DNA from: Marsupella aquatica
Lineage: Eukaryota > Plantae > Marchantiophyta
Reading direction: 5' to 3'
Length of the DNA stretch: 64,000 nucleotides
NCBI GenBank assembly: GCA_973895155.1
Contig: OZ316895.1
Coordinates: 1,502,412-1,566,411, forward strand
Shown: one piece after another, positions 1-64,000 of the stretch
Position numbering within the stretch: the first letter of the stretch is position 1
Layout of the letters: every line of letters begins with the position of its first letter
Notes under the pieces: generated by a model
Told to the model about the DNA's origin: nothing
The model's database searches: none
What the model saw: only the letters and a program-made list of their open reading frames with translations
Position numbers and translations under genes: made by a program

Positions 1-1516
1 AAGAGGGATGGTTCCAGCCGGGCATCTTTAACTATTTTAGCATCAACGCGCACACGATTGAGTCGGGGCAGGAGGGATTTGATTTAAGAGAGCTCGCGGA
101 CAAGAAGTGGGTTGCCTATTTGGACTACAAAGACGAGAAAGCAGAGGATCGCTTCGACTATCCGCACGAGGGTGGGACTTGGTGATGGAAGTTTTCTGCT
201 GTCTCGAAGGACCTGCCGACGACTCCGGGCAACCGAGAAGATAGGGGACCATCATGAAGTAGCTCGTTCTACTCCACGGTAGTATTTCAACCTTAGTTCT
301 AAACCCAGTTGCCTCAAAACTGTATTGGCAAAATTTCTTTTGCTAGGGAATAAAGAATAAAATTGCTTCTCGTCGTTATGGTGCCCGAAACATGGCATTG
401 TCCCTTGATTGCTTGAAAAAGTGTTTTTGGTACACGATGTAATCCGTTAATTTCACAGGGGTTGGTCCATTATCGATATGGAAATCAATGCGCTCACATT
501 GCATATATCTGGTTTCTTCATTGATTGTGTGCATCATCAGGTGCCGTGTCATATGACAATGTTCTCCACGTCTCCTCCCATTACTTCACCAATTCCCAAA
601 GTTCCACCAGCACGAAGCTTAGCTATGTTCCGTTTAGGCCCCTGTTTCCCATCTCATCACTCGACTGGCGATCAATCTCTGGTTACTATGAAGGAGCTTG
701 TGGAGTTTTTGGAGCCCAATCACCTGTGTAATCCGTGCTTGTTGACACCCAGTCTTTGGACATTTTCTCTTTGTACTCGTGGTTGAAGTTTTGTTAAATT
801 CCTGTCACATTGGGTGTCGTGACTAAGAGTCATCCTCAGGCTGGGTATTCTGGCGCACAAGCTCGCCAGCGCAAGGGCGATTCTAAGTGACACCCTCTTG
901 ACAGGGGTTTATCGAACTCAAAAACTTGGTTTCATATTTCCTGGTACAATTGATAGATGCAGTGCAGCTGCAATAACAGAATAGCGCAAATCTCGGTGCC
1001 CAAAAAGGAGGCCCAAGAGTCCAGGACACTGATGCCTTGCTTGGATACGTAGTAGTCCTCAGCAAACCACCCAAAGGATTCTATCAGAGCCGACTCTGTA
1101 CTGAGGTGTTTCATTACATGTGATGAGGACCAAATTGTTTCTTACGAGTTACGACCAAGGCATCTTGAGACTGAAGTCCCCACTCTTTTCGTTGCAAAGC
1201 TTCACAGTCGAGTGGACTCCTTTTGCACTCCCAGTTTCTTACCATAGCTACACTTTGATTCAATAGACGTCGTTTGGCCTGCTCAGACTGCTGAGCAAGG
1301 TTTCCCTCCCAGCTGGCAATCCTATCTGAAGCTAAACTATATAATCGCTATCGAAACAAAGTCTTCAGGTTATAAACGAGATCAAAAGTATTCTGGGGAC
1401 ACTATCATAAAGACTGTCTTAAGACCTGTAACAGATATTGAAAGGAAAACAAGTCACGCTTAAACCAGCACTAGCCATGACAAAATCTGATTTCACCATA
1501 CATAGTATAATTTTTT

Positions 1517-1735
1517 GAATTTGTGGATCCATATGGAAGGAATTTGTGGTGCAATATGTACCATAAATAGTATCCTTTCCTGAATTTGACAAAACCTGAT
1601 TTTACCTTAAATAATATACTTCCTTGAATTTGTGGAGCCATATGGAAGGAATTTGTGGTGCAATATGTACCATAAATAATATCCATTCCTGAATTTGTGG
1701 AGCGATATGGAACTAATTTGTGGAGCAATATATAA
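1517..1735. repeat. Degenerate tandem repeat, 3 copies
   Basis: Core GAATTTGTGGA(T/G)C(C/G)ATATGGAA..AATTTGTGG(T/A)GCAATAT recurs near 1517, 1625 and 1691. Confidence 0.8.
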
Positions 1736-1751
1736 GGGGAGAGGAAAAGAA

Positions 1752-1956
1752 TGAGAAAGAAAGTGAAAAAAGAGGAAGTCTTGGACACTTCCCTCTCTTA
1801 TATGGCTAGTGGTGGATTAAGAGATATAAGGGTGAATTTTTTTGGGAAACTTGAGAAAGAAAGTGAAAAAAAGAGGAAGTCTTGGACACTTCCCTCTCTT
1901 ATATGGCTAGTGGTGGATTAAGAGATATAAGGGTGAATTTTTTTGGGAAACTTGAG
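1752..1956. repeat. Near-perfect ~100-bp direct tandem duplication
   Basis: TGAGAAAGAAAGTGAAAAAAGAGGAAGTCTTGGACACTTCCCTCTCTTATATGG...GGGAAACTTGAGA occurs twice back to back. A short inverted related copy (TATAAGAGGGAAGTGTCCA) lies near 15245. Confidence 0.9.
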
Positions 1957-3971
1957 ATTGTGTCAGTCCACTATCTGCCCCCCATCGCAAATTGGGTCGT
2001 CAAGACAGGCCCGACAATTGCCCATGGATGCCTGATGGCTCTCCAAAGCCCACCACCCTGTCATGCCAACACCCGATGACTCCCATGAACCGGTTATTTT
2101 CCCAAGACAAACATTGATAGTTTACATTTCAACTCTCTAATTAAGAAGCTGTGATTTCTTTTGGATGTCAGTGGGAGTGTGGTTGTAGGGCCTACAAGGC
2201 CTCAACGCCCCAGTTTGTGATGGGGGACAGTGAGAGGCCCGATAAAAGGCCCTTCTGACCAGGGTAACATGAAGTCAATAGTGCCTTGTCATGTGTCGTC
2301 AGACCAATGAGGGCCAACCTTGGGTTACCTCTTGAGGTTAGCAAAACCACATAAACTACATGCACTTGACAATCAATTTCGTTTTGGACAGTACTTAGTA
2401 AATCCGGTCAGTTTGGGAGACAGGTTAGTAAAAAGCTGTTCTTATACATGATGCTAATTAGAAAGAACATTCATGATATATGCACACACCATCATGTGTT
2501 TTATATACATAGAACTTGTGTATGGAAGACATGCATACTCTAAATTTACTAGTGCATGTTGGACTACCGTGCATCCATCATTTTTTATTTCTGGTTGCAA
2601 AATGTGTTATCGTGGCTCATTTAGAAACAGCTGACTGGAATTCGCTTTGCCAAACCAGGAATGAAGTTGGTGGTGAAGGGTAATTTGGTTGTGAGAATTT
2701 CTGGCACATATGCTGCCCATTTATTGAAAAGTCTACCTGCAGGCAATAGTAAGTGTGTACTAAGGGGCACTTTACAAATCAAAACAGGTGCTCACTTGTG
2801 GTACCATTTTCCCATAGCATGCAATCCACAAGAGTGACACCCAAACCAAAGCACCAGAAAGAAATCCTGGAACAGGGTCACCATAGATATGCGCTAAGAT
2901 GGGGCTCATCATAACTGTAAATTGAGGGTAGGGAAGGCTTGCGCCAGTAGTATCTTGACTGATATATCTTTTGACTATGGATCATAGGCTAGCCTATAGG
3001 TAATGCACAAGGAGATTCTTCAGAACCCAATGGTGCCCCCCAAGACCTCTGCAAATAGTTAGTAGTCTTTCAGGGTACCTACTGGCTTGTCCTGTAGATA
3101 AATCAAAAAGGTTCAATCTTGTTGCAGACCCAAGGAATGGGCCGCCGGTAGAACCTATTCGCTGGCCAGTCTTGCGGAGTGTGTAACTCCCCCTAAAGTA
3201 CTTCAATGTTGTGTTTAGCTGGCTCCCTGTTGAGGCCTCTCTTCTATCTTGGTGCTGGCTCCACTGGCCTCTGGCACTTCCACGTTGGGCACCCCTGGTG
3301 TTATCCCCCCTTTTTGTGGGCCACCCTGTTGTATGTTGTCTTTCTGAATGGTTTTTTGGGGGGGGTGGGGGTGGAGGGCCAGGGGGGGCTTGGAGGCAAA
3401 AGCAGAGCCATCCAACATAGGATATAGATTCTACTTTGGACCACGCCTCACTGTAAGGTAGTCCACAAGAGGGGAAAATATCCAGGGATCTGAACCAGGA
3501 AAGAGAAAGGGTTAGACAAGGGTGAAGTGGCAAGCAAGAGGCCAAGGAGGAACCAGGACACCTACACCCACATTTACCCTCCACAAAGGGGTGTGGAAGG
3601 GGGATTGAACTTTTTGAATGGGTTTAAATTGGATGTTTCAAGGGCAAAAGAGAGAAAAGTGGACATAATTGGCACACAATCCCAAACAATTTATGCACAT
3701 AAATAGACATAATTCCTGTCAGGAAGAAAGATTATTGGTGTGTAACCCCTTGGGCCCTCAGCAAAACTAATATAGGGAGTACTTGTGGACAATGCAAAGG
3801 TATTTTTAATGCAATGCAAACTAATTTTTATAATAGTTTTTGGAGTAGTCAACATCCCTGTATATACATTCGGCACAATATTAGCAAGCGTGAGAGCCCA
3901 GGGATGTATCCTTTTCTACTAAATTCTACCATTTCCATAACCCTGTGTCCAAAAAGTATTACCCTGTAATT

Positions 3972-4371
3972 TTGTTTCCAAACAAATATTACCTATTATA
4001 ATGACTGTTTGGGTTTGGGTTATAATTTGAAACCTGTTTCCACAAAGTTAAACAAATATTATCTATTATAATGACTGTTTGGGCTTGGGTTATAATTTGA
4101 AACCTGTTTCCACAAAGTTTAGAAAAACTTCCAGGCAGCAGGGTTCTAGTCTGAAACCTAGTCTGAAACCTAATCTGAAACCTGGTTCCACAAAGCTTAG
4201 AAAAACATCCAGGCTGCCGCCAATCAGCATTTAACAAAGCTTAGAAAAACTTGAAGCTTAGAAAAGCTTCCAGGCGGCAGGGTTCTAGTCTCAAACCTAG
4301 TCTGAAACCTAATCTGGCACCTGGTTCCACAAAGCTTAAAAAACCTTCCAGGCTGCCGCCAATCAGCATTT
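3972..4371. repeat. Composite tandem repeat upstream of the GH63 gene
   Basis: Two copies of AAACAAATATTA.CTATTATAATGACTGTTTGGG.TTGGGTTATAATTTGAAACCTGTTTCCACAAAG are followed by two copies of TTCCAGGC.GCAGGGTTCTAGTCT.AAACCTAGTCTGAAACCTAATCTG..ACCTGGTTCCACAAAGCTTA...GCTGCCGCCAATCAGCATTT. Confidence 0.85.
4219..4366 (+). promoter_or_regulatory. Duplicated CCAAT (NF-Y-type) boxes
   Basis: GCCAATCAG occurs at 4219-4227 and 4358-4366, upstream of a strong donor (G|GTAAGT at 4531). That donor probably ends a 5'UTR exon of the GH63 gene, with a candidate acceptor TTCAG ending at 4933. Confidence 0.4.
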
Positions 4372-5010
4372 CCTCACTTCCTTGTCTGTCACGGGAGCAT
4401 TTCCTCACTTTCTGGTCTCTCATAGGGTCAGAGGGTCAGAGGCTAGTAACCCGGACCAAACCGTCATTACCCGTATACGTAAACAAAAGAAACAGAAATC
4501 AACGTGAACTCTGCCTTCCTGGAGACTACGGTAAGTGATATCAGAATGCTCTCTGACGGACATGAACAACGTCGATACTTTAGAGAGTACTAATCCTTCC
4601 CAGAACGAGATAGAACAGTGAAGATGCTGCACCGAGATGTACAAGTAGAGTCGGGAAATGGGACATCAGCTCTACTTTCTTGGAGTAAATGACGTGCAAA
4701 AACGATTCTTCAAGAAAACTCGTGCAGCACAGTTGCTCAGTCCGTTTGACATGGACTGTTGCAGCCAAATCGGCTGACAGCCCCACGCGCTATGCATGCC
4801 CAACAAGCTTTTCGCCCCAGGTATGACGCGATCTAATCGTACCCATTGGAAAAACGCCCCATCTTGTAGCCTTGGATCCCACTGTGAACGGCAAAGATCA
4901 CACGATTCCACGAATCTATCCTTCCCTGTTCAGATGGGGTAACGTCACATTGTCTGGAACGAGAGTGGCAGTAGCACGTCTCCTGTTGCGTCTGCGGGAC
5001 GGTCTCTGTG

Positions 5011-8000
5011 ATGATTCTGGTGAATGGGATTGGCTCCAGTCGCCGTGGCAGAGGAAGTAGTAGTTCATCCATGTCACCATCCGTGGAAGAAACTGGTCCT
5101 TATCGTGAGATGGTACTTTACGATACACCTCCTTATCTCCTAGCTGGCTGGGGAATTTGGGATGGAGTCTCTCAATTAACATGTAGCTGTCGGGCGTTTC
5201 AAATGTCGGTAGATTTGGACCAGCATGGCTCCTCTGTGCTCTTCTCCTGATGTTATAATGCAGCAAGTGCTCTCGCTCAGTTGCTACCACCACCTTCTCC
5301 CACAAAACCTGCTGCTCCAGAGAAGAAGAATTGGAACCGTGGGGTGCGAGATCTGAGAGCTGGCATGGGGGAAGATCTGATGATGTGGAATTCTCCTCTG
5401 ATCACGAGGGAACAGAGGAGGCAGGAGCTTGGGGTGCAACCTGAAAGCCAGGAGAGGGAAGGCCTGAAACTCCAGTTGTATGGAGCCGTGTTGGGTTTGC
5501 TCTTTGTTGTGGTGGTGATCACTAGTGGAGCTGTAGCTATGAGTGGTTCCGTGAGAGGAGTGGCACGAGTGGCGACCTCCGGAGCTGCAGAAGCGACAGG
5601 GGATGAGGGGAGACCAATTATGGCAGAGGGTGTAGGATTGGCATTATGGAGCGACTTTCCTGACGAGACAGCTCAAGCGGTGTCAACGAACGATGAGTGT
5701 ACCCATCCGTCGGCAATTACTCCTCTCCCCGTCCCCAAAGTCAGCGAATTGAAACAGGTGAGTGATCTGTGGGCACCTTGTTTTATTACGTTCTGCTTTC
5801 TCTATCGCTCAGAAAAACACTCAATAATTGGCAGATAGACATTCCTTACTGAGTAGTCTAAATTGTCACATCATTCATTGAGAAGGGATCTGAAGCAAAT
5901 AATTCAGCGACATTTCGGACAATTTCAATCAAAAATCTTGGTGAAACAAATTGCTGATTGGTTTTTAAGGTCAAGCCTCGTTTTTGGATGTTTTGGCGCC
6001 ACAACCCTCGGTTGAGTTTGGGTACTTTGTGGGTCTTGACCTCCTATTTCCGATTATCAATTCTGTGGAACCTTTCCGTTCTCCAGCCGCATGTGTTCAC
6101 GAATTGATCTCAAAACCCACTGGCTGCTCGAGCAAGAATTGTGCATTGAAGTATCAAATTCAAATTTGAGAGGCAAAGATCCTTCTCAGACTATCAACCA
6201 CTGACACATGAACTGGGATAGTGGTCCTTTCGGACTTGTGTGGGGAAAAGTAATCATAACGTTCAAGCAAACCACATTCGATCATGGCTCTGGCTGTCAA
6301 TCCTCATCATCGTTTTAAACTCTGGGTCTGATTTGTTTCCTTAAACTGTAAGAATAGCTAAGATCGTTTCCTTTAGAACAATGCTAAACTTGCAGCACTG
6401 AAGAAAAGCATGACATAACACTATCTGTTGCTTGCGACCAATCACTGTAATTGACAAGACGATGTTGCTTCGGGTTATGTGGCCTTTCAGTTCCAAGGAG
6501 AACATCGCGAACGCTTGTATTGGGGAACTTATCGGTCATGGGCGTACTTGGGGATTCGCGCTAGGTAAGACTTGGAAGCAGTTAGAGCCAATTGTTTTCC
6601 CGAAATTTGAACAAAAGCATCTCTTTAGTCATTCCTGATAGAATTTTTCCTAGTTTTACAGCTGAAGTATATCTGAAATGTACCGAAATTTCTGTATATA
6701 TTCTATCCTGCTGCAAAATTTGGATATGCTGTATCTCCTGTACTCCCAGGCAAAATGTCACTTGGTTTGATTGTGAGCAGGGCCAAAGAATCATTACTGG
6801 CAGGGCTTATGTGGGCTGGTGTCGACTACAATGGACAATATCTAGGACTCCGTCACTATTGTGAGGATAGTGATAATCTATCGAGATGGAATTGGTTGAG
6901 ACATGATGGGTCAACATATGGACGGCAGGTGCACAACAGATCCCTCTAAAGCGCCAGTAATTCGATACCGAATGCCGTCTCTGATCTGGATCTGGATGGA
7001 ACAGCGTCAGTCATTCGATACCGAATGCCATCTCTGATCTGGATCTGGATGGAACATCCTTGCAGGTGCTAGTCGATCACGGCCTAGTGGTTACAACGTA
7101 CTTTTTGAAGACCTCCGAACAAGGTTCTGGCTATGGTGGGGACTGGGTAGTTCGGGTGAAAGTCGAAGAAGAGAAGAAAACATTCAAGAAGATTGAGTAT
7201 GTCCTAGTGACATTCTTTCATCCACGGGTGTCATAAATCCATTGATTGGAGGGTTTTGCAGTGTTTGATAGATAGTTGATTGATGCACTTCCGAATCTCT
7301 AGGTGGTGAACGGTGACTTGTCTGTCAGCACCCAGCATCCGAGGTTTGGAACTCTGAATTCCTATCTTATCCCCAGGAAGGAGGGCAGGACACAATCGGT
7401 ATTCTTTTATATTGCTGACGAGGCTGGGGGACGAATAAGCCTTTTGCCCGACACGAATAACGCTGTTGAAGACAAGCCGTTTGCTGGCGGTCATGCAGAT
7501 GAGATTGGGTCTTGGGAGCTGCACGCCAAATACACGGTATTTCCTGTGTCTTGTCTTGGGGACACAGGACAGCCCAGAAACTTTGCTTAAAATGTGCATG
7601 TGTAGGGAGTTAAGGAAAATCACAGAGCACACAAGGAACGAGAGAAAATAAAATTATGGGGTCGAAAATGTGTGGCTGGACATGTGCATAATGATTGCAG
7701 CTGGTATTTTATCCAAGTAGGAATCGAATTGGAATTCTGCTTTGAACCTGATGGGTTCGTATGTTTTTGATTTTCAGGTGAAAAGTCGTGTGTTTAGACG
7801 ATTTGGATGCTTGAATGTGGAGTGAAAAGTGGTAACCTTGGTTTTTTCTGGTTGTAGGAAGGAGTTGCTGTGAACTATTCTGGTCTGCGCCAGCTTTATA
7901 TGCCCAATCTAACGCAAAGCGTGCAAGATATTTTAGACGAACAGGTTGGAATTCCATCTGAAAAGTGCGGCCTTCGGTTGAAAAGTTCTTTCCCTTCTAG

Positions 8001-11000
8001 GTCACTGGGTATCATGTGTTTTAACCATTTTGTCATGGAGCGATTACAGTGCTAACTTCCGACACAGTAGATTCTTATGTGGTGCTCCGGTTTTAGTTTT
8101 TTCTGCCGTTTATAATATCTTTGTTGATGTGAAACTGCCTACGTAACCTTGTGTGTTCATATGGATGATTTGCTTCCTTTCGTTTCAGAAAATTGCAACG
8201 GGGAGGTTTCAACTAGCTGGATCTTCTGTAGTAGATCCAAATGTGGCTCTCATCCAGGTACTGACGAGTCCTGAGATCGTGGGTTATCATCATATGTGCA
8301 ACTCATGAATTGAAATCACCAGGTTTAGTGAATCCGAAGCTCTCTCTGCAATCTCAACTAAGTGGTCTATAAGCCAACCAACCTGAATAAGATTGTGAAA
8401 GGAGGCAAAACGATGCATACATTTGTCGTTAGACCGTCAACTTTTAGGGAAATTTCCTGAAAAATTGGAACATCCTAATAATATTTTATTTTCCCTGCGT
8501 GAACCTGTACGAGAGGGGGACCCATTAGGGCCATCAGAAGAACAGAGATGTTACAGACAGGGGGAGTGAATATCCTGATTATAGTATCGTATTTTCCCAA
8601 GTTTAAGAAATGTAGGGCCTACTGTCGCTGGACTCTAGACAGTCAAGAAATCTCATTTTGTGAACATTTATTCCAGGGTAAATTCTTGTTATCCCCTGGG
8701 AGTGTATGTTTGGTTTCCAATGAAGAACTCCGTGTTTCAGTTGACAGGTAATTTGCCTTTCGAGGTGGACATGATCTTTGTCTCAGGCGTTGCGAAATTA
8801 CCACACAGGATTCAACAGCTAACCGGTGAGTAAGTTGTGCCTTGTCAGGGTTCATTGGCCTCCGATTTGCGTGTTTAATTCCTGACTTCTTTGAAACTGC
8901 GTAGTTGGATTTGACATATACTCAGTTAAAAATGGGTCACAGGTTCTTTGCTGGTTAAGAGGTTTATGACCCAGGAGAACGCATTTGAAGAGCGTTTTAA
9001 CCAAACGTTTAATCTTCAAGGGAAGGTATGAGAATAAATCGGGCCTTCATTGGATGTGAACTACCTAATGAGGAGTTATGGATGGTTATGAATTTGTAGA
9101 AGTCTGTGGTGTGGACTAGAATTTGATGTGATTTAAATTTGTATAGATTGAAGGCTGGAATTGTTACTACTGCTGTCTGACGGGAAAATAAATGAAAACG
9201 ATAGCATGTTTTTGTGATTACGCAGGCCATGGTTTTTTGCTAACGTTCCCCGTTTGTTTTTTTACATTCTCACAGGTTGATAGCGAGGAGGAACTTGAGA
9301 CTGCTAAAGTTGCACTCAGCAATATGATTGGTGGTATTGGCTATTTCTATGGGCAAAGTCGTATTCAAAAGCCTCCTGAATGTCAAGTAAGTCTCCTTCT
9401 CCTTTTCGTGGTATTGAAGTGACTAAATTTCTTGACTGTCTTTCTACAAATTCACATTTCCCTAATCTTGATCTTTTCGCTTGTCTTATTGTTACTTGTC
9501 CTTGATATTGTCGTCAAAATGATGAAGCTGGTGAATTGCATATCGTTTGACTCAGAACCCGAATTCGAGCGTAGATTATTGGCTTTATTGGAATGCTAGC
9601 CTTTATACTGCTGTCCCAGGCAGGTCTACTTACCCCAGAGGGTTTCTTTGGGACGAGGGCTTTCACCAACTTCTAATCAGGTATGAGATTTTTCTTTTCT
9701 ATAATCATGAAAATGTTCAAAGAACAAACAATGATGTCGTAGTTCTATTACGGACTCCTGTCGAGCTGTTGCCTATTTCAAGGTTAATTAATTCGTTTGT
9801 GGCTAATTCTGGAATGGCAGCCATTGGGACCGGAATATTAGTTTTGAAATCATTGCAAACTGGATGGATCTCATGAATGTAAATGGCTGGCTTCCCCGTG
9901 AACAGATCTTAGGTGAAGAAGCTTTAAGGTATGTTTCCTATAACCAATTTGATCTGATTCTTGGTGAAGGTTTTTGCATGGCTGTTATGTGATCAGATTG
10001 CTACACTCATCACTCTCATGAGCAAACTCTCATGATCAGATTGCTGCACTCTCATGAGCAAAACATGTAATGGCTCATAGAGAGTGATGAGTGCAGCAAT
10101 GCTGTTTAAAAGTTCAGATAATCACTACGATAGAAGTGGTCCCTTACAAGGATGACCACACTCATTTAACCAGGAAGCATAGTCAGTGAGGAAATAGGCG
10201 AACAGAAAATTGAAAGATGACAAATTTGACTCCAAATCGGATGAAACGAATACTAGCCCCTTTGGCTAGTATTGAATCTATCCCGATTTCTGTTCTCACC
10301 TCTCAGCATCTTCGGAGGAGCCTCAGGCCTCCTCAGAGAAGAATTGCTTCTTTAGGAGCTCTCTTGCCCTCCTTGAGTACTCGTCCCAGATGCCGACAGC
10401 GTGCAATTGAGCCCCTTCAAGCAAACCCACATCTCACAATCCTCTTTGCAGTGGAACTCATTCATGGTGGGGCAAGGTCAGATTACCAGGCTTGCTTTCA
10501 CTCGCTACATTGTCTTGGCGGTGCAAGATTGGGTGACCTGTTCCAACTGAGCACTACTAGTAGGGCTCTTAGCTGAGATTAGTGTCTGGCCGAACAAGAT
10601 AAGTTGTCTCAAAATCGATTTTAGCTGCGACTTCCGGATAAGCCACCCACACTACCATTTTCAGGGAAAAATCCAGATCAAATCAGCATCTAACCTGCCC
10701 AAGTAAATCTACCTTAGTTGTAAATGATTGCAGCCCCTAAGTAAGTTCAATCCACAACTATGGTACACAAGATAAGTACCTGTAGAGCTACATCTTTTGG
10801 ATCGAAAGTCTCCGTGTAAATCATATTGCGGATGTTTTGAAAGTTTGACTAGTGATTGGGATGTTTCTAAACTCTCAGAAAGTGCAATATTGTAGTCCTT
10901 TGGAACTGTGTTGATCACGGCAAAACGCAGTCCATTCAACTGACTTTCTACTGCAAAGAAAGTTGAAATGACAGTTTTAGGTTGGTCACGTTTGTCTAAG

Positions 11001-14000
11001 AGTCTTACGATGTTCATTCTAACGAAGAGTGCGTCTATTTCGTGTGCACAGCAAGGTCCCTGCAGACTTTGTCAATCAGATAACGGACAATGCAAATCCT
11101 CCTGCTCTGTTACTGGTTTTGCGAGGTTAATACCTTCACAGCGGTCTTCAACTTTCTGCCCTGTTTTTACACTCTGCGCAAAATATGACATCTTCATTAC
11201 GCGTGTTTAGGTTCTTAGGCTCTTAGGTTCTTAGTGGGATTTCATAAATAATTGTTTTGCAATGCAACTTAATTGCTATTGTGAATGTCCAGTTTTGGAC
11301 AATTTATCTATTGTCGCCCAACTGTTTGAATTGTTTTGAATACGTGCAGAACTGGCCGCGAAGTTTGAATTGGACCAACGTAATGGAAAAGTTTCAGAAC
11401 CAGATGTCGAGTTTTTCCGGACCTTGTATCCTAGACTTAAAGTGTGGTTCAACTGGTTCAACACTACCCAAAATGGTTAGTAGTTTTAGAGAGACAAGAT
11501 GATTTTTCTTGATGGCAGTTGAGGGTGTCAGAGTGCGAGGGGCTGGGTTGTTTAATTTTCTGGGTTACTCAATAGAATTCAGACAAACATCAGCATGCCA
11601 AATAATACTGACTTGTTATAATGTTGAATGCAGGGAAGGAGCCAGATTCGTACTACTGGCGAGGGAGAGTGGATACTGACGAGAAACTTAATCCTCCGGT
11701 GTGTTTCTCACAGCAGCCATGTGCCATTTGTGCTCATCAGAGTGTTTTGAGAGTGGACCTTTGGGGATGCTCCTGGGCTGGTTTGTAGTTTTACACATAT
11801 CTTGAAAGTATGGGGACATTGATGGACTTCTGATGGAGGTGCAGAGCTCTGCGTAGTCTAATGCACGTACAGAAGAATAATCTCGTAACAATAGATTGAA
11901 TTTGTCTTAGTCTTTGACCTCAGGCATGGACGACTATCCACGGGCTTCTCACCCAAGTGACGATGAGCGTCATGTTGATCTCCGCTGCTGGATCGCAAAC
12001 GCCTCGGACACTATGGCTTCACTTGCCCGAGTGGCTGGAGTCCCACATGAAGTAAGAATCGTTTCTATCTTCTTGATGCAATATTCGGCGTTGGACTCAA
12101 ACTTTGAAGAATGTTCGGGAATGTAAAGGGAAACGCAGGTGGTGAGGAAACTGAAGTCGTTTTCAACAAACACGATTAAGTTAAAGTTTTGACTGTCGCT
12201 GGATGTTTTCGTTCATAGAGTAGGTACACGTGCATCTTCCTTTTACTTCGCTGATCAAGTTAGCTTGATATGGGTTTTGGGTGTCCCAGGAATATAAGGA
12301 ATATGAAATCACAGCAAGGAAGCTCACGAATTTGACTCGGCTCAATGAAGTACGAATGACTCTCCCCGCACACTGCCAAAATGGGCATCGCTTGCTATTC
12401 TTCTGAATTTATTAGGTAGTGCAGTCTGATTGGGACAACTTATTGGAGTTGTATCAGTTTCCTCCTACAAAAATAGCTTATTCTCTTACGTGGATGGGTG
12501 TAGCTGCATTTGGACCACGATACTGGTCGTTACTATGACTATGGAAATCATTCTGAGAAGGTACGCCTACAATCAGAAGCTTCAACATCAGAGTGGTTTT
12601 GACAGTAGAAATTACAGTACTTCCTTAGAACATTGTGAACGTCTGTACCTCGTTTTTATCGGAAGTACTATATCGTGCACTAGTTAGTTCTTTCCCTCAA
12701 GGTTTCGCAGATTAACATGTTGCAATGTCTTTTGTTATATAACTGGAACTGAAGTTTGAAAATGGTAGACTTTTGTAAGATGGATATCTGAATGAATATT
12801 TGCCTTTTGGAGCTGACAGGTGGAATTGCGGACGACGATATCTCGGGATCCAATAACAGGTCTTATCACCATGGCTTCACACAGAGTTGTACTAGAGCCA
12901 CCAAAGCTGGGCTGGGTTCCTCAGTTTGGTTACAACAGCTTGTTCCCGTTTCTCATGCACATACTTCCTCCCGTAAGTATGTTGCTGTTGCTGCCGCTAT
13001 GTGTTTCGCACCATGAAACCGGAAACATTTTGGCTATTTAAGCATATTATATCGTCTTATTAGACGGGCACAGTTTCGATCTAGTTTGGAATATGGCTGG
13101 AAGGCTTCCTCATCAGTGATGAAATTTGGATTGGCAGGATTCCCCTATTCTTGGGGATCATTTGGATATGCTGGACGATCCAAATTTAATGTGGACAAAA
13201 TATGGACTTCGGTCTCTCGGAGGCACAAGGTATACTTGATTTGATACACATAGGGACGTGAGAAGAGAACTCGAACTGGTAGTCGTTCTAACTTCTTAGG
13301 CTGTGGGGACTGTTATCAGGTGATTTCAAAGTCAAACGAGAGTAGTTGGCATTCCTTCTCTAAACAGCTTAATGTTGGCCTGCTGCAGTTCTATATATAT
13401 GAAAAACAATTCTTACTTTGAGGCGCCATACTGGAGAGGACCAGTCTGGATAAATATAAATTATCTCCTTTTATCTTCTCTACATGACTATTCTCAAGGT
13501 ATTCGTCTGATCTGATTTTCCAATCAGGTGTTAACGATTATCAGGAAAGATTCTTTGTTTCTAAGTAAGTTGAGAAGAGGTGCGAGTTTTGTGTTGGAGT
13601 TGCACTCTTAGCCGCCACAGGATAACTCTAACTCCCACATCTCAGAGCTGAACTTTCCTTGACGCTGTACCTTCTTCCTTAGCTTCTGCACTTTCGTTTG
13701 CATGACACAGAGGCAGGTCCATACAATGAGAAGGCCACTAATTTGTACCAGAAGTTCCGAAAAAATGTGATCAGGTATTTGTGTCTTCCTGAATCCTTGA
13801 CGGCAATGGTATGCATCGTTGCATTGATAGGTCCCTGCCTGTTATGTGAGTTTAGGGGCATTAAGAGCTGAATCATTCAGAGCACCAACTTTGTTGCGTC
13901 GCACTTGTGAGATTTGTCCCAACAGAGACAGTCCACTGAACAGTTGTTGGAAGTTCGGATTTATTTATTGAAAGTAAGCAACTGGATTCAATGTTCTGAG

Positions 14001-14156
14001 ATGCAAGTGGATTCCAGGAATATTGTTAAGCAGTATCAAGCCACTGGGTATATATGGGAGCACTATGATGAAGAATCTGGGGGTATAGGGCAAGGAGTGC
14101 ATCCGTTCACAGGGTGGTCTTCCTTGGTGCTTCGAATGATGGCAGAAATGTTTTAG
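5011..14156 (+). CDS. GCS1: Mannosyl-oligosaccharide glucosidase I-like (GH63) type II membrane protein, 24 coding exons, divergent paralog-like
   Basis: Exons read with GT-AG junctions and a continuous frame: 5011-5112, 5281-5757, 6491-6564, 6781-6928, 7066-7196, 7377-7536, 7858-7944, 8189-8257, 8741-8825, 8943-9025, 9276-9386, 9556-9680, 9821-9928, 11052-11125, 11350-11475, 11634-11698, 11911-12051, 12290-12349, 12504-12560, 12820-12972, 13138-13229, 13389-13498, 13711-13774, 14018-14156. Motifs: N-terminal SSRRGR (Arg-based ER signal-like), [118 protein letters not shown]. The first exon and start codon (5011, 5071 or 5365) are less certain. Confidence 0.93.
6955..7058. repeat. ~53-bp tandem duplication inside a GH63 intron
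   Basis: CAGT(A/C)ATTCGATACCGAATGCC(G/A)TCTCTGATCTGGATCTGGATGGAACA occurs twice. Confidence 0.85.
9998..10100. repeat. Intronic inverted repeat (hairpin) with an internal duplication
   Basis: ATTGCTACACTCATCACTCTCATGAGC (from 9998) is complementary to GCTCATAGAGAGTGATGAGTGCAGCAAT (ending 10100). Confidence 0.7.
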
Positions 14157-15101
14157 AGATCCTTAAGGTGCCGACACTAATGGTGACTACGTAGGGTCTG
14201 TGCTACATATAACAATAAGGTTTAATTCCCCAATAGTTTGGAGTTAAGGTTACTTTGTATTGCACAGCGAGAGGAACTTCACTATGAGGCCGAACCTGGT
14301 GCTGTGTTGAGAGACGTGGAATTGTTGAGTGTTGCGTGAGAGTAATCGACAGTTCAGTAAAAGGACATGCTTCTAGTGCAGCTAGAAGTAGACCAGCCTG
14401 AAGAGAGCTCTCACAACCTTGCTCACAACCTACGGCATGCTCCAAAGATGTTCATTGACTGGTGGGTGGATTGTCTTTGGCTTTGACGGCAAAATTAAAA
14501 CACAATGTGTAGAATTGGAGAATGGACGGAACTCATCGGTTTCAATATCTAAGAGTAAGCTTGTCGTGCTTTCTCACTCGAGACCTGCGAAAAGACATGA
14601 ACCAACAATCCCAAAGACGGTGATGTGGCAGCTTGCAATTCTATGTCCAGGACTTTCCTTAACAGCTTGCACATTGCCACTAAAGATGCTAGCCACTAAA
14701 GATGTTATATTATAGTTTACTATAGGATATCATAGTTTTTATAGTACTTTGTTCAACCATATTTGTAAATATAAAAAAACATTATTACAATATGATCAAT
14801 TTGAACTTGGCAAATAATTATAAGTTGCTTTCCTTAAACCACGCCACTAATTAAAAGATATTTTCCTTAAACCACCAGGAAGGCCAAGAACTACCCCTTT
14901 TCTCACATTTCACTCAATTCTTTTTTTCTACTTTTGAAGGGCAAATGTGGTTTAATTAATCCCAGCAGTTGCCCTATGGGACAAGGACTTTTAAGTGTGA
15001 AAAATGGCCAAATTCCAGACCAATAAAAAGTATTGCCTCCATTTGCAATTAACCACTTGTAGTTTTGGGGAACGCCAGTTTCCCATCTTACCCCATCATT
15101 C

Positions 15102-15124
15102 ACGGTCATGCTTGAACAGGATCT
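15102..15124 (+). pseudogene. Possible 5' fragment of U3 snoRNA
   Basis: ACGGTCATGCTTGAACAGGATCT resembles the plant U3 5' end as I recall it (ACGACCTTACTTGAACAGGATCT, boxes A'/A). No downstream U3 sequence or snRNA promoter follows. Confidence 0.3.
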
Positions 15125-16935
15125 AAGGTCCCAAATGAATCTAAGTTATCCTTAAATTACTTACATCCAAAGTTCATAAATCAAAGTAATAAAATCATTT
15201 GCATTTGCCATATACAGTACCATTAGCCATATACTTAACATATATATAAGAGGGAAGTGTCCAGCCCCTGCTTATACAATGACACTCACTTCACGCCAGA
15301 TTTCTTTAGGATGACATCAACAAACAAATTTTAATGGTGGCTTTGGGTAACGCATAGCTTTTTGAAAATGCCAGGTTACTCTAGAATTATAGGAGAAAAA
15401 CAACTTTGTATGGTGGCCGCCTAGCTTTTTGAAAGGTAGGTGTGGTTTAATAAATCTAGCAAGATCCAAAAGTTCATAAAAAGGTCAAAGAAATAAATTT
15501 TGACGAAAATAATATTCTGAGAATCGTTTGCATTCGTGGCGAGAAAGAGAAACTACGCCACTGTGCTCGTCATCATTCTGGCCTGCCCTGTCCTTTGACA
15601 AAAGCGCACGTGGCGCCACCCTGCTCGTCGTGCTGTCCTGGTGGCTGATGAGTACCCTGCGAATGTTTTTCCACCTACCCTGACTCTGGTTAGATCCGGG
15701 GCACCCAAAGGCATGCCTGCCTACTTGCCTACCGTAGCGGAGGCTGACCCGTACTGTACATCATACATGGTGCCTACGGCGTGTGTCCGTGACTGGCCCC
15801 GCCTTGCCTGCCCTGCCCTTCGTCGGGGTGGGTTTCATGGCCAGGGGGTGGGGGGTGCGGGGTGCGGGGTGCGAACACTCCCCCTCCCACCCTGTGGTCC
15901 CCGAGGTACCGCACGGACGATGAGGAATTTCGGCTCCTACGGTAATGACCACGTTCAACTTTATATAGGTGGCTTTTGTTAAAAGCTTGAGGGATATTTT
16001 CGATGCGTGGTTGAAGAGAATTCTAAATAGGTTGATGTTAACACTGACTTATAGGTGTGTAGCTTTGCTTTTTGAGTTAGAGAATGAAGTGAGGCACCCG
16101 AGAACTCATCTTGGCAACAAGACCCAAGCTCCTCTAATGCTTGCAGTAGACCCATAGTACGTTTTAGAGGCAGACCTGTGCTTGGGTGATTTTTTAGATT
16201 TTAAAAAACAATTGTGAGACCCCACATAAAAGGAACAGTCAGTCATAACATTTGAATCTAAGATCAATGAGTGGGCTACTCAAGGGGCTACCACATAGCC
16301 ATGCCACTCTGGGCTATGCTTGGGTGACTTTAAGATCCGATTCATGCTATGTTAATTTTAATAGTGGACCCATGCTCGGCAGATGTGAGATAATAACCCA
16401 AACTATTTGCAAGAGTCCTATCAAACCGTATTTCATAGTTTAGGGGAAGTTCTCTACCTCACAATTGACAGGACTCAATTTAAGCGTTCACTATATGGGA
16501 GATCTCATGGAGGAAAGATGGGCGAGGTTATAGATAATCATAAATAAGTAAAACAGGGACACCAAACTCCAATACCAAACCCCACACAACAAGATAGAGC
16601 TAAAAGTTGGGGCAGGTTCGAGATTTCTGAGGTCATAGTTATCTTGTACCTCAATTTCTAGAGACTTCTAGTCCCCCAACCATCATGCATGCGAGGAGTG
16701 CTGGCGTGCATCTGTCACTCCTTGTTCTCGTAAAAAGTGGGCCCATCTTTAATGGATCAAATCAGACTTTACGTAAGCCACTGTAAGTTCTGAAGACTAC
16801 TTACGTTATTATTCAGAAAACCAAACTTTGAGAAAAGAACAAATTTACTGGAAAAAGCCAAAAGAAAATAACAAGATGGAAACAAAGAAACCCAAACAAG
16901 CTAAAAATATCTGCCACCTTAGCGTTGCATGGACA

Positions 16936-17206
16936 CAAGCCATGGGCAAGCACCCCTTCCACACTATGTTTGACAATGGACAATTCCACATTCATTGGCG
17001 GTCCATGAGGAAAAGGTATGGGCAGGCAGTCGCCCCCTCCCATATTTTTGACAGCATTTGACCACAATTTGACTTTGATTAAGTATAAGAAGGGGGGGGG
17101 GGGGGGGGGGGGCATGAGGACAAGGGATGGGCAGGCAGTCACCCCTTCCACATTATGTTTGACAACACTTGACCTCAATTTGACTTTGATTAAATAGAAA
17201 TGGGGG
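16936..17206. repeat. Degenerate ~110-bp tandem repeat with a poly-G tract
   Basis: ATGGGCAGGCAGTC.CCCC.TCC...A.T.T.TTTGACA.CA.TTGACC.CAATTTGACTTTGATTAA occurs twice, plus one partial copy. G-run at ~17092-17112. Confidence 0.75.
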
Positions 17207-19665
17207 GTTACTATATATAGGCCCTAGGCTTTCTCTTATGACCCTTTTTTCTCTTGAAATGATCCTTGTCCCATTTGCATACATACTTACCACACTAGAT
17301 GTGGCTCATTAGAGCACCACATGCACTATTGCACCGTACCTGTAAAGATTACACCTATCATCTTGCCTATCGTTTGGTGAGTTTAGAGTTTGTATTTGTT
17401 CTCTTGTATTATGTTTTCCTCTCTCTATAGCAAAAGAAGACCCAAAATCTATACAAACAGGAACAAACAAAGTACAATGAATGGAATTCAAAGCAAAAGA
17501 GGTCCAAAAAGGAACTCCTGAAATGAATGAAGGTAATGCAATAATGACTGCATCTCTCAAAAATGAGCTTAAAATGGTAGGGAACCCTCCTCGACCTCCA
17601 TGAGAGGTGAAAGTAAATAAAGTCCTATTGTCAGCAAAAAACATTTTGGCCAACAATGAGTCAGATGTTGTTGCCCATGCACCCAAAAAGCCAAAAGTGC
17701 AATGCTCTCAATGTATTATAGTGAGTCCAAAATCACCTTGAGAAATAGGAAGAGTGCATTGTTGATAGATGCCACAGAGATGAGGAAGAACCAACATCTA
17801 GAAAGGAGGCAACAGTCTTATTGTGAACAGAGAGATCAAGCGCATGTATGTGTAGACTATGATACTTGGTATAGGGGTATATATATCCTAGCCAGAGAAG
17901 ACCTTCTAGCTAGGGTGGAGGCATCTCAACAATATCCCAAATACAACCTAAGTATCTACTAACTTAGGAAGCTAAGGAGCTTGGGCTAAACCCACAAGTA
18001 GAGGATTTGCAATAAAAAAAAGAGCAAAAGGTAACAGTTGAGAGATTGTCAGTGTTGGTTACACTGTCTGCCTTCTATTAGGGAGTCTCAAAACTAGTTC
18101 AGAAGTAGATCCACATGGAAAAGTATGTTAGTTGATAGAAAAGTAAATTAATGGACTGTCTAAAATGGTCGCCGATAAATGTTGTTGATGTACTTTAACA
18201 TAGTCCTATGGGGACGGACGGTGACTGCCAAACCTGACTTTGAGATGCCCTAGTAGAAATGGTTGTGTTGGAGAGTACATGCAACTGGAACCTGGCTGGC
18301 TGGAAAGTAACAATGGCAGGTTCATGGTGAGGTTGACATCATTCCCTTGAATTCTTCTTGTTTCTGGATCTTCTTATTAAATTTGTATTTTCCTTGAAGT
18401 TTATGGACAATACCCCCACCACCACCACCTCTCTCCCCTCCCCTCCCCTCCCCTCCCCTCCCCTCCCCGTGCCAGCTTGGCTGAAGGATTCCCTGCCTTA
18501 AATCTTGTATCCGTGCCGTGGTTTCTTGCAACTATTTTTCCATTATTAGTTCGAGTTTATGTAACTTTGGTAAACCATCCCCTCTTGGTGGCTCCTTCTC
18601 ATGTTAGAGAGAGTTTATGTTTGGTAACTATCCTCTCTTGGTGCCCTGCTGGAAATCACAGATCAAAATGTGGTAATATAAGGTGTGCACTTATTGATTA
18701 AAGAAAATAAGGAGGTTTATGGTATGGAGAGATATCTTACACACACTTATATGTCATATTTTGATGTGCATTTACTCTATATGTCATATTTTACTGTATA
18801 TGTCATATCTTGACGCAATTAAGCAAGATCCCTCTTGGTTGCCATGGCCCATAACCCCCTCATTCTAGCAAACCTCTCAGGGACTGGTTACCATACACTT
18901 TTTGCAATTACTAGGGTCTATAAATCCCAAACGTATTGATGGAAACGAATGTATAGCAGATCAATATATTTTCATGCATGCATAAACATGTTGTGGGCAG
19001 GTTGGCAAAGGAGGCTCTCGTAAGAAGTTCGTTTCCAGCAATGTACACTTCTCTAATTTCTGGCTCCACTCCATCATGCCAGCTTTCGCTTGGTCGGCGT
19101 TATTGTTCTATAGTGCCAGGTTTCAAGTTTGGAGGTGGTTTGGTTGATTTACGGGTATCCAAATGTCGCCTGCCTAACTTTGGATTGTCAATCAGAGCTC
19201 TTTCAATTTACTTGGGTTTCGATTGCTTCCTGGATTGAGGATTGTACAATTGCGTCCAGTCCATTGTGAGCTAGAGGGTATCGGCAAAGTTCAATGGGGG
19301 TTTTCTGTCTAGAAATACTGTTCTCTCGAGTATACTTTCATTGGGTGTTCAGTGAGTAGGCAACACGAGATGCCAAATCTTACGAGTGGGCTCAATTGAG
19401 CTCATTGGGCAATGCTCGGTCGTTACATATTGGCACGGTGGGTCTCCATGAATCAGTTCTTGATGAAGAGGGAAGGCTAGCGAAGAGAATGATAGAAATT
19501 CTCACACTCGACATCGATGTGACTTGAGCCCCGTTCTGACGAAATAATTACGGGGGACTCTGGAAATTGTGCTCCCAGGGATGATCTGACCAAAAATTGC
19601 TAGAATAGGAAATGAGGTTGGCTTGATGTTAGTCTGCTGAGTGATTTGCTGTGTAAAGCCTCGAT

Positions 19666-20070
19666 TTACAAGAAGCACTGATATTCTCCAAACCATACAA
19701 CAAGATTCTCAACGAAAACTTGCAGGTTCGTTGCCTGATTTCGTCGAATGTGGGAACACACGGATGGATATGAGAATCGCACTAGATAATTATGGACTCC
19801 TCTAGGTTCCCTGGGCATCGTACGTAAGAGTCCGTGTTCAGTCTCACCAAGTTCCTTCAGGCCTCTCAACAGTTCAGCTTCTTCGATACAGAACTTGATC
19901 ATGTTCCTATCTGCCCTCTTGCACGCTCCCCAGCCCTAATTAAATTGCAACTAAGAAACTATTGGAGATCAAATCTACCTCATTAATGTTTAAAACACAT
20001 ATACCTTCACAGCGTTTCCTTTCACCTTCAAGGGAGTTTCGGCCGTACATTAGCTTGGGCTCCAGTCCTC
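19666..20070 (-). pseudogene. Unidentified spliced coding relic
   Basis: A GAAG|GTATAT donor (~20004) and an ATTAG| acceptor (~19936) join in frame to give GLEPKLMYGRNSLEGERKRCEGLGACKRADRNMIKFCIEEAELLRGLKELGETEHGLL. Downstream frames are broken by stops. Family not recognised. Confidence 0.25.
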
Positions 20071-23019
20071 CCGATGGAAAGAAATAAGATGATGTAGGAT
20101 ATGAGTCAGTGGCAATTCTTTCGAAATTTTGAGGGTGACTGTTTCAAATGACATAATCAATCGAATCGATCCCCGTCAGTTGAGTCCCGGCCCAGTTGTG
20201 CTACTTGGAATCGCGGCAATTAACACGTACGTTGAAAATCTTTCGTATGAACCACATCTTTTTGTGTTATTTGGAAGGTTCGCAAGAACCAGCAGAGCGG
20301 GCCCGGTGTGGGCGAGATCAACATGAAGGGGGCAATTCAACAATGACAGACGCATCAGACTCGTAAAATATGAAGACGTAACAACCACATCTCACTCTTT
20401 AAACATGAGTTAACATGAACCAAGGTAAATCTAAAGATGTACGACGGAGGCGCTTTAGAAGAACGATGCCTTTCTTGCAATTTGCCTGCAAGCCGCCACT
20501 AACATCTGTAGGTAATCCACGGCCTACGGAACCACGTAGCCAACTTTACTTAATAATGTACATAGATTAAGGTGTGAAAGCACAGTAGCTGAGCAATTAG
20601 AAAACCTTCGACTAAGATAAACTGGACATTTTTGGCGGATGTAGGTCGGAAAAACGTTTCCTTCTTTGTCTGAACGATAGACAAGTTATATTCATCAATC
20701 GACGGTGAAGCACAGGCACTCGCTTGCAAGCTAACAATCCCCATTAGGTAGGAAAACTTATGCACTTTACTCGTTCAATGCATTATGAATATGAATGTAA
20801 CATGGCATAGGGTAGGCAGCAGAGATCTACCTATATTGGTGGCCTCTCTACGACTCCCACACCTACGATTGCTCATCAAAAAATTAGAGAACATGATGTA
20901 ACGATCTGCTAGTTCACTTCCTGCTGATTCACCTCCAGCCTTAAATTATTCAAGTTAATCTTTAGAAGCCATGCACCAACGGGAGCATTGATTTCAGGTC
21001 CGTTTACTGCATTAGGTCGAACTTGACAGTCTATCGTACGTAGACTCAAACTTCGCTAATTCGCTTGCATTTGAAGGTGGCGGTGTGTACTGTTTCTAAA
21101 TTTAATTCTCATTTCTTCATGACTCAGGGACCCATTCATCGAAATCAGTGAGCAGGGACCCACTAATCGAAAAGCGATGTGGTTGCGATAAAATCGAGCA
21201 GGGATTTGCCTTGCATGCAGGTCTTCATAGGAAATCGTCAAATTTGGGGTTTGTGGCTCTGGCAGTCTGTGGCGCGGGGTCTGTGGACTGTGGAATTCAA
21301 AGTTAGAACCAACTGTTTCATCGATCCGACGGTGCCACTTGTTACTACCCTGAAGCATCTCTTCATATATTTATTTGTGGCACTCTTACTTCTGCTTCAC
21401 TAGCCGCCGCTGACTCTGGCCCACTTATCTAAAATATACAAGGCTGCCACAAGTAACAAACGTCACTACCATATTGGTACTGTAGGTAGAGGACCCGCTA
21501 CGTGGGCCATGACTGAGACATGAAGGGCATTTCTTTTCTGCCTGCGGGCAAGGAGGTGGGTACCCAAGAGAATGAATGATAGTAGACCAGGATTCTCGAC
21601 GTCAAGCACAATCAATTGGAGCTGCATGATCAACTGGAGCGCTCGAGCTGTTTAGTACAGCGATCAAGCTCGGCGAAGACTGACACGCATGATCATCAAT
21701 AGCTTAATTTCTGCCTATCGAGTAGCTACAACAGTTTCTTCCCTTTCTTTAGAGAAGCAAATACTGATTTTCTCTATTAAATTTGCCTCAATTCGACTGC
21801 CAAAAAAAAAGGTACCCAAACAGACCCAGAGAAAGTACTCCTCTTCACGTTTTCATGTCTGAATCAATCTAAGCGGGCCATTAAACCCACATGCTGCTGG
21901 TTGACAGGATTTCTACAGCACAAGCTTCCCCATCCCCCAGGTGCACATCCTTCTCATGGGCAGAATCGAATCTTCTATGAGGGCGGCTCCCAATCGATTG
22001 TTACGTTGCAGCACGACGCTTCGGATATTTGGTCGGCGGTTCTCCACTTTTCCCATCCCTTTCATGACACGGTCTTCTGGACTCCTGGCAGCTCGTTGTT
22101 ATGGCGGATTTCCCAGAGTTTCAGCTCCCATTTCATGGAGCTACTTTACGCCACTTCTAGAGGTACACCCTATTACTCCTCTCGGAGGTGGTGCCCAATT
22201 GCCCATGCTTTGTGTCTCATGGTCCTTGCTTCGGCGCAGTTTCTCGTTTCTGTGATGGGCCCTACTTTTCTGCAGCTTTTCTATATTTTCATGAGGTTCC
22301 GCAATCGTTATCGATACTTCGATACCCTTTCTTCGAGAGGCGGTCCCCACAGAGTGTGTCCGAAAGTCTTTGAATGTGATCGAATGGCAACGCAAGCATG
22401 CCACGTATCCGTAGACGGTCCTAAAAAGAACCACTCCCGTAGCCCCGTCAGCAAGCGAGAGCGTGCCAAGTGTGCCATTGGCTGCTGCCATGTCATCCAG
22501 ATGTTTACGTCCATTTCTAGCACGTTACCGCGGTACATATTGCTCCGTATTACTTTTGCTTAATTGCTTCTCATTCTGCAATGGGACCCATGGCTGGGTG
22601 GGTCTGGAGAAAAGGGTCCAATCCTGAAAAATAAAACATAATTATGTCTACCGTAGTGTTGTCGCTTTACTATTATTTTCAATCATGAAATTTGCCCGTA
22701 CCTACTGCCTTTATGAGGGAAGTCACTAAACTAAGGAAAATTTGCCCTCATCCAGCGACTTTTCCGGGAAATGTCACAGGAAATTTGTTAAATAGGGGAG
22801 ATTGGACACCATAAGACCATATATATCCGTGTTGTAAAGGCTAAAGGCTTCTTACAGGCTACAGCGATGCACCGAAAGTAGTAAACCTCACAAGAAGCCA
22901 AACTTAATGTCAGAAGATTGACAACTATAAATGTGTCAACACTAAAACCTGAGTGTTCATTCAGTCTGTTTTTGGACCGAGATTCTACATATGGGCAAAA
23001 GTTTTTGGGACCCACTTAG

Positions 23020-23956
23020 TTATATGCTTGATGGGACCCTTCCCAAATTAAGTGATGGGCCCTTATGAAAATTTTACTAGAAACTAGGTCCCCCCACAAA
23101 AGTGTTTTTACAAACTAGGCTCCTTGAGTAGATTATGCACACATGGTTCTTATATGTGCTATCTAAGTGCATTGTCACCCATACATTTTCCATTGCGTGT
23201 ATGTTTATCTCGACGTCTATGCTAGGATTATGTCTTCACATGATTGTAGAGTTTTAAGGGATCTGCTCTTACATGCTACTGTAGTTCTTGCAAGCTCCTG
23301 TATCAACTTTCCCATTACAATTAACTCTATGTTATCTTTGTTTCAAATTTAGAAAATTTAGAAAGTTGCAACAAGGGCAAACAGCCAAAAGTGAAAGATC
23401 CTTGGTTCTTTCCATATTTAGACAAATTTGGGATCTAGTTGTGAGAAGACAACATCCATGTTGTCTTTGGTCCACACTTAGACAATGTTTGAATGTTATA
23501 GTAAAGGCCAATGGCCAAAAGTAGAGGATTCATTCCATACTTAAGACAAATAACAAAAAGAAATACAAAATATCATGCAAACCATGTGTATATGTTGCAT
23601 GAAGCAACCTAAAGACTTATGGTATGGTAGATATTAAAACACAAAAACATGATGGAGTATGGTAGAAATTAAAACACAAAAACATAAACCATATTGTCTT
23701 CATTAAGTAATTCACAGTTTGCACAACAGCCACCACTATTCCATGTTTCCCCCTACTATGTACTTTGTCATTCAGCACAATTTGACTCTAAATTTCACTG
23801 TAGCTCTTATTGGTGACAATATCAAACTAATACTCCTTATAGTAAATGTTACAAGAACATATGATGCAAAAGTGTAAGGGGGGCCTAATTTGTAACAAGA
23901 AATTTGGGAGGGCCTATGATGTAAATTGATTTTGGGAGGGGTCCATCAAGCATATA
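23020..23956. mobile_element. Non-autonomous TIR DNA transposon (~935 bp), TA-flanked
   Basis: The left end TATATGCTTGATGGGACCCTTCCCAAA matches the reverse complement of the right end TTTGGGAGGGGTCCATCAAGCATATA. Imperfect similarity extends ~80 bp. The interior is AT-rich with no transposase. Confidence 0.65.
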
Positions 23957-23994
23957 TACCTCCTACACTCCAGCTAATGATAGGTAATGTTTTA

Positions 23995-24700
23995 CGCCGC
24001 GTCCATCTTGTACAGTGAACTTTTGCCAGAGACCATGAATCTATGGTGGAAATTGAGAGATGCAAAGGAAAAAGACAAGTTGCTTTGTCCTGGGATCCTT
24101 TTTGGACTAACCACAGTAGGATCTGCAAACTTTGGCGCCAAGTGACCTCCTCTCTTCTTGTAAAGTGAGCCTTGGCCAGAGACTATAAACGTATGGTGGA
24201 GATTGAAAGACGCAAGGAAAAATGCAAACTGGTTGTCCTAGCTTGGACCCACTTCAATCCAAATAGGATATCTAAACTTTGACATCAAGTGGCCTCCTGG
24301 CTCGTTGTAAAGTGAACTTTGGCCATGAATCTGTGGTGTGAATTGAAAGATGCAAGGAAAACGCTGCAAACTGCCTTGTCTTGGGACCCACTTCAAGCAG
24401 GATATGTAAACTTTGACACCAAGTGACCTTCTCCCATTTTGTAAAGTGGACTTTGGCTAAAGATTTAAAAATGCAAACTAGTGCCACCATTGTAAAATGC
24501 CGCCCCCCTCCCCCACCCCCTACAATATGTATTACTCTGCCAAAAAATAAAAAGGCCCATATATAGCGAGAGAGAATATCAGAACTTTTGTAACCTCTCA
24601 TTTTGGAAAGTTAACTTTTGCCACGGATCACAAATCGATGGTGTAGATTGACAGATGCAAGAAAAAAATGCAAACTACTGCCACCATTGGAAAGTGCGCC
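23995..24700. repeat. Degenerate ~150-bp tandem array (3-4 copies)
   Basis: The unit TTGTA(A/C)AGTGA.C.TT.GCCA...ATGAATCTATGGTGGA.ATTGA.AGA.GCAAGGAAAA...GTC.T.GGA.CC...AAACTTTG.C.CCAAGTG.CCT recurs. Confidence 0.75.
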
Positions 24701-26589
24701 TTACAAAATATATTTTACTTCTACAGCATAAAAAGCGTCAAATAGGCAGATCTCTTGTCTTCCTAGAGTACTAGGAAATACATATGCTAGGGCATGATTA
24801 GGTCGCACCCTTCCAATGGCGGGCACAAACATAGAGGACACAAGAATAGGGACGGGTCAAAACTTGCTAACTGACAAGTTATCGAAGTATCTGCGACACG
24901 TGGACGGTAGGAAATCAAGTTGGCCTAGAAATAAATAGTCATTAATATATTAAGTAGTGTTGGTGGAAAGTAGAAAAATTTCATAGCTAACATTCTAGTA
25001 ATATTCTTAGATTTGTATATAAAACACTGATTTCTTAGTGTCTGAATCTTTTGAAAGTACCAAAATAAAATCTAGAGAAATTATATTGGGCTTTGTGCTA
25101 TCATTTGAATAGAAAAATATATATTGCTTTCAGGCGCAGAGAATGGATGAACCTGATCATCATCCCCTATATAGTAATTAAGCATCACTTAATTGGATTG
25201 ACAGTCGATTTAATTATGGATCATATTTTTTTATCAAATGCATGGCATGTTGTTGCTCACCTCAGAAGTTTCAATTGCAAACATGAACAGGAGGTGTTAG
25301 GCAAGAAACAAGCACGACTCTTTGTGATTGGGGCAACGCCTGAGCAAATATTCACACCCAAGAATGATAATACAATGGTAAATTGACAATTAATCTGCCC
25401 AATGACAAAAGGAGCCAAAAAAGGAACTGCTTATATCCATATAGTTAAAATATATAATTTATTTATAGTTAGTTTAGGAATGTTTTGAGCATTTTAATGT
25501 AAACAGTGACTTTGCAGTGAACGCAGTATTTTGTAAAATTGAAAAATAATGATAATAGGAGAACATGTATTAGCTTCATATATAACACTGCAGAAGGCAG
25601 AAAATGCCAAATAGGACTCAGACATGATCCCAAAGTCAATACAACCCAATGAAGGGGAGAAAAAGAGGAAAAAGGACCCCAAGAAAAGCAAGCCAAGGGG
25701 ATTAAAGCATTTAAGCATACTTAACTAAGGGGTCTACAACCTACTTGCGCTAGCTTATGTCAGTAAGTTATTTCTCTCCTGGTCCATGCCTCACAGGTTA
25801 ATAACAGTGAGAATATTTTGGGACGTTGCGATCAGTCAATCATCTTTCTCATGAAAGTTTGATTCCGAAACCTAGAGATGGCTCAATGCAGTTGTACGTG
25901 TTAAGCTCAGAGTTAAGCTGACAATCTAACAAGAATAAATGGCCATTTTGATGATGTAGTAGTAGTATTCAACTAAGTGATTGAAGTTTATATACCAGGT
26001 AAAAAACAAAGTACATTGAAAGGCAAGGAAAAGTGGTCCAACTTAGAAATAGAGGTCCAAAAAGGACTGTCAAAGAACGAAAGGCTTCAAACCTGGAGAT
26101 ACCATACCAAAAACCCAATAAAGGGGGGGGGGGCAAGGAAAAACATGGGAGTATAAAAATGCCCAAGTGCCAGCTGATTTTAACAACAAAAAGACTGAAA
26201 ATCCAAGTAGAGATTTGGAGTAAATAACATGGACTAGTCATGAGAAGGAATTTGACTAGGATCCCCCTAAAACTAACTATCTCAACCCTATGACAAATAG
26301 GGAATGTCTCTCAACCCTATGTAACCCTATGTCTTTCGACCTCTTTTTCTTTTCATTGTACTCTGTTTTTTTCCTCGTTAATAAACTTTGGTGGAATTCT
26401 CTCTAAGTACATAATGAAACTAACACAAGCTGCCAAAAAAACAAGTGAGGACCCAAAGTGAACTTGTTGAAATAGCAACAACCATATAGAACACTAAATG
26501 AGTACACCTAACCATTTTGATTCCAGTCTGCGTTAGGACATGATTTCAAGCCTTCTAGGGTGAGCGAGTGAGTGGGGGCAATTAGATTA

Positions 26590-27234
26590 GGTGAACTCTT
26601 CCTGAAGCTGTTCCCAATCTCCCCGCAGAAAACGATGGATACGAGAGGCAGTCTCACGATGACCCACGCGACCACCGTGACTAGGGAGGGTAAGAGTCCA
26701 CTGTGGAAAAAGCATGAGTAAAGACCAATAGGAGACCTCGATAGGATGCGCCAAGATAAGCTGCATGAGTTGCAACAAGGATGACCGAACTAATGGGCGC
26801 AACGCTAGTGGGATGTGGTTATAAAGGCGAGGTCTAATGTACCCTGGATGGTAGGCTAGAAGGGGGTCTAGAGAGCGAACCCAACTCCATACCTGCTCGG
26901 AAGCCTCCAAGGAAGGAGGGGCAGAGCTAACTAGGTCAAGAGGGGGCTGGGGCTGGGATTGGGCTTGCTGGCGACGTTGGCACCGGCCCCGCCCGCGGTG
27001 ATGAGGAAGGGAGAGACCAACCCAGCCACACTCAGGACAAGTATGCAGGGGACGCTCGTCTGGGGAGGGAGCAGGGAATGACTGGACATGAGGTGGGGGG
27101 GAACCGACGTGGATGAAGAGGCCGGAGGGGGATCCTGGAGGGGTGGAGGGGAATGGGCTGGGGAGAGGAGCCAGGGCATCGATGGGGTGGGCAGTAGACT
27201 GGGGGGACTAGCAGAACATCGGGCATGGGGTCAT
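26590..27234 (-). pseudogene. Inverted N-terminal ORF segment of the CRE-like element
   Basis: One frame with a single TAG (27208-27210): MTPCPMFC*SPQS...RPLHTCPECGWVGLSLPHHRGRGRC (Zn-finger-like)...SYWSLLMLFPQWTL...GGRVGHRETASRIHRFLRGDWEQL. The last motif is typical of the region just before RT in CRE-type ORFs. Confidence 0.65.
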
Positions 27235-28388
27235 CACGAAGATGAGAGAGATCCAATGAAGAAGAGCAAACACGAAGGCGACCACGAGGTGGGGGGGAGG
27301 AGGGGGGAGAACTGTGTGGGGGCTGGGCGCTTGCCCCGCGCCAACACTCTCAACGTAGACATGACAGGTCGCAACCCGATAAAAGCAAAAGCGCATCAAG
27401 AAGCGACAAAAGGCCCAACCAAGACATGTGAAAAGAAAGGGAAGGCTATGGAGAGAGCCCACCGCGTCAAAATCCGAGAAGCGGCGCCACCGCTAGCCTA
27501 GAAAACCGTTGAGCACGTGCAGGTACAGCCGGGAACAAAGCTGGAGCTCTCGTCGATGTGTCCGTTGAGGAGTCGATGCGAGTGAATATCTCTCCGCTGA
27601 TTTGAGCGTGCTGCTACAGCTCCCAAAGACGGTGGAATGCAAACTGGTCCACTAAACTTGGCTAAAATCACCTTGTCAGAACTGAAGAAGAAAGGCAACC
27701 ACCAATCGGAGGAGAAACGTGGCAAGACAGGAATGCTCCAAAGCTGATCAAGGGAAACCGTCACCAAAAATGGAGGAGTAAATCAGAATCGTAATCGGAG
27801 CCGAAAGTGGTTGATATGTCACCAAAAGGACCGTGGTAGGGATAGATGTTGCACTCCCGGACAAGAGAAATCACATGAGAATGCCGGATTCCGTGAACGA
27901 GGAACTGCTACAGGACCCCAAAGCTAATTGAAAGTGAGAACGGTGGAAATTGAAGAAAAAACGTGAGAGCTAATCAAAGTCCAATCGGGGCAATAGGAGA
28001 CCAATTGGACCGCTCTTGGGATCAATCTGATGCTCTCGGAGAAGAGCTATACAAAGCACTTGAGAAATCTGAAATCCGTGAAAGATTGACCGAGATATGA
28101 CCATCGAAAGGAAGACGAAAATCGCAGAAAAACGACTGAAAAATGGCGAAAACGAATGTGACCATAAGTATGTCGATACGACACCGTTTGGACGTGTTTT
28201 ATATCGATTTGATGCGCCTCGGCAAGAGCAAGCTAATGCAACTGAGAAAACTGGATTCCGAGAAAAACTGAGTGCGGGAGGGTAGTCGAAGTGGCGCAAA
28301 AACTGTGCTACAGACTGAACTCCATAGCCAGGAGCTCAAAGACCTAAAACCTAATCTAATTGCCCCCACCCACTCGCTCACTCACCCT

Positions 28389-29321
28389 GCGTTACCTTCA
28401 TTCCAGGAGTTTTTATCCTTGGACCCCGTCCGTCTTCAGGCAGACCTTGCTGGGCGTATGCACGCTTTCACCCTTTCCAACAACCTCACCGAGGCACCTG
28501 ACACGGACCGAGCTCGGATTCTTTCTTCCGGAGGGAAGGGCGCAGGAGGCTGGCTTCAGGCCAATCCAGTCATTCCTCACCTGCGGATGTCTTCAGCGGA
28601 GTTTGCGACAGCCATGCGTCTTCGTATGGGCTTGCCCCACCCACTTCTTGCTGGTTTGCCTCCTACTTGCACTTGTGGGAAGCCTTGTGATGCCACAGGT
28701 GTCCATCTTCTTCGATGCAGTTTGGGCGGCGAAACCATTTTTGTTCACGATGCTGTGAGAGATGCGACTGCTCAGGTTCTCTCTGGCTCTTTGGTCTGCG
28801 CGCGACGGGAGGTGGTGCTCGAGTTACCTGGTCCTCCATCACAGCGGTTACGGGTGGATCTTACCATGGTCCGTGACGGTCACCGTACTTTGGCAGATGT
28901 AGTGGTGGCCAACCCATTGCGCAATGACATCATTGGGACAGCGGCAACAACGACAGGGGCAGCAGCATCACGAGCAGCAACAACGAAGGAGGCCATATAT
29001 GCTACACGAGCGTCATCTGATAGCTTCCTGCCCCTTGCTCTTGAGATATTTGGGCGTCTCCATCATCAGTTCGACGGGCTTCTTCACCAAGCTGCTCGGG
29101 ATGTTCACGGCCGGATGGGTCCCACCGGGCCCCCGCTATCTGTTTTGACCACACACTTTCGCCAACGCATTTCAGTCACCTTACAGCGTGCTCAAGCTCG
29201 GGCCATCTATCGTCGATCTCTGACAGTGGGTGCTAGTGTGACTCCGCAGCGGCTAGCCCCCCTCGAGGACATTCCTGTCCCACTTGCCAATCTAGTTTCG
29301 ACACTTGATGTAGACCACTAG
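28389..29321 (+). pseudogene. C-terminal CCHC + restriction-like endonuclease (RLE) domain of a CRE-type retrotransposon, 5'-truncated
   Basis: ARILSSGGKGAGGWL, FATAMRLRMGL, CTCGKPCDATGVHLLRC (C-x-C-x8-H-x3-C), VHDAVRD, RVDL, LADVVV, KEAIY, FLPLALEIFG and RISVTLQRAQA appear in the standard CRE/R2-type RLE motif order. The frame is uninterrupted. Confidence 0.88.
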
Positions 29322-30635
29322 CTTGTTGCCACATTTGCTAGGTATGATGAGGACCTCGGTCCATTTGCGGTAGTTTTAGTTCCTCTTTCTTGGTTTTTAG
29401 TGATTTTTTTTTTGCTCACTTCTTTTAGTTCCTCTTTCTTGGTTTTTAGGGTTTACTTTTGCTCACTTTTTTTGCGTTTGGTTTTGTCCACTTGGGACCT
29501 CTCTTGTTTATTCTTTTGTACTCTATTTGGCTTTTTTCTGTAAAAAGTATGTGTATATTATTCTAGGGTGGGTTGTACCGACGGATTTTGTATATCTAGT
29601 TGACACATATGGCTCAATGCAAAGTTGAAATGTGGTCTACTTGGACCCTTGTCCCTCTTTGTTTTGGAATTGCAAACCAATCAATTGTTGTCATTTGTTC
29701 TTGCCAGGATGTGTGAGAGGGACACGTGTGATTTCGTTGTAGCTTACTCGTGTGGGAAAATTATAAACAATTTAGCATTGATTATGGCGCACAATCTGTT
29801 TCAGTTGTATTGCACATGTTTCAATGTAACGTTTCATATTCGAAGTACTTCGTTGAACATATACACATTGCAACTTTCCATTGACAGAATCCAGCACCAA
29901 TACCTCGAATGTTGAATCTCATAAATATTGCCATTTACAAATGAATATATTCATTTTTAAAATGGCAGATCATATAATTTTAAAGACTTGTTCTCTCTAT
30001 GACAGTATGACTCATTCTTGTGTCGGTAAAAACTAGCCTAGCTGGCATAGGCCGATTTTCTCACAACCATCTTACCAATCCGTAACTGACATGTGTTTGG
30101 AAATTGCGATTAACCCAAAGGCACAACTTGAAGTTTGTGTGTTGTACGACCATGCACGGGGCTCAATGACATACTTACTGACTGACTTGGAATTTACTTG
30201 CCCGTGAAGTATATTGCTGGTTTAGGACAAAATATAAATAATAATAAACTTATAAACTTGAGAGTGTGGGAACTGGTACAGTGGTACCAAAACACCCACA
30301 GTCAATTCGAGGTCGGGAAGACACATCAAGTGCTACGTGGCGCTGCTCGTGGGAAGGCTTTGAATTCCTTTTTTTTATTTGGCTCCTGGGGAGTCTTCGT
30401 CCCGAGGCAACTTGAGGAATAAGTGGCCACCTGGCCCTTTTCTTCCTCACACTTTTTGGGCCTCTTCGGTTTTGTCGGGCCCTTTCCCTTTCTCCTTCCA
30501 ATACTCTTCGGTTTTCTCGGGGCCTTTTCCTTTCTCCTCCCTTTATTGGGTTTTTTTTCTTCCGAGTTTGGCGTAAATTTGGCTATGTTATGAATTTCTA
30601 TTATTGTTATGTTTTTTTAAGGGAAAATCTATGAA

Positions 30636-30722
30636 ACTCCACACAAAGGGAAGAGTCACCCACAATAGTTGAACCCAAGACCTATCAGTCTGGACTCAAG
30701 TGAACTACCACAAAGTCATGCC
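30636..30722 (-). mobile_element. Possible degenerate tRNA-derived SINE head
   Basis: Reverse complement GGCATGACTTTGTGGTAGTTCACTTGAGTCCAGACTGATAGGTCTTGGGTTCAACT has box A-like and box B-like motifs at tRNA-like spacing. Confidence 0.25.
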
Positions 30723-33700
30723 TATGTGGACACTATGTTATGATTTTTGCCCAACTGAAAAATAGATCAAGCTAGTGTCACAAATTAGGCTAGGCAATAG
30801 AATTTCCCTACCAATAGCTATGAGCAAATATAATAAATGATAATGATAACTACAAATCTTGCTACTAGCCTTCCTCACTGACTATTCACCCCAAAAGTCA
30901 TCTTCCCTACTGTAACAATTGCAAGCCTCGGGGCCTTGCTCCATCCCATATCACGCACAAATTTTTCAAGTAATAAACACACTAAAACCAAATAAAATTG
31001 TATAAATTTTTATTATTTTTAAAGTCCTAAGACTCTATGAATATTCTTCAATTTGGTTATTAAAATCCCTGGTACCAACTTTGGTCCTTAGCTTATGGTT
31101 TGTCCCTTTAACCATAGAACTTTATCAGGTCTGTTTGGCCTACTCTACATGCACATGTTGGTGTAAGTGGGAATGTTGGTCACAACAATGCCTCATGGTC
31201 TTCGAACAGAGTTTGGGCCAAAAGTTATGTCCAACTGACCAACTAGCTGGGTCCAAGCCTGACAATACAATATCTCTAGTTTAAACAAATTGGAAAGCCA
31301 AAATGAGACAGAATTTTGGCTAGGAAAAAATATTACATGCTTTCAGATAAAGAGAGGAATTCATTGGCATAAGTAGGGGTATCTAGAAGTTCTCCAAGGG
31401 CCTCGCTTGTTTTGTTCCAACCCATCTTTGAGTAAATAAGTTAGGAGTTCTTTAATTCAGTCGGATGATTCAAAACACTTTTTAAAAAATTATTGAACTT
31501 GAAAAGCATGGGTGTTTTCATCCAATTTTGAGAATTATAAGAACCATAATTATGGTTTTTAATACCAATTTGAGATTATTCAAAGAATATTTGATAAAGA
31601 TAGGGGTTTACTTAAAGAATAGTTCAAATTAATTGATTTTCTTACGTGAAGGTGTTTCTTACTTGAAACCTTTGAGCTTGATATGGGATCTCCTTTGGGG
31701 TGAGGCCCCCGAGGGAAGTTCATGAACCAAAAAAATTAGAAGTAACTATCCCTTTAGCCTTCACATCCACCATTGATCTACTGGAATGTACTAGCAGACT
31801 AACACTAAGTAACCAAGGTTATATTGTAACGAGGATTGTAAACCATGACATATATAATTATAAGGACATGCCACTAAGTACCATAGTGATTTGAGATGGG
31901 GTGTATTTTTAAACGACGCTCTCAATGATCTTCGGAGGACAGTTGCTTCCCCCACTTGCAATGCTGGTTTGGGCTTGCTACTTATGCTGCTTTGGACTGC
32001 CCCAAACACTTCTTCCTCCTCCTACTTTTCTGGGGGCTTGTTGGACTTGTCTTTTTGGACTTCCTGGATCTCTTTGCAGTACTCTTATTATACCTGTGAT
32101 TTTCATGCAAAACAAATCATTTATGGAACATAAAGAAACCAAATACCCCGTCAATCAAATTCAGACAATGGAAGCCCCCAAGTTGAGGGAATGACCATAA
32201 ATTATATCTGGACCATTCAGTCTTGGACCATGAAGACTGAAATCTCAATTTTGTTTGTCATCCTTCAGTGCTAGTGATGCAAATCTTTGTATTTGATTTC
32301 CCAAAGAGACCTGTGTTCTAGCGTGTTTGGGGTTCTCCCAGGTTTCTTTGAATATAGGAGAGCCTTCTCACAAGGGCATTGTATATCCTAGATAAAGCCA
32401 AAGGCTGCTTGAGGTGTGCTCTCAGCACATTATCCTTGTGGAAGGGCTTTGAACACGGTGCTTGGACCCAAACTCAGATTTTTCTTATTTTTGAAATGTG
32501 TGTTAGCTGAAAACCTGCCTTGGCAACTTGAAAGCATTGCACCACACAACATGTGTCATCCTCTAGACTAAACACTTATAACAAATCAACATAGTACTAG
32601 TTGATCCTTGACTATAATTATCCAGACAACATATATGTCAAGCCATCAAAAACATTTGTCGAGCTTGGAGCCGCTTAAAGATCAATATAAATTTGCAATT
32701 GGATAACATGGTGCATAGTTGCACAACTGATTGGACCTTCCAAACCATGTCATCACATCCTTCTAACATAGACACACTTCAAAAGATCGGCTGACCTGCA
32801 ATCACATCAAATATCATTGCTATTAATGTTTGCTACAAAGAAACATAATCTCCAGCATATATACAATACTAAATCTGTGTGAGATATTAGTTACCTCATC
32901 CACAAATAGAGCAATACACAAACTAAGTATCATAATGTTGGACATTGGCTAAGTACGTTGTTAAAGGCTAAGTATGGTGTCACTCTTGAAAAACTTGAAT
33001 GTCTTGATAAAATATTTGAATGTCTTGGCAGAATATATAAAGAGTACTCATATAATAAAAGAGAAAATTTGAATGTCTTGAAAAACTACTTGAGTCTAAT
33101 ACTTTGGTAAAGTATCTGCTGGATTAAGCTTTAGTGGTGGACCTCCCACCACGTGCCCATCCAATTCGTTTCTCAGTCTTGAAACAAGTTAAACCTTGCA
33201 CTAACACAGAACGTTAGGGCAAGTTCCATTTGACTATATTTCTTGTTACCACTCACATACAAAGTTACACTTGCCCTTGTCAGCACAACCGTCGCTCAAT
33301 GGTCTTTATTATCTGCATAAGCAACCAACCGATCGGTAAGTAACCCGTCTTGATCTTGAAACTCCCAAGATCATTGTCTTGCATCAAGCTCAACAATTGT
33401 TAGTAAGTATGTCAGCGGATAGAACCTCCCATGCCCGCATGGCCTTGCCATAAGCAAAAGCTAAGGTTGACAATATTGTTCGTCCGGAATAGTCTGTTTA
33501 TCGGATGTCGCCCAAGCTTTTCCACTTTCTACCCATCAATGGTTGACCACCCTGCCTTCAGGACATGCCCATAGCCCAAACTCAGTTTGTCACAAACAAG
33601 TAGTAACACGTCTTGGGATCACTCAATTTCTAGTTCTTAGCCACCTCTCATCGAAATCAGGTTCTGCTCAAACTCTCACCGTGCATTGGAACTAGATCTC

Positions 33701-34529
33701 AATGGCACCCTCCACAGTCTACTTGGTTCTACCTCCCTAGCATCAGGTCCCCGTGGGAACCAATGCAATTTTGGATGAGCAAGAGGAATTCCCCCCATTG
33801 CAAGCCTCAAAACCAAAACTATTCAATGCACAATTAGAAAGCACCATGAGGGAGATTTCCAATGAGCCCAAGCATTTCCCCAATGGAGATTCAGTTGTCA
33901 AGTTATGTATGTTTCCACTCCAAAACTCAAAATGACGTATCCTTGTCGATTGTGATGAGCTTGAGCTGAAACTTGAGGGGACCACTCCCCTTATATATGC
34001 TTATGGGGATCTGTCATCCCCGGACCAGCTTTGGCCCCCTATCTTTGGCCCCCTACTCGAGGGTTTGTGGGCCCCGCCATTTAGCTCAAAACAAAGATAA
34101 TAAAAAATGTTTCGCAACTTGGCCTCAAGCACAAATTGTGGCATAGGGGGCCAGAAGTTATGGCCCCTAGGTCCGTTGGTCAAGAAATATGCGGCCCCAT
34201 GATAGGGCTCATGTGAAGCTTTTCTGGCACCTACGGTAATCCATTGAAAAAATAGTTCATTTTTCCATGATTGGCAACGGCTTGATAGAGCTATCTTGGA
34301 GCGCGCTTTTCTCAAGTCTTGTCCTTGCTCTTACTAGCCTCCTTTTTGTTAGTTGCATCCCTAATGGCCATGATGGTAGCAAATTTGAGAGGGGCTCAAC
34401 GCTGGAATTAGGCAACGTCAGAGCGATTACAAGTAGGTGAAATTTGCATTCGCAACTGCTTTCCATCAATCTTGAAAAGCTCAAATTAATCAAAAAATAA
34501 TGTTTGTCAGATGAAATGATAACAAACAT

Positions 34530-35345
34530 TGATGTACTTCATCCAACCATGATTCTTGTCATCCATCACTTGATTCTTGGCAATATAAATTGCACTTTGA
34601 CTATCACAATAAAGATACACATAATCATGTGCTAGACCCATCCTTGTGACAAGATTTTTTAACCAAATAGTACATGTCTTTTTCAACCAACATACTTAAC
34701 ATCCATAATTATAGACTTTGCAACTTACATACTTTTGGAGAGTAGATTAACAAATGCATCCAAGTCTAGCAAATGTAAATACATATCCAATAAACCCTTC
34801 TCAGTGGAATCTCTGATGTAGTGGAAAATTTATTTCACTCCTTTCAAGTGAAGTTTTCCTGGTTTGCCATGTATCCGCTTATCTTGCAAACAACGTAAGC
34901 TATGTTTGGCAGGGTACATACCATGAGATACAAAAACTACCCACAACACTCTCACAAGGAACATTGGACATCAAACCTTAGTCTTTCTTGTTGCATTTAA
35001 TGGACAATAAGTTATAGAAATATTAAAATGCCTTGCAAAAAGAACACTCACAGTCTTGGAATTTGCCATGTTAAATTTTGAGAGCACCTTTTGTACATAT
35101 ATTGTTGCGTTAGCCAAAGTTTGATTTTGTTTACATCCTTGATAATCTTGATGCCTAAGATGCTCTTGGCTATGCCTAAGTCCTTCATGTTAAACTCAAA
35201 ATTGAGTTGGGCCGTGAGTTTTTCAACTTTATCCTATCCCTTGCTGCAATGAGCACGTCATCCACATAAAGTACTAGGAGGACAAACTTAACACCTGCGC
35301 TATTCACACGCCTAATGTAAACACATGGATCTACACACTTTTCAC
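34530..35345 (-). mobile_element. Ty1/copia LTR retrotransposon RT-RNaseH remnant (frameshifted)
   Basis: The minus strand reads DPCVYIRR, LLVLYVDDVLIAA, FEFNMKDLGIAKSILGIKI, YVQKVLSKFNM, YLMVCTLPNIAYVV and YCDSQSAIYIAKNQV, with stops and frameshifts between blocks. Confidence 0.9.
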
Positions 35346-37499
35346 AAATCTAAGTGATCATTTATATGAGGCAATCAAGAGGGTTTGTGCGAAAGGGAAA
35401 GGAAAATTAAATATGAAAATTGCTCAATTTCATATGAATTGGATTAAAGTAGAGTGATCATTAAATGGGTCATATACCAAGCATCAAATTGTCTAAGAAA
35501 GTTAGGGTGTTTGGTGTCATGTATGTCCATGGAGTGAAGAAGTTGTTACATGTTCTAATAATTGATCGCACACTTCTCATTATGCACTTGGTACACATGT
35601 ATTCCCCAAAATAGAAATTTTAATTTTTCCAAGATAATAGCTAAAAGTATGCATGGGTACAAGGTGAATGGGCATTTATGTTTTAGAGGCTAACCAATTT
35701 CCCCGCCAATTTCATGGGGTCTCAATTGCTATTGCTAGCATTGGAGGGTTACAGTTAAAAAGGATTTAAAAGGGCGTATTTTGAGAAGACCATTGGGACT
35801 CCAATAGGTAGTGGGGGGGGGGGGTAGGATAGGATAGACTAGGTTTTAGGCCCGATTTTTGGTATTCAAGTTTGGAGCTTAGGCTAGGGAGTCAAGGGAC
35901 AACCTGTTGCCCAATTATAGTGTTCAGTTCAAACACTTTGGAGCTTCAAACAGAGGCCAAAAGTTGGAGCTTGATGCCATAACAAGATCATAGGAGGATG
36001 GCATTGGCTAAGAGGATTTATGGTGGACCTTGGAGTGCATTGTGGAGGTCTTGGCGAGAATTATTTGTTTGCCATGGAGGTTTGTTGTAGTCCATTTTGG
36101 CTAGCATTTTTTCTGCCAATTCTGTTTAATTGTAAATTGTTGATCTAGTTGCATGAGAAGAGATTGAAAGAAAAAACCAAGAAGGGATGCGTGGTGAAGA
36201 AGGAAATGCAAAACTTGAGTTTTCAAATCCAAGAGCAAAGTTTGGGGACAAAACTCAACCAAAGATCTAGCTAATATCATGTGTTATGATTAACTCTTAG
36301 GTCTAGAGTTACGATTGTACCATAGTTAAAGTTAACCTTAGTCGCAAACTAGTTTAGGTTAGTCATGCTGCACACACACTATACCCAAGCGGTGTTTGCT
36401 TGGAGAGTGGGAACTCAGGCTTGTTACAGAGCAAGTTGAGAGATAAGGAGAGCTTGTGCTGTGGAAGCTTTGTATGGGACCTCAATCCGCCTAGAGTGCA
36501 GTAAAGCTCTAAGTCTTGTGTGTTCCTGTGGACGGAGCCTCATGTGGAGGTGAACCACATATCCCTCTATGTTGACTACTTGATTGTTGGATGGTCATGG
36601 GCATGTTGTTGTGAATGTTGTCAATGCTCAACAATATGGATGTAATCCTTCTTGAGAGCTTTTCAATGCACCCAGGTCTAAGTTCCCAAATGGACTTCTC
36701 ATTAAAGAGATATTGTCGTTTCCATGTTGTATCTCTCCTAGCTAGTAGCGCGACCATTGAGCTTCATGCCTTGGGCTTGCCCTTGGCCCATTGGAAAGCA
36801 CCACTCCCCTCATTTACACTTCCATTGACTTGCCACCCTAGACCAACTTTGGTCCCAGGCCCTGTATTTGGCCCCCTACTAGGACTCCAACCAACTAGGT
36901 CGAGAGAAACTTGCTTGGCCCATAATTTCCTTGTTAGGTAGCCATAGAGGAAGTGCCACAACACGTTGTGACCAGGCCAATAAGGATCTCATGCTTGGAA
37001 CCCTAGGACTCATTGTGTGTTTGGCCCCTGGTCTGCCCATACTTAGTCTCCTCATACTTAGTCCCATTCGGATGGCCATGATCCTGATGTCTGGACCATT
37101 ATAGAGTAGCTTTGTGTTGGAGCTAAGCGATAGAGTAGTCAAATTCCACAATTGTAGAGAATTGGTGTCTTTGGATAGGCACCCGATAGTGACCAGTTTC
37201 CCATTCAGAGTGTATATATGGTACCCACCATGCTCAATTGTTTGAGAGTTTAGAGTGTGAGATAGGCAAGTTGATGGTTGGACAACCATGGAAGAATATG
37301 TACACTTATTTAGTTTCATGGCCTATGGACTGTACAGGAGATGTGTGATACAGGGACTATCAAGTGGAGAGGCAGAGTAAATTGCATCAAGTGAAAAGGC
37401 AAAGCTACTTACACAATCATAGAATTTTGGGCTCTAGTTGGGGGTACTTATATTTTCTTCATTGGCCTTGTTTAATAATTAGAACCAAAACTCTACTTA

Positions 37500-37636
37500 A
37501 AAATTTTTAGGGGAAAAAAATCAGTTTAAATGATCAATTTAGTAAGCAAGGGTGAATTTGTTTTCACTAATCAGCTAGGGGGTCAAGACCCAAAAACGTT
37601 GCACACAATGTAAGACCCTCCATCCACTGACCCACC
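37500..37636 (+). mobile_element. Degenerate partial copy of the 57426-57753 MITE family
   Basis: AGGGGGTCAAGACCCAAAAACGTTGCACACAATGTAAGACCCTCCATCCACTGACCCACC resembles the MITE right end AGGGGGGTCAAACCCTAAAACGTCGCACGCGATGTATGACCCTCCATATAGTGACCCCCC. Confidence 0.6.
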
Positions 37637-39060
37637 AAAGGACTGCAATACGGAAGCATCACATTGCACATGATGTCAATATCAATGGGCAATGAGGTTG
37701 CAACGCTATATGGTACCCAAGGCCTATCTACTCCCTCATATTGGAGTCACAAGACCCTCACAAGGTACATACTTATCATGTGTTGTGTGTGTGAACCCTC
37801 CATTGCTACAGTGTTTGCTGCATGCATATTTCCTTCTATCGATCATTAGGTCCATTAATCACATTATTGAATGCTGCCAAATCAACTTAATGGTGAAATT
37901 TAATTTAGGGCCTATTATCCTCCAAATTGCATTGATAATGTACTTAATTATGCATCTATGGGCAATCTGGCCCGCCATCTGGGTTGATATGGCACTGATT
38001 CATTTTAAATTCAAGAGTGAATCCCATTGGGTAAAGTTTGACACACCCCACTAATGCATCATACAACTCAACCTTCAATTTTATTGTTGAGAATGGCCCA
38101 GTGACACTTTCATATGTGAGCTATTTGTTTTGTGCTCCTCTTGAACTCACTCTGAGATTATCCTCTTGAACTCGGTCTGAGATCAAGGGCTAATTGAGTA
38201 ACATGTTGGATGGATGTAGGTCCTCCCATTGAAGTCTAGATAAGAAAGGACACTCCTCGAGATTGTGTGGATGCAATCCAAATCCAATATCATAAACATA
38301 CTCAACTTGAAGAGTTGACTAACAATATCCAACAACGCTTGCTCAGGCTCGCATATTGCTTCAAAAGACCCCACCAATCAAAAGATACCACTTCGATTGT
38401 CCAATAACACCACAACTCTAGCATCCTTACAAAAATGGCACATCACGTGGGACAAAGCATAGGGCCCGTTTAATAGATAATATATAGTTTTTGAGGAAAG
38501 ACTAAAAATTATTTGTTTAGTAACAATAGTAAGGGCATATTTAATTTGTAGGCTCACTCTTTAAGAACAATACCTAGGGCTATATATGTAATTTTTTTTC
38601 TCATGCTTGGGCCATTTGTGGGACTAGGTACACACGTGGTGGGAGGTGGTGCTCAATTTTCCTGGTCCTGAGTAGCAATGATTACGCATTGATCTTACCA
38701 TGGTCCAAGATGGCAAATGTACCTTAGCTGATGTTGTGGTGGCCAACTCTTTGTGTTAAGACATCATTGGAATAGGAAAACACAGGCATGGGCAGCAACC
38801 GAACGGACAACAACAAAAGAACACTAAGCAGTTTACAGCACAAGAGTCATAAAACAATTTCTCCCCTTTGCTATCGAGATATTTGGGAGGCTCCATTATC
38901 AGTTTGATGGGCTCCTTCAAAGGCAGCTTGAGAGATGCAATGACTGGAACCCAGACTGGAAGGTTCCATTGGACCACCACTATCCATTTTGACAACAAAC
39001 TTTTGATAACATATTTCAGTGACATTAAAGTGCCAGAGCTTGAGCCATCCATTTGAGATC

Positions 39061-39380
39061 TCTAGCCATGGGTACTGTCTAGTACACCTCAAGAGAGGCT
39101 TGCCCCACTTGTGGACTTAGTTATAAGACTATATATGCCTTGCAAGAGATGTTGACTATTAGCTCATGAGACCATTGCACTAGATGTGTATCTAGCCATG
39201 GGTACTAGTGCACCTCACGAGAGGCTTGCCCAAGCCACTTGTTGCCCCACTTCTAGACTGAGTTATAACACTAGATGTGGCAAGAGATGTGGACTATTAG
39301 CTCATCACACCATTGTGCTAGACTAGATGTGCATCATTTGTTGATCACATCATTAGCTCATCACACTATTGCACTAGTGT
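39061..39380. repeat. Degenerate ~130-bp tandem duplication plus partial copies
   Basis: TCTAGCCATGGGTACT...CACCTCA.GAGAGGCTTGCCC...AGTTATAA.ACTA...GCAAGAGATGT.GACTATTAGCTCAT...CCATTG occurs twice. Confidence 0.8.
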
Positions 39381-40046
39381 ATCTTGATCTTTTAATTTTT
39401 TTACACTTTCTAGGCTTTTGAGTTTTGCATTCATCACACTATTCTAATGGGAGATCTTTGATCTTTAAGGTTTTCCTCGTCCTAGGCTTTTGTGGTTTGC
39501 ATGTGCCCTATTCTCTTGGGTGGGGGGGGGGGGCGTTTGTCCTCCCTAGACCCCTTTTCCGTTTATTCCCTTGTACTGTGTTGGGTCCTTTTGAGAAAAA
39601 AATGGTCCTTTTTCTGTCTTTATGATTTCCGATAGAATGATATCCATTTCAACTTCCCTACATGACTTTTCTGTTATTGCATGGGCCTCTCTCTGTTGGC
39701 TGCACTTCCTCAAGTCTGTTGGAGCTTTAGGATTTGGCTATAGTAGTAGAGGAAGATTTATCGTTACGATACGATTTATTTATATATTTATTTAAGTTAT
39801 GGCTGAGGGTGGAGTTCTCTGCATGCACGGGGGTGTGCTACGAGCACAATCGTACTCCCAGTACCACCATAGCCTACTGTAGCCATGCAGTTTGTTTTAA
39901 TTGCCGCTGCCTCATAGATGAGTGACAATGTGACATTCTCCCCCAAAATAAGGCCAATTGCTTCGTCGACTCGGGACATAACAGTCCGCCATAGACACTT
40001 GACCTCATAGTTGACTAAGCAAAGTGTCACCCTTGTGGTACAGTAG

Positions 40047-40232
40047 CTGCTGGGACCTCTGCTGGGACCTCTGCTGGGACCTCCATAATCTATAACCACC
40101 GGAATGGGTGGGCCGCGTGGCCCCGCCGTCCTCGCACTCAATTGCCGTGGTACGTTCCCGACTATCACTTGACTGTCACTGCTCCTAGAAGGCAATTTCT
40201 GAATTTCATGCTCCTGGCCTTCTGGTATAAAT
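40047..40232 (+). promoter_or_regulatory. Candidate promoter of the GT4 gene: 3 x 12-bp repeat and TATA box
   Basis: CTGCTGGGACCT x3 (40047-40082), then a GC-rich patch, then TATAAAT at 40226-40232. A pyrimidine-rich acceptor TTCTCGTGCCAG ends at 41179, just before the ATG, suggesting a 5'UTR intron. Confidence 0.4.
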
Positions 40233-41215
40233 GTCAGCACGAACCTCTAGCCCGGCACGCATTGCTCAAACTTCACCCTCGAATGCCTTAGCTGTTTAGT
40301 GTTGACGCCCTGCCTAGTACTGTCTTCTGTCTGCTCGACCATCACACCACCCTTTTGCGCAGCACCGTGCATTTTGCAAGCTGCCGTGAAGTTGAAGTGC
40401 ATCACAAAGTACGAGTTCAGTGCTCAGTTGCGGACTGTCTGTCCTCTCCCCGTTTCGAGACTTGTGCGGGTTGTCCCCTAGTTCCTAAAGACCTCAATCG
40501 ACCTCACTTAGTTGGGCTGTCTTGTCTGTCCTGTCTGTCTCGACCACGTTGCAGAGCTGGAAGGTTGTAGCTCGTCCGGGACTCTGTTCATAGACTCTCA
40601 AACTGGCGAACGACAATAGCTGAGTGGTTGAATGTCTTGACCACTTTGCAGACCTCGAAGGTTCTTACTACCTGGTCTGGGACTATCTAGAAGACTCTGA
40701 CTTACAACGCAGCTGAGTGGTCAATGAGCTGCACGTCGTCATAAATCCGAGCCGAGCTGTGGAGCGGACGCAATTGTCACTCGAATTGTCAGTACCAAAA
40801 CCTCCATAGTAATTCTGTTTCAATTCAGAGTGCTGTCGTAGTGGCTTTTATCTGTGATCCGAGGGGTCGGATTTTTGAAATTGAATCCACTGTAGTGTGT
40901 GTATGAAGGGACGCACCATATTAGTATTTTTTACGAGCACCAAATGCTGTGTCGGTGTAAGTACACAAATTTTGGATGTGCCGTGCTTTTAATTGCTTCG
41001 TTTCGTAAGGCCTGAAGGCAATGGTATCACGCTGTTGCTCGCGAATTGAAGCGGACTGTATTTGACGTATGTCGAATTGTTCCTGCCATGTGCAGATTGC
41101 CTTGCCTAGCTCTCGCACGTAATTCTCGTGCAATCGCCTGCTGTTGTCCGACCGTTGCTACTGTTCGTTCTCGTGCCAGCTAGGACCGACCCCCCCACGA
41201 TTAACTGACAGCAGC

Positions 41216-42379
41216 ATGGTGCAAGAAATCATTCGGTTAAGAGAACCGTCGAGGGAATACGGGCGGCTCAGAATTGTCGTTCTAGCTCCATCGGAAGAAC
41301 CAGTGCCTCCACGTACCTACGGTGGCTCGGAGCTTGTGGCCTACAACGTTACCGAGGAGCTCGTCCGCCGTGGTCACGAGGTCTATCTCATCGCAGCCGG
41401 TACGTCCACAACAAGCGCCATCCTTGTCCCGGTTGCTGAGAAATCTTTTAGAGAAGTGTACGCAAACAGTCCTCTGAAGAACAGTCCGTCAGATTACCAA
41501 GCGCTGCGCGATTACTGGAATGTGAAATGCTGTGTGGAAGCAACCGCGATCATCCGATCTTTGAAGCCCGATCTCGTTCACAACCATGTCGACTGGCTCG
41601 GCGTCGTGCTTCAGAGTCTCATGCCGTGCCCGATGATCACGACGGTGCATAACCTCATACAATTCGAGACCCAGAAACGTGCAATGACTGAGAATCCGAA
41701 TGGGAACTTCGTCTCGATCAGTAATAACCAGCGGACGACCCTTCCTGAAGCCAACTGGGTTGCCACAGTCTACAACGGCATCGACGTGAACTACTTCACG
41801 CAAGGTAAAGGTGATGGTGGCTATTTCGCATTCTTGGGCCGCATTTCTCCGGAGAAGGGGTGTGCCGAGATTTGCCGAATCATTCGTAGCAGCAAGAAAC
41901 ACCGGCTGAAAATCGCAGCCAAGATCGACGCGATGAATATGGACTACTACTTGAAAGAGGTTAAGCCACTGATCGACGGTGACCAAATCGAGTACATCGG
42001 TGAAGTGGATGTCGCGGGTAAGAACGCATTCCTCAAAGACGCTAAGGCTCTGCTTCTCTGGCTCAACTGGGAAGAGCCCTTCGGCCTCGTTGTCGCCGAG
42101 GCCAACGCCTGTGGCACTCCTGTCGTCGTAAACCGACGCGGTTCGATGCCCGAAGTCATTCGCCCAGGCGTCAACGGCATTCTCGTGAACACCGTCGAGG
42201 AAATGAAAGAAGCGCTCGACAAAGTTGACCAACTTGATCGCCCCAAGTGCCGAGCTTATGTGCAATCTCGCTTCGATGTGAAACAAATGGTAGACGGCTA
42301 TGAAAAACTCTCTCGCACCATCGTCGGCAGCTCGTTGGAATCGGACAATGCTAAACTGATCCCAAACGATCTCTTCTGA
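41216..42379 (+). CDS. Bacterial-type glycosyltransferase family 4 (GT-B, AviGT4-like), intronless CDS, ~387 aa
   Basis: First ATG at 41216. N-terminal LRIVVLAPSEEPVPPRTYGGSELVAYNVTEELVRRGHEVYL, then PDLVHNH, ITTVH, FVSISNNQR, TVYNGID, FLGRISPEKG, EX7E motif EEPFGLVVAEANACGTPV, and RGSMPEVI. Many C-ending codons, no introns, no stops. Confidence 0.95.
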   Translation: MVQEIIRLREPSREYGRLRIVVLAPSEEPVPPRTYGGSELVAYNVTEELVRRGHEVYLIAAGTSTTSAILVPVAEKSFREVYANSPLKNSPSDYQALRDYWNVKCCVEATAIIRSLKPDLVHNHVDWLGVVLQSLMPCPMITTVHNLIQFETQKRAMTENPNGNFVSISNNQRTTLPEANWVATVYNGIDVNYFTQGKGDGGYFAFLGRISPEKGCAEICRIIRSSKKHRLKIAAKIDAMNMDYYLKEVKPLIDGDQIEYIGEVDVAGKNAFLKDAKALLLWLNWEEPFGLVVAEANACGTPVVVNRRGSMPEVIRPGVNGILVNTVEEMKEALDKVDQLDRPKCRAYVQSRFDVKQMVDGYEKLSRTIVGSSLESDNAKLIPNDLF

Positions 42380-44169
42380 TCGAGCGTAATTGAACGCAAC
42401 TCGTCAATTCAACCCAAGCCGTAACCCGAGCGTTGCACATATCCTAGCCTGCATCCGTCTGTCTTATGACACGTATACGTCGATCCACACATCTGTGCCC
42501 AGATATCCTCATGATCATTTTTCCGATTGTGAATCCGATTGTAAAATATTACTGTCAACGTATTAAGCAGCCAAGAGTTCCGGGTATTGACGCATTGAGC
42601 CCTTGGCCGCGATGAGCTTGCTTGTACAGTAGGTGCAATAGATAATCAACACTGACAACACTTTTAATGCATGCGAGTTGATCGACGTAACTGGGCAGAT
42701 TCATCCTAAGCAGCACCATTCATGTTGACGATTCACAACGTTCGCAATGAATGCAGGTGTGCGATCTGTGACCGAGTCTGTACATAACTGATTATATAGA
42801 AGGTTTTTGCCGATCATAGCTAATTTCGGAAATGATTAAAAAAAACACGGAAATAAAGTTTGTACCTTCAAACTGTTTTGCTGACTCCACTGTGAGTTTG
42901 ACGGTTGTTAATTTGTTCACCATTGATGGATATCGATAATTTTGCTTGCATGCGCCTTGTAGCTCACTGCCGATCTGTGGAACAGCTACCTCTTGAGTCA
43001 TCGATGGAGATTCTCAGTTGTTCAATTCAAGCTTTTAATAGCTGATCATTGCGGTAAACTGTACATTGCTCACCGTGTTTCCGGCTGTAATCATGCGACA
43101 CTTCGTTCAGTGTAGACATCTGGGTTGTGATGACTTGCATTAAGTGGGTAAATGTGACGAGACATACATGATTGTGGTGTTCGATTGGTTCCGGTGTAAT
43201 CATGCTTGCATCCGCCTTGCAGTTCTACGGCTGGTCAGCCCGACCAGTCCAACATCCGTCGTAATTACTTAACACAGTATCCCAGTCACGCGGGGACTCA
43301 GGAGACCCGCTCGATTGCTCTCGTCTATCTACAGGGTAAGGAAAAGGGCTGTGAAGGACTTAAGAAATCACATCGACTCGATAGAAAGCTGCTGGAATTC
43401 TTTTTTGATATGCCTTGTAATTGACTTACAGATGATCGAGTGAGTACTGACTCTCTTCTGATTCCAGCTGTCCCGATAACCGAGAGTCACTGTATTTTAT
43501 GACTAAGGGATGCCTTCTGTACAATCAGAGAACAGGGTAAGCATCAAGGCTATTGTTTTTGGGTAATGGATTTAAATCGACATGCATTCATTGAAGTTAG
43601 CTTTTCAGGCTTTTAGTTTATGGTCCATGAAGTGTAACATCAACTGTCGATTGAAGTCGTCGAGCATCTTGTCACAAGTCTTCGAACCAGCTCAGGTCAG
43701 CTGTGTACTCAATAATTATAGATGTTGGCTTTGTCGGCACGAATGATCAAGATTTGCAGACTTGTTGTGGGCGGTCATATGGAGATAAGTTGGAAGGGCA
43801 GTGCAGATACTACTTGCGATCGGTGTGAGACAGCCGTGCAATTGACGCAACAGGTCGAGGCTTCTATATACTTAGGAAGAAGGGGATGTGTTTACCTTGT
43901 TGCATTTCCTTGGTCCCGGTAATGCGCAAGAAATTCAGAGTAAGGAACTCGGAAGTTTTGTGTTCAATCGATGACTCCGTCAAAGGAGCAATTTTGATAT
44001 CGTCTTTGCTATGGGATCAACTGCTGTAGGCCATACGATTATACACTGGTATCCCAATTTAGCTTCTGACCTTTCAATGGGAAAAATTAGCAAGAGCTTA
44101 TTCAGCTCTCAAATCATCCCTTCTACGAACATCTGAATATTGAACGTTAAAGGTGAAGTCATCTTGTCG

Positions 44170-44365
44170 TCTCACAATTGACATTACCTGTTTACAACGA
44201 CTTGTCGTTATTGACATCACGTCTATACGAAGTAATTGCAAACTAACGGAATTCATGGTATAAACGCATTCCGTTCATACAATTGTCAATAACGTCAAGT
44301 TTATACAAAGAATCGTGTGAAAATTGATATCAAGTTTATACGATCAATTGTAAATGAACGGAACT
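44170..44365. repeat. Interleaved inverted/direct repeat cluster (foldback-like)
   Basis: CTTGTCGTTATTGACA (44201) pairs with TGTCAATAACGTCAAG (44284). TTCCGTTCATACAATTG pairs with CAATTGTAAATGAACGGAA. TCAAGTTTATAC occurs twice. Confidence 0.55.
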
Positions 44366-45542
44366 CATTCGAAGACTCGAATGTATCCCGTAAACTGAGT
44401 AATTTTCTAAATTAACTGTTCCAGATCGTTATATAATTAAGTCCCTGCCATCGATTTTCTAAGACATTTTTTCAGGGAGTCCGTCGAGCATTTATAAAGA
44501 GCAAAGGGTTCTATGTATTGCAACATTAGCGCACCAGGACGTCAAATCGATTTAATATGAGGTCATTCGTTGTAATTCCACAACAATCAACTTTTAAGGT
44601 TTGCAAAATCAACATACTCGATGCGAGGAATATTCACAACTACTTGTAAAAAATATGTGAGCTTATTCAACGCAGCTTTTATTCATTTTTTGTGAGTGAT
44701 GGAAGAGGTATTTGGCCGAGCATTTACGCAGCATGTCTTTGGAAAAAGCTGGGACGCAATGTAGTCCTCAGATTTACTTGAATTGTATTCGGTGATCAGC
44801 TGTCTCGAATCTTTCGTTTGCACAGAAATTTCCTTATCATCCCTAACTGGGAAACGTATCACACAAACACTTTCATACAATCGTGAGTGGATATACATCC
44901 CTTTCTAACGTATCAAAAGTGTAAATCATTACAATTTTCTTGTCAAACTTCTCATTATGAATTCAACCATGTCAGTGAAGACAATTGAATCGAACACGGT
45001 AGAAAGCTAATAAGCCTAGTTGCCTCGCTCTTGTATAATTAAAAGACTTGATGAAGCATTGTAAGGACAGCTCCCTGATGCTAGTTTCTAGAATGAAGAT
45101 CGAAGGGACATGGTACAGTTGACCTTGTTGTTTACAGATGCATGGAATTTCACTTCTAAAAGCTACGGATGATTTAATTAGCTTATCCGCTCAATCCAGG
45201 AAAGTGAGATTTGGTCCCCACATCCGCTTCCCCGACTCTTTTACTCCCCATCTCGATGTACTCATTTGTACTTCAGGCACTAAGCACTGGGGGCTGTCTT
45301 TTGGCAAGGCTGTCTTCGTGTGCAATGCCACACTTTCTCAGGATATTGTGCACTTTGCCAGCTGGTCGTAGTGGAAATGTACAAAACATTTTTGTTATTC
45401 TGGTCCAACTTTTGGGCTGTGCCTGTACATCACTTTTTTTTTGGTCTAATGTTTAAAATTAGTTTATTCCTCGCGAACCCCACCATGGAGGGGGGGATCC
45501 ACTTTATGTTCTTCTCATTGCTTATTTCATTTGATATTAGTG

Positions 45543-45752
45543 TGGTGAGGACCTTTGGTCATCTCATTTCCCTGGGAGCCCTTGATGGAAAAGATGGTTC
45601 CTCTGCAGCTTGACAAATACTTCGTTTCATGATTCTGGTACAACTTTTTGCCTGACAAATATTTTGTTTCATGATTCTGGTACAACTTTTTGCCTGTCGT
45701 GCGGTGAGCACTTTTGGTCATCTATTCCCTGGGAGCACTAGATGGGAAAGGA
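45543..45752. repeat. Nested direct repeats
   Basis: TGACAAATA.TT.GTTTCATGATTCTGGTACAACTTTTTGCC x2 (42 bp), flanked by two copies of GGTGAG.AC.TTTGGTCATCT..TT.CCTGGGAGC.CT.GATGG.AA.GAT. Confidence 0.8.
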
Positions 45753-47530
45753 TAGTTTTTTGGTTCCTTCTGTTGCCGGCATTTCAGCATTTCAACCGGT
45801 TGTTTCTATCGCTCCCTGTGCTTTCTTTGGTTGTTGGACGTAGATGGCTCCTGGTTTGGTTTCCTGTTTTATTGTGGACCTCCAGCCTCTCCTATGTGAC
45901 TTTTTTCTTGCGGGTTGAGACTGAGGTGCTTCTCTTTCAAGCTCAACTTCAAGCCAGGTCACTGGTGCCCCAAGTTGTTTGAGACAGTTCTCTTTTTGAG
46001 GAGATTGGTTTGTAGAAAGTTTTGCAAGTATGCAACAACTTGCCAGAAGAGCACAAGTTTAAACATTTTACTTTTATTACTTTAGTTGAGGTGGGGCAGT
46101 TCTTATGTGACCAAATGAAAGAGTTGTGTTGTAGGATAGTCATTGTAGTAGCTAACCTAGTGATCAATGCTATGAAACTTAGAAATGGAAGTAATAAACA
46201 TATCCATGTGACTAGCTGAGCACCAAACTGGCATGGGCGACCCCTATCTGATCAATTGAAAAAGTGATGATCTTTGTCAGAATATCTGCAACGATGATCA
46301 GTGGAGGGAAGAAGCCAAAGCTATTGGCATCACCTCACTGTAGTCTAGCCTCCATGGCGCTAAGTGTGTATGACCTTTACAGCATATCTGTTGAAATTCC
46401 AAACCTCCATCATTCTCTAATACTAGAACTAATTCAAGATCTGCGTTTGACACTCATTAACAAAATGGCTTGTGAGGTTTAGTAAGAGGACTGGAACTTC
46501 GGAGAGTTCTCATGACCATCACCCTGATTAATCATTCATATTTTGCTTCTCTTCGTACGAAAAAATTGTATTCAAATTCCTGAAATAGGGATCAGTTGAG
46601 GCTATAGTCTTGGCCAACAGCAACAAGGCAAACTGCCTCCTTACAGTCGTGGGGGAGGGAAAGATCGCAATGAAATCCCTCCAACATTCCACTAGATGTT
46701 CCACTTGAAAAACTTCAAGAATGAAACATTACTCCATTGTGTTTTGACTATAGAATCTATCAAATACTGGTTGCGATGACTCCAAATTCATCCCTCAATA
46801 TGCTTCAAACTACAGAGTTGAAGTGCTCACGGTACGTACTCTTTTCAAAACAGAGTGTAACGACTTTGAAGAACAACGGCTGCTTCAGTTCGAAACCAAA
46901 CTTCCACCACTCTGTAAATCTCCATATCTTCAGTGCAATATCAAATCTGAAATCACATGCAAAGATCTCTGTGGCAAATAACCTGGACAACGAGTAATTC
47001 CCCATGGATGTACCCACAAGACCTTTATTCTAATGCACGACTTCAGCCCAAATTGGTCGCTCACAAGACCGAGCCTAAGCGAACCTCCTCTATAATGACG
47101 ATGGTTGGTATAAACCTACATCCACACGTACAGCCTATTTAGATGTTCATACGTGATAGCAACCCGTTAGAAGAATCCCCAAAATTACTTGAAAGCAACC
47201 TGTGAATCAGAGGAGCTCTGAAACAGCAAGGGGAGGAGATCAGCTTACCTGAAGAAGGTTGACAGATACTTTGTAGTAAAAAAGAACAGGTATCCCATAT
47301 GGCCCTTCCGTGCAGATCTGTCTTTCCAAATTGGTTACGAATTCATATTGTCCATCTGTAGACAACGAAGGTATCCATCAGACCTAAGTTAGGGGGAACG
47401 ACTAAACAAAAGACAGAAATATACAAATAAAAAGCCAGGCTACCACAATACCATGTCCATCTCACACAATATTGTGCTGAGCACAGCCAAATAGCTGGGG
47501 TTACAAATGATGGAAGCAATCACCAACATA

Positions 47531-50500
47531 TTAAACACAGGGCAGACTCTTTTTGCACGATGAGCTTTCTAGATTACGCTCCTCGATGTCTTCTGTACAC
47601 AATTCCTGCAAATTCCAAGAGAACGAATATGACTCCAACAGAAAGAAAACGAATAACACATCAACTTAATGAGTAGCAGCAATTTTCTACTTAGGTATTA
47701 CATGTAAGATCTTCGGGGATGACCAACTTGACTACCCTACAGTTTCTGGTTGTTCTTAAACAATACAACCAGTAAGAAAATTACCTCGTTAACGCACATA
47801 TTCGAATGAACTCTAATCAGACATATTTCTGTTCAAGCTGGAAAGTTGTAGTTACAGGCGAAGTAACTTGCCTGGGGTACGGCACAATCTGCGTGCCGAG
47901 GATCCCAGAGAAGGGCGCAGGAACATTCCCACTGATCGTCTGGCACTATCCCTACTGGAGCCCTGAAATGAGGCATCCACGCAACAGCGCAAACAATTTC
48001 ATCCTTCAGTTGCGAGCGACATGGCTAAATTTACAACAAAATTGCTAGATTTCAATGTTTGGCACTCTTAACTATGAAGCCTCTTCTGCGGTTTTTATTA
48101 TAACCTCCAAAAATGATCCAGCGGCCAATTACTGACTAGAAACCTTCAAATACAAGTCCAGGAAAACTCCCACCCAGCATAGCGTGATATCTGGATGATG
48201 CTCCTCAGTAGTGTACTATAAGGTTAGATTGGACATTGCATGCAATCCACAACCCCACTCAATCGAATTATCGGCGGAAGGCCCTTCTCGCAGGTGAGAT
48301 GATGCAATTCAACACTAAGGTCTTAGCTTAGACCTGATTCCACACGAAGCATACGTTCAGGAAACGTGAGCAACACAAGATTTAGTTCAAGCTCGTATCT
48401 GACGACTTCATGTAATCAGCCTATCACCCAAAGTCGTCTTTGTAACTAGATGTGAACTAGGATTGAACCTAAAATTTCACCGTCTGTTTGACCTGTCACA
48501 GACTCAACCTTCTTATCGTCCCTTCAGAGTGAAATGCGTCCAAATACCGTCTTGGACTTTTTGAAAATTCTAATCGATAATAGAAGACTTACCAACCGTA
48601 AGGAATACTTCACTACATATCAATCACAAGTTGTCATGAAGACAAAGCCTTAGTACATACGAGCATTTCAGACGTATTTCTGATAGATAAGGACTGTTTT
48701 GGAAAAACACCTTCTCCATTTCCCACAGAAGATATCTTTTTCTGCGGTTGAGCCGTCAGGACATATCTCGCCTTCCTCGAACAAAACAAGAGTGCACTGA
48801 ATCCAATTTTCTTTCGAACCAGGTGGAAGCTGCATAGGAGGCAAACAGCCTTTAGGCCATATATTCTGCAAAACAGGCACCAACAATCACATAATTACAA
48901 GAACAAGAACAAGAGAATTCCAGGACTCTTAGGCAAGAGATAAAGCCATTTCCCAGTAGTTGTACCTCCGGAAGAGAGAACTCGTCCTAGCTGAGATCAA
49001 CCCAAAGTGGAGTAAGAGGAACAAGATACAAAATGAACCCATACATTCGCTAAATTGTATTCTGCAGTCTCTTGTTCGAGTCGTTTCTCCTCGCTAGTGA
49101 GAGGAATCTCCTCTCCAAAACGTTGAGCAGTCTGTGCTCTGAGAAACACATAAGATGTGCCATCAGTGACTACGGTATAGTCGGCCGATATAAACATATA
49201 TCTTCGTTCGACACGTGCAGTTGTCAATGAAAAGGAGTAATTGGGTTTACAGTGCTCACAGGTTGTCATGTAGGTCGACCTCATCGACTATGCCATTCCA
49301 CTCTGGAACATCTGCTTGGAATTTGGGTCCAAGTCGCACTTTCATCCTTCGACCATTGCTCATACGTAACAATTCTCTCTCAACTCGGCCAATGCGGGAA
49401 TCTTCCCGCCACCAATCCTTAGGCTTTCCTCCAGCATGAGAGTCACATTGTTTCTGACTTTTTCTGCACATCTTCCGTTTCCTCTTACATGGTCGGCAGA
49501 GCCATTCATCAACCCGTGGAATGATTTTCATTCGAACGTTTATGCAACCCATGTGAAAAATCTGCTCACAAGAGTCACAGATGAGGGAGCTTGATGCCTC
49601 TTCTCTTTCTCCACAGACATTGCAGAATTGCACATTCGCTCCATCACCAACAAAACCGGGATGCGGTGCTGCAGGGCGCTTGTCGATAGCTGATCGATAA
49701 AATTTTCCCACATTAGCGGCAAAACTCTTATCCTGTGCACTTTCGGTTTCCCCCTTCGTACCACCACGATGCTGACCTAACCATTCTTTCTTCTTTGGAC
49801 AGAAGGCGTCTGTAGAACCTCCAGAAGAATGCCTTGGAGGCAAGTACTTTTCTCTGTCATGGGAATACGATGGTGATTCACCGATATCACTGTTACCCGT
49901 GAGTACCCCACTTGAATCAAAATCCGAGCTTGGCAAGGACTCTTCCGAGCATTCGCTTTCCTTCGCCAAGGGAAGATCACTGGATTGCCTACTCACACAG
50001 TCTGGAGAATTTTCATCCAAAACATCCTTCGAATCCTTGACAGAAGCTGAATCTGCTGGAGTTGTCAACCGTCGCCTTTTCAATTTATGGACGTCGTCGG
50101 CCTCAATCAAAGCCCTCAACGCGTGTGCTCCTAGATTTAAAGGTAATTTTGCTTCAATTTTTTCTACAATCAAACGAGTAGATTCCCCTCGACAGCAATT
50201 TCCATGCTGATCACCACCTGAATCCTTCATAAAATCAGACTCGGCCAGCCTTGCCTTTACGTCTTTGCTTCGTACACTCTCAACCAATCCTTCCTTTACT
50301 GCTGAAGTAGACAATTTCAAGTTCGGCAATATTTCAGGTCTGTTAACCATGAAAGAGGGACTTTCAGAATTCTGATCAATGGCAGTTACCTGCCACTGTC
50401 TTTTGAATCTAGGCACATTGTCGGTCTCCAACAGAGCCCTCAGTACATGATGACTCAAATTTAAGGATATCTTTGATTCGGATCTTTGAGAAACTGCGGC

Positions 50501-50608
50501 TTGGCTAGTCATCTTGAGTTTCTCATGTGAGCCTGTCGGCAATGCTGGCCGGCAGTGCCTCCCTTCGGTCCTTCTGCTAATAAATATTGCTCGGGGGACT
50601 TGATACAT
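47531..50608 (-). CDS. PHD finger + ELM2-like + CW-like zinc-finger chromatin protein, 5 coding exons
   Basis: Exons 50608-49260, 49138-49045, 48865-48711, 47962-47872, 47605-47531 splice in frame. PHD CNVCGEREEASSSLICDSCEQIFHMGC...WLCRPC (C4HC3). ELM2-like VRLGPKFQADVPEWNG. C-terminal NWIQC...CGKWRRAPVGIVPDDQWECSCALLWDPRHADCAVPQEL is typical of the plant PHD/ELM2 family. The last intron uses a GC donor. The start could alternatively be MTSQAAV (~50512). Confidence 0.88.
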
Positions 50609-51817
50609 GCAAACTCTGCTGAATCCTTGCAGGGTGAACAGGGTAGATCGATGCAGAGGGCAATGGCTTCACTATCATCAGGGCATAACCCACTACTGTC
50701 GCCAATGAACTCTTCCTTATCATCAGGACAGTTCACCAGAGCATTATCAGAGAAAATCCCTGTCCCGTCCGAAGACAGAACTCCTGACTCACACCGATCC
50801 TCTGCTTTCCACCTTGCACGCTTGGAGCCAACATGGGCAGCAAATGAGCAGGTAGACTGGTGCAGCCTGGTACCATGCTACTCACCTCCAAGCTATGGAG
50901 CCCACAGGGATAGTCGACCAGTCCCTCACAGCCCAAGATCATGACGTTACAAACCTTAGAACGTGCATTATTTCAGCGCGCATTTCCATCACCATAAGCG
51001 CCCCCAGACAACTTCTACTGTGTCAAAGCCTCCTGTTTTGAAACGATAGACAAGACAGTAATGATGCTCTTGATCGCCCTTGCATCCGGGACAATGGTCG
51101 ACTTGAGACCAGGACCCAATAATGATCCTGACGTCCGGCCTCGCAACTGCACCTGCCAGTCCATTCCACCAAGATGAGTGTCCAATATCATACCATCAGA
51201 ACGACATTGTATCTTGCCTCGTCACCATCCGTCAATGCGAAGTAAGCCATTATTTCCTCATCGTCAGGAATGGTTCTATGCACTCTGGGAGCGCTCATGC
51301 ACTTTGACTCCGCGAAGGAATGACGATCACTACATTTCCTCACAGGATCCAGCAGGTGGCGCATCATCCTCGTGAAAGGAGACCTGATTCGAGGGGGAAG
51401 ATTTAAACCAGACCGAGCCCACAAGTCCAGTAGGCCAGAAGAGAGCGCAGACGAAAAACTCAAGGGAGTCCAAGCTCAAGGAACAAAGGGGACGGCGAGG
51501 AAAGGCCGTGATTATCGGCAATGCAAACCAAGGCAAAGCTGGGAGTGCTGAGAAGAGAGAACATTTCACGTACCACTGTGCTCGAGAAATTATACCTCGT
51601 CGTTGGAAACAAGCGACAATCGAATCACCAGATCCTGCTCTTTGCGCAAAACAGTTCTGACCCCCGATCAGTCAATCCTCTAAAGAGCCATGCTATATTC
51701 TTCCATATCCCCTCTCCCACCCCCTCAACATTACTCCTCCTCCTTCGCTCTCTTTGCTTATTCCTCTCCTCTCCTCTCAAACAAAAAACCTAAAGCCTCT
51801 CTCTCTCTCTCTCCCAC

Positions 51818-52213
51818 TTGTGGTGCTTGCTAGATGGCAATCCTCCAACCTTGAAGATCTTCCACAAAACTCAAAAAAACAATCCTAGCCTCAACTTCTC
51901 TGCCTCCTTTCCCCCCCATGGTGGTGCTTGCTTGATGGCAATCCTCCAACCTTGCAGCTCTCACACAAAACTAAACAAAAACAATCCTCGCCTCAACTTC
52001 TCTACCTCCTTTTTCGCCCTTTGTGGTACGTGCTACATGGCAATCCTCCAACCTTGAAGCTCTCCCACAAAACTAAACATAAACAATCCTCGCCTCAACT
52101 TCTCTACCTCCTTTTTCGCCCTTTGTGGTACGTGCTACATGGCAATCCTCCAACCTTGAAGCTCTCCCACAAAACTAAACATAAACAATCCTCGCCTCAA
52201 CTTCTCTACCTCC
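51818..52213. repeat. 102-bp tandem repeat, ~4 copies, upstream of the PHD gene
   Basis: Unit ATGGCAATCCTCCAACCTTGAAGCTCTCCCACAAAACTAAACATAAACAATCCTCGCCTCAACTTCTCTACCTCCTTTTTCGCCCTTTGTGGTACGTGCTAC. The last two copies are essentially identical. A (CT)n tract sits next to it at ~51796-51813. Confidence 0.92.
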
Positions 52214-55200
52214 TGTTTAAAGTCATCGACCTCCAACCAAATTCCACCCCCCCCCAAAATGCTCTCACTTCACTCTTTATGTTTCCCCCTCCTCCAGACT
52301 TTTAAAATGATCGCTATAACTCCACATAAATTCAAGATTGCACGCCTCACTCGATGATGATAAGAGTCCTGGCCATGTCCTTGCACCATCCTGGAACATG
52401 CCTTTGATCATGATTGCCATAGCCAACTGGCATTCACCTTGCTTGGTTTTCACACCTGCCAATGAATTTTCACATTTCTAAAATCATTTTTCCCCACAAA
52501 AATGTTGGTTGAAAGTATTTTCCGGGAAAATTCAAATGATCCCAAGGAGTGTTTTGCAATTAAGGAAAATGCCTTGTAGCTGAAGTGGCTACAGTCCATT
52601 CTTTCTAGTTAGGAGAAGAGGCTACCGTATGGAACCATCTTTCAAGGTAGGATGGCCATCTCTCCCCCACCCAAGGTCTATGTTTTTTGGGTAGCAAAAG
52701 TTGTCTTTGAGAAATTGAGGTCAGAATTTGGCAATTTTTTGCCAATTAAAAAATTCTGATCCCCAATGCTTTCTTCTAACATCCACATTCCCGCTAGGCT
52801 TTAAGTAATTTCCAAACAACAACAACCTTCCATTTCCAGGTGGACAGTGGGCCAGACCTATTATCTTGGGACATGTGCTCCCATGGCAGGAGAATAAATT
52901 GCCAATTTCACGGGTACTGGACTGGCCCAAGTGCATCAATTCCTAATGTTTTTGGTGATCTAAAGCTTCCTCAAACCCTGGTTACTTATTGCCCAAAACG
53001 ATTTACCCATTTGCTGCAAGTTTTACCCTCTACCCAATGCTGACATACTCCTTCTCAGTCACATAATGGAAGTCATTGAAATCTTGATTCACTTCCACAA
53101 TGAATCCCAATCACGAATTCTAGTAGAGGCTTGCCTAGATAACACCTTTGAAATTAATCTCAATGTTAGTCCTTGCAAGGCCAGGTGAAAATTGTGCCCT
53201 CCTTTGTTATTTATGATACAAAAATGTGCTTTGTTGTTAGTTTACAGATAGCTTGCTTTGCTTGGCCTTTTTCCCGGGCCTGTCATCTGGCTATTTTCCC
53301 TGTCACCCTTAGTTTCTCCCTGCACACCATCTGTTTCCCTGTCACCCAACAATAAGACCTCTCACCCTTTGTTTCTCCGTGCACAGACAAACTTCACTAT
53401 TGTTTATGTAAAGCCAGGCCCTCACGGCTCTTGGGAACCATTGAAGTCACATATGATGTTCAATTCCCCAAGTGATGAACGCCAGATCGCTCTACTTTAC
53501 AGTTGAGATCAATTATGTGAAAAATAGGGCACACCTTGTAATAGTGGGTTTAGGGTCAATGCAAGCTGAAGCCATTATTTTTGGAGCAAAGGAGATATTT
53601 TGCGCAAATATACACATCTTTAATCATCTAACATCATCAGTCTTTGAATAAACATGTCAGCAACTGCATCAATTTCACATCTTGGACTTGAGTTTTCTGT
53701 TGACCACAATATGGGAAAAAAACCATCCTCTGCAATTAGAGTCAAACGCCTCAAAAAGATTCCATATCGTTTTCCAAAGTAGAGCGACTCTTGATTAAAT
53801 TTGGGCTCGCAAAAGAGGACAGAGTTTAGCTCAGTTGATGACAAATTCTCCGGAGCCTCTCAATCACTTGCTCTACTGGTTACACTCTTTAGAGTCACGG
53901 AATTATTGTGTGGACTAAAACGGTGTCAGATACAATTTAGAATGAGTTACAAAAATTTATATGTGATGTTGAAAAATTGCAGACTCACCAGATTGATCAC
54001 AACCAGAGTAGTCAGTCTTCGTGTAGTAATTTGAAATTGCCTGGATATGATGTTGCCAGCTTAGTATGACACTCTAATGTACGCGTTGGTCCAAAAATAT
54101 GGATCGGATATAATTTGAACTCCTGCAAATAGAGTCGGTTCTTCAGAAACAGCTGGTCTACGCTGTTGTCATTCAAAATCAGATATTCCTGGTCTCTTCC
54201 TTCACTTTTCTGCACGGATGTAGATTGCTGGAGACTTTCGTAAGTTGAATTCTACAAAGACTTTTTGGTGGAGTACCTGATTTCTCAAAGCACCTCAAAC
54301 TAACGTCAATCTCCCAAGCCAGTACTCACGAAGCAGGAAACGTCCAACATCATAGAAATACTATAGCAGCTGCAGCAGTATCTTATCATTGAAGATCATT
54401 CGAGCACTTGGGCAAGTATATAGTATGATGGTTAAAGACGAGTTTTCTATTGAGATTCTATATGGTGGTCGAGCAAATACTTGAGGGGGCTCTGGACTTG
54501 AGTCCTTCCCAGCTTAAATACGGGTCTCATCTCTGGCACAACAGCTTGTTCTCGAACTTATCTGGCCACCACATTTTCCACATGAGGCACTATACAGAGG
54601 GAAATGTTCCACAAGATTTTCAAAACAGGCACCAGTACATATGAAGTCATGAGCTTACAGATAGTATCAAGAAATTATCTTTTCTTATGAATAAGCCAAC
54701 CAATGCTCCAAATAATCGACATGTTTGAGATGCAAAATCGTGCTCCCCTCATGCGTCCTCTTGTTTTATTATAATCGCGTTTCTCTCAAAATTCTTGGGG
54801 ACCAGCTCTAACCAGAAGCAGATCGATCTTCTCTCACGATACCCTAAACATTGTTCATCACGACAACATTTACCAAGAGTCTTCTACCCTCACCTGGAGA
54901 CTCTCTGTCGGAAGGACATCTCAAATTATTTGATTATGTTGAAACTGTTCTCCATGATCGACGGATCTGATGGTTTCAATGTTGAGTGGCTTGTTAACCA
55001 CATTTGGTCGAGCATTTGGTTTCCTACAAAGTGAGTTAGCCAGGCCATCAACCTCGAAATCAACTTTTGACTTTTTAAATCCCTCCATTCACTTCCTCCT
55101 TGTTAGAAGTCTATGACCTCCAGACGTTGTGACCCATGTTTGACCTCATGACTCCAACAGACATCGAGGCTCATGAAGAACCACTTTTTAAGAAACGAAG

Positions 55201-56287
55201 AAAATGCACATTTATGCAAACAAAATGTGTTGTCTGTGTATAAAAAACATTTCAGATCAATTTGTGCAAGTTGCTGCGGTCCATCTGAGCATCTTCAGTT
55301 GTAAAATGTTGTGAACTATGTGAGTTTCAGTTTCTAGTTTTCATATTTATCGTGGGTAAGGCAAAGCAAAATCTATGGGGAAGTAAAAATGAAAATCAAA
55401 GTGAAAGACTGGGGAAATTAAATGTTTTGACAAGACCCTCAAGCAGAATAGGCATAGGAAAAAACAAGGACGTTTAACGAAATGATCTCAAAACTAATAG
55501 TCTAAGCTCGAGTCTAAGTTGTGTTATCTAAGGTGAAGCTAGTTAAATTATTTTGAATCTACTAGTGCAATGCACGTTTGTTGCAGAGTATTTTCATAGT
55601 ACTAAGTGATGTTGAGATCAAGCGTTGTTGAATGAGCATAAAATGAGACTGTCTAGCTACCTGGTTGAGTGAGTTGGTGATCGAGTCATCCTGGCAACTG
55701 GATTTCTAGAAGTGTGGCAACTGGAATTCTAGAAGTGATGGAGTTGCAGGGAGAGTGGCCGGTTGGGCATGGAAAAGATGCTCATTGGCACCTTCAGATA
55801 AATCTCATGATTAAGAAAAGATGTCTTCATAATCCATTCAATGGCCATGGAGGGTTCCTACCAGAATGATATTTCATTAACAGACCATAAGAAAGAAAGA
55901 ACAAGACTGTATACTACACTGTTCAAGTCAGATGTTATCAGAATTAAAAATATTATAATCTTAATGATGTAAAATTCCTTCTTAGTTCTTTGAGTACTAC
56001 CTCTTTTTCATCTTCATAATTATGAAACTTTTGATCCCGTTTTCAGCTTTCCCTGCTACTTCTCGTGAGGGACAGCCCCTTTACTTTCCATATCACGGGG
56101 ATAGTCCCCCAGCCTTGGGTATGCTTAGAGTCATGCTGTTGCCTGACATGACTTCTACTTGTACTTGGCTAGTACTTTATCTTTTGTGGTTTTTTTATTA
56201 TCCCATAAGAACCAAAAGCCCACATTCAAGGAGTAGAGAAGACTAAGACCCTACTATACCCTAAACTGAAAAGTCTCTTAGAATGGG

Positions 56288-56550
56288 AGTATTTGTTTGA
56301 TGGGACCCCAAATGTTAGAATGAACTGTAGAATAGGAGTATTTGTTTGATGAGATCTCAAAATGAAAAGTGTTACTTGATAAGAACTCTTGAGTGATCCA
56401 GACCATTGATTGGCCGTGAATCAATGTACCCAAAACCTCAAGGGTAGTATCAAGTCTGTAAATGTAATACTGTTCATTTGGGGTCCCATCTAGCAAATAC
56501 TATCTCAAGGGCACTATCAAGTAACACTTTTCATTTGGGGTCCCATCTAG
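56288..56550. repeat. Foldback / MITE-like inverted repeat cluster
   Basis: AGTATTTGTTTGATGGGACCCCAAATG pairs with CATTTGGGGTCCCATCTAGCAAATACT. AAATGAAAAGTGTTACTTGATA pairs with TATCAAGTAACACTTTTCATTT. Central CATTGATT...AATCAATG hairpin. Confidence 0.7.
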
Positions 56551-57425
56551 CATTATACATCTGATACAATGGATATCCAAAACATTGATCCAAACTTTTG
56601 CTAACTAAGATCTCGATGTCGTCTCATCACATCCTGGGGTTGAAGAAGGTTGAGATGAGGAGCTGCTTTGGCGAATCTAAGTTCCTTTCGGTCAAATTGA
56701 ACCTGATGCTATCCGGGTCCAAACCGGTGACACGCACGAGCGCGTGCATTCAAGCTCTCAGCCTGACAATGGTCCGAAGTGTACAGGCCGGAGATAGTGC
56801 GGTGCCTACACCCCGCATGAGAGCAGATTACCTACATCACTGGGGACGGGGAACTAAAAGACATCTTGTGGCGATACGGCCTATCGGTGATACCAGTGAG
56901 ATCCCAGCGTGGTCACACGTCTTGGGAAGTCATTGTCAGATAGATTTGTGCCATTACCCCCATGTACCACATTATCATGTTGCTCTTACTCCTGGAAGTT
57001 TTTTTTCAGATATCAGTTTTCTTTTGCGTAAATCCTCACTTTCATTGTGTGAAAATTAAAGTACTTGGTCCATAGGAGCTCTGAGTTCACATATTGTGCT
57101 TCATCCGAGCATCTTAATTTTCCCTTTGGGATATCTCATCATCATACCTTATATAATTCATGAATTTGGAAAGGAAAGAGCCCAAAGTTGTCGGTAAAAC
57201 ATCACATCTACCTGATGATTTTAACAGAATGTTTTTTATTACACTATCTTTCAAATAAAAAGTCAAAAGTTCTAGCTAGCTTTTCTGTGCCTTCAAACCG
57301 AAAGCTGACTTCAAGAGTCTGAGTGGTCTGGCTTCGAATATAGTCTTCCAACTTGAGCACCAAACACCTGTCATGGCTTCAACTACTTTTCGTGCTTTGA
57401 TTAAAAAAGCGTACATTATTATACC

Positions 57426-57753
57426 CTCGGGGGGGTCACTTCCACGGAAGTGACACATCACGTGCGACGAAGTATAGGCCCATTTAAATGGGTGTGGCGG
57501 AAGACTTCCAAAGTTTGGTGGAAGAACACATAGGGCATGTTTTATTGATTGGTCGACTTTAAAGAACACATAGGCCTATTTAATTGCAAAAAATACTTTC
57601 TATAAAGTTTTTAGGGGTTTTTTAATAAAAAATGACAAAATTTTAAGAAAGAAAGGGCTTTGCAAAAAAATATTTTTCACTTTAAAGTTAGGGGGGTCAA
57701 ACCCTAAAACGTCGCACGCGATGTATGACCCTCCATATAGTGACCCCCCCGAG
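57426..57753. mobile_element. Intact 328-bp MITE with ~44-bp TIRs and 8-bp TSD
   Basis: TIRs CTCGGGGGGGTCACT...ACATCACGTGCGACG and CGTCGCACGCGATGT...AGTGACCCCCCCGAG. TSD ATTATACC at 57418-57425 and 57754-57761. Confidence 0.9.
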
Positions 57754-60700
57754 ATTATACCACGAGCAATTCCAATTCTGGAATATATAATTATCTATAC
57801 TTTTTGTGCTCAGATGCAACGAGGTGGATGCCTCAGCCCTCAGATGTCCGAAGAAGCCCCAGCCTCCAAAATAATTAAAAATCTTCGGAGATCATGGAAC
57901 TGCTCTGGTTTCAAGAAAGAACCTTTTCATGAAGAAGCCTCCAGGGTCCACATTCGGAATCCCTGCTGGTAATCATACATCAAAATGTGGCTGCATTCTG
58001 CTGGTAATCACACATCAAAATGTGGCGATTGTGTGATTATTATCACGGTAATGCAGGGGTGTCGTACATAGTATATGTTATATTTTGATGTGCAGTTACC
58101 GCCATTCGGAATGGGTTCAAAGTTCAGACCTCACCAGCTTCTATGGAAAAGGAAGCAACAATGTCCACAACACCACACACGCTCATTACATGTAATCATA
58201 GCAACGGCTTTTGTAGTGACTTATTGTTAGTACTGTAACTCGTTGGAGGGCAGGATTGCTCATTCAAAGCTCCATCGTTCGAGGAAAAAGTGCGTGCAAC
58301 CAAGTCGAGGTTCATGTTGCGGCGGTAAAACGAAGTAATAAGTTACAGCCGTAGGAGGCTGTGAGCACGTACGTGGCATGGCCGCAGTCTCAAAGTGTTT
58401 TCTCCTCCATATCCAAATTGCTGAGTTATGCTGGGTAGCGGTAACGTACTGTCAAACAGGACTGCTGTACTTTAGTATGCCATCTTTTCGTGTTCGAGGA
58501 TCTGATGCCCGTGTTGCTTTTCCTAACGTGATAGAGCGCTCGATCGTATGTAACGATTTATCAGTGAGCTCTTAAAAACTTCGGTGCAACGTGATGCAAC
58601 TGCGAATCACTTACAATATGAGTATGCTGGAACATCCGAATTACTCGTGGAGACAATGGGGGCAACAGTTTCTACTACCCACCAGAGAGCTCAAGAGATC
58701 GAAGCTTATACGGAATACTCTTGAGGAATATTTCTGGATCAAATCCAAACATGAAAATTGAGTGCTCTTCTCACTCACACTCTCGGCTCTATAGTAATGA
58801 AGTGCTGTTGTGTAGTAGCAATGCTTTGAGAACCGTCATGACAGGATAATCAAACCGTTGCGTTCACTGAGATTCTAAGTATTGTCAAACTTCAATCTTT
58901 TTGGTGATCCAAGTATCGCGTGCGTGAAACATTCACTTGGAATAATACTGTCATGTCGTCTGTGATCGATGTAATGGGAGTTGTCCTGTGAGGCACCGTC
59001 CTTTACATTGTTGCTTTTGAATCGACTTTTTTAAGAGGTATATGCCCCCCTTTTGGTTTCTAACCCTTTGAGAATTGAGACCTACGAATTTCAAAAGAAG
59101 AGTGTTTGGTTCTTTCCAACCAACCTAAGATAGCCAAATTTCATTGAGAATTGAGACCTCCAAATTTCGAAAAAGGAGGTTATGGTTTCTTGTCACATTC
59201 TCATCTGTACTATTTGAGCAGAAAACACAGGGTTTTGCTCCGACCAGTCCATGCAAATGTATATCCGAGCATTCTGGCAAAAGTGGCTTGGGCTTTTGAT
59301 TATAGGAACTATGCGGAGATTGTAGGTCGCATCTCAAATTTCCAGCAGCCATCGATGATCTTGAAGTGGACGAGAATAGAGATGGATTGATTTAGTGCTT
59401 CAAGCATCAGTTTTATCGATCTGGTGGGGGTCAGAAAGGTAGCCAGAGCATGAAAGCTTGTCAAAGCATTGAAGAATTCTTGATGCAGGTACAATGGCAA
59501 ATGACAGAAAAGAAGTGGCAGCACCTTAGTTGGATGCAACGAAAGCAAACATTCCAGCTCAAGATAAACCAAGGAATTATCTTCTCGGCACCGAGCTCTT
59601 TGATTTGCACAGAATGTGGACCCATAAACGGTGATCCAGACATAGACGGACATGTAACGGTTAACTATGGTTGCCTTGCAAAACTGTCAGCAACGTCGAC
59701 GATCAATTCTAAACCGAAACACTCAAACCAATATAGCGTCTTACAAGCAAGACTTTCAGCAGCAGAAACTGAGTGATAATTGATTCGAAAGCAGTGCAGT
59801 GCACTGAGCACCTCACAAGCACGATAGGAACATTGAGGATTGATTCTGAACTGAACCACTTCTAAACTTTAACACTCAAAGAAACGTCTACTCTTGCAGT
59901 CAACTATGGAGAAGAGATCCTACAGCTTTCAACGCCTCCAATAGCTTCTCTCCCGCGTGGTACCCTCCCCTAAACCCAATATGGTTAGCACACATTCTCA
60001 GTGTAATTTCTTCAGGAACGGCCGAGTGGCTATTTGAATTGACAACTGGCTGCGACAGGTCTCCAATCTTTACAGGTCATTTTATGGGTCACAGAAATGT
60101 AATCAGTGTCATCCTAGAAAGTTCAGAGGTTCAGGACGGGCATGGGGGTTGCAGCAGTCCATGGGAGCTCGCCGTCCAAAGTCATGGTCCATCCAAGCTT
60201 GAGTTTCCTAGTTTAGTTTAGGTACCAGTTAAACTTACAGGGTGTTCGTTGCCATTTTTATGAAACTCTAAAAGTCTCTTTATCCTTGGGAATCCTGGAC
60301 CTTAATTAGTGGACCAGTGGTGACAATTTTTATGGGATAGTCAACTAATGTACAGAAATTATGCAATAGCTCATTTTAAGCAACTTAGGATGGTGACATT
60401 CTCAGGATGGCTTTCCAAGATGTGCCCACTGCTTTACCCTGGGAAATTCTATCTTGTATGTAAGGAAGGATGGGAAGAGGGCGTGCCCCAGTGCTTCGGC
60501 ACATGGAGCTTCGATGCGGCTGTACCCCTTCCACTAACTAGGGAAATCATTGCTCCGTTCATTTCAACCACATGAGACAAATGACATAATGGTTAGACCA
60601 GAAACTATGTTTTGTTGGGTCCTTCTCGACTTCATGCTTCACATATGGTTTGTGGGCTGACACATTGCAGCTGACGAGATTCCCACGGGATCGAGCTTTC

Positions 60701-61380
60701 AAGTTCGGAATCCAAAAAAGATACCACTGATTAGGCGCAGTAAATCAGCTGTAATTGACTTTGTTGCTGGGTCTGAATCCATGATTGGGTGATAAGCCTG
60801 CTGTCCTAAAAGGTCACTGGTTAGAAATGTAGCTGCTCGTGTAGCTGTAACAGATCCAGATCGAGCGAAACTGAGTACGTTGAACATAGGATAAATATAT
60901 AACTTGGTAGTCGTCTCATCTCTACAGTGCTGCTGTCTACTTGGCTACAATGGCGACTTCCCTTCAATGCATCGCTTCGAGATCTTTCGACTACTGCTGG
61001 TACAGGGCCTACCGAGCACATGATGTGCGTGGTCGTGTTGACGGTCGCTTCAACCCACACTTCCTCTTTGGCGTGAACAGAGAATTCGAGCAGGTAATTA
61101 AGATGCGATATGCAATGATCCTGGATAATGCGATCTCCATCGAGACCCAGGAGTTTTCTTCTTTCATCGGACAAAGGTAAGGGTCTGCTCCTGAGTGTAC
61201 ATAATTTCCAGAGAAAAAAGTAGCCTTTGAGGGTTAAAAGCAGGGCGAGTGAAAGATCTCGATCACCAGTCTCGTGCCGAGTTGGGGGTACGATCGAGGG
61301 GGATCCAGGAGCACGAAAACTCGAGTATATTAGCCTACGAGTTGCCTGGCTGGTCATTGGTGGCCTGGAAGGGGGCTCGG

Positions 61381-61388
61381 TATAAATA
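61381..61388 (+). promoter_or_regulatory. TATA box of the WAT1-like locus
   Basis: TATAAATA lies ~165 nt upstream of the ATG at 61547. Confidence 0.45.
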
Positions 61389-61546
61389 CAGGTTATTCGA
61401 CCTCGTCTGAAGAAAACCGGCGTCTGATTTACGTATGCGATCTCGATCTGATGATCGTATCAATTATTTCGGTGGCGCTTCTGGAGAATTGAAGCAGTCT
61501 ATTGACTGACTTGCCGAGTGTTAATTAGTAGCGGTGGGGATTCAAA

Positions 61547-63578
61547 ATGGGGCACACGACAAATGTAAATCTGGTCGGATATAATGGAAACGATTCTAAA
61601 GAGTCGGAGGGTCCGAAATTTGTAATGGAGGCCCAACGGAGAACCAGCTCAAGGCGAACTGTACACGTGCATATATGTAGTTCTTTTGGTGCTGCAGGCG
61701 GGCTATGCTGGACATCAGGTGCTCAGCAGAGTTGCCCTTACAAGTGGACTCAGTCAGTTTGTGTACACCATCTATCGGAACGGAATTGCATTGGTGCGAT
61801 GGCCCCCTTTGCCTACGTTCTTGAGAATTAAGCAACCAATTCATGCAAATTCTAGAGTACTTCAGCAGTATTTGCAGGGCAGCGGCATTTGAGTGTATTG
61901 ATCACTAGCTAGATCCGCAAAGAATGGACATCCAGTGTCCGAGAAGAAGTAAGCATGTCCTCGTGCTTTTCACGATTCGCAGGCCCTTAGCTCGTACCGC
62001 TCTCCGTCTGACTTGCAGGAAGGACAGGCCCCTATGACTCTGAAGCTGCTCTCCAAATTCTTTCTGCTTGCTGTTACTGGGTACTTAAGAAGACAAATCT
62101 GTCCTTTCTTGTGCTCCTTGCAGTTTCTTGTGTGATGCCCTCCATCGCTGTTCTCGTTGCTAGCTTTATTCCGTTTTAGTGGTTTTGTTGAAATTCAGTT
62201 TATGATTCAAGCAGTGAACTCTGTCAAGGAGAAAAAAAAAATCTTAGTCCATACTTAAAGTAAGACTGTCGGGAAGACTGTCAACTACGGTAACTTAGGG
62301 TTCGAGTGGTGTTATTTCCATTGTATCGATTGAGCAGGATTGTCGGCAGCCAGCAACTTTTCCTCGTCGGATTGGCCTACACGTCGGCCACATTCGCTGC
62401 TACAATGCAAAATGCCATTCCCATGTTCACGTTCCTTTTGGCATTGATGCTTGGGTAAGTGTCTAAAAAAGGCTCTCTGGATAACTCCCTTAATTTAGAG
62501 ATTGATCTCCTAACCTTCACACTTCGCAACTAACTTCACGCATTCACACACAGTGCGGCAGCGCCATAAAGTGCTAGCTTGAAGAGAACTGACGGTGACT
62601 CTTGTCAGCGTATCAACGTTTAGCCCAGCGCGCTTAAATCGATTATCGCACTTAAGTTTGGGCGTAAACTCGGGGCGACTCACCCGACCAAATTGGCCTG
62701 TCCTTTCTTCAAGGGAGGTTGAATAATAATTATTAATGCTATAACTTGAGGACCTGGACTTTCCGAGCTCGAAATAGCTTACATGGCTCAAAATTTGCCA
62801 GAGGCCTATCCAGCTGTCGGTCGTGAGTGTATGCGAGCTACCCTAAATGCACCTGGAAGTCACTTTTCTCAAGAATTAATCGAATACAAACATTTTCATC
62901 ATCAATTTCTGAGCAGGTCATTTTATTCAGTGGTTTACGCTCAATTTGTCTTGGATGGTATCCGAAAGAAAAATCATTCAAACTGTATACTCCGTGACAA
63001 CTCACATTACTTGGAGATGAGATGTGGTATAATGCTAAGAACATAGGTAGATAACGTGGAGCCAGCTGCCAGTTGAAGTTTGCCTGGGATTTGCCTGGGA
63101 TCTTGCTTGTGTGCAAACTTGTTCGTTTTGATTCGTATCATTCAATTAGTTGGTATAGTCAGTTACATCAAGCATTGCATCCTTCAACCAGAATGATGGA
63201 CAATCTTGTACCGCATTAGTCTTAGATACATGCCCGGATACATGGCTGTAGAACACCTCACGCCTGACTGAATGATGTTGACATTGAACATGTCACAGGC
63301 TTGAGAAGGTGCGAGTCCGTAGATTGGATGGGAAAGCGAAACTTCTCGGCACTATAGCGTGCGTCTCAGGTGCTGTGCTGATGTCTGTGTGCAAGGGCCC
63401 TGCAGTGATCGAGGGCTGGGCTCAAGAAGACCGAGAGACAAATGACATTAAGCTCAAAAGTATACTGGGCCACACTCTCGGATCGCATGCCCTCCGGTTG
63501 GGAATCGACATGTATCGATTGGGAGGCCTCTGTCTTCTCGCAAACTGCATGTCCTGGGCTGCCTACTTCATTATGCTG
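61547..63578 (+). pseudogene. WAT1-related / UMAMIT (EamA, MtN21) transporter pseudogene; exons 1-4 visible, 3' part not seen in the window
   Basis: Exons ~61547-61827, 62019-62080, 62338-62454, 63299-63578 give LQAGYAGHQVLSRVAL...YRNGIAL..MAPFAYVLE / KDRP.MTLKLLSKFFLLAVTG / IVGSQQLFLVGLAYTSATFAATMQNAIPMFTFLLALML / LEKVRVRRLDGKAKLLGTIACVSGAVLMSVCKGP. Lesions: frameshifts near 61677, 61797 and 62032. The exon-1 donor reads TTAAGC instead of GTAAGC, and the exon-4 donor is GC. Confidence 0.85.
62578..62713 (+). other. Candidate multi-hairpin structured RNA element in the WAT1-like intron 3
   Basis: A basal stem CTTGAAGAGA/TTTCTTCAAG closes five abutting hairpins (see findings). Confidence 0.35.
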
Positions 63579-64000
63579 GCATGTCTCTTTCTAGGGCATT
63601 CGTTCTACTTTCAACTACTTTCTTCCTTTCGAGTCTGCAGAATGATGTTCGCTGGTGCATGTTTGGAACATAACTCACCTATGCCCTGGAGTTTACTCGT
63701 TTCGCTTGAGACTCCCCGAAGCCAGTGGAGGGACATCCCTAAGACTGTGGGCTAGCCAATGCTGTCACCCCAAACGAGCTTCCCATTTGCTGAGATACTG
63801 AAACAATGAAGGCAAAGTGTTGGCAAACTCAACAAAGTCTGAGTCATCCAAACACCCCAAATTTATCTTCATCCCCTCAAACTATTGCCGCTGCAGCAAA
63901 GCGCGTAAAGCGGCCCAATATATACCTTTAAACTTGCGTAAATGAACAAATGGATCATATCAAGGTCAAGTCTCTACATAAAACTTGGAATCAAGATTGA

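What the first reader, a model, noticed from the sequence alone, without database searches (positions are those of the whole stretch)
41216..42379. Intact bacterial-type GT4 (AviGT4-like) glycosyltransferase embedded in a plant chromosome: HGT candidate
Seen in the sequence: an uninterrupted, intronless ~387-aa ORF with many C-ending codons, between intron-rich plant genes and plant TEs. It has eukaryotic-looking upstream signals (TATAAAT at 40226, acceptor-like CAG at 41179). Established: the N-terminal APxxExVPPxxYGGxExVxxxxTEELVRRGHEV signature with GRISPEKG and EEPFGLxxxEA is characteristic of a prokaryotic GT4 subfamily (AviGT4-like), not of the plant GT4s SUS, SPS, DGD or SQD2. Inference: a domesticated bacterial gene, possibly with an acquired 5'UTR intron, making an unknown glycoside or compatible solute.
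Basis: partly seen in the sequence, partly recalled or inferred. Interest (0 to 1): 0.8.

Follow-up and report, generated by a model that had tools for sequence, protein, structure and literature searches.

The report
Liverwort sugar enzyme from tiny bacteria
A plant genome, likely a leafy liverwort's, holds an intact bacterial-type sugar-transfer gene whose nearest relatives are in ultra-small Patescibacteria (CPR) bacteria, so it was likely acquired from them, and it is predicted to add glucose to sucrose to make protective oligosaccharides, as its best-studied cyanobacterial relative does.

Summary
The 387-aa GT4 ORF is real and plant-resident. One contig spans it with its flanks without a difference, a second organism carries it with flanks, and Calypogeia fissa has four copies (85-91%). 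No other named plant protein was listed. In three trees the plant copies nest inside a Patescibacteria-rich clade; grouping with a cyanobacterial homolog is rejected (AU p=7e-7). Genomes labelled 'Pseudomonadales' or 'Vitreimonas' in that clade look like mislabelled CPR. RNA-type contigs of relatives support a 5'UTR intron at about 40788-41095, not ending at 41179.

The best characterised relative is cyanobacterial glucosylsucrose synthase TeGSS (E=1.5e-69), not AviGT4 (7e-10). Bacterial relatives usually sit beside an SPS-like gene, the same pairing as tll1590/tll1591. Donor-side catalytic residues are kept; acceptor-side residues differ. Best reading: a likely CPR-derived cytosolic UDP-glucose:sucrose glucosyltransferase making stress oligosaccharides. 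Odds: HGT 0.97, CPR donor 0.75, sucrose acceptor 0.5.

Bryophyte HGT is common and CPR-to-ciliate transfer is published. I found no CPR-to-land-plant case or plant glucosylsucrose synthase in print, but a key supplement was unreadable.

The parts
40226..40232 (+). TATA box (TATAAAT), likely the core promoter
   Evidence: Sequence; an RNA contig of a relative begins at 40271 (X7). Contigs cannot fix a start, so this is inference.
40260..40787 (+). Non-coding exon 1 (5'UTR), start approximate; three very short uORFs of 2, 2 and 6 codons
   Evidence: X6 contig 17 and X7 contig 23 cover parts of it at about 85-90% identity; uORFs listed.
40788..41095 (+). 5'UTR intron, GTCAGT...TGCAG, 308 nt (alternative donor at 40776)
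   Evidence: X6 joins 40665 to 41097 with 112 letters between, matching 40666-40787 less a 12-nt stretch that relatives lack. X7's 30 letters before 41099 match window ~40749-40775. DNA-type runs X5 and X10 hold the skipped part.
41096..41215 (+). 5'UTR part of exon 2; includes the CAG at 41179, which is not used as an acceptor in the two RNA-type runs
   Evidence: Read through by X6 and X7 contigs.
41216..42379 (+). Intronless CDS, 387-aa GT4 glycosyltransferase of the TeGSS-like group; key residues Y35, H145, R209, K214, W285, E287, E295; 17-residue non-hydrophobic N-terminal extension
42380..42790 (+). Probable 3'UTR, end not fixed
   Evidence: X6 and X7 contigs run past the stop to 42611 and 42526; an X6 piece matches up to 42786.
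38643..39131 (+). Decayed copy of the repeat ORF at 28458-29321, about 1.1 kb upstream of the TATA box (context, not part of the gene)
   Evidence: tblastn 35% identity, E=5e-13; direct repeats D1 and D3.

Best explanation
This is an intact GT4 glycosyltransferase gene in a plant chromosome, likely a leafy liverwort's, that was likely acquired from a Patescibacteria (CPR) bacterium and is predicted to transfer glucose from UDP-glucose onto sucrose in the cytosol, making glucosylsucrose-type oligosaccharides that would serve as stress protectants. Shown here: intact ORF, plant flanks, four copies in Calypogeia fissa, nesting inside a bacterial clade, and conserved catalytic residues. Shown in relatives only: a join that skips a GT-AG-bounded stretch of the 5'UTR. 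Inferred: a single transfer into an ancestor of Calypogeia-like liverworts, gain of a TATA promoter and 5'UTR intron, then duplication. In bacteria the gene usually lies beside an SPS-like GT4 and often a HAD phosphatase, which would make its sucrose acceptor. The plant would need only this one gene, since it makes its own sucrose and UDP-glucose (established knowledge). Donor sugar, acceptor, linkage, location and physiological role are untested. Odds: bacterial HGT 0.97; CPR donor 0.75; sucrose acceptor 0.5; alpha-1,2 series as in TeGSS about 0.35.
For: Residence: X1 contig covers 38500-43047 with 0 differences and the same depth as its neighbours; organism B runs (X3, X4) hold CDS and flanks at about 97-99%. 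Four C. fissa proteins lie on contigs of 3.8-24 Mb. Identity falls from 76-92% (plant-type) to at most 59% (bacterial). Trees: plant clade 100/100, inside a 24-row clade at 100/100 holding the named Paceibacter, Parcubacteria, Roizmanbacteria, Microgenomates and Patescibacteria rows; same nesting with 81 rows and 251 rows, with 0 of 80 metagenome homologs inside the 145-row clade. AU rejects plant+cyanobacterial homolog (p=6.6e-7) and the 19 inner bacteria as a clade without the plants (p=0.0096). Of the 116 bacterial-type hits, 8 carry an organism name and 6 of those are Patescibacteria. All 9 genomes behind L001-L009 are 0.9-1.7 Mb with no uL30 hit (0 of 9; controls 13 of 14), and S5 abuts L15 in 8 of 8 where S5 was found. 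Function: best solved relative is TeGSS (PMC9909042, abstract through Discussion read). Y18, R179, K184, W254 and E256 map to Y35, R209, K214, W285 and E287, invariant in 8 of 8 plant-type rows. An SPS-like gene lies in 8 of 9 genome loci and directly upstream in 7 of 7 further loci. Its best solved match is TeSPS tll1590 in 2 of 3 tested, and it keeps H158, E331, P332, R178 and R249. HAD gene in 7 of 9 loci. No hydrophobic segment (max KD19 1.55). 8 of 8 checked CDS differences in relatives are synonymous.
Against: Acceptor-side residues named for TeGSS are not kept: W10 is E27, Y97 is W127, R117 is L147, T119 is Q149, N122 is about T152. The plant clade also differs from its bacterial sisters there: R to L/V at 128 (R in 104 of 115), G to N at 146 (G in 101 of 115), P to L at 147 (P in 99 of 115), on a long stem of 0.49. 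The nearest named genome (G001, Parcubacteria) has no SPS-like match at E<=1e-25 (draft genome). For 1 of 3 partners tested the best solved match was MshA, and the partner has K for R105 and lacks R253. The two nearest bacterial sequences (P0008, P0010) have no taxon name, and their sister position is moderately supported (96/82, 81, 0). The inner clade looks rare: only G001 scored below 1e-100 among 401 genomes of its phylum. No ABRE or DRE motif in the 1 kb upstream. I found no report of glucosylsucroses in liverworts. Splicing was seen only in relatives, and X6's RNA status is a guess. The 8 synonymous sites are the best-supported rows of a cut table.
Confidence: 0.45

Rival explanations
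1. Same CPR-type horizontal origin, but the enzyme was retooled in liverworts to glucosylate another acceptor, such as a polyol or a specialised metabolite.
For: Plant-specific changes cluster in acceptor-side loops (positions 126, 128, 146, 147) on a long stem branch. No named plant protein was among the 120 listed of 328 hits for the SPS-like partner. Paralogs at 85-86% identity in C. fissa suggest diversification. A related GT4 group glucosylates a pterin.
Against: TeGSS binds sucrose loosely, through only three residues, two of which (Y18, R179) are kept. Sucrose is the simplest acceptor available without the partner genes. The pterin enzymes match far more weakly (E about 1e-19 to 1e-21).
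Confidence: 0.33
2. Horizontal transfer from a non-CPR bacterium or an unsampled lineage that shared this gene with CPR; function as in either reading above.
For: The nearest two bacterial proteins are unnamed. The clade is patchy in Patescibacteria and spans several CPR groups, so it moves between bacteria. Four of nine genome records carry proteobacterial names.
Against: Those four genomes are 1.2-1.5 Mb, have no uL30 hit and have S5 next to L15, unlike the E. coli and Caulobacter controls. Successive outer branches are also Patescibacteria-phylum genomes. None of 80 metagenome homologs or the 3 named plasmid homologs fall inside.
Confidence: 0.18
3. Endosymbiotic gene transfer from the plastid ancestor, or transfer from a cyanobacterial symbiont, with loss in other plants.
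For: The best characterised relative is cyanobacterial.
Against: A cyanobacterial homolog is only 39.5% identical, and AU rejects the grouping at p=6.6e-7 (one plasmid-borne Trichormus sequence, not TeGSS itself). No other named plant or alga among the listed hits.
Confidence: 0.02
4. Bacterial contaminant or chimeric assembly.
For: Intronless CDS with GC 53% in a roughly 43% window. No long read was available.
Against: A contig spans both flanks. The gene occurs in other organisms with conserved non-coding flanks, has four copies on megabase C. fissa contigs, and has a GT-AG-bounded 5'UTR skip in two studies.
Confidence: 0.01

Closest known systems
TeGSS (tll1591) and alr1000, cyanobacterial UDP-glucose:sucrose alpha-1,2-glucosyltransferases (PMC9909042; PDB 7FG9, 7FGA)
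   Same: Full-length match (E=1.5e-69). Y18, R179, K184, W254 and E256 kept. Bacterial relatives of the plant gene lie beside an SPS-like gene, as tll1591 lies beside tll1590.
   Different: Different branch (CPR-rich, not cyanobacterial); an insertion around residues 80-108; acceptor-rim residues W10, Y97, R117, T119 and N122 replaced; nuclear plant gene with a 5'UTR intron and no linked SPS; activity untested.
AviGT4 (PDB 2IUY; the identification with avilamycin biosynthesis and the CDD label 'GT4_AviGT4-like' are recalled)
   Same: GT4, GT-B family; weak similarity in the nucleotide-binding half.
   Different: E=7e-10 over residues 203-320 only; no shared pathway context.
Microbe-to-bryophyte HGT genes (PMC12513842, passages read; NAS in PMC12454661, passages read)
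   Same: Intron-poor bacterial gene among plant genes and repeats, restricted to one lineage.
   Different: Glycosyl-, Calypogeia, Patescibacteria and Parcubacteria have 0 occurrences in the main text of PMC12513842; its HGT tables could not be read.
CPR-to-ciliate lateral transfers (PMC13198582, passages read)
   Same: CPR-rich donor clades for metabolic genes in a eukaryote; that paper calls itself the first CPR-to-eukaryote record.
   Different: Recipients there are phagotrophic anaerobic protists known from transcriptomes; here a land plant with chromosomal context and paralogs.
Theanderose of the moss Physcomitrella (PMC3731658, passage read; its glucosylsucrose structure is recalled)
   Same: A bryophyte trisaccharide that accumulates with sucrose under ABA.
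   Different: No moss protein was named among the listed hits, so this gene is unlikely to be the moss enzyme; the linkage is recalled as alpha-1,6.

Membership tests
GT4 glycosyltransferases | PF00534 plus PF13439 domains over cut-off | tested here: met
   69.9 and 53 bits against 26.4 and 28.5
GT4 glycosyltransferases | Conserved His, Arg/Lys phosphate binders and E-X7-E motif (motif recalled; His and first Glu roles from PMC7264703) | tested here: met
   H145, R209, K214, E287 and E295 invariant in 8 plant-type, 115 and 80 metagenome rows
Glucosylsucrose synthase (TeGSS/alr1000) | Full-length homology, best characterised match | tested here: met
   E=1.5e-69; next solved family 2e-21
Glucosylsucrose synthase (TeGSS/alr1000) | Catalytic Tyr18 and Arg179, with Lys184, Trp254, Glu256 | tested here: met
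   Y35, R209, K214, W285, E287
Glucosylsucrose synthase (TeGSS/alr1000) | Acceptor-rim residues Trp10, Tyr97, Arg117, Thr119, Asn122 | tested here: not met
   E27, W127, L147, Q149, about T152 by sequence alignment; Tyr70 and Glu74 fall in an insertion and could not be mapped
Glucosylsucrose synthase (TeGSS/alr1000) | Gene linked to a sucrose-phosphate synthase gene | tested here: inconclusive
   SPS-like neighbour in 8 of 9 and 7 of 7 bacterial loci; none matched in G001 or in the window; the partner's own activity is unproven
Glucosylsucrose synthase (TeGSS/alr1000) | Makes alpha-1,2 glucosylsucroses from UDP-glucose and sucrose | not testable with these tools
   Needs an enzyme assay
CDD GT4_AviGT4-like | Score against the CDD profile | not testable with these tools
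   No CDD library; AviGT4 itself matches at only 7e-10
Plant GT4s (SUS, SPS, DGD, SQD2) | Passes family model cut-off | tested here: not met
   Sucrose synthase 18 of 810 bits and SPS GT domain 34 of 576 bits; no DGD or SQD2 model among the 18 listed
Bona fide HGT gene in a plant genome | Physically linked to host DNA in independent data | tested here: met
   (contigs only; X1 may be the window's own source, X3 and X4 are another organism and study)
Bona fide HGT gene in a plant genome | Nested within a bacterial clade with support | tested here: met
Bona fide HGT gene in a plant genome | Transcribed and spliced in this organism | tested here: inconclusive
   Seen in relatives only (X7 RNA on record, X6 guessed)
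Patescibacteria donor | Sister and outer branches belong to Patescibacteria | tested here: inconclusive
   Named and tested members are CPR or CPR-like; immediate sisters P0008 and P0010 are unnamed

The most novel reading that the evidence does not exclude
A land plant acquired a metabolic gene from ultra-small Patescibacteria, lifting one enzyme out of a CPR sucrose/glucosylsucrose gene cluster and plugging it into its own sucrose pool. Leafy liverworts would then make cyanobacterial-style alpha-1,2 glucosylsucroses, a class of stress sugar that my searches did not find reported for plants.
Probability: 0.3. Interest if true: 0.85.

Novelty: new variant of a known kind. Interest (0 to 1): 0.63.

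Why it matters
Bacteria-to-bryophyte transfer is common, so the transfer alone is modest news. The likely donor is the surprise: Patescibacteria are reduced symbionts, reported as gene donors to eukaryotes only in 2026 and for ciliates (PMC13198582), and my searches found no land-plant case. The gene also makes a direct, cheap prediction: a one-gene route from sucrose to glucosylsucroses in leafy liverworts, testable with a TLC assay already published for TeGSS. If true it adds a new protective sugar class to plants and a portable single gene for stress-tolerance work. The bacterial side suggests an undescribed compatible-solute cluster in CPR.

Tried and rejected
No whole genome is held for the window, so paralogs and co-transferred partner genes could not be sought genome-wide; the window has one copy. 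No structural model was made, so acceptor-site comparisons rest on sequence alignment. The metagenome scan covered 4 of 64 parts and returned only generic 37-43% homologs; they served as outgroups. Viral contigs gave no relative; phage records gave at most 32% identity; plasmid matches were all under 60%, about 39-41% in the 30 listed of 272. The 'shorter' search gave two 83% fragments and one degenerate-looking 68% fragment (P0441), with no named plant among 120 listed of 345. C-ending codons as a donor relic: rejected. CAG at 41179 as acceptor: rejected for the two RNA-type runs. Stress motifs upstream: no ABRE or DRE; one CGCG box, within chance. The roughly 590-aa cluster gene is only tentatively a glycoside hydrolase: 1 of 6 copies scanned hit PF22422, below cut-off, and there was no PDB match. 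Literature searches found no description of this gene. The two main supplements of PMC12513842 were too large to read and may list this family; the one readable file had no hits. Earlier scan findings by sequence and words: none.

Full report
Observation. The ORF at 41216-42379 (+) is open and encodes 387 aa. Pfam places it in GT4. None of the 18 NCBIfam models listed passes its cut-off, including sucrose synthase and the SPS GT domain. The window is eukaryotic: GH63 glucosidase exon fragments lie in order between 6.7 and 14.2 kb, a PHD-finger ORF at 49256-50608, and a repeat ORF at 28458-29321 has a decayed copy about 1.1 kb upstream of the TATA box. Of 210 other stop-to-stop frames of 70 aa or more scanned, none gave a clearly bacterial family.

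It is not a contaminant. One contig of run X1 covers 38500-43047 with no difference and the same depth as neighbouring contigs; X1 may be the window's own source. Runs X3 and X4, of another organism and study, hold the CDS and non-coding flanks at about 97-99%. Calypogeia fissa has four proteins of 85-91% identity on contigs of 3.8 to 24 Mb. Three environmental proteins of 76-92% belong to the same group. The best bacterial identity is 59%. No other named plant, alga or fungus is among the 120 listed of 7986 hits or the 120 listed of 345 short hits. The host is therefore likely a leafy liverwort near Calypogeia; this rests on this one gene.

Gene structure. In run X6 (RNA by guess) one contig covers 40311-40665, then 112 other letters, then 41097-41249. 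In X7 (a metatranscriptome from another study) a contig matches from 41099, and the 30 letters before it match window ~40749-40775. DNA-type runs X5 and X10 hold the skipped stretch. The window has GTCAGT at 40788 and TGCAG ending at 41095, and relatives lack 12 nt just before the donor, which accounts for 112 rather than 123 letters. So a 308-nt 5'UTR intron is likely. The RNA and DNA runs are of different organisms, so a genomic deletion is not formally excluded. An X7 contig begins at 40271, about 40 nt after TATAAAT. All 8 CDS differences shown's cut table are synonymous.

Origin. Three trees agree. With 38 rows (IQ-TREE, mixture model) the five plant-type rows form a clade at 100/100 on a stem of 0.49, sister to unnamed P0008 and P0010 (96/82), near Paceibacter and Parcubacteria rows, inside a 24-row clade at 100/100. 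The 81-row tree and the 251-row FastTree give the same nesting; 0 of 80 metagenome homologs lie in the 145-row clade that holds the plants. The 38 and 81 rows were my picks from the hits; the 251-row set has all hits but only 22 of the 150 hits. AU tests reject plants plus the one cyanobacterial homolog (p=6.6e-7) and reject the 19 inner bacteria as a clade without plants (p=0.0096; this group was named after seeing the tree). Six of the 8 named bacterial hits are Patescibacteria. Four of nine genome records are labelled Pseudomonadales or Vitreimonas. However, all nine genomes are 0.9-1.7 Mb with no uL30 hit (0 of 9, controls 13 of 14), and S5 abuts L15 in 8 of 8. Loss of uL30 as a CPR trait is recalled, and the Synechococcus control also gave no hit, so the test argues against the proteobacterial labels rather than proving CPR. 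Against certainty: the nearest sisters are unnamed, and the inner clade is rare (1 of 401 phylum genomes below 1e-100). I put bacterial HGT at 0.97 and a CPR donor at 0.75.

Function. The best solved relative is TeGSS (E=1.5e-69); pterin glucosyltransferases follow at 1e-19 to 1e-21 and AviGT4 at 7e-10. The nearest bacterial protein ranks them the same way. [quoted passage not shown] Its UDP-side and catalytic residues Y18, R179, K184, W254 and E256 are Y35, R209, K214, W285 and E287 here. The bacterial relatives repeat the pairing: an SPS/MshA-like GT4 lies in 8 of 9 genome loci, a HAD gene in 7 of 9 and a roughly 590-aa possible hydrolase in 6 of 9. An SPS-like gene is directly upstream in 7 of 7 further loci. 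Indirectly, 36 of 85 hits on contigs of 3.4 kb or more share an exact contig length with an SPS-like hit. The partner's best solved match is tll1590 in 2 of 3 tests and MshA in one. It keeps H158, E331, P332, R178 and R249, has K for R105 and lacks R253 (PMC7264703 passages). L007 has two neighbours with S6PP hits. That point, and L007 and L008 in the counts and trees, rest on unpublished genomes G005 and G409.

The case against sucrose. TeGSS's acceptor-rim residues W10, Y97, R117, T119 and N122 are not kept, and the plant clade has further changes at 126, 128, 146 and 147 relative to its bacterial sisters. G001, the nearest named genome, has no SPS-like match. No ABRE or DRE lies within 1 kb upstream. 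No model was folded, so the pocket comparison is by sequence only.

Mechanism. Most likely: a single GT4 gene left a CPR sucrose/glucosylsucrose cluster, entered the ancestor of Calypogeia-like liverworts, gained a TATA promoter, a long 5'UTR with an intron and a 17-residue N-terminal extension, and duplicated. No named plant protein was among the 120 listed of 328 hits for the partner, so the partner was probably not kept; the plant's own sucrose and UDP-glucose would suffice. The protein has no hydrophobic segment and is likely cytosolic. It would glucosylate sucrose to tri- and longer saccharides acting as osmo- or desiccation protectants. All biochemical steps are inferred (sucrose acceptor about 0.5). 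The main rival is a changed acceptor (0.33).

Novelty. Microbial HGT into bryophytes is frequent (1,809 families across 49 streptophytes, PMC12513842 passages). That paper's main text never mentions glycosyl-, Calypogeia or Patescibacteria, but its HGT tables were unreadable and may list this family. CPR-to-eukaryote transfer is reported for ciliates (PMC13198582 passages). Ten searches (listings seen, six papers opened besides the TeGSS paper) found neither a CPR-to-land-plant transfer nor a plant glucosylsucrose synthase. A moss accumulates the trisaccharide theanderose under ABA (PMC3731658 passage), a precedent for this type of sugar in bryophytes. Verdict: a real, lineage-restricted HGT gene; a new variant of a known kind; interest 0.63.

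Noticed in passing
L001-L003, L005-L009, L127-L133, L014-L017, L019, L021: Recurrent CPR-type gene cluster: SPS/MshA-like GT4, TeGSS-like GT4, often a HAD phosphatase and a roughly 590-aa possible (MGH1-like) hydrolase. It suggests a sucrose/glucosylsucrose compatible-solute pathway in Patescibacteria; not searched for in print specifically.
   Followed up: partly
L001, L003, L005, L009 (genomes G406, G407, G003, G004): MAG records titled 'uncultured Pseudomonadales bacterium' and 'Vitreimonas sp.' are 1.2-1.5 Mb, have no uL30 hit and have S5 adjacent to L15; they look like mislabelled Patescibacteria, which would mislead donor calls in HGT screens.
   Followed up: yes
window 5365-14153 (+): Intron-rich GH63 gene, likely ER glucosidase I, an alpha-1,2-glucosidase by family knowledge, 27 kb upstream of the GT4; probably coincidental.
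   Followed up: no
window 28458-29321 (+), with inverted repeat arms 26560-26592 / 28349-28381: 287-aa ORF with no Pfam family, recalled as resembling the C-terminal endonuclease region of a non-LTR retrotransposon; decayed copy at 38643-39131; a 33-nt 97% inverted repeat lies just upstream.
   Followed up: partly
window 49256-50608 (-): PHD-finger protein ORF; its end (VRLGPKFQADVPEW) is recalled as the start of an ELM2 domain.
   Followed up: no
window 16777-17058 (+): Weak TRAPPC13 middle-domain hit (E=0.006), possibly an exon.
   Followed up: no
run X6 laid on window 41200-42600: Several distinct contigs at about 84-94% identity suggest multiple transcribed paralogs in organism C; short protein P0441 looks like a degenerate copy.
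   Followed up: no
window 40043-40082: Three tandem copies of a 12-nt unit in the promoter region; organism B lacks 12 nt at 40047.
   Followed up: no
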